This document shows, piece after piece, positions 1-64,000 of a DNA stretch of 64,000 bases (positions within the stretch are counted from its first letter, which is position 1; each line of letters starts with the position of its first letter). The translations under genes were made by a program, and so were the position numbers. The DNA is from Octopus sinensis (taxonomy: Eukaryota), in NCBI RefSeq assembly GCF_006345805.1, contig NC_042997.1, positions 22,692,001 to 22,756,000 of the forward strand. The letters are read 5' to 3'. The notes below the pieces were generated by a model, which ran no database searches, had not been told where the DNA came from, and saw nothing but the letters and a program-made list of their open reading frames with translations.

Positions 1-133
1 TTTGATCTGCTGTGCTTCAATAGTTCATACCTAACAAGTCTGAAGAAGCTGCAAGATATACACCATTTTCTTATGTTTATCAGTTTTAATTAATTTAACC
101 AATGAAACTAAAGTGTTTCTTTTCTGTTTGTAG

Positions 134-262
134 TTTCTGTTAGTTATGTATTATTTGTCTAATATGACTGAAGAGCAAACACTCGTGATGTATTCTGGAC
201 ACCCAATGGGATTGTTTCCAAGCAACAATTCAGCACCTAGAATGGTTATAACCAATGGAATG
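134..262 (+). CDS. UROC1: UROC1 exon: FLLVMYYLSNMTEEQTLVMYSGHPMGLFPSNNSAPRMVITNGM
   Basis: tgtag acceptor ends 133; gtaag donor at 263; 43 codons. Confidence 0.95.
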
Positions 263-3200
263 GTAAGAAATCCACAGAGATAAATTAATTTTAAAGTTTT
301 TTTATTATTTTAAACTGAGGAACCTGAGGTTCAATAAGATGCCATTTATATGTTTGCCTCATTGCTACAATTTAGAGTTGTACCAATCTCTTGATAAAAG
401 TTCAATTCCTTCTCTTCAATGAAAATTTAGAACAGATGAATGAATAACTAACGAAGCAATTATAGGTAATAAGATTTGAAAAAAATTAAGGCAGCATGCA
501 CTTGATCCACGAAGCTTCACTTAATAATACACATTATGTTTCATTTCTTTCTATATTCAGAACATCACTGAAAGCTTCTACATTCAGAAGCTATCATATG
601 TGCCCCTGCACACAATCTATCCCCCAACCAAACTTCCCCACAACCCATCTTCCCAACACCCCCTCCTTCCCACCCTTGCTCACCAAATGCTGCACTTCTC
701 CTCACTTACTTTCCCTCACACAAGATTCCACACAAGATTCCCCCATTGAATCTCTTCTCCAAAGCATATTTCCTCCTCTCTTCCCACTCCCCACCCCGCC
801 TGAGGTAGCAATGTTTCCTGTCTAGTGCAAGACTCCCTTTTCTGTCTCTCAATACTACCCAACCACCCTCAATTGAGGGGTTAGTCATACAAGTTACTTG
901 GTGACTTCACTGCTGCTGGTGCCACGTAAAAGCACTCACTACACTCTATAAAGTGTTTGGTATTAAGGGCAACCAACCATAGAAACCATACCAAAGCAAT
1001 CAGCAGGGATTGTGAAGTCTTCTGACTTTTCAGTTCCTGTTGGACCATCCAACCTATGCCTGGATGTTAAATGATGATGGTGTACTAATTCTCTTCCTAT
1101 TTCTTTTGCATATTTATTTCCATAAGAAGGTTCTATATCTTTCTCGATTTTTCTTAACTTCCAAATAATCCAACATCCATTACTTCTCTCAAACTGTATA
1201 ATTAGACCATTTGAGGCATTTAATAACAGACCATCGTAAGTGCCACAACTTAAAAACCGAGAAAAATGCAGTTAAAGTTTCGCAACTTTCAGAATGTGAT
1301 ATCTCTACAAGGAATGAAGTTAGGAAGCTGGTTTTAGTCTTAAAATGACTGTGAAGACTTCCTCTAATCATCCCATCTTTGTATAATTATTTATTTATGT
1401 ATGCAGCTGAAACAATGATTGTGTCTTTCTCATTTTGCAGTTCTATATTTAAGAGATGAGGAATTATGTGCATTATTTACATTATTTACATTTGACGGAT
1501 ATTTGTCCTCGTCTTGTTTGTTGTTAACACAACGTTTTGACTGAAATACTCTCCAGCCTTCATCATATGAGGACAAATACCCGTCAAATGTAAATAAATC
1601 TTTCTCATTTTGTAGAATATACCACTACTATGAAACGGTGTTTCATAGTACTGGTAAATTTGAGCCATAATACCTAGAAAAACCATACAGAAACCCCCAC
1701 CCAAAGGTATTGTTTGTTTGTTAATATATCAAGGTATCTTTAAGAGATAAGTATGACAAGATAGTAAGATAATAGCCTATTATCATTACGATGGTAACAA
1801 GAAATATTAGAAAATGAGCCATAACACCTTGAAAAACGATACAGGGACCACACCAAAATTATTGATTGAGTGCCTGTACTTACGATGGTGTGTTACTAAG
1901 CTCTCTGGTCTGAGTTTGGGTGAGCAAGCACCTTGTCAATAGCATCGAGATACAATTTTTTTCAGCCAGATTTTCAACCTTATTGCAAGCCTCATTGGTT
2001 CTTCCTCCCAACTTTTTCAGATTCTAGATGTTGAAATAAAGAAAATGATATACTAACCTTGAAAATGGCCAGGGTGGCACATATGGCACTCTATTACAAA
2101 ACACCTCATATATGAAAAGAACTTAAACAAATGAAATACTATAGCTAAATCATAGAAAGAAACATTAGGTTTCAACTCAACATTCATAGTCTATATTTAG
2201 CCCCTTTGATATAAACCTACCTGTGATTGCCTCAAATTCTCCAATACAATACCTCACATTTTAAAGCATAAAAATTATAACCTTTCATCATAATGCTATG
2301 TAAAAAAAAGATTTTTGTTAAGATATGTTCCAAATATCTGCTCAATGATAAAAATCAAGTCATTTTTGTGTCCTGCTAAAACTTTGATTATTTTACAAAA
2401 TTAGCAGAAAAACAGAAGTAGGATATTGTAAGAAATAATGGTCATATAACCACTGAAAGAGTTTACAACTAGAGCAGATATATCTAATACATGACCCTTC
2501 GTTATTTCCACAGAATACCAATGTTCCAACAGTGTTGCAAAAACATATTTTACTTGGTGTATTTAAAAAATTTATTATGCACTTGTAAATTTTAACTTAA
2601 CGTTTTCTTTCTATCCCTATTAGATGATCCCAAATTATTCAAGCAAAGAAATATATGACAAACTATTTGCTTTAGGAGTGACAATGTGAGTATCTTTTCT
2701 ATTCTGTTCATTTTCAGGAAAATACCTGAACATATCTGATGCAGTATCAATTTCTATGCTCTCTAAAAAGCCTGAATTAATGCAAGACTCTACATAGTTG
2801 CTTAATTCACAACAAATAGCAGCCAAATATCTCTCAATAAGCACCCTACTACTGAGGTGTGATTCCTTTATATTTTTGAAGGCCACATTAAATGAAGTCC
2901 AAGTCTTGGCAATTCAAAATTGTCCAGTCATAAACAACAAAGAACAAACTCAAAGTGGAATGTCAATCTTTAAAATGATAAATATATCCATCCACTCTAT
3001 CCAATCACAAAACAAAATTTTGTCAAAATATGTATAGAAAAAGAGTATTTCGAATATTATGAATATTAATGTGAGAAATAAACAAGTAAACTGATCTTTT
3101 AATCATGTGTATGATCCACTAGGGATTCTCCTGACCACTTGAGAAAATCTATTTCTCATGCGCGGTCCATGTATATTGCTCCTGCTCAGCTACCATATGC

Positions 3201-3301
3201 AAAATCTTTCTCTTGTCAGCCTACCTATGATTTCTTTGCACCCCTTGTATGTCCATAGCTTGTGTTGGGTACTCTAAGTGAAATTTCTACCAACTCCCTC
3301 A

Positions 3302-3352
<51 letters not shown>

Positions 3353-4721
3353 CTCCTCACTATACACACACACACTCACACACATCAAATGTTAGCTGTC
3401 ACTGGTTATTCAAAATTGTCCAGTCATGAACAACAATGAACAAACTCAAAGTAGAATGTCAATCTTTAATATAATAAATATATACATCCACTCTACCCAA
3501 CTTACTGAGTGAAAAACCCAGCCATCTGTGAAGGTGGCAACTCACCATGCACTCACCAACAATAAAGTATTATTTATACTTTTTCCAAGGTATGGACAAA
3601 TGACTGCCGGGAGTTATTGCTATATTGGCCCTCAAGGAATTGTACATGGTACAACAGTAAGTATCACTAGATTATTTTATCTTAACTGTTAATTAATTAC
3701 AGCCTACTCCTGGATCTAGTTGATTTGGCTACCAGTATTTCAAAAATTAAAATTTATTGAAAATTTTAAAATTTGGCACATTAATTTACTTTTCCAAGCT
3801 AAATTCCAAGCTAAATTGCTAAATTTAAAAAACATTTTTCTGGAAAAATGTTTTTTAATAGTTATAGAGTTATTGATCATTTTCACCCAGTCAGGAAACA
3901 GGATTTGGAAGCTGTCATTTTGTGCGTGACTGCACATGTTGTCAACATTCTGAAAATAGAATATGCTTTTATATGAAACTGCAAACAAATCAAATTCTGC
4001 TTAACGAATAACATATAACCTCGCATAACTTTTTTAAAATTTGGAATTTTCAGAAAGTTTTTGCAAATTTGTACTCTACGCACAGGAATTACGAACAATT
4101 ATGCAAAAAAATTTTTAATGGGGTGGGGCGTAGTTTAAGACCTATTTAGCAGTTATTTTTAGCACATTTCTCGACCAGGGTACAAACAACAGATTACACA
4201 AGTAACAGAACACAGCATCACCACACAGCATTGTATAGAATATATTTGTCAATACAGCTTTCTCGCTGGCTAAATTACTCAGACTTCTTGAACTTTAATT
4301 GCTAATAACTCTTTATTTATTGATTTATAGCGAAAATGATTTTCACATCATTCTCTAGCCTATAAAAGTGTATAATTACACTGAATATGAAATCAAATCA
4401 AACAGAAACTGATGCTGGCAGCCAAACCAAACTGCTCAACAAATGTTAGTTTCTTCCTCACCATGATAATGGTCAACAGTGGAAAAGCATTCTTCCAATA
4501 AAAAAAGAAAAAATTTCAATTTTGCAGAAAGTATCCAACTTATTGCTATTGGAATTTTTAATTGCTCCTTGGTTTCATTTAATTTCATCTGCCCACTTAT
4601 AATTCATGCATAAACTGGAAAATCATAATATTGGTTTAAATGATTATACATGCTGGATAAAATAAAAGCAAAGCAAAAACCTTAATCTTAACTTGATTTG
4701 AGCTTTCTCCAGCAATGTAGA

Positions 4722-4814
<93 letters not shown>

Positions 4815-7800
4815 AATCACTTTCTTACATGTATTTCATTACACTGTATAACAAAATTAATTAATTTTTTTGTCTTTGATCAGTAAGTGTTATTTCTTAT
4901 TTACTTCTATCTAGAAATAAGGAAATTACGACTATTCCCTTCAAACTTTGCTTTTGTGACCTGGACATCAATGCTTTAAAACTGACCTATTTTCTGTGAA
5001 GCAGAAATATCGTTATAACAAACATTCTGCTCAATACCACAGATCTGCTTGTTAATTGCTTGATTTCAACCACTTGAGCATACCCTTTAGTGGCTGACAA
5101 TATGTGCATCTCTGATCATGAGCAGGAGTAGTGGTGGAGCATCATAGCTGTGTTTTGAGAGGGATTCTTTGAGGCTTGAATAAATGTAACAAAAGCAAAG
5201 TTTGAAGGAAATATTAGTTATTTTTCATACTTTAAAGAGATAAACAAATAGGAAATAACAGTTGCTATCCAAAGACAAAAATCATGTTACACAGTGTTAT
5301 GATTCTCATTCATTCAATTTCTTTAAAAATTTCTTAATATATGGTCTTTCATTTAAATCTTCTTGTTTTAGCTGACATTACTCAATGCTGCTCGTATGTA
5401 TTTAAAAACTGATGATCTTTCTGGAAAGGTAAGATTTCAATATACAATATCACGGTTTATTATTTAAGCTTATGTCAATTTCTCCATGCATTTATAATAA
5501 AATAAATATATACAAATTATAAAAATAATAAAAAATATACAGTACTGTTTCTACTTTGTGAATTTTCACCTATCACAGTGGGGTTTGGAATGTAACACCT
5601 GCGATAGTCGAGGAATTACTGTATTCACTTTTCTTACTATGGCATTACCATGATAACAATAATTTCTGATGTCTCTTTGTGTTATAAATATCGTCCAAAC
5701 ATATGTATTAACCAGTACCCTCATAATTTTGAATTCAAATTCTGCTCGAATCAACTGAACACCAAACCCTTCAAGATAAATGATTGAATTATTAGCTGAT
5801 AAATTTAATTAGCATTCAAACCTCAGCCCATATCATATTAAATTCCCTAATATTTTGGTTCTATATCTTGGGGTTATCTATCTTCAATGTCACAAGATTA
5901 ATTATGCAAATATAAGCTGAGTTATCAGATGAAATAATTCAGGAATATATTACTGTGTTGCTACAGATACAAATGTCCCAGAACACATCCCAACATAAAA
6001 AAAGATAATTTGCTTGATTATCAATTGAAATCAACATACTACCACTCCTAACTCACACATTTTTATTATCTCTACCTTATATTTTAGTACTACAATACCT
6101 TTTCTTCATCTGAAGTAGATAGTAATAAACCACCTCCATTATCCTTACTGTCTCACTTCCCAGAACATATACTAAACACTTTGCCATCATTGCTACAAGC
6201 TAGTGTACTCTCCCAGCTACATCCATTGGCCTACAGGCATATGTTGAAAGTAGGTACATACTAAAAGAAGGGAAATGCCCAAAGCTGGTCCATTCACCCA
6301 AGTTATTATCATTGTTTTCATCACTTTTTAGCAAATTTATTAAATGGCAGAACCTCCTTCATCATTCTTTCCAAGCTGAACTTCAAGAAGATGATGAGAA
6401 CTTGGACAAAGAGGAAAGTGTTTATATTCAGTTTCTTTAGTTCTGACCAAAATTCTATCACTTTCTCCATTGTCACAAAGCAGAGGAAAATTGCTTGTGA
6501 AATGAAGGTGGAGCAGTGACCCCCATGATGGCTTCAGTTTTTAATTGGATAATTCTGATAGGAACAACAGCTGTTCAATATAACTCTACAAGTCATCAAT
6601 AGCTTTTCTTTGTCTATTATTGTTTTGTCTAGTCTGCTATTTTCGAGCTTCTTATCCATTTGAATAAGAAAACCCCATAAAATTTTGCATTTCTCTGATT
6701 CCAGCAGTCTTTTGACTCGATAATTATACTATGTACCTCCAGCTTCAAATCCCTATTTCTGATAAAGTTTCCAGTGTAAAACTTTCACAACTTGGTCGTG
6801 TCTCCATTTCTTATATTCCCCCTGCACCAACTTGGGACATTCTGCAACACTGTGTACCAGTCTCATATATTTTGAGAATATAAATTACAAGGACAAGAAC
6901 TTAAAAGAATGCGATCCATATCGTGTAGTACGATTTTCTGAATTTATACTTGCCAAGTTTATCATATTCCTTGTCAGGTAGATTTTTGTCAGATGGTATT
7001 GTCATAACTAGAAGTAGGCAAGCTGGCAGAATCATTAACATGCCAGACAAAATGCTTAATGGCATTTCTTTCAACTTAGTGTTCTGAGTTCAAATTCCAC
7101 TGAGGCTGACTTTGCCTTTCATCCTTTCAAGGTCAATAAAATAAGTACCAATTGTGCACTAACTTCAATATACTCAACTAGTGCCCTCCCTCATAATTTC
7201 AGGTCTTGTGCCTATGGTAAAAACGATTATTATTATTATTATATTTATGTATTTGTTTTGCCAGATTCTTGATGTGAAATTGTGTGTTAAAACAAATATA
7301 GTTATACTTGGAGATGGTCATATTTTTGCCAATTAAACACACACACTGTGTTTTTGGTCTTCACTTCAACATTATTTTTATTATTTTAGTTTTTTGCCAA
7401 AGTTCTTTCATCGTGTGTCCTGTGACCTCTACAGCAACTCTCTATCCCATGTGTCTCCTCTCATTCTGCTTATGTGATAGACAGTCACTGTAGAAGTCAC
7501 TGGATGCATGATGAAAGAACTTTGACAAACAAACTGAAATAATAATAATAAAGTTGAAGTGAAGACCAAATATATAATGTATGTTTTTAATTGGCAAAAT
7601 ATGGCCATCCCTAAGTATAGTGATTACTATTATTACATGTTATATATTATGACTATTACTATTTCCAACAGGTATTTGTCACATCAGGCTTGGGAGGCAT
7701 GAGCGGGGCACAGGCAAAAGCAGCAGTTATTGCAGGTTGTGTTGGAGTTGTAGCTGAGGTAGGTATATCATAATTCAAACTTTAACTCTTACAATCAACT

Positions 7801-10103
7801 TCAAATGTTAATGATGTGTCTCACAGCGATCAATAGCTGGCCTTCTAATTGTGTAATTTGTGTCTCAATATGGTATTGATGCTATTATTAAACACAGTAT
7901 GGTACTTGTATTATGTTTGCATTTGTCTAACCACTTCTTGTCAACTGGTATTGATTTGTCTTGTAACAAGGATGAAAGGTCTGTAACACTTGAAGGGTGC
8001 AGGTCTCATCCCTTACATTAAATTATTCATCGAAGGAAAAGCCAAGACTTCAAATATCTTCAAACAGCATAAATAATTTTATTTCCTGGATTTGCAATAA
8101 TATATATTTCCTTCAGGGCAAATTGGTAGCCATGGAGCTAGTCGCTACAGTTAAATGGTGTGAACCAAATGCTGTCTCGTTCCAGCATAGTGTAGCTTCG
8201 CTACATGTTGGCAGCTTGGAAGAGATGTGAGAACGCGTCCGTTCTGTTCGCTGTCAGCCTTCGAGAGAGGTTGATACATGGGAAGTTTTGCTGCTGCTAG
8301 TCCTCTGCGCATGCACATGAGGGAACTTCTGGCAGGCCTCCCGGAAGAATCCAACTCTACCCATGTGCACTGAAAATTTTCAAAATGGCATCACAACAAT
8401 CTACTCACCATAACTTAGCAGTTTGGCAAAAGAGGCCAATAAAAAATTTTTAAAGTCCTGGGTCAATTGTTCAACTAAACCTTTAGAGGTAGTGCCCTAG
8501 CATGGCTGCAGTTCAATTACTGAAACAAGTAAAATATAGATGATTTGTACTCTAAAGAGATGGTTTAGTCAAAGCTAGAATTACCTTTTATCATAAGTTT
8601 ATTCATCCAGGCTGATCTTGTACTAAACAATAGCAATTTTATGAATTTTTCTTATGTGTTTCCCAATTATTTAACCCAGCATAATCTTGCACTTTTTAAG
8701 TAACAGAAATACATGCAATTTCTACTTTATATTGTTACTGAAAATCCTATTGCTTATGAGTTGAAGTGAAAGATAACAGGATAGATATTAAAAAGAGAAT
8801 TTGAAATGATTTATCTGTAAATATCATTCTGGATGTCATTGTCTAGTTTAGGATGGGTCAATAAAATAAGTACCAGTCATGCACTGGGTTCAGTGTAATT
8901 GACATATACTCTCTCAAAAATGCCTGGCCTTGTGCCAAAATTTGAAGCAATTGTCAAGTCTAGGGTTGAAAGTTTGAATTGGATTATGAAATATTGAAAT
9001 GTGTCGTTATCACCATTTAACGTCCATTTTCCATGCTGGCATGAGTTGGACTATTTGATGCAGACTGACAAGGTTAGGAAGAGTACCAGACTCCATTGTC
9101 TGTTTCATCATGGTTTCTACCACTGGATGGTCTGTAAAAAATTAACATGTATCAATTAGGTAATTCAATTTTTCCCCAAGCACAGATTGTTATTTATTTA
9201 ATTTCAACTTAATGATTGCTTCTTTCTTTTTTTTATTAATTTAGCCGTTTGCCAGCCCTGTCTGGCCCCCGTGTCAGTGGCATGTAAAAGCACCAGCCGT
9301 TTGTGTTCGTTGCCAGCCTGGCCTGGCCCCCGTGCCGGTGACACGTAAAAGCACCATCCGTTTGTGGCCGTTTGCCAGCTCTGTCTGGCCCCCATGCGGG
9401 TGACACGTAAAAGCACCATCCGTTCGTGGCCGTTTGCCAGCCCTGTCTGGCCCCCATGTCGGTGACATGTAAAAGCACCATCCGTTCGTGGCCGTTTGCC
9501 AGCCCTGTCTGGCCCCCATGTCGGTGACATGTAAAAGCACCATCCATTCGTGTCCGTTGCCAGCCTCGCCTGGCCCCCGTGCCGGTGACACGTAAAAGCA
9601 CCATCCGTTCGTGGCCGTTTGCCAGCCCTGTCTGGCCCCCGTGTCGGTGGCATGTAAAAGCACCATCCGTTCGTGTCCGTTGCCAGCCTCGCCTGGCCCC
9701 CGTGCCGGTGACACGTAAAAGCACCATCCGTTTCGTGGCCGTTTGCCAGCTCTGTCTGGCCCCCATGTTGGTGGCACGTAAAAGCACCATCCGTTTGTGT
9801 CCATTGCCAGCCTCGCCTGGCCCCGTGCCGGTGACACGTAAAAGCACCATCCGTTCGTGGCCGTTTGCCAGCTCTGTCTGGCACCTGTGCGGGTGGCACG
9901 TAAAAAGCACCCACTACACTCACGGAGTGGTTGGCGTTAGGAAGGGCATCCAGCCGTAGAAACACTGCCAGATCTGACTGGGCCTGATGAAGCCTTCCAG
10001 CTTCACAGACCCCAGTTGAACCGTCCAACCCATGCTAGCATGGAGAACGGACGCTAAATGATGATGATGATGATGATGATTATCCAAATTCCACTATTTG
10101 ATT

Positions 10104-10154
<51 letters not shown>

Positions 10155-12409
10155 CAGTACCAGGCAGTGGCTCTCGTAGCTTCTGATCTTAATTGATTAG
10201 AAGTGTTATCCTGTACATTATTTTGTCTTGGCATAAAATATTCTGCTCAATACTGCAAATTTGCTTGTCAGTTGCTTGACCTTAACTAGTTGAGCATGTC
10301 CCTTAGTGGCTGACGATATGTGCATCTCTAATCACAAGCAAAAGTAGTGAGGGACCATCATAACTATCTGTTGAGAGGAATTCTTTGGAGTTTGGATAAT
10401 TCACCTTTGGAAACATGGGTGTTTTGTTCATCATCCTTAAAAAAACCTTATTCAGGGACCTTTTGAGCAGGATGGGCTATTCGACCTGAAGAAAATACTA
10501 ACTGGGCTCCACCTGCAAGGTCATGCACTATTTATCTTGATACAAGATCACTATGTTGCATGCGTATGGCTGTGATGCATGTGCCTAGTGTACCCTTATC
10601 AGATGGGTTGTCATGATGGGTATACTGGGCTTTGTATATTTCACCCCAGTGTCACTTTTATGGCATGCACTGCTCTCTCACTCAGTAATAATGATAATAA
10701 TCACACACAAACAGACACATAGACACAAAGTGTAGACTCTGCAATGACAGACTGGAGAGAATTGACCACATTGTTGCTGGTTGCCCAGTCCTTGCCATTA
10801 TGGAATATAAAACCAGACGTGATCAAGTTGGCCAATTCTTGCACTGGGAGCCTTTGCCATCACTAATATATCCTGCACCCTAAAAACTGGCAAGAACACC
10901 ATCCAGAGCCAGTCACGGAGGGAGAGAATGTTACCATCCTATGGGATTATGGGATACATACAGACAGGGAAATAAATGTTAATGGACCAGACATTGTCAT
11001 CAAAGACCTAAAAAACATACCTGTTAATTGATATGACAGTGCCTACTGATAGAAACATCTCAGCAAAGGAATTTAAAAATCTATCAAAATATAAGGACCT
11101 TGAGATTGAGATATCCAGGATGTGGCAATTAAAAACCCTGGGAATGATGAAGAAGGATAATGACAAATTTTTTTGGCCAGATCCCTGGGAAACCAACAAT
11201 CTATGAGACACAAAAAATTATGTTGACATCAACCGCTCACATTCTCGGAAAGTTTCTTTCCATCTACTATATACGTGCCTTAGGTCTCTGGTTGAGACCT
11301 GGCTGGAAGATTTTTAAAAATGCAAATCAATTGGATAATAGCAATAATAATAATAACAACAACAACAACAACAACAACAACAATAATGATAATTAACTGC
11401 CTTATGTATTTACAGGTTGATAAAAATGCCTTGATTAAACGTTATAAGCAAGGTTGGTTATTGAAGATTGCTACCAATTTAGATCATTGTGTTGAATTGA
11501 TTCGAACTGGTCGGAAAGAGAAAAAACCAACAAGTATTGGTTACCATGGAAATGTTGTGGATTTATGGTAATATTTATAAATATTTAAAGTGCAAAAAAT
11601 ATCACTTTGTTGAATTCACCCAAAATAATGTTCATATTTCTTTAGATGTAATTTCAGATCAATAACAAGGCATTATATGTTCTGAATTCCTGTTGAGATT
11701 ATCACAGAAGCTGGACTTAGTCATCGTATTTCTTATTTATCAATGTAGATTGAAAACAAACTTTATTGAGTATTTTTGTGCATTATCAAGGTCAGGTGCA
11801 AGTTAACAGTTAATGGAAGATTTATTAGGGTTACCAAGGTTATTTATAAAGGAGCTAAAGTAAGCTTAAAATTAATAATACATAACCATTCAAATAGCTT
11901 CATGTTTGGACAGGTGTAACATATTTTTCTATTGTTTTTCGACCTGAAGGCCTTCATCCTACAAACCGTCAGACGATGAAGTAAGAATAATCTTTTGTTT
12001 GTCAGTCAGACATACTAAGATAATGATCATTAGTGAATAAGTGTAAGAAAATTTAAACTAAAGGTCATGTAGAGACTAATCCAGCACATTGATTTTACTG
12101 ACATTAAGCAAATATTCTGACATGTTGATAACTCAGATTTTTATATATCATTAAGTGTAATAGATATGAACTTTGATCGATAAAGATGTATAAATTCTTG
12201 CCTATAGATCAAAGGGTTGATCTTTCGTTACAAGAACACACGACTGCTCGTTACAAACCACGTGTGTTTATTTACATTTGTGAAGATGATCGTCGATTTC
12301 CGTAAAAAGCTTTTATTTTTTTACATATGGGGTTGGGGGGAAATGTTCTAGGTTTTTTTAAAATTTATATGTTGTGGAACGTAGAAATAACACACAGAGG
12401 AACGAACAT

Positions 12410-12490
<81 letters not shown>

Positions 12491-15400
12491 GACGGAACGC
12501 CAACTTCAAAAGAACTTCCCCGATCCAATCGCGCTCTATCTGTTTGGCTTTTACGCCCACTTGAAAAGATACCCTTCCCCCACCCCACATTTATAAAAAA
12601 ATAAAAATTTTACAGAAAGTGACGATCTTCTTCAAATGTAAACAAAAGCACGTGCTTCATTTTTGACGTAAATAGTACTCATAACGAAAGAATGCCCTAT
12701 TCCTGACAAAGTGGTTGATACTAAGAATTTCATCCCCTCTTGGCCTATGTAAACTGAATAAATTATTCAAAAATCTTTTCGACTCAGTTTTATTATGGAG
12801 AAGTTTATATATAATAGGCGCAGGAGTGGCTGTGTGGTAAGTAGCTTGTCTACCAACCACATGGTTCCAGGTTCAGTCCCACTGCGTGGCACCTTGGGCA
12901 AGTGTCTTCTACTATAGCCTCGGGCCGACCAAAGCCTTGTGAGTGGATTTGGTAGACGGAAACTGAAAGAAGCCTGTCGTATATATGTATATATATATAT
13001 ATGTATGTGTGTGTGTTTGTGTGCTGGTGTGTTTACATCCCCGTCACTTAGCGGTTCGGCAAAAAGAGACCGATAGAATAAGTACTGGGCTTACAAAGAA
13101 TAAGTCACGGGGTCGATTTGCTCGACTAAAGGCGGTGCTCCAGCATGGCCGCAGTCAAATGACTGAAACAAGTAAACGAAAAAAACGAAAAAACGAACGA
13201 AACGATATATTTCAGGGAAATTACTATAATTTTTATGTTTATAATTCATATGTTGTGTTTCATCTATTTAGGGATCGTTTGATTACGGAATATGAAAACA
13301 CTGCTGAATTACTTGTGGATTTGGGATCTGATCAAACATCATGCCACAACCCTTTTGCTGGAGGTTACTATCCTATGCAGGTATAAAATAAAATTAGAAT
13401 ACATAATTCAATTCCAGTAACCAAACTGTGTTACCCATATATAATACCATTTTTTTTTTTATATGATATCAATATCTTACATCTATATCAGGGGTCCCCA
13501 AACTATTAAGACCATCAACTCCTTCATGGAATCCTTGACAACTCATTGACCCCTAGGCATTTACAAGAAAATAAATAAATAATGATAATAATAATCAAGT
13601 AGATGTGCATTTATCGACCCCATGAATAATCCCATCAATCCCCAGGGGTTGATATCGACCACTTTGGCGATCCCTGATCTGTATCAACTTTATAAAACAA
13701 TTCATCCAGGAAGGTCTGTAGTCTAATGGTCACATAGAAAACATTAATATAGCCACCCCATCCAAAACATAAACTGCTTGCAACCCTTGATGTCACTTCA
13801 TTTTCATATTTAGTATACAAAACTTAATCCACATGCCAAATTTGAAAACAATTGGAACAAAATTGTAGATAGTGCCGATAACCACAAAGATCCCATACTG
13901 TGTTTTAAAACAGCATATATTGGGAGCAGACAAAAATCATCCAGCAGTGGTTGGTTAGATTGCTAGATGCACATTTCTGCCCCATTACACTTTGCTTGTA
14001 AGGTGGCGAGCTGGCAGAAACGTTAGCATGCCAGGTGAAATGCTTAGTGGTATTTCATCTGCGTTACATTGTGAGTTCAAATTCCACCGAGGTCGACTTT
14101 GCCTTTCATCCTTTTGGGGTCGATAAATTAAGTACCAGTTACGCACTGGGGTCGATGTAATCAGCTTAATACCTATGTCTGTCCTTGTTTGTCCCTTCTG
14201 TGTTTAGCCCCTTGTGGGTAATAAAGAAATAGGTATTTCATCTGCCTTTATGTTCTGAGTTCAGATTCTGCCGGCGTCAACTTTGCCTTTCATCTTTGCA
14301 GGGTTGATGAATTAAGTACCAGTTGCATACTGGGGTCGATCTAATCAAATGGCTCTCTCCCCAAAAATTTCAGGCCTTGTGCCTAAAGTAGAAAAGATTA
14401 TACTTTGCTTGTAGAATATATTCACAACCACTATTTAGCAAATCAGATAACTGTATTTGCATACATAATGTAATTCTTCATAGCTTTATTAATAATTTAT
14501 TGGTGTATTAATAAAATTTTGTTTCACTGCCAGAATGTACAATGTATATTATATATTAGCCAACCTAGTTTAGAACAGATGAAAATACCTGGTTTTTGTA
14601 TATTTTGAATCAAACCTGGTTAATCCTCCCTTTAGCATTTAGATTTCTTTATCAAATGAATTCCTATTTATTCACATTGTTTTGAATTAATCATGCATTA
14701 TCTTGTAGCTTCAAGATTTCAATAGTGTGTTTGTATATTTTTAGAATGGCATTGTAGGGTAGGTGTGAGAGACTGGATCTGGTCAGTTTCAACATAAAAA
14801 ATATCTGAACTGGATATGGCCAGATTAAATGCTAAAGGGTTAAATTGTGTCCTAGAAGTATCATAATTACGTTGAATTGAATAATTTAACCCTTTCGTTA
14901 CTGTATTTATTTTGAGATGCTCTGTGTTTCTTTCAATTACTTTAAATATAACAAAGAATTTAGTAAAATAACTTAGTTATCAAGCTAGTGTTAGGAACAT
15001 AAATTGTGACTAAGGTTTGGTGGAAGATTTTAATTCAAAACTTATGAAAACAAGACATCTGTACTAAAGAGCCAGAGCTGGTTTCAGCCAAGTTGGTAAC
15101 AAAAGTGTTAATTATAGGTCCAGCAAAATAATTTTTTTATTGGTTTGGCTCAGAAGAAGAGACTGCTCCTTTCTTATTTCTGGCTGTGTGCTAAATCAAT
15201 TTAATAACCAAATCATTTTTTTTTTATCAACAGATAACTTTTGAAGAATCACAAATATTAATGCATGAAGACCCAGAGAAGTTCTGTCAATTAGTGCAGG
15301 AAACGTAAAAACAATATTTGCTTCTTAATTCATTCTTTGTTGATTCTCTTTTTAAAACATTGCCACAAAACATGTTTTACATGAAATTTATCTCAAAATA

Positions 15401-18400
15401 GATGTGTGTGTGTGTGTGTGTGTATTTGGTAGATAGGCACTAAAAGTGCATGTATGTGTGTTTGTTTACATCTGTGCTTGCTTCTATGAAAGTTGCAATG
15501 TACAAGAAAGTCATCTGCTTGCTTTGCACTATCAAAATCAAATGGGACAAGAGATCCTTTACTTGAAAAACAGATGAAGGTCAGCATCAGGAAGGGTATC
15601 CAGCTATAAAACAATGCTTCAATAAAATATCTGTCTAACCCATGCTAGCATAATAAGCTGCATATGAAATGAATGTGTGTGTGTGTGTGCTTATGTTTGC
15701 ACAATTTTAAAAACAGGTATTGTTTATATGTCCCATTTTACCCTGTAGCACAGAGATCCAACAAATAGATAAATTCAAGATTATAATAAACACTAGTATC
15801 AATATGTTCTACTTAAACTTTAAAGGTGGTGCCTCAACATGGCCTCAGTCCAATGACCAAAATCAGTTAAGGAATAAAAAGTAATATTTACATAAGTGCC
15901 AGTGGCATGTAAAAAGCACCCACTACACTCTCAGAGTGGTTCGCGTTAGGAAGGGCATCCAGCTGTAGAAACTCTGCCAGATCAAGATTGGAGCCTGGTG
16001 CAGCCGTCTGGTTCGCCAGCCCTCAGTCAAAATCGTTCAACCTATGCTAGCATGGAGGGCGGATGTTAAACAATGATGATGATGATGATGATAATGTATA
16101 CATTAACCCTTTAGTATTTAAACTATCCATATTTGGCCCAAATATTCTACCTGTTTTATGTTCAAATCAGACAGATGTGGCCTCTCACATGTACACTCAA
16201 AAATACACAATCACATGATCAAAATCTCGAAGCTACAAAATAATGCATGAATAATTGATAGCAACATGAATAAATAAGCATTACATTTGACAAAGTAATC
16301 TGAATGCTAAGGGTAAAGAAGATATAAAATACACAAATACAATAAATTTCTGGTTTATTTCTTTGCCTCTTTAACAGTCTGAGACACCATGTAAAAGCAC
16401 TGAATAAGTTATCTGATCAGGGAATGTTTTTCTGGGACTATGGAAATGCTTTTCTTCTTGAGGCTGATCATGCAGGTATAATTTTAAAATTCATTTTTTG
16501 TTCATCAATTTCACTGTTAAATATTTTAAAATCTTATAGCTTAAAAAAAGCATTCTCAATATCTTTATGTGGATATACAGTAGAAAGTCACAAAACTGTA
16601 GTATTCACCTCAAGACAGCATCTCATATAGATGTATAGTGTTAAAACACACAGAAGCATATCAGTAGCAGACAAAAAGGTGTAGAGCAGCTGCAGTTGAA
16701 TTGCTAAATATAGATTCCTACATCCTTGAGCATCATCAGTAGTGAGTATCCACTAGCAACCACATACTTGGACAAATTTAGCTACTAATGATATAGAAGA
16801 ACAGAGATTAGTAAATTACTAGTGTTGCAAATAGCTGACAGGCTAGGTAAAAATTCATTATTAGTAATGGGAGCAATATTAGTTCAAAATAGCATTCTGT
16901 ATATCTTACTTAACATGGATATACTGTAGAAAGCCACAAAGCTGCAGTTTTAGTCTTGAGACAGCATCTTGTACAGTCGCATAGTGCTAAAAAGCACAGT
17001 AGCAGACAAAAATGTCCAGCTGTAGTGATTGAATTGCTCAATCTAAATGTTTGCTTCCTTGTAATTTATTTGAATTGTTGTCAGTTCAGTACAAACTCAT
17101 ATAGATATGGACAGCTATGTAAAGAAGTGCCGATCTCTAACTGTGGGGGGAACCTGTGGAGGTAGACCCAGGAAGACATGTGACAAACTGGTGAAGAATG
17201 ATCTTTGAACTTTGGGCCTCATAGAGGCGATGACTAATAACTGAGACCTTTAGAACTATGGTGCGCTTGAGAAGACCCATCAAGCCAAGTGAAATTGTAG
17301 TCATGGCTGATGCTGGCATTACATAGCTGGCACCCATGCCAGTGGCATGTAAAAAGCACCTTTTGAGCATTGGGCCTCATCGAGGCAAAGTGGAACATGC
17401 AAAGCTCCTTTCGAGTGTTGGACCTCACAGAGACAATGCTTGAGAAGAAGACCCATCAAGCCAAATAGAATTGCATGGGGGCAAAGTGGCACGTGAAAAG
17501 CTCCTTTTGAGAGGTGGGTCTCATGGAGGCAATGACCAAGACCCTTGGGGTTATATCGTGCTTGAGAAGAAAACCCATCAAACCAAGTAAAATCACAGTC
17601 ATGGCAGATACTGGTACCATGCAAATGGCACCCAAGCTACTGACATGTAAAAGCACCCATTCTCAGAGTAGTTGATGTTAGTAGGAAGGACATCCAGCTG
17701 TAGAAACCATACCAAATCAGACTGGAGTCTGGTGCAGCCTTCCAGTTTGCAAACCTTGGTCAAACTGTCCAACCCATGCCAGCATGGACAACGGACACTA
17801 AATGATGATGATGATGAGGAGGAGGAGGAGGAGGAGGGGGAGGGGGTGAAGAAGAGGGGGAGGCGGGGGAAGGGGGAAGGTTGGAGGAAGAGGAGGAGCA
17901 GGTTAATGATGATGAGAGAATGACAAATGTCACAATGATATTGATAAAAGGGAAGAATGAATATATTTGATACTAGCAGCATAGCCCGGCGTTGCCCGGG
18001 TATGTAAGAGCCTCTAGTAGGCAACGACTAATCCCAATCTAGTCCTTTCCCTCTAGGGAACGAAGGCGCATGTGTAGGTTGCAATGTCTTCTCTTCACTC
18101 CCAAATAACTATCAAACAGCTATCGATAATTCAACCCAACCAATTCCTACCAGGAAGAAATTACATTCGAGACTTTACCCGCCACTTCTGCTAATAGCTG
18201 CTGCAGCCGCAAGTTATTCGAATACTTTTTTTGTTTACACATTCTTTATAACTACCACCCCAAACGTTTTACCTTAAATTTTTGACATACCCTAAGGGTC
18301 TTCGGGCGCTACTTGCAAACTCTTGGTTTATTATAAACCACTTTTGTCGTGTGCACCAAAAAAACCTTTTCCATTCGTTTGTTCAGTTTGGTCACTTTTG

Positions 18401-19687
18401 ACTTTTTCGTTGTTGTCACTCACATTGCTGCCTGCTTTTTTGCCGTTTTTGTACATTTTTATACATTTTGGGATACTTACCCCACATGTTCCGAGAGTTA
18501 AAAAGGTCGAGTTGCATCCCCTAGACAGTCTGTAGAAAATGTGTTGCATATAAAAAGCTTAGATTCTCGACCCATGTCGAATTTATCGATTTTGTTTCAG
18601 AACTGGGGGAACTTTTCAAAATTTTCGCTGCGTTAGTTTTGAATTATGACATCGGGCTATGTGTGTGTCAAGTTTCATCAGAATCGGTTGAAAGCCGTGG
18701 TCAGGGTGAGGGTACAACCTGACAGACACACAGACACACAGACAGACAAACTGCCGTTTATATATAGAGAGATTACAGTTTTAAAAAGACTAATTATGCA
18801 ATATTTTAATCAATAGAATTATTCCCTGACAAATTAATTTGTCTTTGACAATGTGGAGAGGTAATTTTTAGAAGTAATATCTAAAAAATTACAGAACATT
18901 TTCATCTTATCCATTCTGATTTTATATTCTTGTTAAATCCAATCAAACAGAATTCTAGCATTTAAAATTATATTTTCAGTCAAATACAAGCATATGCCAG
19001 TCAACTACATATTATGCAATAAATATTTCTTGAAGTTAAACTAATCTTTCCTAAAGAAACCAAACTTCGTTAAATTTTCAGAAAATCAAGAGACAAATTT
19101 GTATTTTAGTGGCATGTTGGGTAACATGCTTGATAAAAGAGGATAAAACATTGACGTTACTCAATGGAATTACATGTAAATTAGTCTGAAATACTAAATT
19201 GACAATTGAAAACCATATTCTTTGTTTTTTTTTTATCTGAATTAAGGAGCTGATGTTGGGAAATGTGAAACCATGTGTGGAACAAAATTTCGGTATCCAT
19301 CATATGTGCAAGATATCATGGGAGATATATTCTCTCTTGGATTTGGACCCTTCAGGTATTTTGGATTTTAAGTTTTTGCCTATAATCATAATTTTCACCA
19401 GATATTTATTTATTTTATATTGTGATTCCAGAAAAATAGCACTGTTGGCTATCAATTACCAGTTGACCCATATGTATTCAATGCTTTTCTCATGATGAGC
19501 AATAAAATGAGTTTCTATGTAACTTGGTGCAGAACAAATATCACAGTAGACTTCATTCAAAAGCCACCAGTTACTTCATTTTCTTTTCAGTATTTACATC
19601 CTTTGCCAATATACATAAGTCACTGATATACTGCTCAGATACATACATACATACATACATACATACATACATACATACATACATACA

Positions 19688-19721
<34 letters not shown>

Positions 19722-21842
19722 CATACATACATACATACATACATATGTACATACATATGTATGTACGTACATACATATTACGTATGTAGATACCGACGGT
19801 ATCAGGGCATGTATAAGTCTAGAAATCTTTTCCAATTTTCTTTTATGTATTGGGAAAGGGGGTTTCCTAAGGTAGATAAAGATTCCTGGTATATAATTAT
19901 TTCCAGGTAGCCCATTGTTAGGTTTGCAATGACTGGAGCTGCCTTAGTGCCCATAGCAATTCCAGATTTTTGTCAATAAAATGTATTGTCAAACATGAAG
20001 TGGTTGCTTCATAGGATGAATTCAACTGATTCAGTTATGAATTCTTTACTGATCCTTTTTAGTATTTCTTCCAGAAATTGGTCCAGTCAGAACTGAATTG
20101 CCTCTAGTTCATAATTATGAAGTATACTGGTATATAAATTAATTACATTAAATGAAACTATGATTGTTTTTTCCTTGACTTCTTTTGGGGAGGTGATTTA
20201 ACATATCCAAGTCGATGTGTTTAAGGAAGGGTTTCAGAAGGATGGTGTGTTTCACAGGCTACGCCAGCTATAATGGGTCATAGCTTTAGGTCCCCTGGGT
20301 TTGGTGTATGTATATACGACTTTGGTGCTTTTTTAATGGTTTCATTTATAATCTGGTTTTTGTGGAAAACCACTTCACAAAAACAAGGAAGTTCATGAAC
20401 AAGCTGAGGCATTCTGTTGAGATGGGGATGATATGGTTCTCAAATGAAAAGAATTTCTGCTGAGACCAGTTGCACAACACCTAGAATAACAGGTGGCTTA
20501 CCTTATAAAAACCAAGTTCCCAAAAATTGTGATGATCTTTGGGTGTGTCTCCAGTGAGAATGAAGTCATGTTGCCCACATCTTTGCACAGAGCCTGAGGT
20601 TCTATTTAGATGGTTATGTGAAGCTGTTAGAGATTGTGGTCAAACTCTGGCTAGAGAGATTTGCTGTTGGAAGGCCATATGTGTGTGGCAGCAGGATTTG
20701 TTTCTTTGCCATATCTCTGGAAAGAGTCAGAAATGGTTGTTGGAGAATTTCTATGAATTCATCAGCCCCAATTTCTGACATCCTAATCCCTCTGATTATA
20801 TATTTCTTTACTGCCACAAGGGGCTAAACATAGAGGGGACAAACAAGGACAGACAAAGGGATTAAGTCAATTACATCGACCCCAGTGCGTAACTGGTACT
20901 TTATTTATCAACCCCGAAAGGATGAAAGGCAAAGTCGACCTCGGCGGAATTTGAACTCAGAACATAACGGCAGACGAAATACGGCTACGCATTTCGCCTG
21001 GCATGCTAACGTTTCTGCCAGCTCACCACCTTAATCCCTCTGATTATAATCGCATGGATTACTATGTGTGGGGTGTAGTTGAGAGATATACCAACCACTG
21101 TGCCTGCAGCACCAACGCCAAGCTAGTGGCCAAAATCAAAGAGGTGTTCTAAGATCTTCCCAAGTGAAGAACACATGTGCCAGGTTCTGGAGCCATCTTG
21201 AGACCATACTGGAAGCCGAGAGCAGCTACTTTGCATTAAATGTTTATCTCCCTGCCATAATCTAGATGATGCTTTTTGATTTATAAAATACGTTTCTTTT
21301 TGGATGGGATATTATTTTCTTTTCTTAAATTTAGCCTGAACTTATTGTAAGTTACCAATTAATTTAATTCTTGGAGCACTTCAATTTATAATTTTCTTGT
21401 TTTATAAGCAAATACTTTATTTCAGCAAGTTATTAGCTATTTCTATCCATATGAAAATTATTTAACGGTATTACTAAATGTAAAGCTAATGCATGTATAT
21501 GTTATTGATATTTTCATGTCAAATTAAGATGGGTTTGTACATCTGGAGATAAAGAAGACCTAGAAAAAACAGATATGATTGCTGCAAGTATTCTGGAAAA
21601 AATAGCATCAAAAACAAGTAAGTTTCAAAAATGCAACTTCTGTGAAAACTATTTATTTAAGAGTTTGCATGTTTTTTTTTCTTTTTTTCTTTTAACACAA
21701 TTTCAGTTTCTTTCAGACATGAATACCAAATTCTTATAAATAGTTGCAGATATAGCTTGTCTGTCCTTGTTTGTCCCCTCTACGTTTAGCACCTTGAGGG
21801 CAATAAAGAAATAAGAAACTGTACAAAAAACCTCTTTCTCTT

Positions 21843-21900
<58 letters not shown>

Positions 21901-24230
21901 AAATATATAGACACAGGTGTAGTAGCTGCGTGGTAAGAAGTTTGCATCCTGACCACATGGTCCTGCATTTAGTCCCACTGAATGGCACCTTGGCCAGTGT
22001 CTTCTACTAAAACCTTTGCACGTCACTTGACAAGCTCTGAATTCCAAATGGTAAAGTTTGTTGTTATTTACCTATCAACAAATCATCTGTACTTTTAAAG
22101 ATATATGGAATAAAAGACCCCTTACTTGAAAAGCAGGTAAAGGTTAGCAATAGGAGAAGCATCCAGCTGTAAAACACTGCCTCAATAATATAGTAATCTA
22201 ACATATACTAACAGGGAAACAGACATAAATCAGACGAATTTATGAATTAATCTAATTGTTTTCAAAATCTATATATTATAGCAGCTTCAAAGCAGCTACT
22301 CATGGAGTTTAAAAAGTTACAGCCAATGTAAAAGAATTCCTTATATATGAGTGGGTGTTGCAAAGTTCCTGGCTTTAAGGGTCTTGGGGATAAGCCTGGT
22401 TGGAGGCCCAACCTTCTGAATTCTTTTACAGGGTTTAGAAAAACTGAAGAACTGCTGCAATAAGTGGGTGACTCTAGGAGAGAAATATGTTGAATAAAAT
22501 CATAATTAATTGATCCTCCTGTATTTTATTTTACCCAAAGCCAGGAACTTTTCAACATCCCCTCATACATTTTAATAAATGATTCATGATATTACAGTCA
22601 CCTTGTTGTAAGTAGCAACATAAATGAAGTGAATAAAAGTTAAGTTTGAAGATATTTGTTAAAAATCAGCAGTCTTTAGTTAATTCCTAAATTTCCATTT
22701 GATTAAAAGATATCTCTGAAATATATAATTGATAATTGATTACTTTAAAAGCAAATTTAAAGTGAGTTACAATGTACATTCATCTAGTAACCTTATCCTA
22801 TAAGTGAGATATTTTCCATCTTTATTTCTAATAATTTAGTGAAAAAACAACATAATTTACTAAAATATATAGTGAAAAAAAATATAATTTACAAAAATAT
22901 ACAGTAATGGAGAGAAAAAAATGAAATCAGTAAATAATCAAAACAGAGGTATGAACACTCCCTCATTTGTACATCACAGCAGACGAAACGAGGGTTCTCC
23001 TCTAAAACTAGGAAGTTATTTATCACTTAGTATCACTGTGTTTCTCTCTTCTCTTCATCTCTGTCCCATCTTATCACCAAACTCTATATTAAACAATTCA
23101 TATAAACCTTCATTCTTCAGAGTTTATGAAACACTATTCTTGTTCACATTTTTCCTTACTGATAATTTAAACTGCAGAAGTTCAAGCTAACTGCAACTGA
23201 ATCAATCTAATCAGTCCCAGGATGGCCTGCTTAGCTATGAGTTCTGCCACTTTCCTTTATATTAACATTTTTATCAAAGGTAGCAGAGGACCAGAGAGAA
23301 GCATACACAGTATATTGTGGAAGTATAAACAATATGTTTAATCAATATTTTATTCTTATGTTACCACTGAGTCCAATTTTGTGTGCAATTTCATCCTAAA
23401 TGCTTTGACAAATTTTATTACAGGTTCCGCTGTTGTGAGAGAACAATATAAAGATAATATTCGCTGGATTAAAGAAGCTGGCCAACATAAAATGGTATGG
23501 TATACAAATGTTTTATATCCTATATAGATAACAATTGTAAAAGTTTTAGACATTCTTTATTTCATAAATGATATAATTATTTTTAGTAGTGTTAATTATA
23601 GTGATATGCTAAGTTGATTTCTTTTTGTTTCTTTCATTTCTTTTACTTGTTTCAGTCATTGGACTGTAGCCATGCTGGAGCACTGCTTTGAATGGTTTAG
23701 TCAACCAAATTGACCCCAGTACTTATTTCTAAGTCTGGCATTTATTTTATCAGTCTCTTTTTTCTGAACCATTAAATTGCAAGGACATAAACAAACTAAC
23801 ACTGGTTATCAAATGGTGGGGGATACAAACACAAATACATGCACATACACACACGTGTGTGTGTGTGTATATATACATATGTGTGTGTGTATGTATGTAT
23901 GTGTGTATGTATGTATGTATGTATGTATGTATGTTTATATATGTGTAGATATATATATATCTACACAAATATATATATATATCTACAAAATGTGACCGCA
24001 CGTGTACTGTTGGCAATATTTTTTCCTCCGTCTTCCCTTCTCTGGATCTTTCCTTTTTCTATGTTTCTGCCGAAGAGCTCCACTCGAAACATTAAACCCT
24101 CCTTCTTCCTTCCTGAGCGTCCAATAATACTATATTTGTTCCACGTCCTCGCGTTGTGTTTTCTCTTTGTGTTTTCTTGTTTGGATTAACTTTATATATA
24201 TATATATATAATATATATATATATATATTA

Positions 24231-24284
<54 letters not shown>

Positions 24285-25211
24285 CACATAAAAGCACCCA
24301 CTACATTCTCAGAGTGGTTGGCGTTAGAAAGGGCATCCAGCTGTAGAAACCCTGCCAGATCAGATTGGAGCCTGGTGCAGCCATCTGGTTCGCCAGTCCT
24401 CAGTCAAATAGTCCAACCCATGCTAGCATGGAGAGCAGGCGTTAAACATTGATGATGATGATGATGATGATGATATATATATATATATATAGTTATGTTA
24501 TATTCTGTTAAGAACGTAGTAGAGTACAGTATAAAGCTTGTCCACCTTCAGATTTCACCCTGTATTATCCAGTAGTAGTATTATACATACTGCCAGATTT
24601 ACGTTTGGGTTTCTGTAGCGTGTGAATAGATAACTGAAAAAGCTGGAGTCAACAAGGAGGAGTACAGTTGGTCATTTATTTACAATCACTGCAATTGTTT
24701 CTGTGCAATGCAGTTCGCCAGGCTTGCAGGTACTTGGTTATGCAACTGTTTCCTTGCATTATGAAATCTAGTTGTGTTTCCTCAGTTGATATATAAATAT
24801 TGTCTCTGTAAACTCAAATCCTCGGCTTCAAGAGTATCCTAGTTGTCTGTTGTGGCCTGGAGTTAGTAGTAGCCATTGAGTGTATCAAAAGATATGTAGA
24901 TGCGTTGCATAGAAAAAATTGTAGTGATTGCAAATAAATTCCAACCACATATCTCCTTATTGACTCAAACATTTTCAATTATATATATATATATATATAT
25001 ATAAAGAAGACAGAAGAATTACTCCATTTTCTGTCTTCTTTAAATTTTGATTCTTGATAAACTCATGTTTATCCTTGTCTTTACCTATAATTTATGGGCA
25101 TAAATAATTATGCCCATGCTTAAACATAGATGATATGCCGGTATACCAGTAGTGTAATGGATACTTCTATCCCTGTGATGGTTATTTTAACCTCTAACTC
25201 AGCTAACTTCT

Positions 25212-25252
<41 letters not shown>

Positions 25253-27428
25253 TATTACACTATTGTCTGACAGCGCTTTGCGTCGGGTTCGTTTGAATTT
25301 TCGATTTTTCGAATTCTCACTTCGTTCCGTCCCCTCCTCTTTGTCCGTTTTTACAGTTTACTACAATGATGCGAAACACTCTCCCTTTGCTTTAACTTCC
25401 CCGCTCTCTCTCTCTTGCTCTCTCTACCTCACCTTTCTCTCTAGCCTGTGTCTTCCTCTATCTGTCTCTCTCTCTCTCTCTCCTACTTCTCCTCACTTTC
25501 GTCACTGCTAAACCTTTCCGCCTGTTGCATTCAGGCCATAAGGTCATGTTTTTCCTCGCGCTCGCCAGTTACCCTCTCGTCCATGCCAGAACAAAGGCTT
25601 CCGTTCGTCTTTTTCGTTGTTCTCTTGTTTATTTTTGATTTCTCGTATTGTAATTTAATTCTCGTTATGTATTTTCGTGTACATGTATCTTTAATTTTGT
25701 ATTATTTTTTCTTGTATGTATTTTTTGTGCAATTCTTTGTTACGTCCCTTTTTGTGTTACATTTTTCCTGCTCGTTTACCCCTCTACGAGTTTATTTTAT
25801 TTTAATTCTCTCGTAGGAAGGCCTAGCTTGACCTTACGTGTTCTGTCTTGCCTTCGAAACACATGTCTGCTAGGGACAGCTGATGAAGGGGATTTTTCCT
25901 TGTGTAGCATGTCCTGTACTTCGTTTTTCTGCTACACATAATTGTTTTTCCCGTTTTCGTTTTCATTTCGTCTTGTTCCACGTCTCTATCCTTCTGTTGT
26001 AACTAAATGTCTTTTCCGTTTTCGTTCTGTTGATTTTTTTCGTCTTCTTGTGATGTCCTGTACGTATATATATATTTATATATGCATGTATATATACATG
26101 TAGATGTCGGTACGTACATATATGTTTGTATGTATGCATATATTTTATTTATTACACTATATATATATATAAGGATAAGATTGTTAATTTAAATATCGAT
26201 TTTATCAAGTGGCCAGCATAGGAATAAAAACCTTCAAAGGTAATAATTATTATTAAAATCATAATTTAGGGTGTCTAAGTGATACCGCCATGCTGGAAAT
26301 AGCAGCCAAAAGCTGACTCTAAAACCACATAAAAAATGTTCATACAGCACAAGGAGAGATGACAAAAAGACAAAATAAACTAGCAAAAATAATTTTTTTG
26401 CTAGTTTATTTTGTCTTTTTGTCTTCTTCCCTGGTACTGTATGAACGTTTAATGTGGTTTTAGAGTCAGGTTTTGGCTGCTATTTCCAGCGTGGTGGTAT
26501 CTCTTAGATACCCTAAATTATAATTTTAATATATATATGTACATATATGACAAACTTCTACACAGTTTCTATCTATCAAAATCACTCACAGCCTAGGACT
26601 ATTGTAGAAGACACTTGCCCAATGTACAGTGCAATGGGACTGAACCCATAACAATGTGGTTGCAAAACAACCTTCTTTACTACACAGCTATACTTCTACC
26701 TTAAGGGACATAATAATGAATGAAGTCAAAGAAAAACGTCAACTAGCTGTAAAATTCCTACTTTGATTACACAATATCTTTGTTTTTATGAAACTGAATA
26801 TGGCATGTGTGTGCGTGTGCGTGCATGCGTATGCATGTGTGTGTGCATGTGTGTGCATGCATATGTGTGTGCATGCATATGTGTGTGCATGCATATGTGT
26901 GTGCATGCATATGTGTGTGTGTGTGTGTGTGTACAGCATTACTTTATGGTACTTTATAGCAATGGACTTAGATTTAGAACTTTATTTTCTAAAATGTAAT
27001 AAAATTAGAAAAATGTTCTTAAAAATTGTAATTAAAATTTTAGTGACAGTTTTAATATATTTTTGCAAAATACCTTTTATGTTCATATAGGTTGTAGGTT
27101 CTCAAGCCAGGATTTTATATGCTGACCAAAATGGTAGATCACAAATTGCTTTAGAATTCAATAAAGCTGTGAAAGAAGGAAAACTGAAGGTAGGTTGAAC
27201 AAATTTTCATTTTACTTTATGGCTTTATTGTAATAAAACTATGAAATTTATATAGAAAATGAGACTAATTATTTTTGTATTACATAGATCTCCTCCTCTT
27301 CCCCCATCAGCATCATCATCATTATCTTCTTCTTCTTCTTCTTCTTCTTCTTCTTCCTCATCGTCTTCTTCTTCCTCATCGTCTTCTTCTTCCTCGTCGT
27401 CTTCTTCTTCTTCTTCTTCTTCTTCTTC

Positions 27429-27460
<32 letters not shown>

Positions 27461-28658
27461 CTTCTTCTTCTTCTCCACTCAGCTGGCAAAAATGAGTTGT
27501 GCCTGCAATTCAAGGGGCTGGCCTTGTCACATTCTGTGTCACGTTGAATCTCCCTGAGAACTACATTAAGGGTACATGTGGTCTGTGGAATACTCAGACA
27601 CTTGCACATTAATTTCATGAGCAAGCTGTTCCATTTGATCAGATCAACTGGAACCTTCATCGTCATAACCAACAGAGTGCCAGTTTAATTCAAACTCCAA
27701 GAAACTACTGCTTTGAAGATTTATCAAACTTTTACCAGCAACAAAAAAAAAAGGGCATGTAAAAAAGATTGAAGGCGATTTCATTAACCAATATAAATAT
27801 CAATTTCAAATTTTGGCACAATGCCAGCTATTTCAAGGGAGGAGTAAATCAATTATATCAACCACAGTGCTCAACTGGTACTTATTTTATCAACCTCAAA
27901 AGGATGAAAGGTAAAATCGACCTCGATGGAATTTAAATTCAGAACAGGCAGACAAATAAAATACTGCTTAGCATTTTGCACAGTATGCACCGATATAATA
28001 TTAAATTTACTTTTTCATGCAATAACTCTAATATTTCATCAGCCTGATTCTACAAAAGATACTACTATCATTTTAATAAACTTGAAATGGCTTTTAACAT
28101 CAGAAAGCATTGAGAGCTTGGGTAAGGTCACTCAAACAGATCAATATTAGCAGCCAAATTCCTTCAAACCACAGAGCCTGTGTATGTCTTGTGAGATTGT
28201 GGATCAGCACTTGGAGCATTCCTCTTCCAAGACTATTTATAGAAGACCAGTCGTTCTTCATGCATGCAAGTCTTGACCCACTCCATGCCACTAATGTTGT
28301 CTTAGGGAAAGGCAAAGGTCACGCCAGCTTGATGTCAATTTATCCTCTGGCAATGGGCAAAAACCACTCATGTTACTTATATCGTGCTGCTTCATGCACA
28401 GTAAATTGCACCAGTCTACATTAAGTATATATAAGTAAAATGTTCAGATCCATTTATACTGTGCACTTACCTCAGAAACAGCTGTAAAGAACATATCTAT
28501 TGCTTGAGAGATTTTCACCAGTGATGATTAATTTTACTTACCTAACCAGATTGAATCAATATAGAGGATCTCTTCAATCCTCTTCTACTACATCAATATC
28601 ATTATTGTATGATTTTCCTGGATTTGTACCCATCTACACTGAATCACTATATATATAT

Positions 28659-28703
<45 letters not shown>

Positions 28704-31473
28704 CATGCGTGCATCTGTGTATTTGCTTACATTTGCACTTCTGTGAACATCACAAGTCACAGCAGCAATGTTGTTGTCATTTCTCCTGTCTACATATCAT
28801 CATCTACTGGTTTTATCTCTTTGAAGACTTTGAAGACATATGAATTATGATATTCCTTACTTGAAAAGTTAGCAACAGGAAGGGTATCCAGCTGCTAAAC
28901 AATGCTTCAATCACACATTTGTCTAACCTATACTAGCACAGAAAAGCAGAAGCAAAATCAAATGAGTGAACAAAGCACAAAGCCACAAATATGGCAAGAG
29001 AAAGTATATACTCAATTGGATGCCCCTCACTAACAACTTGACATTTTTTTTATATATTACCAAACCTGGAAGCATAAAAATCCAAGTCAACTTTGGCAAC
29101 ATTTGAACTCAGAACATGAGTTCAAATTGTACTGATGTTGATTTTCCTTGCTATCCTTCCATGGGCAATAAAATAAGTAGCAGGCAAGTATTAGGGTATA
29201 TTTAATCAACTATTCTCCTCCCAACAAATAATTTATGCTAAATAAACATTGAAATATTGGGTTGTCCAGAAAGTTTGTGTCGATTTATAGTAGCTTACCT
29301 TTCAACTTATTTTAGTACATGGTTGAGTCCATAAAATAGGATTTCACTACACCTCTATTTAGAGCACAGTTTAAGCTATCTTTTCGTGGAAGAAGGTTTA
29401 TGTTCCTATAACCCGTGTTAATTCTGTAACCCTTTAAAATGGAAGATAAGAAAGTTTATTTTCAGCGCTTGATGCTTTGGGAACCAGACAAAAATTGCTG
29501 CAGCTTGGCTGGGATGTGTTACCCCACCCTCCATATTCACCAGATATTGCTCCTTCAGATTTCCACTTATTCAGGTCTTTGCAGAACAGTCTTAATGGCA
29601 AAAATTTAAATTCTTTGGATGACATAAAATGAGACCTTGATGAATTCCTTGCCATGAAATCACCTCAATTCTGGGAAAAGGGTATTTTCAAGTTAAGGAA
29701 AGATGGAGACGCATTGTGCAACAAAATGGTTCATATTTGGTAGATTAAAAATGTAATGGCAAGTATTTATTGACCTTTTTCTTTCCTTTAAAAATCGGCA
29801 CGAACTTTCCGGACAACCCAATACATATGGTTTTTTGTGATAGCTTGCAGAGCTTTGTTTTTTGTTTTGTTATTGCAGGTGGGGGTGGGGTAGATTTAAT
29901 CAAGAAGTTGTTGCTATTGTTTAGCCCTAAGTCAACCTTAGTTCATGAAACCTACTTGCCCAAGGTGCTACACAGTAGGACTTAATCCAAGACTACATGT
30001 TTGGGAAACAAGCTTCTTAACCACACAACCATGCTTGAGGCTTTTAGTAGCAATAATATTTTGTAAATTACTTCTGTGACAATATATTAAGGTTTACTAT
30101 AAAAAAACGTTGTTTTCCTCATTTGAACTACAATAAGGATATTCCAAGTTAGTCTTATATATATAACTGTTAAGTGGTCAAATTCTGTGAAGTTCTAAGT
30201 GATTTGCAACTTTTTTGTGAATTTACTACCTGTAGGGCCCAGTTGTCATAAGTCGAGACCATCATGATGTCAGTGGAACTGATAGTCCATTCCGAGAAAC
30301 TTCCAACATCTATGATGGATCTGCATTGTGTGCAGGTAAGTAAAAAAAGCTTTTTTTTACATTTTTTCAGAGCCACAAGAAAATCTTATTTTAAGACAGA
30401 ATTAATAAACATGTGGGCGCGGGCATGGCTGTGTGGTTAGGGAGCTTGCTTCCTAGCTACATGGTTTCGGGTTCAGTCCCACTGCGTGGCACTTTGGGCA
30501 GGTGTCTTCCGCTATAGCCCCAAGTCGACCGAAGCTTTGTGATTGAATTAGGTAGGTGGAAGTTACTGCCATGTGTGTATGTGTGTGTATAGCTGCTCAG
30601 TGCCTCTCCGAAAGAGTGAGAGAGGGATATCCATATTGTAAAAGTAAAGGATTTAACCAAAGATTTGTACTGATATATAAACATGTCTGGTGAAAACATG
30701 TGGCTTAGTGGTTAGGGTATTCAGATCATGATCATAAGGTTGTAGGTTCTATTCCAGGGCTAGGTGATGTGTTGTGTTCTTCAACAATGCACTTTATTTC
30801 ATGTTGTTCCAGTTTATTCAACTATAATGAGTACCATCTGGATGCTGGTGCAGATTTCTCTTTCTCCAGCTCTCATATCTTGGATGTTCCACTGAATCAT
30901 GAGTGAGAACCAAGAGAGTTTCAATGTCTATGTGTGGCAACATGTTGACCTAAAACAATTATGAAAACCATGGTGCATATTTACTAACGCATGCTTGCTT
31001 GAGAGAGTGAAAGCAAACAACCTGCGACGATTTCATCTCAATCGAAGGAGAGGAGCTTTCTCCGTCCGGGTTGCGGATCCGTGGAACAAGCTGCCAGACG
31101 AGATGGTAAAGATGCCGACGACCGCTTTGTTCAAAGCCTCCCTGGACCTCAAGTGGCCTGAACTCTTTACATGAACACCACCCTGTACTTAACTCCATGT
31201 CCCGCTACATGGCCTTGCTATTTGCTTTTGAGCCAAATTAACTAACTAACTAACTAACTAACTATTTTTAAAAAAGAGGTATTTTATGTTTGAACAAAAA
31301 ACAAGCAATCTGAAGTGGGTTTCAGTTCTGTTTAGAACCATTCTCAGAGACCATGTTCATCTCTTCCTGGATACATATAAATACAAAGCTAATGGCTTTA
31401 TAAACCCCACAAATATGTTAGTGTCGGAAAATTGTCATTTACATGCTCCTGCAGCTTTAATAAAATCTTAATA

Positions 31474-31510
<37 letters not shown>

Positions 31511-33777
31511 TGTGTACAGTGCTCAGGTGCACTACAACTCATCTAAAGTGTATATATAATCAGGTGTAGTTTCAGCGGATTTCAGAAAGCATGAGGGCCT
31601 TAAAGGATGCAGTGTCATAGCAGTCAACAACTGACGCAGGCAGTTTATTCCATGCTTCAGCAACTCTGAGCGTGAAAAAATGTTTCCGAAAGTCATGGGA
31701 GCTGTGTTGTTTTCTGACTTTGTAGGCATGTCCACGTGTGTTAGACACATGGAGATCAAAAAGGTGTTCAGTGTTGTTGTTGGTGAGGTGGTTGATAACT
31801 TTGTGGGTGTTTACCAAGTCCGTCGCCAGACGCCGGAGCTTGTACAGTTTACCATATGTAACATAGCTGCTTCATGCAGAATTTAATGATCTGTATTAAT
31901 GCTTCTTAGATGGTAAACATTGGAAAACAAATTAATAAAATTTCTAACAAAATAGATATGATAAAATTTCTAACATAATAAATATTTTTGTTTATTAATC
32001 AGCATTACTCAAGAGTGACCCAAGAGCCAAGAATTTCATGTACTGGCACTTATCAATGAACAAAACTCTTGGCCCTGAATCACTCTGTAATTTCTGCCAA
32101 TCAATAAAAGTTGCATGTGACTGTGTGGTAAGAAGTTAGATTTTCAACCATATGGTTCCAGTTCAGTCTCACTGTGTGGCACTTTGGGCAAGTGTCTTCT
32201 ATCATAGCCTCAGGCTGACCAAAACCTTGTGAATGGATTTGGCAGTTGAAAACTGAAAGAAGTTTGTCATATATATGTATGTGTATGTATATATAGGCGC
32301 AGGAGTGACTGTGTGGTAAGTAGCTTGTTTACCAACCACATGGTTCCGGGTTCAGTCCCACTGTGTGGCACCTTGAGCAAGTGTCTTCTACTATAGCCTC
32401 GGGCCGACCAAAGCCTTGTGAGTGGATTTGGTAGACGGAAACTGAAAGAAGCCCGTCGTATATATGTATATATATATATGTGTGTGCGTGTATGTTTGTA
32501 TGTCTGTGTTTGTCCCTCCAACATCGCTTGACAACCGATGCTGGTGTGTTTATGTCCCCGTCACTTAGCGGTTCAGCAAAAGAGACCGATAGAATAAGTA
32601 CTAGGCTTACAAAGAATAAGTCCCGGGGTCGAATTGCTTGATTAAAGGCAATGCTCCAGCATGGCCACAGTCAAATGACTGAAACAAGTAAAAGAGAAAG
32701 AGAAAAAGAGATATATCTGTGTATGTGTGTCTTTGTATTTGTGCTTGTCTCCCGCCACTACTTGACAACTGATGTTGGTTTATTTACATCCTCATAATTT
32801 AGTGATTCAGCAAAAATGGCCAATGGCTTAAAAAAAGTACTGGAGTCAATTTATTTGACTAAATCTTTCAAGGCAGTGCCCCAGTATGGCCACAGTCCAA
32901 TGACTGAAGCAAGTGAAAGATAAAAGATTCCCATGTTTTGATTTCTATTTTCCTGTTTGCATAACCAGATTTAACAAAATAAATATATATTTACACAGAT
33001 ATGGCTATTCAAAATGTCATTGGTGACAGTTTCCGTGGAGCCACTTGGGTATCTATTCACAATGGTGGAGGAGTCGGCTGGTATGTTTGTAAACTTTCTA
33101 TATCCAAAATAACTAATGCATCTAAAAGACAAATAAGAGACAAAATAATTGGTATATTACATCAAATGTTTTACTAACAACTCAATTTTTGCTGGTGATT
33201 TTCTTTTCTCAATGTCATTTATAATTGACCATGTATTTTAGCAGCAACCACTGTTGAAATGAGGGAGGTCTGTTGACCAAATTACAACTAATCCTTCTTT
33301 ATTCCAAAAGACCAGGTTTGCAATTTTCTTTTTTTTTTTTTTTTTTTTCAAGTGTTTCACTCATAACTGAGAGAAAAAGAAAAGGAGACAGAGAGAGGAA
33401 GAGAGAGTGAGTCGTTGGATCCATATACATTTTGCTATATCCCAAAGCATATTACAATATGTCAAAAGAGAGGAGACACAGAGGTGAATGGTGTTGTTGT
33501 TGATATGCTCCATGATAGCTCTGATCAATATATGATTTTGCAGCTGTGACAATGATATCTAGCTGTCTTTTATTTAGACAGTTTATCAGTATTTGTAGTT
33601 GAAATGAAAAAACTCTATTGGCCAAGTTAGATTTAAATCCACTTTATTCTAAAAGTTTAAAGTTTACAGTCACCTTTTGTTTTGGTATCACTCATTTAAT
33701 AAAGAGAGACGAGAGACACTTCTTTATTCTGGAAGTCTAAGGTTTACAATCTTGTTTCTAATTGGAGTTATATATTT

Positions 33778-33827
<50 letters not shown>

Positions 33828-34968
33828 GACAGACAGAGAAAGACAGAGTGAGTGATTGAATCCCATGGGTTTGTGCATAACTTTTAGCTCATACATTTTG
33901 CTGTATACCAAAGCAAAGTATCTTAGAATACATTTTAAGAGAGGAGAGACAGAGTTGAAATGTATTGTTATTGATTAGCTCCTAATTAGCAAAAGGCGGC
34001 GAGCTGGCAGAACCGTTAGCACGCCGGGCAAAATTTGTAGCCGTATTTCATCTACCGTTACGTTCTGAGTTCAAATTCCACCGATGTCGACTTTGCCTTT
34101 CATCCTTTAGGGGGGCGATAAATTAAGTACCAGTTACGCACTGGGGTCGATGTAATCGACTTAATCCGTTTGTCTATCCTTGTTTGTCCCCTCTATGTTT
34201 AGCCCCTTGTGGGTAGTAAAGAAACAGATTAGCTCCTAGTTACCTCCAAGCAATAAATAAGTAATGATATAGCAGCAGTGAGCATCCCTATCTTTTATTC
34301 AGTTATATTGTATCTTGTACCACAATATGTTCTTTCTTTCTTAAGACAGTAAGGCATGACTTAAAGCAAGTCGAGCAATCATGTGAAAGTCTCTATATTT
34401 GGCTTAAGATGAAACAAAAAAAAATTAATAATTTCAACTATTACCACAGTGCATTAATTTCTTTTGAAAAAATTATCTATTGCACTTCATTGATATGTTA
34501 TTGATACTAAGCAGTGTATCAAGGCTGCAGAGGCTGACAGAAACATAAGCCAACCAGACAAAATGCTTAGTGGTATTTCTTTCAGCTTTACATTCTGATT
34601 TCACATTCTACTATGGTTGACTTCATCTGACATCCTTTCAAGGTTGATAAAATATGTACCAGTTGAGCACTAGGGTCAATAAAATTGATTAGGCCTCTCA
34701 CTCCTGCCAAATTCCAGGCCTTGTGTCTACAGTATAAAGAATATTAAGCAGTGTATCTCTAATATATAAACGCCAGCTTTAATAAATTTTTGAAGAGCAT
34801 CAAGTAGGCGCAGGAGTGGCTGTGTGGTAAGTAGCTTGCTTACCAACCACATAATTCTGAGTTCAGTTCCACTGCGTGGCACCTTGGGCAAGTGTCTTCT
34901 ACTATAGTGTTGGGCCAACCAAAGCCTTGTGAGTGGATTTGGTAAACGGAAACTGAAAGAAGCCCGTC

Positions 34969-35011
<43 letters not shown>

Positions 35012-38000
35012 TGTATCTGTGTTTGTCCCCCCAACATCGCTTGACAACCGATGCTGGTGTGTTTACATCCCCATCACTTAGTGGTTCAGCAAGAGGGTGT
35101 AAAAGAGAGAGAGGGAGCTTAATGGTGACAGAGTAAGAGATTGTCAATCTCAAAGTTGAGCTATTTCTCATAGCAAATTGTATTTTTTGATTATTTATGG
35201 ACAACCTTCTCTTTGAGATGCAGATTTCGAAAATCAAATTCGTTTTTCTCAAAGTTGCACTATTTCAAAACCTTTTGGGGTTAAACACCCATACATAACC
35301 ACATACACCCTCACTTATATAGTGTAGATATATCAAGTTGAGTCAAAAGATTTTTCAGTCCACTGATGATTTTTGGCAACTTCTATCTCCATGCTATATC
35401 ATTGATTTGATACAACTTGTCCAATCATTGCTGAATTGTTTATTTTTTTTATTTTGCAACTTTGATAATGAGTGTAGAAAAAATTGCAATTAGAACCATT
35501 TTATGCTACCTGTGGAAAAAAGGACTGAATGCAAAGGTAGTGGCAAAAGAAATTCAGGAGGTGGACAATCCAGGAACTGTCAATGACATGTGACACAGAA
35601 TTGGTTCAGACATTTCAAAGAAGGTAACACCAGTCTTGAAGACAAACCAAGATCAGAGACTTTCTGTTGTGGAAGTTGAGGCCTTGCTTGAAATGGTTGA
35701 ACAACAGCCAGGCACAAGCACTCATATATTGTCAGCATATTCATATCTATAATATAAAAGTCAATGTCTTTATGTGTGTTTGTGTATTACTTATACATTT
35801 GAAAACTTCTGCACTGATCCTAGGGAGAAGGGTAATGCTGCACTGAGCCTAGGGAGAAGGGTAATGCTGTGTGTTTCATACAATTTCATGGACCAAAATT
35901 ACTGAATGGATCCTTATGATATTTGGAACTTAGATTCAATGCATAAGGGCGGGTATAATGCAATATGTTTGGTTTGAATTTCAGATGGCTTAAAGGGAGC
36001 AGAATCCCCCATGAAAATTCATAAATTTTCAATGTTGATGAAATTTCAACCATGGGTAATTGACACACATCAAGAATTATTCTCAAAGTTTCCACTTCTC
36101 ATGAGGATTCTAAGACCCCTTAATGGGGGCCTTAACTCCCAAATTTTAGTCATTTTTTAATGATCCAAAACTAGTTCAAAAGTACTGAATGGATCTTTAT
36201 GAAATTTGGAAATTATATTCTTTGCGTAAGGGCCATAACCCCCATGAAAATTCATATATTTTGGCTGTTGATGAAATTTTAACCATAGATATTAGACACA
36301 AATGAAGTAATATTTCTAAAATTTCCACTTCTTAGTGCTCAGTAAGACCTCTTAATGGGGACCTAACACCCACAATTTACTCATTTTATCTAAGCAAAGA
36401 CAAATACAGTTGTACTCTTGGAAGTCGTAGGGTCACCCAAGCATAAAAGATGAGCATTATTTGTAATTCAATGGTACAACAGTGTAAGAGTTTGCTTTGA
36501 CATATACTCAGATTGTGATTTCTGCAATGTGGTGCATAAACTGTCAAGTAAATGATAGGCATATTTGCCTCCACTGATTCAGTTGCAAAGTGTTGAGTAA
36601 AGTTATTTCGTTGCAGATATCCTTTCAATCTTTTTATTATCACTGGGTCACACATAGTCCCCAGATGGTAACATTGATTTCAAGGCCTTCCCAGATGAAT
36701 GACTGGTTATTCAAAAACATTTATAGATTGTAAATTTATTCTGTCCAGTTGCCTATTGGTATAGTGGTCATTTGCAAACTTCAGAGGTGACACTTTCATT
36801 TCTCCTTAGCCCTCACGTCACACAGTTATTGATGTTTATTTGAGTTGGGTCACACCCTTCCAATTGCTATAGATCTGTAATGCATCTTACAGCTGTGCCT
36901 GTCGCCTGTATGCTGAGGAATCCTACATTGGGAGTGGTAATGACTAGGGTGGATCAGCTGACTGCTTATTGTGATCATTCATCTTTACTCTCTTTTACAA
37001 ACCCAGTGAACATACATATACTTCCTATTTCAAAGAAATTCAAGCAATAGATATAAGACCCAAGTTAAAAAGATCCTCAACAATTCAACTTCTCTGGTTG
37101 ACATTAAGACACCAACCACCAATAGGGGCCTTAACGCCCACATTTTAGAGCTCCATGACCTCTATTTTTCAGGAGCAAAATCCTTTTAACAGGTTCCATA
37201 AGACTAGAATTTTGGAATCTGCACATAAAGATCAGTAGTATGGGATACATGCATCATGATTAGAATTTTTTTAGGGTGTGTAAAGAGGGAAAGAACCCTC
37301 ATCTGCAATTATGATGAAATTCGAATCATAGGTATTCCTGTTCATTAGAGAAAATATAACAGAAATGCCTAATTCTTCAATTGCATGTAACACGGGCAAC
37401 GCCGGGTATCTCTGTTAGTTGTTAATAAATGTCTGATTATGAAAATTATAAGCCTTGAATTGTTAAAACAAAAAAAAAATGTTGCGCTTTATTGTTACAT
37501 AAAGAAAATTCTAAATGAATCATATATTTTATACATGAAATTGTCTGCTGCTTTTATATTTCACAGGGGAGAAGTTACTAATGGTGGCTTTGGTCTTATG
37601 CTGGATGGTTCTGATGTAAATACATTCACATATTTTCTTTTGTGGGGTGGGGTGTTTTTGTTATATTTTTATTACACTCTAAAAAGATATTGTATTAGGC
37701 ACATGAAAGCAGTCTTGTGCGTAAACAAACATCTAGGTCAATTTAAATATTCTTAGAACATATTTGACCCGTATTTACTGCTATTTGCCAGAGAGCATTT
37801 CATGCTTTAGGCATTAGGTTTTGAAAAACCCCAACAATCATTTCAAGGTGCGCTCTAGTGGAAGTGAGGAATGCATTTCTAGCTTCTTGGCTATCCTCAG
37901 CACCATGTACTGCAAAATCAACACCTCTGTGATGACTTTGGAAACATTTGTATGGTCTCTAAAAAGAGATGATACTAACCAAAAAAAAAAAAATTATCAT

Positions 38001-40113
38001 TAATCAGATCACATACTTCTATTAAACACGTCCACCTCACTACTGTACTATATTAGCTGTTACTTACCTGAAACATAAAGGCTTTGAGTTAAAATGCTGG
38101 TCTACAGACCACATGGTCATAAGTTCAAATCTTACTACAGCTATTGTATTACAAGCAAGGCATACATTATTGTCATGTAGCTCCTGTCAGTCTTGTTGAA
38201 GAAAATTTGTGCTCTATTGAATGACAGGTAGAAATTCAGATCCAGAAATCTGAATATACCAGCATCTTTCTGATTGAAGATCCTACTGTGCATGGGACAT
38301 GTTACATGTCCTCCTCTGTCCAGCTGGTTCTTACATAATATTAGATCCTACAGTTAGTGTAATTCACCTACTCACCACTCACTGCTGTGGCTGAGTCAAA
38401 GTGTGAAAGTCACTGTTCTCAAACACCTATTTCTGGAATGAGCATCCAAGAATCAAGGACTATTTTATTTTGTTTATTATAACTTGAGATTATAACTTGT
38501 TTTAGAATTTAGTTGCCTTCACTTTGGTTGTTCAGGAAAACAACTGCTATACCATTACATTCATCTCTGGTGATATGCATCCTTGCACCATACCATTTTA
38601 CTTCTGCTTTTCCATGCTGGTATAGATTACGCAGGTTGTCATGGTCCAAGTCAGTTCTTATCAAGAGAAACCAAACTGGTAACATAACTTAACTAATACC
38701 CCTTCCCCAAAAATAAAAGGGGCCTTTCTATACCATATACAACAGAACTACATTAGATGAATAAAGCTGATATGGTTCTATGCCTACCTTCAAATTCTTC
38801 ATAATAAATATTTTCTGGAAATTACCAGTAATCTACTCTACTCTAATTAATATACCAGAATTAATTTTGTAAATAGTACTGTTGTTTCTTACTGAAAAGA
38901 TGGACTCTAAGTAATAAGAAATGAGTCATACAGTAATTTACACAAGTGAGTGGAAGCACTATCCTGGCAAGAACATATTCTTGCTTGTTATAGTTGCATA
39001 TGCTTTGAATAGTCCATCATTTGGGCTTGCTCATTTTTTACTTAATTTTTGACTTTCAGTCAAAAGCAGTAAGAAATGCTCAACCCAAAACGTTGATGGT
39101 TCAAATTCATATGAATCTGACCTTGCTGACAAATACTTTCATAAACTAAGTTTTTCAGAATTTTGCTGCTAGTCTTTAAAAATCCTTTTGCTTTCGAAAA
39201 TTATATGTGTAAGTGTAATTGTCTTTCCTCTATTGACAGAGAGCTGAAAACCAAGCAAGGACTATGTTAGCATGGGATGTTTCAAACGGAGTAAGATATT
39301 TTTTATATTTAAAAAAAACAAAACATTATTAATATATGTTTATAAAATGCTTCTCAAAGATTAGTTGCAAAGAAATCATGTGCTGTAATATATGACTTAT
39401 TAAGTCTTATTTATGTGTTTTTAGCATCAGAAGAAACTTTTATTTTAATTCACTAACAATTCCATTTGTGGATTGCATGGTTTTTTTAACCATTTTGTTA
39501 CTATATCACTGTTGAGATACTCTGTGTTTCTTTCAATTAATTTTAAATATAACAAAGAAGTTAGTAAAATAGTTTAGTTATTGTTAAGCTAGTGTAAGGA
39601 GCATAAATTACAACTAAGGTTTGGTGGAAGATTTTAATTCAGAACTTTTGAAAACAAGACATTTGTACTACAGAGTCAGAGGTGATTTCAGGCAGGTTGG
39701 TATCAAAAGGGTTAATGTGTTTCCTACAACTGCTGTAGTTAAGAAAAATAATGTAAATAATTTCTTAAGAAAATTTTATGGGGAAAAGTAAACACAAATG
39801 AAAGTGCTCATTTATGATTATGAAGTTTTCTGAAAAGTAAGAATGGTCTCCATACAGATATTAGATTTCTACCAGATTCATTCTTAGGGAACCTCTAATT
39901 TTCTAATGAAGCAAAATTTGAGGGTGCCAACAGGAATATGGAATGTTATGTTCAAAAGAGTAGTCACCATGGCTGTGTGGTAAGAAACTTGCTTTTCAAC
40001 CACATGGTTCTGGGTTCAGTCCAATTGCATAGAACCATGGGCAAGTGTCTTCTACTTTAGTCTCAAGTTTTGGTCAGCCTGAGTGGATTTGGTAGACAGG
40101 AACTGAAAGAAGT

Positions 40114-40158
<45 letters not shown>

Positions 40159-40606
40159 GTGTGTGTGTGTAATTATTTATGTAGGTGTGTTTTTGTGTTT
40201 GACCCCCCCCCCATCACTTGACAACCAATGTTGGTGTGTTTACATCCCCATAACTTAGCAGTTTGGGAAAAGAGACCAATAGAATAAGTACTAAGCTTAC
40301 AAGGAATAAGTCCTGAAGTTGATTTCTTCAACTAAAACCTTTTAAGACAGTGCTCCAGCATGGCTGCAGTCAAATGACTAAAACCATGTCTGATCCAAAT
40401 TTTCAACCAGTTTTATTTTCAAAATAGACAGATTAGGCGTAGGAGTGGCTGTGTGATAAGTAGCTTGCTTACCAACCACATAGTTCTGGGTTCAGTCCCA
40501 CTGTGTGGCATCTTGGACAAGTGTCTTCTACTATAGCCTCGGGCCGACCAAAGCCTTGTGAGTGGATTTGGTAGATGGAAACTGAAAGAAACCCGTCGTA
40601 AATATG

Positions 40607-40659
<53 letters not shown>

Positions 40660-42206
40660 GTATGTGCGTGTGTACATGTTAGTGTGTCTGTGTTTGTTCC
40701 CCCAACATCGCTTGACAACCAATGCTGATGTGTTTACGTCCCCGTAACTTAGCGGTTTGGCAAAAGGGGACCAATAGAATAAGTACTAAACTTACAAAGA
40801 ATAAGTCCTGAGGTCGATTTGCTCAACTAAAGGCGGTGCTCCAGCATGGCCACAGTCCAATTGACTGAAACAAGTAAAAGAGTAAAAGAGATGCAGCTTG
40901 CCACACCTACCCTACAATGCAATTCTAAAAATAGCAATCACATCATCAAATTCTTGAATCTACAATCTAATGCATGATTAATTCAAAGCAATGTGAATTC
41001 ATATGCATTACATTTGGCAGAGTAATCTGAATGCTAAAGGGTTAAATAAGATTCTCTCTGATCATTAAGTCAGAATATTTTATGTATGCTTTTAAAAAAA
41101 TTATATCTAATTCAAGTTTATAGAAGCTAACAAAATTTTTCAAGGCATAGGAATGGCTGTGTGGTAAGTAGCTTGCTTACAAACCACATGGTTCCGGGTT
41201 CAGTCCCACTGCATGGCACCTTGGACAAGTGTCTTCTACTATAGCCTTGGGCCGACCAAAGCCTTGTCAGTGGATTTGGTAGACGGAAACTGAAAGAAGC
41301 CTGTCAATTATATATGTATATATATGTATATATGTGCGCGTGTGTATATGTTTGTGTGTCTGTGTTTGTCCCCACCAACATTGCTTGACAACCGATGCTG
41401 GTGTGTTTACGTCCCCGTAACTTAGCGGTTCGGCAAAAGAGACTGATAGAATAAGTACTAGGCTTACATAGAATAAGTCCTGGGGTCGATTTGCTCGACT
41501 GAAGGCGGTGCTCCAGCATGGCCACAGTCAAATGACTGAAACAAGTAAAGAGTAAATATGTGATAGTTTCAAACAAATGAAATATTTTGTCAATTAAACT
41601 TTAAGCAGATAAAGTTAATAGTTCAGCCATTAAAAAACTAATTATTTCACATAAACAAAATATTTTGTGTATGGGGAGAGTCATTATGCCAATATAATTG
41701 ACACATACTAGTTCAATTCCACTTCTTTATTATTAGGCAATTGGTTAAATATCCAACTAACTAATTTGTTTTGTTTTTGTTTGAAAAGGTAGCAAGTAGC
41801 AACGAAAGAACTTTGACAAGCAAAAATAAATAGAAAAATAAAAATTAGTTAGTTGGACATTTAACCAATTGATTAATGATAAAGGAGTGGAATTGAACCA
41901 GCATAATGACTCTCTCTAGACACAACAAAATTTGTTTCAACACACAAATTCACATAAAGAATCTTACAAACTAGCTACAAAAACAAAGTAAAATATTTTC
42001 TTCCTTTTTTTTAATAGTTATAATCTAAGAAAGTAAAATGAATCCATTTCACCTTATAGGTCGCTCGTCGCAGTTGGTCAGGTAATTTGAAGGCTCGAGA
42101 GACAATTAAGCTGACCATGAAGGACAACCCATGTCTTCAAGTGACGATACCATACAGCACTGAAGATGATTCCATGATTGAAAATGTACTAAAAACAGTT
42201 ACATAA
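134..42206 (+). CDS. UROC1: Urocanate hydratase (eukaryotic type), 5'-incomplete, 18 coding exons in window
   Basis: Manual splicing of exons 134-262, 2624-2685, 3590-3656, 5372-5428, 7672-7758, 11416-11567, 13272-13380, 15234-15304, 16378-16475, 19247-19355, 21529-21617, 23424-23494, 27091-27189, 30236-30335, 32999-33080, 37567-37615, 39240-39290, 42060-42206 gives 1629 nt with matching phases and GT-AG sites. Urocanase motifs: YGQMTAGSYCYIGPQGIVHGT, GLGGMSGAQAKA, GSDQTSCHNP, FWDYGNAFL, SRDHHDVSGTDSPFRETSNIYDGS, HNGGGVGWGE. Confidence 0.97.
1482..1597 (-). mobile_element. Penelope/retrozyme-like fragment with a degenerate minimal hammerhead between 29-bp inverted repeats
   Basis: Arms 1482-1510 and 1569-1597; the minus strand reads aTGATGA-A-GGCTG-gagagtattt-CAGTC-aAAA-CGT-T-GTGTT; same family as 50641-50857. 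Confidence 0.65.
2624..2685 (+). CDS. UROC1: UROC1 exon: MIPNYSSKEIYDKLFALGVT(M)
   Basis: tattag acceptor; gtgagt donor; phase 0 to 2. Confidence 0.93.
3590..3656 (+). CDS. UROC1: UROC1 exon: (M)YGQMTAGSYCYIGPQGIVHGTT
   Basis: ttccaag acceptor; gtaagt donor; highly conserved urocanase motif. Confidence 0.97.
5372..5428 (+). CDS. UROC1: UROC1 exon: LTLLNAARMYLKTDDLSGK
   Basis: ttttag acceptor; gtaaga donor; 19 codons. Confidence 0.94.
6510..6850 (-). mobile_element. Degraded R4/Dong-like (RLE-type) non-LTR retrotransposon fragment
   Basis: Minus strand gives ETGTHSVAECPKLVQGEYKKWRHDQVVKVLHWKL and a decayed KILW..IQ.DKKLEN region, typical of the zinc-knuckle/RHD/RLE C-terminus. Confidence 0.7.
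7303..7619. mobile_element. Fold-back (MITE-like) element, ~135-bp imperfect arms
   Basis: 7303-7440 is the reverse complement of about 7481-7619 (e.g. ccaaagttctttcatc / gatgaaagaactttgac); related copy at 41663-41929. Confidence 0.8.
7672..7758 (+). CDS. UROC1: UROC1 exon: VFVTSGLGGMSGAQAKAAVIAGCVGVVAE (NAD-binding motif)
   Basis: ccaacag acceptor; gtaggt donor; 29 codons. Confidence 0.97.
9244..9910 (+). repeat. Tandem array of 11 units of 61-63 bp with two unit types (A B A A A B A B A B A)
   Basis: Units start at gccagc 9251, 9312, 9374, 9436, 9498, 9559, 9621, 9682, 9745, 9806, 9867; shared core gtaaaagcacc. Confidence 0.95.
9867..10080 (+). mobile_element. RTE-type 3' tail ending in (GAT)n
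   Basis: gtaaaaagcacccactacactc..ggagtggttggcgttaggaagggcatccagc..ccaacccatgctagcatgg..(gat)n; recurs at about 15895-16092, 17640-17815, 24283-24473 and 47270-47437. Confidence 0.75.
10728..11395 (+). mobile_element. 3' fragment of an R4/Dong-like non-LTR retrotransposon with (AAT)n/(AAC)n tail
   Basis: CRLCNDRLERIDHIVAGCPVLA..YKTRRDQV..ILWDYGIHTDREINVNGPDIVIKD..LIDMTVP..KYKDL..TAHILGKFLS with frameshifts: CCHC knuckle plus PD..D endonuclease. Confidence 0.85.
11416..11567 (+). CDS. UROC1: UROC1 exon: VDKNALIKRYKQGW...IGYHGNVVDL(W)
   Basis: ttacag acceptor; gtaata donor; phase 0 to 2. Confidence 0.96.
12259..12654. mobile_element. MITE-like element with ~80-bp terminal inverted repeats enclosing (CA)n
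   Basis: 12259-12342 pairs with 12575-12654; both outer ends are CACGTG; (CA)n at about 12410-12483. Confidence 0.7.
12817..13205 (+). mobile_element. tRNA-derived bipartite SINE, family A
   Basis: Head ggcgcaggagtggctgtgtggtaag with A-box and B-box ggttcagtcc; internal (TA)n(TG)n; tail gactgaaacaagtaaa. Confidence 0.88.
13272..13380 (+). CDS. UROC1: UROC1 exon: (W)DRLITEYENTAELLVDLGSDQTSCHNPFAGGYYPMQ
   Basis: atttag acceptor; gtataa donor. Confidence 0.96.
13489..13676. mobile_element. hAT/Charlie-type MITE (188 bp)
   Basis: TIR CAGGGGTCCCCAAACT...ACTTTGGCGATCCCTG; 8-bp TSD atctatat/atctgtat. Confidence 0.85.
14001..14401 (+). mobile_element. Dimeric SINE, family B, with 12-bp TSD
   Basis: actttgcttgta at 13989-14000 and 14402-14413; head aggtggcgagctggcagaaacg; B-box gagttcaaattcc occurs in both monomers (gagttcagattc in the second). 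Confidence 0.85.
14620..14843. mobile_element. piggyBac-type MITE, family 1
   Basis: CCCTTTAGCATT...AATGCTAAAGGG with TTAA flanks; other copies at 16103-16316, 61004-61227 and partial at about 40900-41045. Confidence 0.8.
14886..15111. mobile_element. piggyBac-type MITE, family 2
   Basis: TTAA-CCCTTTCGTTAC...GTAACAAAAGTG-TTAA; second copy at 39486-39715. Confidence 0.78.
15234..15304 (+). CDS. UROC1: UROC1 exon: ITFEESQILMHEDPEKFCQLVQE(T)
   Basis: long T tract plus caacag acceptor; gtaaaa donor; phase 0 to 2. Confidence 0.92.
16378..16475 (+). CDS. UROC1: UROC1 exon: LRHHVKALNKLSDQGMFFWDYGNAFLLEADHA(G)
   Basis: taacag acceptor; gtataa donor. Confidence 0.96.
17150..17815 (+). mobile_element. 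RTE LINE ORF C-terminus plus modular 3' UTR
   Basis: Decayed GRPRKT.DKLVKNDL.TLGL.EAMT motif, repeated UTR modules, then the (GAT)n tail. Confidence 0.75.
17973..18772 (-). mobile_element. Non-autonomous Helitron (800 bp)
   Basis: Minus strand: A|TCTCTCTATATATAAA...(TGTC/TG)n...CCCGGGCAACGCCGGG hairpin, 8 nt, CTAG|T. Confidence 0.88.
19247..19355 (+). CDS. UROC1: UROC1 exon: (G)ADVGKCETMCGTKFRYPSYVQDIMGDIFSLGFGPF(R)
   Basis: attaag acceptor; gtattt donor. Confidence 0.96.
20380..21300 (+). mobile_element. Degraded maT (DD37D-type) transposase remnant interrupted by a SINE
   Basis: IWFSNEKNFC, VKLWLERFAVGRPY..WQQD, SQKWLLENFYEF, DYYVWGVVE motifs across frameshifts. Confidence 0.75.
20801..21031 (-). 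mobile_element. SINE family B with 17-bp TSD
   Basis: taatccctctgattata at 20784-20800 and 21032-21048. Confidence 0.9.
21529..21617 (+). CDS. UROC1: UROC1 exon: (R)WVCTSGDKEDLEKTDMIAASILEKIASKT
   Basis: attaag acceptor; gtaagt donor. Confidence 0.95.
23424..23494 (+). CDS. UROC1: UROC1 exon: (S)SAVVREQYKDNIRWIKEAGQHKM
   Basis: ttacag acceptor; gtatgg donor. Confidence 0.95.
23990..24200 (+). mobile_element. Penelope-like terminal remnant with degenerate minimal hammerhead (24063-24097)
   Basis: GTTT-CTGcCGA-A-GAGC-tcc-aCTC-GAAA-CaT-T-AAAC; flanked by (TA)n. Confidence 0.6.
26252..26530. repeat. 279-bp near-perfect palindrome (~137-bp arms, ~4-nt loop)
   Basis: Centre ctagcaaaaa-taat-ttttttgctag; arms pair out to attaaaat/attttaat. 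Confidence 0.92.
27091..27189 (+). CDS. UROC1: UROC1 exon: VVGSQARILYADQNGRSQIALEFNKAVKEGKLK
   Basis: atatag acceptor; gtaggt donor; 33 codons. Confidence 0.96.
27322..27473. repeat. Interrupted (TCT)n microsatellite
   Basis: Direct reading. Other long SSRs: (CT)n 4724-4813, (TACA)n 19639-19750, (AAT)n 10105-10152 and 31470-31510. Confidence 0.95.
29257..29821 (+). mobile_element. Internally deleted mariner (non-autonomous), copy 1
   Basis: TA-TTGGGTTGTCC..GGACAACCCAA-TA; retains an MEDKK start and WDVLPHPPYSPDIAPSDFHLFRSLQN. Confidence 0.92.
30236..30335 (+). CDS. UROC1: UROC1 exon: GPVVISRDHHDVSGTDSPFRETSNIYDGSALCA(D)
   Basis: ctgtag acceptor; gtaagt donor. Confidence 0.97.
30960..31265 (+). 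mobile_element. CR1-type LINE 3' fragment with (ACTA)n tail
   Basis: RRRGAFSVRVADPWNKLPDEMVKMPTTALFKASLDLKWPELFT*. Confidence 0.82.
31470..31890 (-). mobile_element. CR1-type LINE 3' fragment with (ATT)n tail
   Basis: ORF 31572-31817: SNTRGHAYKVRKQ...RKHFFTLRVAEAWNKLPASVVDCYDTASFK. Confidence 0.85.
32296..32710 (+). mobile_element. SINE family A, full length
   Basis: Same head, body and tail as 12817; preceded by a partial copy at about 32113-32270 and followed by a 3' half at about 32720-32930. Confidence 0.88.
32999..33080 (+). CDS. UROC1: UROC1 exon: (D)MAIQNVIGDSFRGATWVSIHNGGGVG(W)
   Basis: acacag acceptor; gtatgt donor. Confidence 0.97.
33985..34226 (+). mobile_element. SINE family B with 12-bp TSD
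   Basis: gattagctccta at 33973-33984 and 34227-34238. Confidence 0.88.
34807..35090 (+). mobile_element. SINE family A, 3'-truncated
   Basis: Head and internal (TG)n present; tail missing. Confidence 0.82.
35330..35745 (+). mobile_element. 5' mariner fragment cut by a Helitron
   Basis: MSVEKIAIRTILCYLWKKGLNAKVVAKEIQEV...QNWFRHFKEGNTSLEDKPRS (HTH region). Confidence 0.8.
35746..37418 (+). mobile_element. Non-autonomous Helitron (1673 bp) with internal duplications and an unidentified insert
   Basis: A|TCTATAATATAAAAG...CACGGGCAACGCCGGG, 8 nt, TTAG|T. Confidence 0.82.
37567..37615 (+). CDS. UROC1: UROC1 exon: (W)GEVTNGGFGLMLDGSD
   Basis: tcacag acceptor; gtaaat donor. Confidence 0.94.
39240..39290 (+). 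CDS. UROC1: UROC1 exon: RAENQARTMLAWDVSNG
   Basis: tgacag acceptor; gtaaga donor; 17 codons. Confidence 0.93.
39968..41556 (+). mobile_element. Cluster of three SINE family A copies (about 39968-40385, 40436-40890, 41144-41556)
   Basis: Three near-identical heads, bodies and tails in the last UROC1 intron. Confidence 0.88.
41663..41929. mobile_element. Fold-back element related to 7303-7619
   Basis: Arms about 41663-41767 and 41842-41929; shares gaaagaactttgacaa and the outer flank with the 7.3-kb copy. Confidence 0.75.
42060..42206 (+). CDS. UROC1: UROC1 terminal exon: VARRSWSGNLKARETIKLTM...ENVLKTVT*
   Basis: ttatag acceptor; TAA at 42204-42206; ATTAAA at 42239-42244 is a possible polyA signal. 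Confidence 0.96.
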   Translation, partial: VARRSWSGNLKARETIKLTMKDNPCLQVTIPYSTEDDSMIENVLKTVT

Positions 42207-42641
42207 ATCAATATTTTCTGGTTTCAACCAAAAATAGAATTAAAGAACAGAAATGTCTCTTAAAAGGAATGTTTGTTAAAATATATTGATAGTAAATCAA
42301 GATTTTTCTCAAATATGTCAAAGATAGTTTAACTAAAATCAAATTAAAAAGGAAAATGAAATTTCTCTAGTTATTGGAAATAGAAGTTGATAAATTTTCT
42401 ACTTTATTGCAAACAATATGTGTTGGCTTTATTTACATTTTGACCAAATGTTTACATGTATAATACTATAAAATGATATAGTAATATGGTTGTGTGCTTA
42501 AGATGCTAAGTTACCAACTATGCAGTTTCAGGTTCAGTCCTAATGCATGGTACCTTAGGTAAATTTCTTTTTGTAGGCTCTGGGCCTATTAAAATTTTGT
42601 GAGTGGATTTGGTAGATAGAAACTGAAAGAAGTTTATCATA

Positions 42642-44557
42642 CAGGGTGCCCATAAATTACCTTTGCAATTTGAAACATTCAGAAAAAATGAAAAATAAAG
42701 GTAACTCAACAGAGTTTATTGGAAAGCATAGGCAAACAAATAAAGTTTTATTAGAAACATCAAGGCCAAGTGGTTCTGCTTCCTCACTGAGTGAAAAGAG
42801 AGTACTCTTTAAGACATCCAGAGACTAAGCAAGAATAACTGCATCATCAGCAAAATCTAGATCTGTAATCCTAGTTTCACCAATGAGTTTACCACAACTC
42901 AATTAAGCCACCATTCAGCCAAGTATTCAATCTATGCAGGCATTCAACAAAGTGGGAGAGAAGTTGGACCCCAGATCTAAATAGGAAAAAGTCCTGATAC
43001 TGAGCCCCCAATCCAAACTGCACTAACTGTTCCAGTATACAAGGCCATCATCAACCCAATCAGTTGAGGAGATATACCTCACAGCTCTAGATTCCTCTAA
43101 AGCACATACCTATCCACTGAGTCAAACACCTTGCAGAGGTCACCATAGACTGAAAATAGCCCTGCCAAAAGCTTCATTTGCATTTAACAAGTACACAAAG
43201 AGCCATGATCCTGTCAGTTGTTGACCTCTTTTGGCATGAACCCTGACTGCTCCAACTACTGAGATGCAAGTCAATGATTTCACACTCTGTTAAGGATGAC
43301 TCTGGCAAAGACCTTACTGGGCATTGAGAAGAGTACAACAGCCCTATAGTTGTTGCAGTTGTGGATGTCACCTTTGCCTTTCCAGTGGGGATTATTATGC
43401 CTCTGATCCGGTCAGACAGTATTGTGCCACTGCTCCAGATTGAGTAGATTATCTGCCAGAAGAACAAGACTGCAGCAGGCCCACCTTTCTTGATCATTTC
43501 CCCAAGGAAGCCACAAACACCAGCCACCTTCCTGTCTTTCAGCTGATTTACTGCCATACAAACCTCTTCTTCGGATGGCAGATCACAACTGACTGGCTGG
43601 TCAGTCACCAGTGCTAAAGGTATCATGGTATTCAGCTCAGTACTATGTGGGTCCACTTAATACACTCAAACTATGATGTCCAGTGAGCTACCACCTTGGG
43701 TTCCTCCATCAGAAGTGTGCCATCAGAGTCTAAGACTCCAGTTCAGCAAGTGGGTTGCTTCACAGGATTAAGGGTTACCATTTGTTGGATTTCATATCCA
43801 ACTCTACTCAGATGTATACTGTAACATGATTCTGGAGCACCTGCGCAGGCTGCTTGGCAATGTTGTTCAATTTTCTGAGTTAGACCCTACTTACTCTTAG
43901 CTAAAAGATCCAGTTGGGTTGACTGCTTGTGCTGGTTGACCACATGCCACATGGTCATAGCAGATGAAGAGGTATCTTGCAGAGATGGAGACTGATTAGG
44001 ATTCTACTTGACAAGTCACTCAGGAGGACCCAGGAATATACAAATGGAGATTGCAGCAACACACTACAACGGTGCATTCCCCACACCTGACCTGAGAAAT
44101 ATCAGAACACTGCCACATTGACTCCATTGGTTACACACAACATGTCTAAATGATACTAAATTTCTAATCGTCAGTGTTAGAGCATCCCCTCATCAATGTT
44201 GAGTATAACTTGATGTACTTTTTCTTTGAGACTGCTGGGGTTTTGAACTTGTGTACAATAGACTTTGTCTTTAATGTAGCTCCATAAGAAGCTTAGAGGG
44301 GTTATATCTAGAGACCTAGGTGACCAAGTAACTGGGCTTCCTCTTCCAATCGACCAGTTTGGGTTAGGGTTAGTTTCATTAGGTTTCATTAAGAAACTCT
44401 TGAACACTCGACCCCAATTGGGTGGCACATCATCTTGGCGGAAAATAATTGCCGGTTGCAAGTGGCACATTTAACATGCAAAGAAGTTGATTGATGGATC
44501 TCAACTTTAATAGATACAATAAATTGTATAAGTTGTAAAGATAATTTATGGACATAC
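42642..44557 (-). mobile_element. Internally deleted Tc1/mariner element (DD41D-like remnant) enclosing an RTE segment
   Basis: TA-CAGGGTGCCCATAAATTACCTTTGCAA at 42640 pairs with tgtccataaattatctttacaa (rc of about 44533-44554); ORF 44177-44470 RQDDVPPNW..SIGRGSPVTWSPRSLDITPL.FLWSYIKDKVY. Confidence 0.7.
42770..43660 (-). mobile_element. Degraded RTE-clade reverse transcriptase segment
   Basis: KVAGVCGFLGEMIKKGG..GIIIP.GK, then ITDLDFADDAVIL and LSEEAEPLGL. Confidence 0.85.
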
Positions 44558-44566
44558 ATACATATA

Positions 44567-46005
44567 CAGAAGTGGCCGTAATATAAGGGTCAGTAAAAAC
44601 AAGTGTACTGAAATATTTATTATAGAAGATTAACAAAATGTTGAGACTAGACATTTTACATATATCTAATATCTATCTTTCATGAAAATTTCAAGTGAAT
44701 GGAATAAATATTTCGTAAGTTATAAGGAAATAAACAAATAATCTTCCAGAATACAATGGCCAAATGTTAAGAGTCACTTAGAAAAACAATGAAAAATGGA
44801 ACAAGAACTAAAAAGAAACCTTTACTATTAATATTTTGTGAAAAACCCTTTACTATCAATGACCTCCTGAAATCTGGTATCACAGGGCTAAATTAATTTC
44901 TTGCAAAATGATGGAGTGATGTTGTTCCATTCATTTTTCTATAATACCCAGAGTTCATCTTTGTTCTTTGAATTTCTCCTTTCCACCCCATCTCCAACAA
45001 TCTTCCAAACATTTTCTACAGGGTTGAGATTGGGACTTTGAGGTGGCCAGTCTATGAGATAAACCCCTTCATCATTCAAAAAATCTTTGACTCTCTTTGC
45101 AGTCTGATAGGGAGCATTGTCCTGCATGAAGATAGGAGGTTGAACTGACAAGGATCAGAGATATGGAAGGGCATGCTGTTTAAGAATCTGTTTGTAGATT
45201 TCAGCATTGACAGCCCTTTGTAGGTGAATAAGTGGACCAGGACCAGCAACAGAGATCACTCCCCATACCATTACACTGCCTCTTTCATATTTCACTGTCT
45301 TCTTCACACATGCACAAAATAACTTTTTGCCACTTCTTCATTGGATGGACATCCCACCATCAGAACCAATCACATTTAACTTCAATTCATCACCAAAACG
45401 AACCTGCAATCAGTTCTTCTGTCCAAATAACATATTTATGAGCGAAACAAAGACAGGCTCTTTGATTCTTCTTGGAGATCAGAGGTTTTTTTGTCGCTGT
45501 CCAAGCAAGCAACCCAGAACCTCATAACTTCCGAGTTGTGTGATACATTGACATTGGAAATGGAGCTAAACTCACTGAATATCTCAGCAGCACTCTTAAA
45601 CCTATCCTTCAGTGACATTCTAACCATAATATGATCTTTGGTGAAGTTTTGCAAGGTCTACCTGTTTGGGGTTTAGCATCTGTCGATCCTGATGATTTAA
45701 AACGAGCTACAATTCGCTGCACAACACTTTTAGACTTTCCTACAGAATTTGCTATCACAGAATTTGACTTAGCCTCTTGGTGAAGGCACACAATCCTTTG
45801 TTTTTCACAGGACACTGGTTGTCTCCCACAAGCTGCTGTTGACAGTTGAATGTTTCCTCATAACTTATGAAATATCTATTCCATTCACTTGAAATCTTCA
45901 CTAAAGGCAGAGATTAGATATATCTAAATATATCTAGTCTCAATGTGTTGTCAATCTTCTATAATAGCTATTTCAATACACTTGTTCTTACTGACCCTGA
46001 TATTA
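44567..46005 (-). mobile_element. Tc1-family (DD34E) element with ~170-bp TIRs, decayed
   Basis: TA-CAGAAGTGGCC; 44567-44735 pairs with about 45850-46005; N-terminal HTH..GRP; QDNAP-(34)-SPNLNPVE. Confidence 0.88.
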
Positions 46006-46669
46006 GGTGAGTTGATGAAAGGAAGGACATCAGGTTATAGAAAATATGCTTCAATTAATTCTGTCCAACCTATACATGAAAAAATTAGACATTAAAATGA
46101 TAATCCTGATACTCTTCATTATCATCTTACTCATTTAGCATCCACTCTAGCATACTTGCATGGGATGGACAATTTGTCAGGATCTAGTAAACCACAAGGC
46201 TATACGAAGTTTCAATGTCAGCTTGGCATGGTTTCAATGCCCTCTCTAATCCTAATCACTAGACTGGACGCTTTATCATGCCACAAACACTAATGAGGTT
46301 GTGTAACTTGCAAAACAGGAAAAAGTCCCATTGACAAGTTGTTTGAGAGGGGAAGAGGACTTTATGCCTGGTGTTGAGAGTCTAAAGTATGATGGGGGTG
46401 AGGGATAGTTTTATAAGATTAGGATGGAGTAACTGGTATTTTCCACTGGTGTTCTCTGTCGGTTATTCTAACTTCATCCCACAGTGGGAGGTGGTCTTCA
46501 TTTTTCCATACATGACCGGCTAATACTGACAGATTCAGCCCTTAAGTGCCATAGAGTGATGGCTGTTGGGAATGGTGTTAGAAGGGTGAGATGTAGGAAA
46601 TGCTTGATGGGGAAGAGCCTGGCACTTACAAGCATAAACAAAATGTTTTTTTGTATCTCATTTTAGCAG

Positions 46670-46910
46670 TGATAGACAGGTCTTCTTGGGCACAGCAAAT
46701 TACCAATTCTCTGTCATTTGCCATCTCCTCCATGAAGTTCAGCATCTTCAGATTAACCTTCACTATTTCATCCCATGTTTACCATGGTCTCATTCCTCCA
46801 TAAGTTCCATCTATGTTAAGCAGCCATCACCTCTTTATGCTACTGTCCTTATTAATACACATTATGACCAAACCAATGCAGTCATTTCCCTTACACAATA
46901 CATCTGCTTC
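46670..46910 (-). mobile_element. RTE LINE C-terminal fragment
   Basis: Decayed LHWFGH..RPW.TWDEIVKVNLKMLNFMEEMANDRE. Confidence 0.65.
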
Positions 46911-47988
46911 TTCTTACAACTAATTTTTTCTCTCAATGTATTGGCAGTTTGTCATATGATGATGGTAATCACTGTATTTAAAGGGAAAAAATTTGACAAG
47001 TCAGTCAGTCGCCCGCTGACACTCATTGACGCTACATCGAAGAGGCCAGGGAACAGAAAAAAGAAGACACCTCCAAAGGGGGGGGGGGCACCACGTCAAA
47101 ACAGTAGAGGAATAGGGGCCCGAAACCGGACATGGTTTCTCCTGATGATGTCTTGAGCTAACTGGATCCTATAAAGGAACTGTTGTGGTAGCAGACCACG
47201 AAACACAGTTGTAATTCCTCCATACATACAGGCTTGTGTTTTACAGGTGCCAGTGCCATGTAAAATGAACTCATGCCAGTGGCACATGAAAAGTATCCAG
47301 CGTACCCTGTAAAATGGTTGGCATTAGGATGGGCATTCAGCTGTAGAAACCATGCCACAACAGACAATTGGAGCCTGGACAGATCCATGTCAAACTCAGG
47401 CCAGCATGGAAAACGGATGTTAAACAATGATGATGATGTAATTAAATGTAGGTTCTACATTTGATAATAATCTTTCATCTTGATTCAAAATATACTTTGC
47501 ATGAAGACCAGTTAGTAACCAACAGCACTATATTACTAATCTTAAGATAACTAATTAATTCACTTGTAGAAAAAAAACAAATATATTTTCACAAAAATCT
47601 ACATTTCAGAAAGAAATTATTTGATAAAGCAATACCTATTATATTTCCCAAGACCCCACCTTCCTTTTCAAGACTAGGAAATACTTCAGTATTGGTCAGT
47701 TACAGAAACTAAGAAAATAAAACTCATTTCAATAAGTTCAACTACCTATCATTATACTTCAGAACTGCAACCTTCTTAAACTTCCACCTATATTTTTACT
47801 GCAGATGGGTCTACAAATATTCAAAATGAACATTAATTACATCAATCTTATTAGTTGAGCAGAGTTTGCAAAGGACCCAGCCCTTCATCTCTGACTACAG
47901 AATAACAAAAATATTTTTTTTAAATGGCATCAAGTAAATCATATTGCACAGTTGCTGAAAATTAAATACTGTTTGTAAGTGCAGGTAT

Positions 47989-48405
47989 ACTCTTTTACTC
48001 TTTACTCTTTTACTTGTTTCAGTCATTTGACTGCGGCCATGCTGGAGCACCGCCTTCAGTCGAGCAAATCGACCCCGGGACTTATTCTTTGTAAGCCTAG
48101 TACTTATTCTATCGGTCTCTTTTGCCGAACCGCTAAGTGACGGGGACGTAAACACACCAGCATCGGTAGTCAAGCAATGCTAGGGGGACAAACACAGACA
48201 CACAAACATACACACATAAATATATATATATATACATATATACGACAGGCTTCTTTCAGTTTCCGTCTACCAAATCCACTCACAAGGCATTGGTCGGCCC
48301 GGGGCTATAGCAGAAGACACTTGCCCAAGATGCCACGCAGTAGGACTGAACCCGGAACCATGTGGTTGGTTAGCAAGCTACTTACCACACAGCCACTCCT
48401 GCGCC
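47989..48405 (-). mobile_element. SINE family A, full length, minus strand
   Basis: Reverse complement of the family A head (gcgcc at 48401-48405) and (aaagagt)n tail. Confidence 0.9.
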
Positions 48406-49327
48406 TATGGCTGGGTAGTTTGCTTTGCAACTACATTTCCAGGTTCAAGCCTTAGTTTTGATATGGTTTCTACAACTAGATGTCCTTCCTAGCACTAATC
48501 ACTTTACAGAATGTACTGCATGCATTTTCCATGGAATCATCATCATCAAGGAAGTTTTTTTTTTTTTTTCCTCTGGCAAGACTGCAGAGTCTTCTCAACC
48601 CTGCATCATCATCTCAACTTGATTTACCAATGACGTTATGTAAAGTACTTAGCTGGGTTTTTTTTTATACATGGCACCAGCCTTGCAGCTTGTAAAACTG
48701 AAAAACCTCTATGGCTGAAAGGTGAATAGAAGAGAGAGTGACAGCTTCAGGCAAGCTGATGAGAGAGGGAGTAAAGTATAATGGGAACAGGCTTATTGTT
48801 GTGAAATGTTAGTAATGGAGAGAATAAGAGAGGAGACACTGTTGAGAGAGGTGTATAGACAGGACAGAAAAAGAAAAAGATTAATAATAAAAGAAAAGGA
48901 CAGTGTAGTAAGGGTGATGGGATGGGTAGGTAAGAGGATCCAGTTCTATCCCACATTATAAGAGTGAATATAGGTAAAAGATGTGAGAGGAGAGAACATA
49001 AAAGAGTAAAACAGAAAGGGGGGATGAGAACTTGAAGAGGTGCTGTGAGAAGAGGGAGAGATAAGAGGGTGTTGAGGTGGCAGAGAGGAGGACTTAGAGA
49101 CTTTACAGCTTTATATGCTTCAAGATTCACTGCTCCCAAAAAGAATTCACATTTTCTCAAGAGTTTATAAAATTCTTATGATGTCATATATATGGGGTAG
49201 GGTGGGGTGTGGTGAAGAAGTTCACTTCCCTCCCTTGTAAGTTCAGTACCACTGTAAGATGATTTGGACAACAAATGTCTTTACCAAAACCATGGGTAAA
49301 CTAAAAAAGCCCATTATGTACATAATA

Positions 49328-49891
49328 TTGGGTTGTCCGGAAAGTTTGTACCGATTTATAGTAGCTTACCTTTCGACTTATTTTAGAACAAGGTTGAGTC
49401 CATAAAATAAGATTTGACTACACCTCTATTTAGAGCACAGTTTAAGCTATCTTTTCGTGGAAGAAAGTTTATGTTCCTATAACCTGTATTAATTCTGTAA
49501 CCCTTTAAAATGGAAGATAAGAAAGTTCATTTTCGACACTTGATGATTTGGGAACCAAACAAAAATTGCTGCAGCTTGGCTGGGATGTGTTATCCCACCC
49601 TCCATAGTCACCAGATATTGCTCTTTCAGATTTCCACTTATTCAGGTCTCTGCAGAATAGTCTTAATGGTAAAAATTTCAATTCCTTGGATGACGTAAAA
49701 AGATACCTTGATGAATTCTTCGCCATGAAACCACCTCAATTATGGGAAGAGGGTATTTTCAAGTTAAAGGAAAGATGGAGACGCATTGTGCAACAAAATG
49801 GTTCATATTTGGTTGATTAAAAATGTAATGGCAAGTATTTATTGACCTTTTCCTTCTTTAAAAATCGGCACGAACTTTCCGGACAACCCAA
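49328..49891 (+). mobile_element. Internally deleted mariner, copy 2
   Basis: Same TIRs, TA flanks and internal deletion as 29257-29821. Confidence 0.92.
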
Positions 49892-50319
49892 TACATATAT
49901 ATGCACATGTGTGTGTATACATCTTTGCCTTGATATCACATGAGTGTTGTAAATAAACATCACTATCATACAAGAAGGGTCTAATTCCAATTTCCCATGA
50001 AAATATGTCCAGCCAAGGAAAAATATTACTTGCTTTGAAACAGGCAAAGGTTGGCAACAGGGAGAGCATCAAATCATTAAAAAAAAAATCTATCTGGCCC
50101 ATGAAACGATGGATAAGCAGACATGATGATGATGATGATGATACATAAAGACAGCATCCATCAGTCACACAGACAATAGACTGCAGCCATGGAGGAGGAT
50201 GAATAACAACTGATTAAATGTTTATGTAGCCTCAGCTACTGAGATGTGTACGTGAGCTCAATGTAATCCTCAGGCTCATTGGATCCTGTCAAACCATCCA
50301 ACTGGGAATGCGAAACATT

Positions 50320-50522
50320 GGTTTCAAATTTTGTCACAAGGCCAACAATTTCAGAAAGAAAGTCGATTATATTGACAAGTTCAAATGGTACTTATTTCAT
50401 CAACCTTGAAAGCATGAAAGGCAAAGTCAACTTCGGCAGAATTTGAACTCAGAACGAAAAGACAGTTGAAATGCCACTAAACATTTTACCCGGTATGCCA
50501 ATGATTCAGCCAGCTCACCACC
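50320..50522 (-). mobile_element. SINE family B, minus strand
   Basis: rc of head ccagctcaccacctt at about 50510-50524 and B-box gaatttgaactc. Confidence 0.8.
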
Positions 50523-50640
50523 TTATGAAATGCAAATAATAAATAATGATGAAATACTGAGATATATATACACACCCACACACACATATATCTATATATA
50601 TATATATAAAATTGAAACAAGTCATAAGGAAAAAAAGACC

Positions 50641-50857
50641 ACATGTGGTGTAATTTAAGTGATATATACTAACCCCAAGATTGCGAGTTCGATTGAATAA
50701 TAATAGTAACATCGAAAAATACCTTAGGAATGAGAACCCAGGTTCAAAATTTCCCCAAGACACCTGATGAAGGCTAGAGAGTATAACAGCCGAAATGTGT
50801 TAACAATAAACAAGATGAGGACAAATATCCATCAAATGTAAATAATGTAATGTACAT
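50641..50857 (+). mobile_element. tRNA-headed repeat carrying a degenerate type I hammerhead ribozyme
   Basis: A-box-like tggtgtaatt at 50646, B-box-like gagttcgatt at 50686-50695, GACAC-CTGATGA-A-GGCT..AGCC-GAAA-T-GTGTT at 50759-50801, (AATGT)n tail. Confidence 0.65.
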
Positions 50858-50874
50858 TATATATATATATATCA

Positions 50875-51800
50875 GCTGTCCTTTGTAGGCCATCTACGGT
50901 CAGGGTGGCATACTGCATCTCATGCTTTGAGATGCAGGTAAACATAAAGACTAAGACACTAATCCAACCTGCACCAGGCCAGAACAGTTCACCTAAGAAC
51001 ATTAGCATCAACAGCCAACCCCTAGAAGTTGAATACTTCTCATACATTGGGAGTATTCTTTCAAAGACCACACCCCATGTGAAAAGTACTTGGAGAACCA
51101 GATCAGGGTGGTCCACTCCGCCTTCGGTAGACTCAGCCAATGTGTATTCTTCAATCACGCACTGACCATCCAGACAAATATCATGGCCTTCCATGCTTGT
51201 GTCCTGTCAACTCTTCTCTACATTTGTGAGACTTGGATGCTGTACCTACCATCACTTCAAGCACTTTGAATGCTTCCTGCAATCCAAGGCACGACAGATC
51301 TTCAATATTCGATGGGAAAATCACATTACCAACAATGAGGTTATTCACTGCACCTCACTACCAAGCAAAGCTACTATTCTTCACCACCATCTCCGTTGCA
51401 CAGGTCACATCCAGCGTATGGAGCCCTCTCATCTCCTAATGATCATGCTTTAGAGGACTTGCAATCAGAACAAGACCCAGAGGAGGCCCGAAATTGTTTT
51501 AAAGACCAACTCACACAGACCCTGACTCAAACTAATATCCAGCCATCCTCATGGGAACAGACTGCCATGGATAGGACAGCCAGGAGGACTGCTATCTGCA
51601 TTGAAACCAGCTCCTTCAAGCAGAACAGACAACAGAATGAGGAGGTAAAACGCTGAAGAGAGGAGCATCTTCAACATCCTCGACCCGCACCAACCATCCT
51701 GTGCAAATTCTGCCCACGACTCTTTCACCACCGACTTGGACTCCAAAGTCACATTCGGCACAAACATCTGCCAAGGAGACTGACAAACCCAATGCTCGGA
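50875..51800 (+). mobile_element. Degraded RTE-clade LINE 3' portion with terminal C2H2-like finger
   Basis: IQPAPGQ..NISINSQPLEVEYFSYIGSILS; IFNIRWENHITNNEV; TGHIQRM; CKFCPRLFHHRLGLQSHIRHKH. Confidence 0.85.
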
Positions 51801-52889
51801 TACATGCTGGAGCTGAAGGAAAACCAGTCAGAAAGCAGTTTCTGCTAACATATATAAATACACCTGTAATATTTCTCCAAAATATTTTATGATTGTAATC
51901 ACCAGAGGAAAGATGAGGGTTCAACAATCAAATAGTGTCTTCAACTTACTTGGGTCTGATTTAACTTCAGTTTATTCAGAACCTCATGCGTTCTCTAAAT
52001 ATTAAAAAAATACTTAACAGGCAATGTTCTGTTATTTGTGCCAATTTATATGGAACAATTTTAGTTTGCATTCCCTTTATTATTTTATCAGGTCTTATAC
52101 ACCAGGAGGGTATAAAAATAGGTCTAATACACAATAAATGTTTTTTTTAGTTTTTATCAATTACTCCTCAAATAAACTTGAGTATTTTTCTTAGGATTCA
52201 AAATAGTTAAATAATCATTATATCCAAATCATTTGATAATCAGTATAAATATATAAAATCATACTGAACTGAAGATAATATGTAATATGTATTTTAATGA
52301 ATCATAGGTGCTCCATGTACATATATACATGTACTCTAGTCATCATAGAATCATGTGAATGGAAAACAAATTTCTACTAGTATATTATTGCAACTAAATT
52401 TCCTTGGAAAGCTTGCTACATATTTTTAGCCTTTAAATTAACTTAAGCAATATATGAATTAAGAATTCTCAAAAACACAACAAAACACCAGCAAGAAATT
52501 TGAATTCATGGCCATTCTACTGATAGTCCAATATTCTATCAGCTTAAACAGTTTGCTTTCTACATTTTAATAACAGTCTCATACCATGTTGAATCAGTCT
52601 GTCAGCAAATATAAAGTAATTAAATGTTGAAGCCAAAATGAAATGTAGGAAGAAAAGTTTTTCTTTGGGTTTTCTTTCTTTTTTTTTTTTTAATTTACTC
52701 TGAGAAGAGAGAAGAGACTTTCCATAAAGCTTCTCTCCCAAGTAAATGTAAAATGAACAGCCAATAGAAAATGTGCTTACAGAGTAAATAAGTTTTAAAC
52801 AAAAGTTAACAAAAATGAGATGCTTTTTTTTTAAGACAAGAACATTTATTTGAATACTGAATACATGAAAATTTGAAAGAGGAATTAAA

Positions 52890-55025
52890 TTATTTCTTCA
52901 CTTTTTTTGGAGGTACACTGGCTTGTTTAACTTTTGTGACTTTTGGAGTATTTGAAGTTTGCTTGGGTGCTGCTTGCTTCAGTGCTGCTTGATTGGGTGT
53001 TTCTTTGCGTGGAGGTTGGACAGCTTTCGCTTTTTTTGATTTGTTTTTTAAGTTGGGCTTCTTTTGAACATTAAAAGGCTTTTTAGCCTGTTCCATCATT
53101 TGACGGGCTTTGGCAATATTTGACAACCGTTTTGCATTTGCAAGTATGTTCTTAACATTGTTTTGTAAAGCATTCTGAGCAATTTTCTTGGTAAGAAATT
53201 TCAAAAGCATTATTTGGTTGTTATTCGGTGACTGAGTCATGTTCATAAGAGATGATGAAATTCTATTGCTTAATTTGCTGAGTCCCAATCTTTGCACATT
53301 TAAAGTTTGTATTGCAGTCATAGATAGATTGCCAGCGAGTTTATTATTTGTTGGTAACCAAGGTTTGGGAACATCTTTTCCAACAGATCTGATGTTGCCA
53401 ATATTTCTGGCAGTTTCTCTGAGATTCAATTCTCTGTTATATGCATTATTTCCACTGCTTCTTTTGACATTGCCATATGTATTTCCAAACCCATGTGCTA
53501 AATCCATTCTGTTAACATTAACATTTTTATTGTCAATTTGGTTAAAAGACATATCGAGTGAGTTTTGGCGAATTGGTTTATTCTGAAAACTAGGTGTTTC
53601 ATTGAATTCTCTTCCAGACATTGGATGAAAATCTCTATCAAACATTTCTTCTCTTCTTTCCATTTGAAAATTTTTTTCATTTCCTGATGCATACATATAT
53701 GGCTTGTTATATTGGTCAGGTAAGCGGGAGAATTCCCTGTCATAATTTGGAACTGGGTTTCCCGCACCATATTCTTGATTAAAACCAGTACGCTCTTTCG
53801 GTGCAGCAGTGATATCACGAGAATTATACATTGATGAAGGATTAAAACCAGCTCTGTTTTGAACATTATCGTATTCATAAACAGTTCTTGAATGATAATT
53901 ATCATTAGACTCAGTTAAATCAAAACCTCTATTATTACGACTATAAGTAAAATCATCCATTTTCTCATCTGTCGCTGAGTCAAAATTTTTTCTGAAATAC
54001 CTTGAGTCATAAGTGTTTGTATCTGTTGAAAGCATGCGATCCCTTGCAGGGTTACAATCCAAATCATAAGACCTCTGACTATAACCAGGCTTTGAATGAT
54101 GAAAACTGTTATCTTGGTCATCCATAGAATTATATCTACCATCATCATTCATTGAAGATCTTTGATTGTGAGAATATAATCCTCTTTCATTATGATTAGC
54201 ATCAGAATTAATCCGATTACAAACATTTATTTCTCTTTCATAATCATCTGGAACATAGCGCCTATCATAATAGCTGGAATTTGAATTTATGTGCTTAGCA
54301 CCCATGTTTGAAATCTGTTTTGATTCCACCAAATTTACGCTTGACTTGGAAAAATTAGGATTGGAAAAATGGCGATCATAGTCTCTTTTGTTGTCAGAAT
54401 GTTTACCATAATTGTAGCCTTTATAATCATAAGGATCTTGGCTCATATTTGTGCAGGAATCACTAAGATTTTTACGAACATTCTCACTGTGTGATAATTG
54501 GTCATCTCTCCTTACAAAATTGCCATCATTATAATTTCTATAATAATCTGACATTTCATTCATGTTTCCTGTCATTTGGTTAGAAGTATTAACTCCTTTC
54601 TGATAATATTGCCATTTTGCAGATTTTAATTCAGGTATATCTGATTTCGGAACAATGCGATATTTACCACCACGTCCACCATTCTTTAGGAGATATTTTA
54701 CGATATCAGAATAGTCTTCACCAGTATGTAAAGAGAAGTAATGTCCATCTTTGTATCTTTTTTTCCGCATGAGTAAATTTTTCTTCTCACCAATTTTTTT
54801 AATCAATACAACTTGGTCACCAAAAAACCCAGGGCCAAATAAGAGTTCATTATTCAATACACTCCATGAATAGCTGTCAATCAGGTTTTCTATTACTGTA
54901 GCAAAGGGACCATCATCTGCGTATTCATCACCGGAATAAGAATTCCTTCTTCTTTTAACTTCACCAACAAGATACATTACATTTGAATAGGGAATACAGA
55001 TTTCACTTTCAACTTCTGAAGCAAC
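52890..55025 (-). CDS. NKRF-like terminal exon (711 aa): R3H-like domain, N/D/Y/R-rich low-complexity region and basic tail
   Basis: 2136-nt stop-free frame in AT-rich DNA; ttttttatacatcag acceptor; TAA at 52890; AATAAA (rc of 52845-52850) about 40 nt downstream. Confidence 0.92.
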   Translation of the reverse strand, partial: VASEVESEICIPYSNVMYLVGEVKRRRNSYSGDEYADDGPFATVIENLIDSYSWSVLNNELLFGPGFFGDQVVLIKKIGEKKNLLMRKKRYKDGHYFSLHTGEDYSDIVKYLLKNGGRGGKYRIVPKSDIPELKSAKWQYYQKGVNTSNQMTGNMNEMSDYYRNYNDGNFVRRDDQLSHSENVRKNLSDSCTNMSQDPYDYKGYNYGKHSDNKRDYDRHFSNPNFSKSSVNLVESKQISNMGAKHINSNSSYYDRRYVPDDYEREINVCNRINSDANHNERGLYSHNQRSSMNDDGRYNSMDDQDNSFHHSKPGYSQRSYDLDCNPARDRMLSTDTNTYDSRYFRKNFDSATDEKMDDFTYSRNNRGFDLTESNDNYHSRTVYEYDNVQNRAGFNPSSMYNSRDITAAPKERTGFNQEYGAGNPVPNYDREFSRLPDQYNKPYMYASGNEKNFQMERREEMFDRDFHPMSGREFNETPSFQNKPIRQNSLDMSFNQIDNKNVNVNRMDLAHGFGNTYGNVKRSSGNNAYNRELNLRETARNIGNIRSVGKDVPKPWLPTNNKLAGNLSMTAIQTLNVQRLGLSKLSNRISSSLMNMTQSPNNNQIMLLKFLTKKIAQNALQNNVKNILANAKRLSNIAKARQMMEQAKKPFNVQKKPNLKNKSKKAKAVQPPRKETPNQAALKQAAPKQTSNTPKVTKVKQASVPPKKVKK

Positions 55026-58000
55026 CTGATGTATAAAAAATATAATATACACACACATTTAAATATAAGTAGCATAGAAAAATAGACATTAAAATAATAA
55101 TAATAATAATAATGACGATTATGAGGAGGAGGATATGAATATTTGAAAGGTAACCTCTTTTGTCTCAATGATCATAGAAAATTTTCTATATTCCTATTGA
55201 GTTTAATATCTTAGGGAAAAACTACACGCTGCAAAAATGCTTTATGTGGTGAAATCTATAACCAGCTGTCATCCAACATATGGCCAGGGAAAACTGGGAA
55301 GCAGTTCATTCATATGTATACATAAGGCCTCATAATTCATAGACTCAAAATCTAGAAAAGTGTTCATTATATATTATACACATATATAAAAACTATACAT
55401 CAAGTACAGGAACACTGCATAGAATTGAAAGAGAGCATCACTTCATGCAGAAGAATGTTGCAACATGTAGACAAATCAAAGGACACTGTAGATGGAGTAG
55501 TTATTTCAAAGATTCCTAAAGATGAAAGGACAAGTTTTCAAGGAGCTGCATAATCACCCCAACAGATTTGACAAAACAATTGTCTTTTGGCTTATTCTTA
55601 AGTTCATGTATACATTAACCCTGCAACTAAGATAACAACAAAAAGCACTCCTCAATCAAAAGACACACCAGTGTCAAGAAATCATAAAGAGTTTGACAAA
55701 GCATTCTTGATACACTTCATTAAGAAATTAAAGTAAACTTTTTAAAAGTAGAAGAGAGCTGAAATTATATAGATATATATTTGCTTTCACTTCACAAAGC
55801 AATAAAGATGTATCATTAAATTAAAGAATATCCTGAAAGCATCCATTGCTTTGCTTCCCAATGATAAAATGTTTTTGCATTGTAGTAAAGCTTTATTGAG
55901 TATTTGCATTCTTTAAAACTGCAACCACTTCAGTTTATATATCTCCAAACATGTCATGAGATACACCAACTATTCAAACATATCAAGAAATGAAATAGCT
56001 GACAATGAATTCTGAGGGAGGAAATTAATATACTTTATAAATCCTATGTTAAAAGTCCCAAATTGTACAGAAATCAAATAAAAAAGATATCAACAATGTA
56101 TAGTAACATCTACACCACTCAACTTTTAAAACATCATTTGAAAATGACTGATTTGATGTTTAACTAAGTCATTGACATAAAAAATGTTATCCTTATAAAT
56201 AGTATAAATATGTTTAAAAAGAAAATACACATTAAAATATAAATGACTTGTCAGTGTTAATGAATAACACATGCTAGAACATAGACTAAGCAAACTAGAG
56301 AGCTACAAACCAGACAGAATGCAATGAAAGAGTGTTAAGTGTAAGTAACAGTAAGAGATATGCAACAAACTTGGAAAGGATTGCAAAAATGGAATGAGCA
56401 AATGCATACCCTTTTAATTCCAGCCTATTGGTGATACAGAAATTTGAATATCTAAAGAAAACAAAGTTCTAAGTCATAATGATGAGAGAGTATAAAGTAT
56501 TATAAATTATGAGCTATTAGAGAGAAGTTTGAAAATTATACAGATGGAATAGTTTTCAGTGGCAATGATAAATACTGAATGGAATAGAGACAGAGTCTAA
56601 CACAATGCAACTAACAGGTGCTAGCTACAAAAAACAATCAGGAGTTAAGTACAGCAATTAAGGATATGAAAACAAAGAAAGCTTTAACCCTTCATGAGTG
56701 GTCAGTGAGATACCAAAGAGAATAAATTGACATATATCACATCTATCACTCCAAGATTGAATGTATCAAGTTATGAAGATATAAGAAATATAGCAAAACT
56801 AGCATTATGACCCAGCATTGCCGGGTCATAGTGCTAGTTTGATATAAATTTGTTAAATTAAAAATTTGGGTTAATAAAACATACAATGACATATAAAATG
56901 TCGAATTAAAATTCCAGAGAAAAATACATAGAAGATAAACATACAAATTTACAAAAATACATAAAAGTTCATCTACGGGCTGTTTCGGAGGTGCACCAAT
57001 TAATATGAAACATATCATATATTTAAAATTGACACTCCCCTCGTCAGGATGTTTTTTACACACAACACATAGTACACGGAAACAAATCCACATTTACATA
57101 CCGGCTATATGCGAAAGACCAGACATTATGTACTCCCCAAAATTTTCATAGATACTGAATGCTACTTTATAAGCATATAATTCAATCTAGCAGCTATAGT
57201 AAATGGTATGCGCACAGCTCCATCTGGACTAATTCACTTCTGCACCCAATTAAATTTTTCATCTTTTAATTTCTCCCATTCATGCAAAGCCACATATTCG
57301 AGTTCAAGTCCTTGATACATTTTATACTAATTGCTATTTTTTCTTTTAATTGTTATATTACGATTTAATTACCATTTTAATAAAATAAAATATATTTAAT
57401 TACTACTTACTATATTTAATTCAATTGTTATTATTACCTCTAACTTTTATTGCAATTTTTATTTCTAAATTTCTTATGGAACGTCGAGTGGATCTTATGC
57501 GTACAATATATTTTTATATGATGTTTATATATTACTATATATTTCTAAATGTCGGGCTTTATGTCTGTTCTGTAGATATAAATGAATATATGAATATATG
57601 TATGTGTTTGATCTTTCTGTGGATTTTGTAGTGCTCTTGTAGTTGCTGCTCGCATTGCCTCCCCTCGGATTAAAAAGTGTATACAGCTCATTGGAACACT
57701 ACTATTCCAGTCTGTTATATATTTTGAGCGTTGTTGTCACTAACAATCTCAAGATATAACTTTATATTTTGTAATATATATATATATATATACATCCATA
57801 TACAATAGAGAGATATTTTTGTTTCACTTTTAACACGTAATACTGAAATAGTGGAGAAGATATGATATTGCTGTGGGCTCGCTCTAGGCAAGAAGTTAAA
57901 CATTTTTTTTTGCCCATGACACTACATGGACTCTAAGTAAGGCATGTGCAAAATTTGAATGAAATTGGTTGTGTAGTTCTCAAGTTTTGGGGAAACACAC

Positions 58001-61000
58001 AGACAGACACACATTCTCAGTTTTATATATAGAGAGATTAACACAAGATAATTAGTTGGGTTGGATTAGATGAAATAAAACTCAGTTAAGAGCAAATGGT
58101 TTTGCATTTAGTGCTCTAAAGAAAGTTGAGTGTAGTAGAATGATTTTTTAAAATCATTTAGTCTATCTTAATGATTATACTGAAAGCCAAGTTAAGGAAC
58201 ACTTAGACACTTGGTAATAAAGGATTTGAACAGTTCTAAACTAAATATCAAGTTCTTATTGCAAAACCATCATCATTTTTATGTCTGTCTTTTCCATGCT
58301 GACAAAGCTTCTCGAGAGATCCTATGGCCAAATGCCATTCCTGACATTCGCCACTGGTGGACAAACATGCATATATGAGCTTTTGTACAGTTTCCACACT
58401 ACCTAATTTCACTTACAAAGCATGGCCAGCATGATGATAGAAGATACTTGCCCAAGGGACCTTACAATGAGATTGCCCCTAAAACCACATGGCTTTGAAG
58501 TGTTAACTACATAGCCATGCTTGTTCCTTTAATAAATTTACAAAAATGTTGGAAGAGCAAAAATTGTTATTCAATCTAACTAAGCAGAAACAAAGAAATC
58601 AGTGTAAACAACAGGTATAATAAAGAGACAATGGAAAACTGACAAGGTACTATAAAATTATGAGCAGATATGCATTCAATTAGCAGAAGAATCAACTCCG
58701 GAATATTCAGAAGACTAGTTACCAAAGAAAATAGACTGACACTCAAGTGAAATAAATGTATGCTGGTGATGGATGTAAGGACAATAGCTCGAAAAAAAAT
58801 AGATCTTAGAACTTCTTCACAAATGTGATCTTGTACTGCAAATTTATATGCTAGAACAGGGAGATGTCAAATTTTGAAATTACTACAAAACAAAAAAAAA
58901 ATCGACAGCTCATTATAGATATCCATTGGCACATACAATGAACAGCATTAATTTGAGCATTTGATGAAAAGAGATGATGATTTGGTAGGTTGAATTGAAA
59001 TAGTATCTATTTCAAGTGAATTTCTCTGATTAGAAAAATGAACATTAAAAACTAGTAATAACAGAATTTATTACCTGAAGGATGACATTATTTTTGTAAA
59101 AATACTTGAAGAGTGCATCACAAGCAGCATGTTTCTTAGCATCAGGTTTTGTGGTACCACGTCCGGTTCCCACAAGTTTTTCCTGTACATATACACTCAT
59201 CCTGAAAATGAAATAAATAATACAAGTAGAAATAAATATAATATGGAGTATGTGATGTAATCAATAAATTATTTTTATAGTAACAAGCCAAAACTATTAA
59301 AGAAAATATTTTTCAAGAGTATGCAATAGTTGGGCAAAATTTAGGCAGATATAGATGCTATGAAAACTTTAGACACTAGACAGACTATGTTACTGGATGA
59401 ATAAATATTACCATAGCTATGTGGAATTAGTGCTTTGCATTAACTCACTGAAAAGCAGAGTTAAATAAGTAATAACCTATGACATGGAGGGTTATATATA
59501 AGGCTTGCAAATTGCATTAAAATTTATAGACCTTGCCTTGAAATGTGGGTTGAGTGAACTCAGAGACAATAAGTAAAGGAAGTTTATTAAAGTTAAAAAT
59601 AGGACAACAGGGTATGGAGTAGCTTGTATAAAAGCAGCTTTCTTTTGACAAATATCCATTCTAGATCCTGATGGCGACTATTGTGGAGTTAGACAAGGTG
59701 AACTTAGCCACTTTATGATATTCCTGATTCTTTGAAATTCATTAGAAGTAATTAGGTACACAGTACATAACTTTGGCATTGTATAACAAATATCATCACT
59801 ATCATCATTAATTTCAATTTTCCTTTCCAAGCTTGCATGGGCTGGACAGGTCATCATGATCCATGTCTATTCATTCCTCTCCTAGACAGATTGAGGACCA
59901 CATCACACTTGGACATTCCATTTTTGACACAGCTCATACATTGGATGCCCTTCCTAAATTCAACCACTTTACAAACTATACTGGATGCACAGCACTAGAG
60001 ATTTCTCTTGTCTTTGGCAAGACTAAGTCATCTCTACCCTATGTTGCTTCTATTCATTCAAAGTAACAATTTAGAGTGTTAAAGGAGAGAGCCAGGGCAA
60101 GAGAGTAAAGAGAACCAGAGTAATAGAAATAAGGAGATTAAAAAAAAGGGAATAATGGAGGAGATAATGATACAATATCTCTATACATCAGTTGCTGGTA
60201 TGGAGACTGAATAGAAAAACAGTATTTGTAGCTAGATGGGGAGGAAGAGAGAATGATAGGAAGAATACACAATGGTGGAAGAAGTAATAAAAGTGTGAAT
60301 AATGTATTGCTATATAATGTGTAGTGCAGTGTTAGAATGTCAGCACACTCTGTACATATTCTCTGTTATATAGCCTGATGAAGTTTTAGTATGCTTGATA
60401 TCATAAGAATAATCAAAACTTTGGTTTTAAACAAAAGGGTGTGTGTGTATGTGTGTGGTTAAGAAGCTTACTTCCCAACCATGTGGTCATGGGTTCCGTC
60501 CTACTGCACAGCACCTTGGGCAAGTGCCTTCTACTATAACCCAAAGCCTTGTTAGAGGATTTAATACATGGAAACTGAAAGAAGCCCATTGTGTGTGCAT
60601 GTGTATTATGTATATATATATATATATATATACATACATGTTCATATGTATGTACCCTTGCCTAGGCATCATGTGATGGTTGTATATGATTATCTAACAA
60701 GCAAGATGATTAGTTTTTATTTTCTCAAGAAAAACATATCTAACTATGGGAAAATATTACCTTGCTTGAAAGCATGTGAAGGTAGGTGACAAGAAGGGCA
60801 TCTAAACATAGAAAATTGGTCTCAATAAATTCCGTCTGCCCCATGCAACAGTGAACATTAGGTGACAATGATGATCATAATATATACATATATCAAAATT
60901 AATTGAACAATGCCACAGTATGTAATGTACAAGTCAAAATGTTTTCTTTCCATGAACAAAGGTTCCTTAAAGGTACATTCTGTTAATATTTGAGTTTTAT

Positions 61001-64000
61001 TTTTTAACCCTTCAGCATTCACATTATTTTGTCAAAAGTAATGCTTATTCATTCACATTGTTTTGAATTAATTACACATTATCTTGTAGCTTTGAGATTT
61101 TGATGAGGTAACTTTTTTTAGAATGATATTGTAGGGGTGGTATGAGAAACCAGATCTGGCCAGCTTGAACATAAAACAGGTACAATATTTCAGCCAGATA
61201 TGGCTGGTTTAAATGCTAAAGGGTTAAGATTATAATTTTATCGGTACATTTTTGTTGTTTGATGCAAAAAACCCCATGAAAATTGAATAAAACAGAGAAT
61301 CATAAAAGCATGCTCTTTCACAACCTCTCTCATTCAAATTTGACGCACACAAACAACACACTGTAATCAAGCGGCAACATGCTATGTCAAAGACCTGTCC
61401 AACACATGGAAGTATAGAATAACTGATGTAGAAATAGTGGGCGACGGAGGTTGGAATGTACATTTATTTGATCTACCATCACCCTTTATCACATCACACC
61501 AGTAGTATAATGAGGGAAAACACTGGGTTTGACTATATTCAATCTCCCCAACCTTAACTTTTTTATATCAACAGTCATCACTCACTCTCTCTTTATCACC
61601 ACCCATCTTTACTACTATAAACCGTGGATTTTTTTTTTTTTACTTGCTGGATGTGGAGGAAGGAACAGTACTCAAAATTTTACAAACACTCCTAGATTAG
61701 TAAGACTGATACTACTAATGCTCCTCTTGAACTTTTCGAAAGTCAACAACTACTGGAAAAATTTGACTAAGAAAGGAGTTGCTAGAGGGCTAACATTTGA
61801 GATGGAAGGATTGGAAATAGTGATTTGTGCAGGATCTATCCCATAACAATTATTTTGGATGTATACACCTAAAGAAAAGAGTACATAATTCATTCTCTTG
61901 AAAACAAAATATGATTGTTCAGTTGTGCTTGCATTAGCTTTGATTTTAACATAAAGCAATCTTCAAAGAGGGAAAGAGAGAGAGAGAGCATGTTCAGTTT
62001 ATACTGAATGACATAATAGTCCAGTGGCTGACTACATTATCTTTCTAACTTGAGCTTTAACACAAAGCTATACTATTTATATACATGGTGCATAAGATAT
62101 TTGAGAACATACCTTTTTCAGGTCATTGCTGCATTTTTTGCTAACTCTGTATAATCTTTGTTTCAGAAAATAATAATGGTAGACCCTCAGCTTAATCAAG
62201 AAAGGAAGTGGATGTTGTTATAAAGGCTGAGCATAGTGATTTAGAAATATCTCAATTTTTAAAAGTTGCCAGATGTTTCATCTACAAAGTTCGTAAGGAG
62301 CTAGAGACTGAAGATGGAAATGTATCACCAGTATCAAAGCATAAAAAGCATTCTAAACACTCTGAAATCATCAGAACACTTGAATTTATCCAGCAAGATC
62401 AACAGACCAGAAAGTCCATGAGGTCAATTGCAAAAGATTTCTCTGTGTCAGAAGGACAATCAGAAATGTTGTCCACGGAGACATCAGATATGTTTTATAT
62501 GATGAGGAAAGGTCAATTTATCATAAAAAGCAAAAGGAAATCACTACAACAGATCTAAAAGGCTCTTAAACAAACTGAAAATTCCAGTAGATTTGATTTG
62601 GTTTTTCTCAAGAAAAACGCCAACCAAGATCAAAAAGTTAACAGAAGAAATGACAGATAGTTGTGTAGACCCTTCTGAACTTCCAAGTGTTATGCATACC
62701 TAATTTCCTGCAACTGTCATGGTTTTATTGGTTGTCAGCAATGAAGGACATGTAATACCTCCTTACTTCTTTCTACAAGGCCTTATAGTTAACTCTGCTG
62801 CCTACATTGAGGTCCTGAAAATAATTGTTAAGCCCTGGATAGACAGTGTATGCAATGGAAGGCCATATGTATTTCAGTAAGACTCTGTACTATCACACAT
62901 GGCTCTAGTAACACAAGAATGGATGGCTGAAAATTTTCATGATCACACAGCCCCTAACATTTGGCCTCTTAATTCCCCAGATTTCAATCTAGTGGACTAT
63001 ATGTGCAGCATTGTTAAGAGAGAGGTCAATGAGCACACCCATAACACCAAAGATTCTTTGAAAGCAGCCATAGTCAGAGTAATGTCCAAAATGAACCAGG
63101 ACCACTTGATTCGAGCATGTAGATGATTTAGATCTCATATAGAAGCAGATGTTGAAGCTGAAGATGGCTTTATTGAATAACATTATAGAAAAGAAGGTTT
63201 ATTATCCTCATAGCATTTTTTGATAAATAAAGTTATGTTATTTTATGTTTTTTTATACACATAAATCTGTCCTCAAATATCTTACGCACCGTCTGTCTGT
63301 ATGTATATATATACATACACACACAAATACCAAATCCCATTTCTTCAACATAATGCAATGTCTATCATTATTTATGGCTTTGAATTATAGTAAATGTTTC
63401 TCCAAACTGAAATTTTTCCATTTCTATCATCTGTAATTTAATTCCATTTTTATTAATTGGAAACCTGAATTCCATCACTTCCTTTACTAGTTTTGTTGTT
63501 GTTATTTCTCAAAAATATATTAAAAATAATGTACACTTCTGTGTTGTACAAACAAAATTTGTCATTTTAGCATCTTTCCAATGCTGGCATGGACTGACTG
63601 GTTTTCACTACCCATTATGATTCCAAATAATCTCATCCATGAGTCGGGTCATTAATCACAGATCTGGCATCATTACTTCCCTCCACATCTACTGAATATG
63701 TCTTCCCCTGTCATCATGTAACATATTTTCACTCAACACTCATTATACATTTACAATACGTGCACACAAGCATAGTAATTTCTCTCTTACATACATGAAT
63801 TATAATAGAAAGTGCCTTACTTGTGTGTACCCAGTTCAACAGCATGATCCCATTTTATTTTCATTTTGTTAGCTACCACACTGTTGTGAAGTATAGATAC
63901 CGAGAATTTGAAACGATCTGATGCAAACAAATCTGATTCTATAATAACAAGTTCAGAAATAGATTTATTTCTAGTTAACAGTATGGCTGGTTTATTTGGT
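52890..64000 (-). CDS. NKRF-like dsRBD/R3H-like RNA-binding protein, 5'-incomplete, 3 exons in window
   Basis: Exons 63821->64000, 59075-59201 and 52890-55025 splice in frame (aa|g = K, then phase 0). The joined protein KSISELVIIES...SVSILHNSVVANKMKIKWDHAVELGTHKMSVYVQEKLVGTGRGTTKPDAKKHAACDAL has dsRBD-type architecture. It is followed by FATVIENLIDSY...ELLFGPGF...DIVKYLLKNGGRGGKYRIVP, which resembles the NKRF C-terminal R3H region. Family call from memory. Confidence 0.8.
56799..58037 (-). mobile_element. Non-autonomous Helitron (1239 bp) in an NKRF-like intron
   Basis: Minus strand: A|TCTCTCTATATATAAAACTGAG...TATGACCCGGCAATGCTGGGTCATA hairpin, ATG, CTAG|T. Confidence 0.85.
59075..59201 (-). 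CDS. NKRF-like exon: (K)MSVYVQEKLVGTGRGTTKPDAKKHAACDALFKYFYKNNVILQ, C-terminal half of a dsRBD
   Basis: tcattttcag acceptor; gtaata donor; GxGxG-T-K-x-x-A-K-x-x-AA-x-x-AL dsRBD signature. Confidence 0.9.
62083..63292 (+). mobile_element. Near full-length decayed maT (DD37D) transposon
   Basis: TIR ggtgcataagatatttgag / ctcaaatatcttacgcacc; VKPWIDSVCNGRPYVFQ*D-(37 aa)-DY spacing counted. Confidence 0.87.
63821..64000 (-). CDS. NKRF-like exon, partial: PNKPAILLTRNKSISELVIIESDLFASDRFKFSVSILHNSVVANKMKIKWDHAVELGTH(K)
   Basis: Stop-free to the window edge; gtaagg donor (rc of 63815-63820); its phase 2 end matches the phase of the next exon. Confidence 0.85.

What the first reader, a model, noticed from the sequence alone, without database searches (positions are those of the whole stretch)
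52890..64000. NKRF-like protein that appears to have lost its G-patch and the R-x3-H signature
Seen: three in-frame exons encode a dsRBD-type domain. About 48 residues later comes a segment with the shape of the NKRF C-terminal R3H region (FATVIENLIDSY..ELLFGPGF..IKKIGEKKNL..DIVKYLLKNGGRGGKYRIVP, 54905-54648). Established: in NKRF a G-patch (NIGxxLLxKMGWxxGxGLG) lies between the last dsRBD and R3H and activates the DEAH helicase DHX15. Here no such motif exists, the gap is about one G-patch shorter, and the region lies inside one exon, so a missed exon cannot supply it. By alignment from memory, ERKQIH reads QVVLIK (R to V, H to K). Inference: a lineage-specific NKRF paralog or a rewired ortholog that binds dsRNA but cannot engage DHX15. 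That is notable if this is a cephalopod with extensive dsRNA editing.
Basis: partly seen in the sequence, partly recalled or inferred. Interest (0 to 1): 0.75.

Follow-up and report, generated by a model that had tools for sequence, protein, structure and literature searches.

The report
Octopod NKRF-like gene lacking G-patch
The window holds the 3' two-thirds of an intact octopod gene whose protein is a strongly diverged relative of the RNA-processing factor NKRF: it keeps an NKRF-type double-stranded-RNA-binding domain and a degenerate R3H module but has no G-patch, the piece NKRF uses to switch on the helicase DHX15. It is a modest, lineage-restricted variant of a known protein rather than a new kind of system.

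Summary
Three in-frame minus-strand coding exons (63999-63821, cut by the window end; 59201-59075; 55025-52890) give one open frame.

**Homology to NKRF.** The first two exons encode a dsRBD that matches vertebrate NKRF dsRBD1 (hhalign 94%, E 1e-7). About 48 residues later, 54905-54648 aligns end to end with the NKRF R3H domain plus its C-terminal tail. That match is weak for the window alone (E 0.18-0.35). It is clear for the Argonauta hians orthologue (BLASTP 4e-6, HMM 2.5e-5, hhalign 8e-5).

**Fold.** An AlphaFold model built without any NKRF sequence gives an R3H-like alpha-beta-alpha-beta-beta-alpha order. Its Foldseek matches to solved R3H domains are weak.

**What is missing.** R and H of R-x3-H are Val and Lys in all three octopod sequences, yet the module is under purifying selection (dN/dS 0.15). 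No G-patch was found in the protein, the introns or the Argonauta locus. No XTBD and no second NKRF-type dsRBD were found either. A roughly 580-residue tail has been added: low-complexity sequence, then a conserved helix and a Lys-rich end.

**Open questions.** Only octopod homologues were retrieved. Orthologue versus paralogue, dsRNA binding and loss of DHX15 coupling remain untested. New variant of a known kind; moderate-low interest.

The parts
63821..63999 (-). 3' end (60 codons) of the first coding exon, cut by the window end. It encodes the N-terminal half of the NKRF-type dsRBD (...SISELVIIESDLFASDRFKFSVSILHNSVVANKMKIKWDHAVELGTH-K). The donor is AA|gtaagg.
   Evidence: P0002 residues 184-243, 57% identity; NKRF dsRBD1 HMM, E 0.022; P0125 is the whole exon-1 ORF in a close octopus.
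59202..63820 (-). Intron 1 (4.6 kb). It carries DDE/mariner-like transposase remnants on the + strand at 62208-63126.
   Evidence: No G-patch or XTBD match in any frame.
59075..59201 (-). Coding exon 2: the C-terminal half of the dsRBD (MSVYVQEKLVGTGRGTTKPDAKKHAACDALFKYFYKNNVILQ).
   Evidence: Pfam dsrm 20.7-22 bits, cut-off 23; BLASTP against NKRF, E 2e-6; E 1.5e-4; hhalign 94%.
55026..59074 (-). Intron 2 (4.0 kb). It lies between the dsRBD and the linker/R3H-like region.
   Evidence: No G-patch-like ORF in it.
52890..55025 (-). Terminal coding exon (711 codons plus stop at 52892-52890).
54906..55025 (-). Conserved 40-residue linker (VASEVESEICIPYSNVMYLVGEVKRRR...). The model gives a short strand plus a helix. 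It takes the place of the NKRF linker plus G-patch but is about 42 residues shorter.
   Evidence: 75% identity to Argonauta; pLDDT about 80-86; no match to the NKRF linker or G-patch HMMs.
54648..54905 (-). Degenerate R3H-like module plus an NKRF-type C-terminal tail (FATVIENLIDSY ... GGKYRIVP).
   Evidence: homology to NKRF R3H plus tail; alpha-beta-alpha-beta-beta-alpha model; weak Foldseek matches to the R3H structures 2lrr, 1msz and 2cpm; dN/dS 0.15.
54798..54812 (-). Position of the R-x3-H signature, here V-V-L-I-K. Val (54812-54810) replaces Arg and Lys (54800-54798) replaces His.
   Evidence: alignments; V72 and K76 invariant in the three octopod sequences; R648 and H652 invariant in 18 vertebrate NKRFs.
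53220..54647 (-). N/S/D/R/Y-rich low-complexity region of about 475 residues. It has no counterpart in NKRF, which ends right after the R3H tail.
   Evidence: 20-57% identity to Argonauta, many indels; dN/dS 0.35; composition; no Pfam family.
52893..53219 (-). Conserved C-terminal helix-like segment (NQIMLLKFLTKKIAQNALQNNVKNILANAKRLSNIAKA...) followed by a Lys-rich basic tail.
   Evidence: The function is inferred only.

Best explanation
**What it is.** This is the 3' two-thirds of an intact, selectively constrained octopod gene. RefSeq naming carried over to Argonauta calls it 'uncharacterized protein LOC115217295'. It encodes a strongly diverged NKRF-family protein of roughly 1,000 residues.

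**Shown here.**
- It retains one NKRF-type dsRBD.
- After a conserved 48-residue spacer it retains the NKRF R3H module with its family-specific C-terminal tail.
- It has no G-patch.
- The R3H signature Arg and His are Val and Lys.
- No XTBD is detectable.
- A long low-complexity region plus a basic C-terminus has been added.

**Inferred mechanism.**
- The protein still binds structured RNA through its dsRBD(s). Part of the KK-x-A-type helix motif survives as AKKHAA.
- Its R3H-like module is kept as a folded interaction or scaffold surface. It is probably no longer a canonical site for single-stranded nucleic acid or a 5'-phosphate.
- The N/D/R/Y-rich and Lys-rich tail supplies nuclear or nucleolar targeting, or condensate-type multivalency.
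- Without the G-patch brace it cannot tether and activate DHX15 as NKRF does. Without an XTBD it would not recruit XRN2.

It would therefore be an RNA-binding derivative of NKRF uncoupled from the helicase/exonuclease machine. Whether it is the octopod orthologue or an extra paralogue is not resolved.
For: **Gene structure and intact frame.**. The Argonauta hians gene has the same three exons and the same neighbour, urocanase.

**NKRF homology.**
- BLASTP of Argonauta P0002 against NKRF P0005 gives two colinear HSPs: R3H plus tail at E 4e-6 and the dsRBD at E 2e-5.
- The window dsRBD against NKRF gives E 2e-6.
- HMMs built from 39 vertebrate NKRFs hit exactly these exons among 4,060 six-frame segments.
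- hhalign gives 94% (E 1e-7) for the dsRBD and 61% (E 8e-5, 80 columns reaching the NKRF C-terminus) for R3H plus tail.
- In the shuffle control, 0 of 3,000 shuffles reached the real score for either species.

**Fold.** AlphaFold2 on the octopod-only alignment gives pLDDT 76-89 over residues 11-100, with an alpha-beta-alpha-beta-beta-alpha order. R3H structures appear among the Foldseek hits: 2lrr with TM 0.65 and rmsd 2.6 A over 61 columns, then 1msz, 2cpm and PARN.

**Absences.** No G-patch, XTBD or Pfam R3H.

**Selection.** dN/dS is 0.15 for the R3H-like module against 0.35-0.46 for the tail. The module is also the most conserved block, at 62-82% identity.

**G-patch requirement.** The G-patch is required for DHX15 binding and activation; the L559E mutant abolishes binding (PMC7132122; PMC5435916).
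Against: - The R3H-region match of the window sequence by itself is weak: E 0.18-0.35 and 13.7 bits against a best shuffle of 13.6.
- hhalign probability for that region is only 61%.
- No Foldseek hit is significant (best E 0.26).
- Pfam finds no R3H, and dsrm is just under threshold.
- There is no RNA evidence for splicing. The related Logan contigs are genomic.
- A conserved acceptor sits 2 nt upstream of the ATG of the first coding exon in two species. An upstream exon therefore exists, and a far-upstream XTBD exon cannot be excluded.
- No biochemical property was tested.
Confidence: 0.55

Rival explanations
1. It is a lineage-specific paralogue. Octopods keep a canonical NKRF (XTBD, two dsRBDs, G-patch, R3H) elsewhere in the genome. 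This copy was freed from the ribosome-biogenesis role, shed the G-patch and XTBD, and evolved quickly towards a new RNA-binding function.
For: - Only octopod sequences were retrieved by an exhaustive HMMER scan of 1.84 billion representatives and by the word-indexed search.
- Divergence is fast: 71% identity in the best block and about 51% overall between two octopods. Vertebrate NKRF is slow by comparison.
- A protostome (shrimp) gene is published as an NKRF homologue. Its domain composition was not read here.
Against: - No second NKRF-like gene could be looked for, because no cephalopod genome is searchable with these tools.
- The top 120 hits of the NKRF search were all vertebrate, and the remaining hits were not visible.
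- Several animal lineages are thought to lack NKRF altogether (my own knowledge, not tested here), so retention is not obligatory.
Confidence: 0.45
2. It is the sole, rewired orthologue. The cephalopod (or octopod) NKRF gene itself lost the G-patch, XTBD and one dsRBD, so the NKRF-DHX15-XRN2 module is absent or built differently in these animals.
For: - The domain order is colinear with NKRF. The match runs to the very C-terminus of NKRF.
- The spacing is shortened by almost exactly one G-patch: 48 residues against roughly 90.
- The remnant is under purifying selection.
Against: The limits are the same as for the paralogue reading. There is no phylogeny with other lophotrochozoan NKRFs. No squid or cuttlefish orthologue was retrieved, which an orthologue of an old gene might be expected to have.
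Confidence: 0.4
3. It is not related to NKRF. It is an unrelated dsRBD protein whose downstream region only resembles R3H by chance. For example, HYFSLHTGEDYSDIVKYLLKNGG looks like half an ankyrin repeat.
For: - Pfam gives no R3H hit.
- The best PDB sequence matches of the region are ankyrin-repeat stretches: 7ptx_A at E 0.05-1 and P0004 at E 1e-3.
- Foldseek finds nothing significant.
Against: - Two independent modules match NKRF in the right order.
- The dsRBD carries the NKRF-specific ILNNSA-x-NKM-x-IE motif.
- The R3H-region match spans 80 columns to the end of NKRF and beats all 3,000 shuffles.
- Pfam finds no Ank family.
- The model puts GHYFSLH in a beta-strand of a three-stranded sheet.
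- A single half-repeat cannot form an ankyrin fold.
Confidence: 0.12

Closest known systems
NKRF (NF-kappa-B-repressing factor; vertebrate, e.g. P0005, which is 99% identical to the human sequence)
   Same: - NKRF-type dsRBD with the IL-N/H-NS-x-x-x-NKM-x-I motif.
- R3H-type module introduced by the IE-x-(I/L)-I-x-x-Y helix.
- The family-specific tail after R3H (G-x-x-G-x-Y-x-(L/I)-V-x-P).
- The same order along the chain.
   Different: - No G-patch (NKRF 567-608 in P0005).
- No XTBD detected.
- One NKRF-type dsRBD instead of two.
- R-x3-H is replaced by V-x3-K.
- About 580 extra C-terminal residues.
- It evolves fast and is found only in octopods so far.
Generic R3H domains (Pfam PF01424; Smubp-2 1msz/2lrr, SPAG7 2cpm, PARN)
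   Same: The predicted alpha-beta-alpha-beta-beta-alpha order and size agree. Target-normalised TM is 0.56-0.65 to three solved R3H domains.
   Different: It fails the Pfam model and lacks both signature residues. The Foldseek E-values are not significant.
CDKN2AIP/CARF and other XTBD-dsRBD proteins
   Same: They are metazoan nuclear proteins that combine a dsRBD of a similar type with disordered regions (PMC10511037).
   Different: They have an XTBD and no R3H. No XTBD was found here. A direct comparison with CDKN2AIP was not run.

Membership tests
NKRF | NKRF-type dsRBD (homologous to NKRF dsRBD1/2) | tested here: met
   hhalign 94%, E 1e-7. BLASTP E 2e-6. The NKRF dsRBD1 HMM hits both window exons.
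NKRF | Two tandem NKRF-type dsRBDs | tested here: not met
   Only one was found. The upstream conserved domain (P0002 residues 75-170) did not match any NKRF region. Its model has pLDDT 36, with an alpha-beta-beta-beta-alpha order only as a hint.
NKRF | G-patch between the last dsRBD and R3H (DHX15 activator) | tested here: not met
   No Pfam G-patch in exon c or in P0002. The NKRF G-patch HMM and a G-patch regex found nothing in any frame of the gene, its introns or the Argonauta locus. The spacer is about 42 residues shorter than in NKRF.
NKRF | R3H domain followed by the NKRF-specific C-terminal tail | tested here: met
   BLASTP 4e-6 (Argonauta). HMM 2.5e-5 (Argonauta) and 0.18 (window) over model positions 7-86 of 91. 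hhalign E 8e-5. 0 of 3,000 shuffles reach the real score. The match is weak for the window alone.
NKRF | N-terminal XTBD (XRN2 binding) | tested here: inconclusive
   No Pfam XTBD in the full Argonauta model. No NKRF-XTBD HMM hit in six frames of the locus, including 10 kb upstream. However, a conserved splice acceptor sits directly before the ATG, so an unseen upstream exon exists. The window itself ends inside the first coding exon.
NKRF | Forms the DHX15-XRN2 pre-rRNA processing complex | not testable with these tools
   This needs biochemistry. The prediction from PMC7132122 and PMC5435916 is that it does not.
R3H domain (PF01424) | Passes the Pfam R3H model | tested here: not met
   No hit at E up to 10 for the window exon, P0001 or P0002. 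NKRF P0005 scores 49.5 bits.
R3H domain (PF01424) | Conserved Arg and His spaced by three residues | tested here: not met
   V72 and K76 of exon c (54812-54810 and 54800-54798) are invariant in the three octopod sequences.
R3H domain (PF01424) | R3H fold (three-stranded sheet packed against two helices) | tested here: inconclusive
   The AF2 topology fits and pLDDT is 76-89 in the core. Foldseek lists 2lrr, 1msz and 2cpm with TM 0.56-0.65 but E of 0.65 or worse.
dsRBD (PF00035) | Passes the Pfam dsrm gathering score | tested here: not met
   20.7-22.0 bits against a cut-off of 23, covering only the C-terminal half. Vertebrate NKRF dsRBDs are themselves marginal (28.9 bits).
Ankyrin repeat | Tandem 33-residue helix-turn-helix repeats recognised by Ank models | tested here: not met
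   No Pfam Ank hit. There is a single half-repeat-like stretch only, and it is modelled as strand plus helix.

The most novel reading that the evidence does not exclude
Octopods, or coleoids more widely, have no canonical NKRF, and this G-patch-less, XTBD-less, R3H-degenerate protein is its only descendant. In that case the metazoan NKRF-DHX15-XRN2 pre-rRNA module has been dismantled or rebuilt in this lineage. Its RNA-binding core would have been redeployed, with a new low-complexity tail, as a dsRNA-binding factor in animals with exceptionally heavy A-to-I editing.
Probability: 0.15. Interest if true: 0.6.

Novelty: new variant of a known kind. Interest (0 to 1): 0.33.

Why it matters
NKRF is defined functionally by its G-patch, which braces and activates DHX15, and by its XTBD, which recruits XRN2.

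This gene is a conserved natural derivative. It keeps only the RNA-binding core, and that core lacks the R3H signature residues but is still under purifying selection. That makes it a natural separation-of-function allele. It could show what the NKRF dsRBD and R3H-plus-tail modules do on their own, and it shows that the R3H scaffold can be maintained without R-x3-H.

It also gives a family assignment to a gene currently labelled 'uncharacterized' in octopod annotations.

The wider significance depends on whether a canonical NKRF coexists in the genome, and that is unknown. This applies to any rewiring of ribosome biogenesis and to any link with RNA editing.

Tried and rejected
- **Word-indexed homologue search with the spliced 188-residue query.** No hit. 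The index apparently lacks these octopod proteins.
- **Pfam on exon c, the spliced fragment, P0001 and P0002.** Only a sub-threshold dsrm. DUF5824, Cupiennin and DUF3860 were rejected as noise.
- **PDB sequence searches.** These returned only a marginal RNase III dsRBD (2na2) and chance ankyrin-like stretches in a spider toxin chain (7ptx_A) and in TCR chains. All were rejected.
- **P0003 (E 6e-16, 15 stretches) and P0004 (ankyrin array) from the exhaustive scan.** Their scores are inflated by repeats, so they were rejected.
- **Third homologue search with the octopod profile at E up to 10.** It returned only P0125, the exon-1 ORF of a close octopus. No squid, other mollusc or other invertebrate was found.
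- **The NKRF query.** It validated my recalled human sequence (99% identical to P0005) but listed only vertebrates in the visible top 120.
- **NKRF 'mid', dsRBD2, linker and XTBD HMMs against the loci, and hhalign of the N-terminal domain against NKRF.** No convincing match.
- **AF2 of the exon-1 product.** pLDDT 36, so it is unusable and was not sent to Foldseek.
- **Exact look-up of the window's 722-aa ORF.** Not on record, so the species was not identified beyond octopod.
- **Literature searches for NKRF in cephalopods, molluscs or oysters.** Nothing relevant. Only a shrimp NKRF is mentioned.
Full report
**1. What is in the sequence**

The region is AT-rich eukaryotic DNA. On the minus strand, three pieces join in frame.

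- Exon a is 63999-63821. It ends ...ACA CAC AA|gtaagg, leaving two bases of a codon.
- Exon b is 59201-59075. Its acceptor is ttttcag|G and its donor is CTT CAG|gtaata.
- Exon c is 55025-52890. Its acceptor is catcag|GTT, and the stop codon is at 52892-52890.
- The spliced product is open for 812 codons.

An exhaustive HMMER scan of 1.84 billion representative proteins with exon c residues 1-162 found only two real relatives.

- P0001 is an ORF from Logan assemblies, 91% identical, from another octopus.
- P0002 is Argonauta hians GAB1597554.1, 'uncharacterized protein LOC115217295 isoform X1', 907 aa, 71% identical.

The Argonauta locus (L001) has the same three coding exons, covering residues 1-243, 243-286 and 287-907. 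It also has the same downstream neighbour, urocanase. Urocanase exons lie on the + strand of the window at about 13.3 kb and 37.5-42.2 kb.

Exon a is therefore only the last 60 codons of a first coding exon of about 243 codons that runs off the window. P0125 is that exon's complete ORF in a close octopus. The window comes from an octopod.

**2. The dsRBD**

Pfam dsrm matches the exon b product at 20.7-22 bits, just below the cut-off of 23.

It proved 99% identical to a database NKRF (P0005), so every later comparison uses real sequences.

- BLASTP of the spliced window fragment against P0005 aligns SVSILHNSVVANKMKIKW...AKKHAACDALFKYFYK with NKRF dsRBD1 (AIGILNNSASFNKMSIEY...) at E 2e-6.
- An HMM of dsRBD1 from 39 vertebrate NKRFs hits both window exons among 4,060 six-frame segments, at E 1.5e-4 and 0.022.
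- Profile-profile comparison gives 94% probability, E 1e-7, over 84 columns.
- dsRBD1 matches better than dsRBD2.

**3. The R3H-like region**

FATVIENL starts 48 residues after the dsRBD, and the segment is exactly 54905-54648. Pfam finds no R3H in it. Taken alone, the window sequence matches NKRF only weakly: BLASTP E 0.35 and NKRF R3H-plus-tail HMM E 0.18.

The Argonauta orthologue makes the case.

- BLASTP residues 329-413 against NKRF 621-705 gives E 4e-6, colinear with the dsRBD match.
- The HMM gives E 2.5e-5 over model positions 7-86 of 91, the same span as in the window.
- hhalign of the three octopod sequences against 18 NKRFs gives E 8e-5, 61% probability and 80 columns running to the NKRF C-terminus.
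- Neither species' real score was reached by any of 3,000 shuffles. The scores were 13.7 bits against a best shuffle of 13.6 for the window, and 27.1 against 14.1 for Argonauta.

AlphaFold2 was run on the octopod-only alignment, so no NKRF information entered the model.

- It gives pLDDT 76-89 for residues 11-100.
- The secondary-structure order is helix 40-51, strand 61-63, helix 70-81, strands 85-91 and 94-100, then helix 106-115. This is the order expected for an R3H domain with its leading helix.
- Foldseek against the PDB finds nothing significant (best E 0.26).
- Solved R3H domains do appear in the top 50: 2lrr (probability 0.77, target TM 0.65, rmsd 2.6 A over 61 columns), 1msz (TM 0.63), 2cpm (TM 0.56) and PARN 2a1s.

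I take the fold as probable, not proven.

**4. Signature and G-patch**

hhalign and an independent MAFFT alignment both put NKRF N-D-E-R-K-Q-I-H opposite window G-D-Q-V-V-L-I-K and Argonauta N-D-E-V-A-L-V-K.

- Arg is replaced by Val (54812-54810) and His by Lys (54800-54798).
- Both replacements are invariant in the three octopod sequences.
- R648 and H652 are invariant in 18 vertebrate NKRFs.

In P0005, Pfam places the G-patch at 567-608 and R3H at 619-675. In the window the corresponding spacer is about 42 residues shorter. No G-patch was found by any route.

- Pfam found none in exon c or in full-length P0002.
- An NKRF G-patch HMM found none in all six frames of the window and of the Argonauta locus. 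The best hit was 10 bits at 705-568, 52 kb away.
- A G-patch regular expression found none either.

These scans matter because intron 2 (55026-59074) does lie between the dsRBD and the linker.

**5. Further differences from NKRF**

- No XTBD was detected in P0002, or in six frames of L001 including 10 kb upstream.
- A conserved acceptor sits two bases before the ATG of the first coding exon in both a close octopus and Argonauta...ttgcag|AT ATG and ...ttttag|AT ATG. An upstream exon therefore exists, whether UTR or coding.
- The conserved N-terminal domain (P0002 residues 75-170) did not match any NKRF region. Its model was too poor to use (pLDDT 36).
- NKRF ends just after the R3H tail. Here about 475 residues follow that are rich in N, S, D, R and Y. 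After them come a conserved helix-like segment and a Lys-rich end.

**6. Is it functional?**

The frame is intact in both species. Against Argonauta, dN/dS differs by region, with dS near 1.

| Region of exon c | dN/dS |
|---|---|
| R3H-like module | 0.15 |
| Low-complexity region | 0.35 |
| C-terminal part | 0.46 |

The linker and R3H-like block is the best conserved part of the protein, at 62-82% identity. The degenerate module is therefore maintained by selection. No transcript evidence was available. The Logan contigs that carry P0001 and P0125 include intron sequence.

**7. Interpretation**

*Shown.* This is an octopod gene for an NKRF-family derivative with a dsRBD and a degenerate R3H plus tail, and without a G-patch.

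*Established elsewhere.* The NKRF G-patch is the brace that binds and activates DHX15, and a single brace-helix mutation abolishes binding (PMC7132122). NKRF recruits XRN2 and acts in 5'ETS processing (PMC5435916; PMC10511037).

*Inferred.*
- The protein binds structured RNA.
- It cannot activate DHX15 through a G-patch.
- It probably does not recruit XRN2.
- Its R3H-like module serves as a conserved scaffold or interaction surface rather than a canonical binding site for single-stranded nucleic acid.
- The added tail directs localisation or multivalent assembly.

*Not resolved.* Orthologue versus paralogue remains open. Only octopod homologues were retrieved, and no cephalopod genome could be searched. 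The visible part of the NKRF search was all vertebrate. The literature search found only a shrimp NKRF and nothing for cephalopods.

**8. Verdict**

The gene is a new variant of a known kind, the NKRF family. It is currently annotated only as 'uncharacterized', and its interest is moderate to low unless it proves to be the sole NKRF descendant in cephalopods.

Noticed in passing
window 62208-63126 (+), inside intron 1: Three broken ORFs look like a decayed Tc1/mariner-type DDE transposase. Pfam DDE_3 matches 62899-63126 at E 1e-3, which is below threshold.
   Followed up: partly
window about 13300-13386, 37552-37633, 39225-39311 and 42027-42224 (+): These are urocanase exons. Pfam Urocanase gives E 4e-6, and tblastx matches the Argonauta urocanase gene. 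The gene is convergent with the NKRF-like gene, the same neighbourhood as in Argonauta hians, with about 10.6 kb between the two 3' ends.
   Followed up: partly
window 9244-9911: A GC-rich tandem array (62-bp unit, about 10.8 copies, 85-90% matches; higher-order periods of 123 and 247 bp). It produces long spurious ORFs in several frames and a local GC peak of 0.45.
   Followed up: partly
L002 674-676 and L001 9999-10001 (outside the window): A conserved splice acceptor (polypyrimidine tract plus ag) lies 2 nt before the start ATG of the first coding exon in two octopods. This implies an unannotated upstream exon.
   Followed up: partly
window 43174-43656 (-): A 160-aa ORF resembles a retroelement polyprotein fragment. 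It has no Pfam hit.
   Followed up: no
L001 about 8600-9000 (+), upstream of the Argonauta gene: Translated frames contain reverse-transcriptase-like strings (for example ...YRGIKLPEHAMKV...). This suggests a LINE fragment in the intergenic region.
   Followed up: no
window 54725-54657 (exon c residues 101-123): TGEDYSDIVKYLLKNGG mimics the ankyrin-repeat consensus closely enough to pull ankyrin arrays out of large databases (P0004, 7ptx_A). I judged this a chance resemblance.
   Followed up: yes
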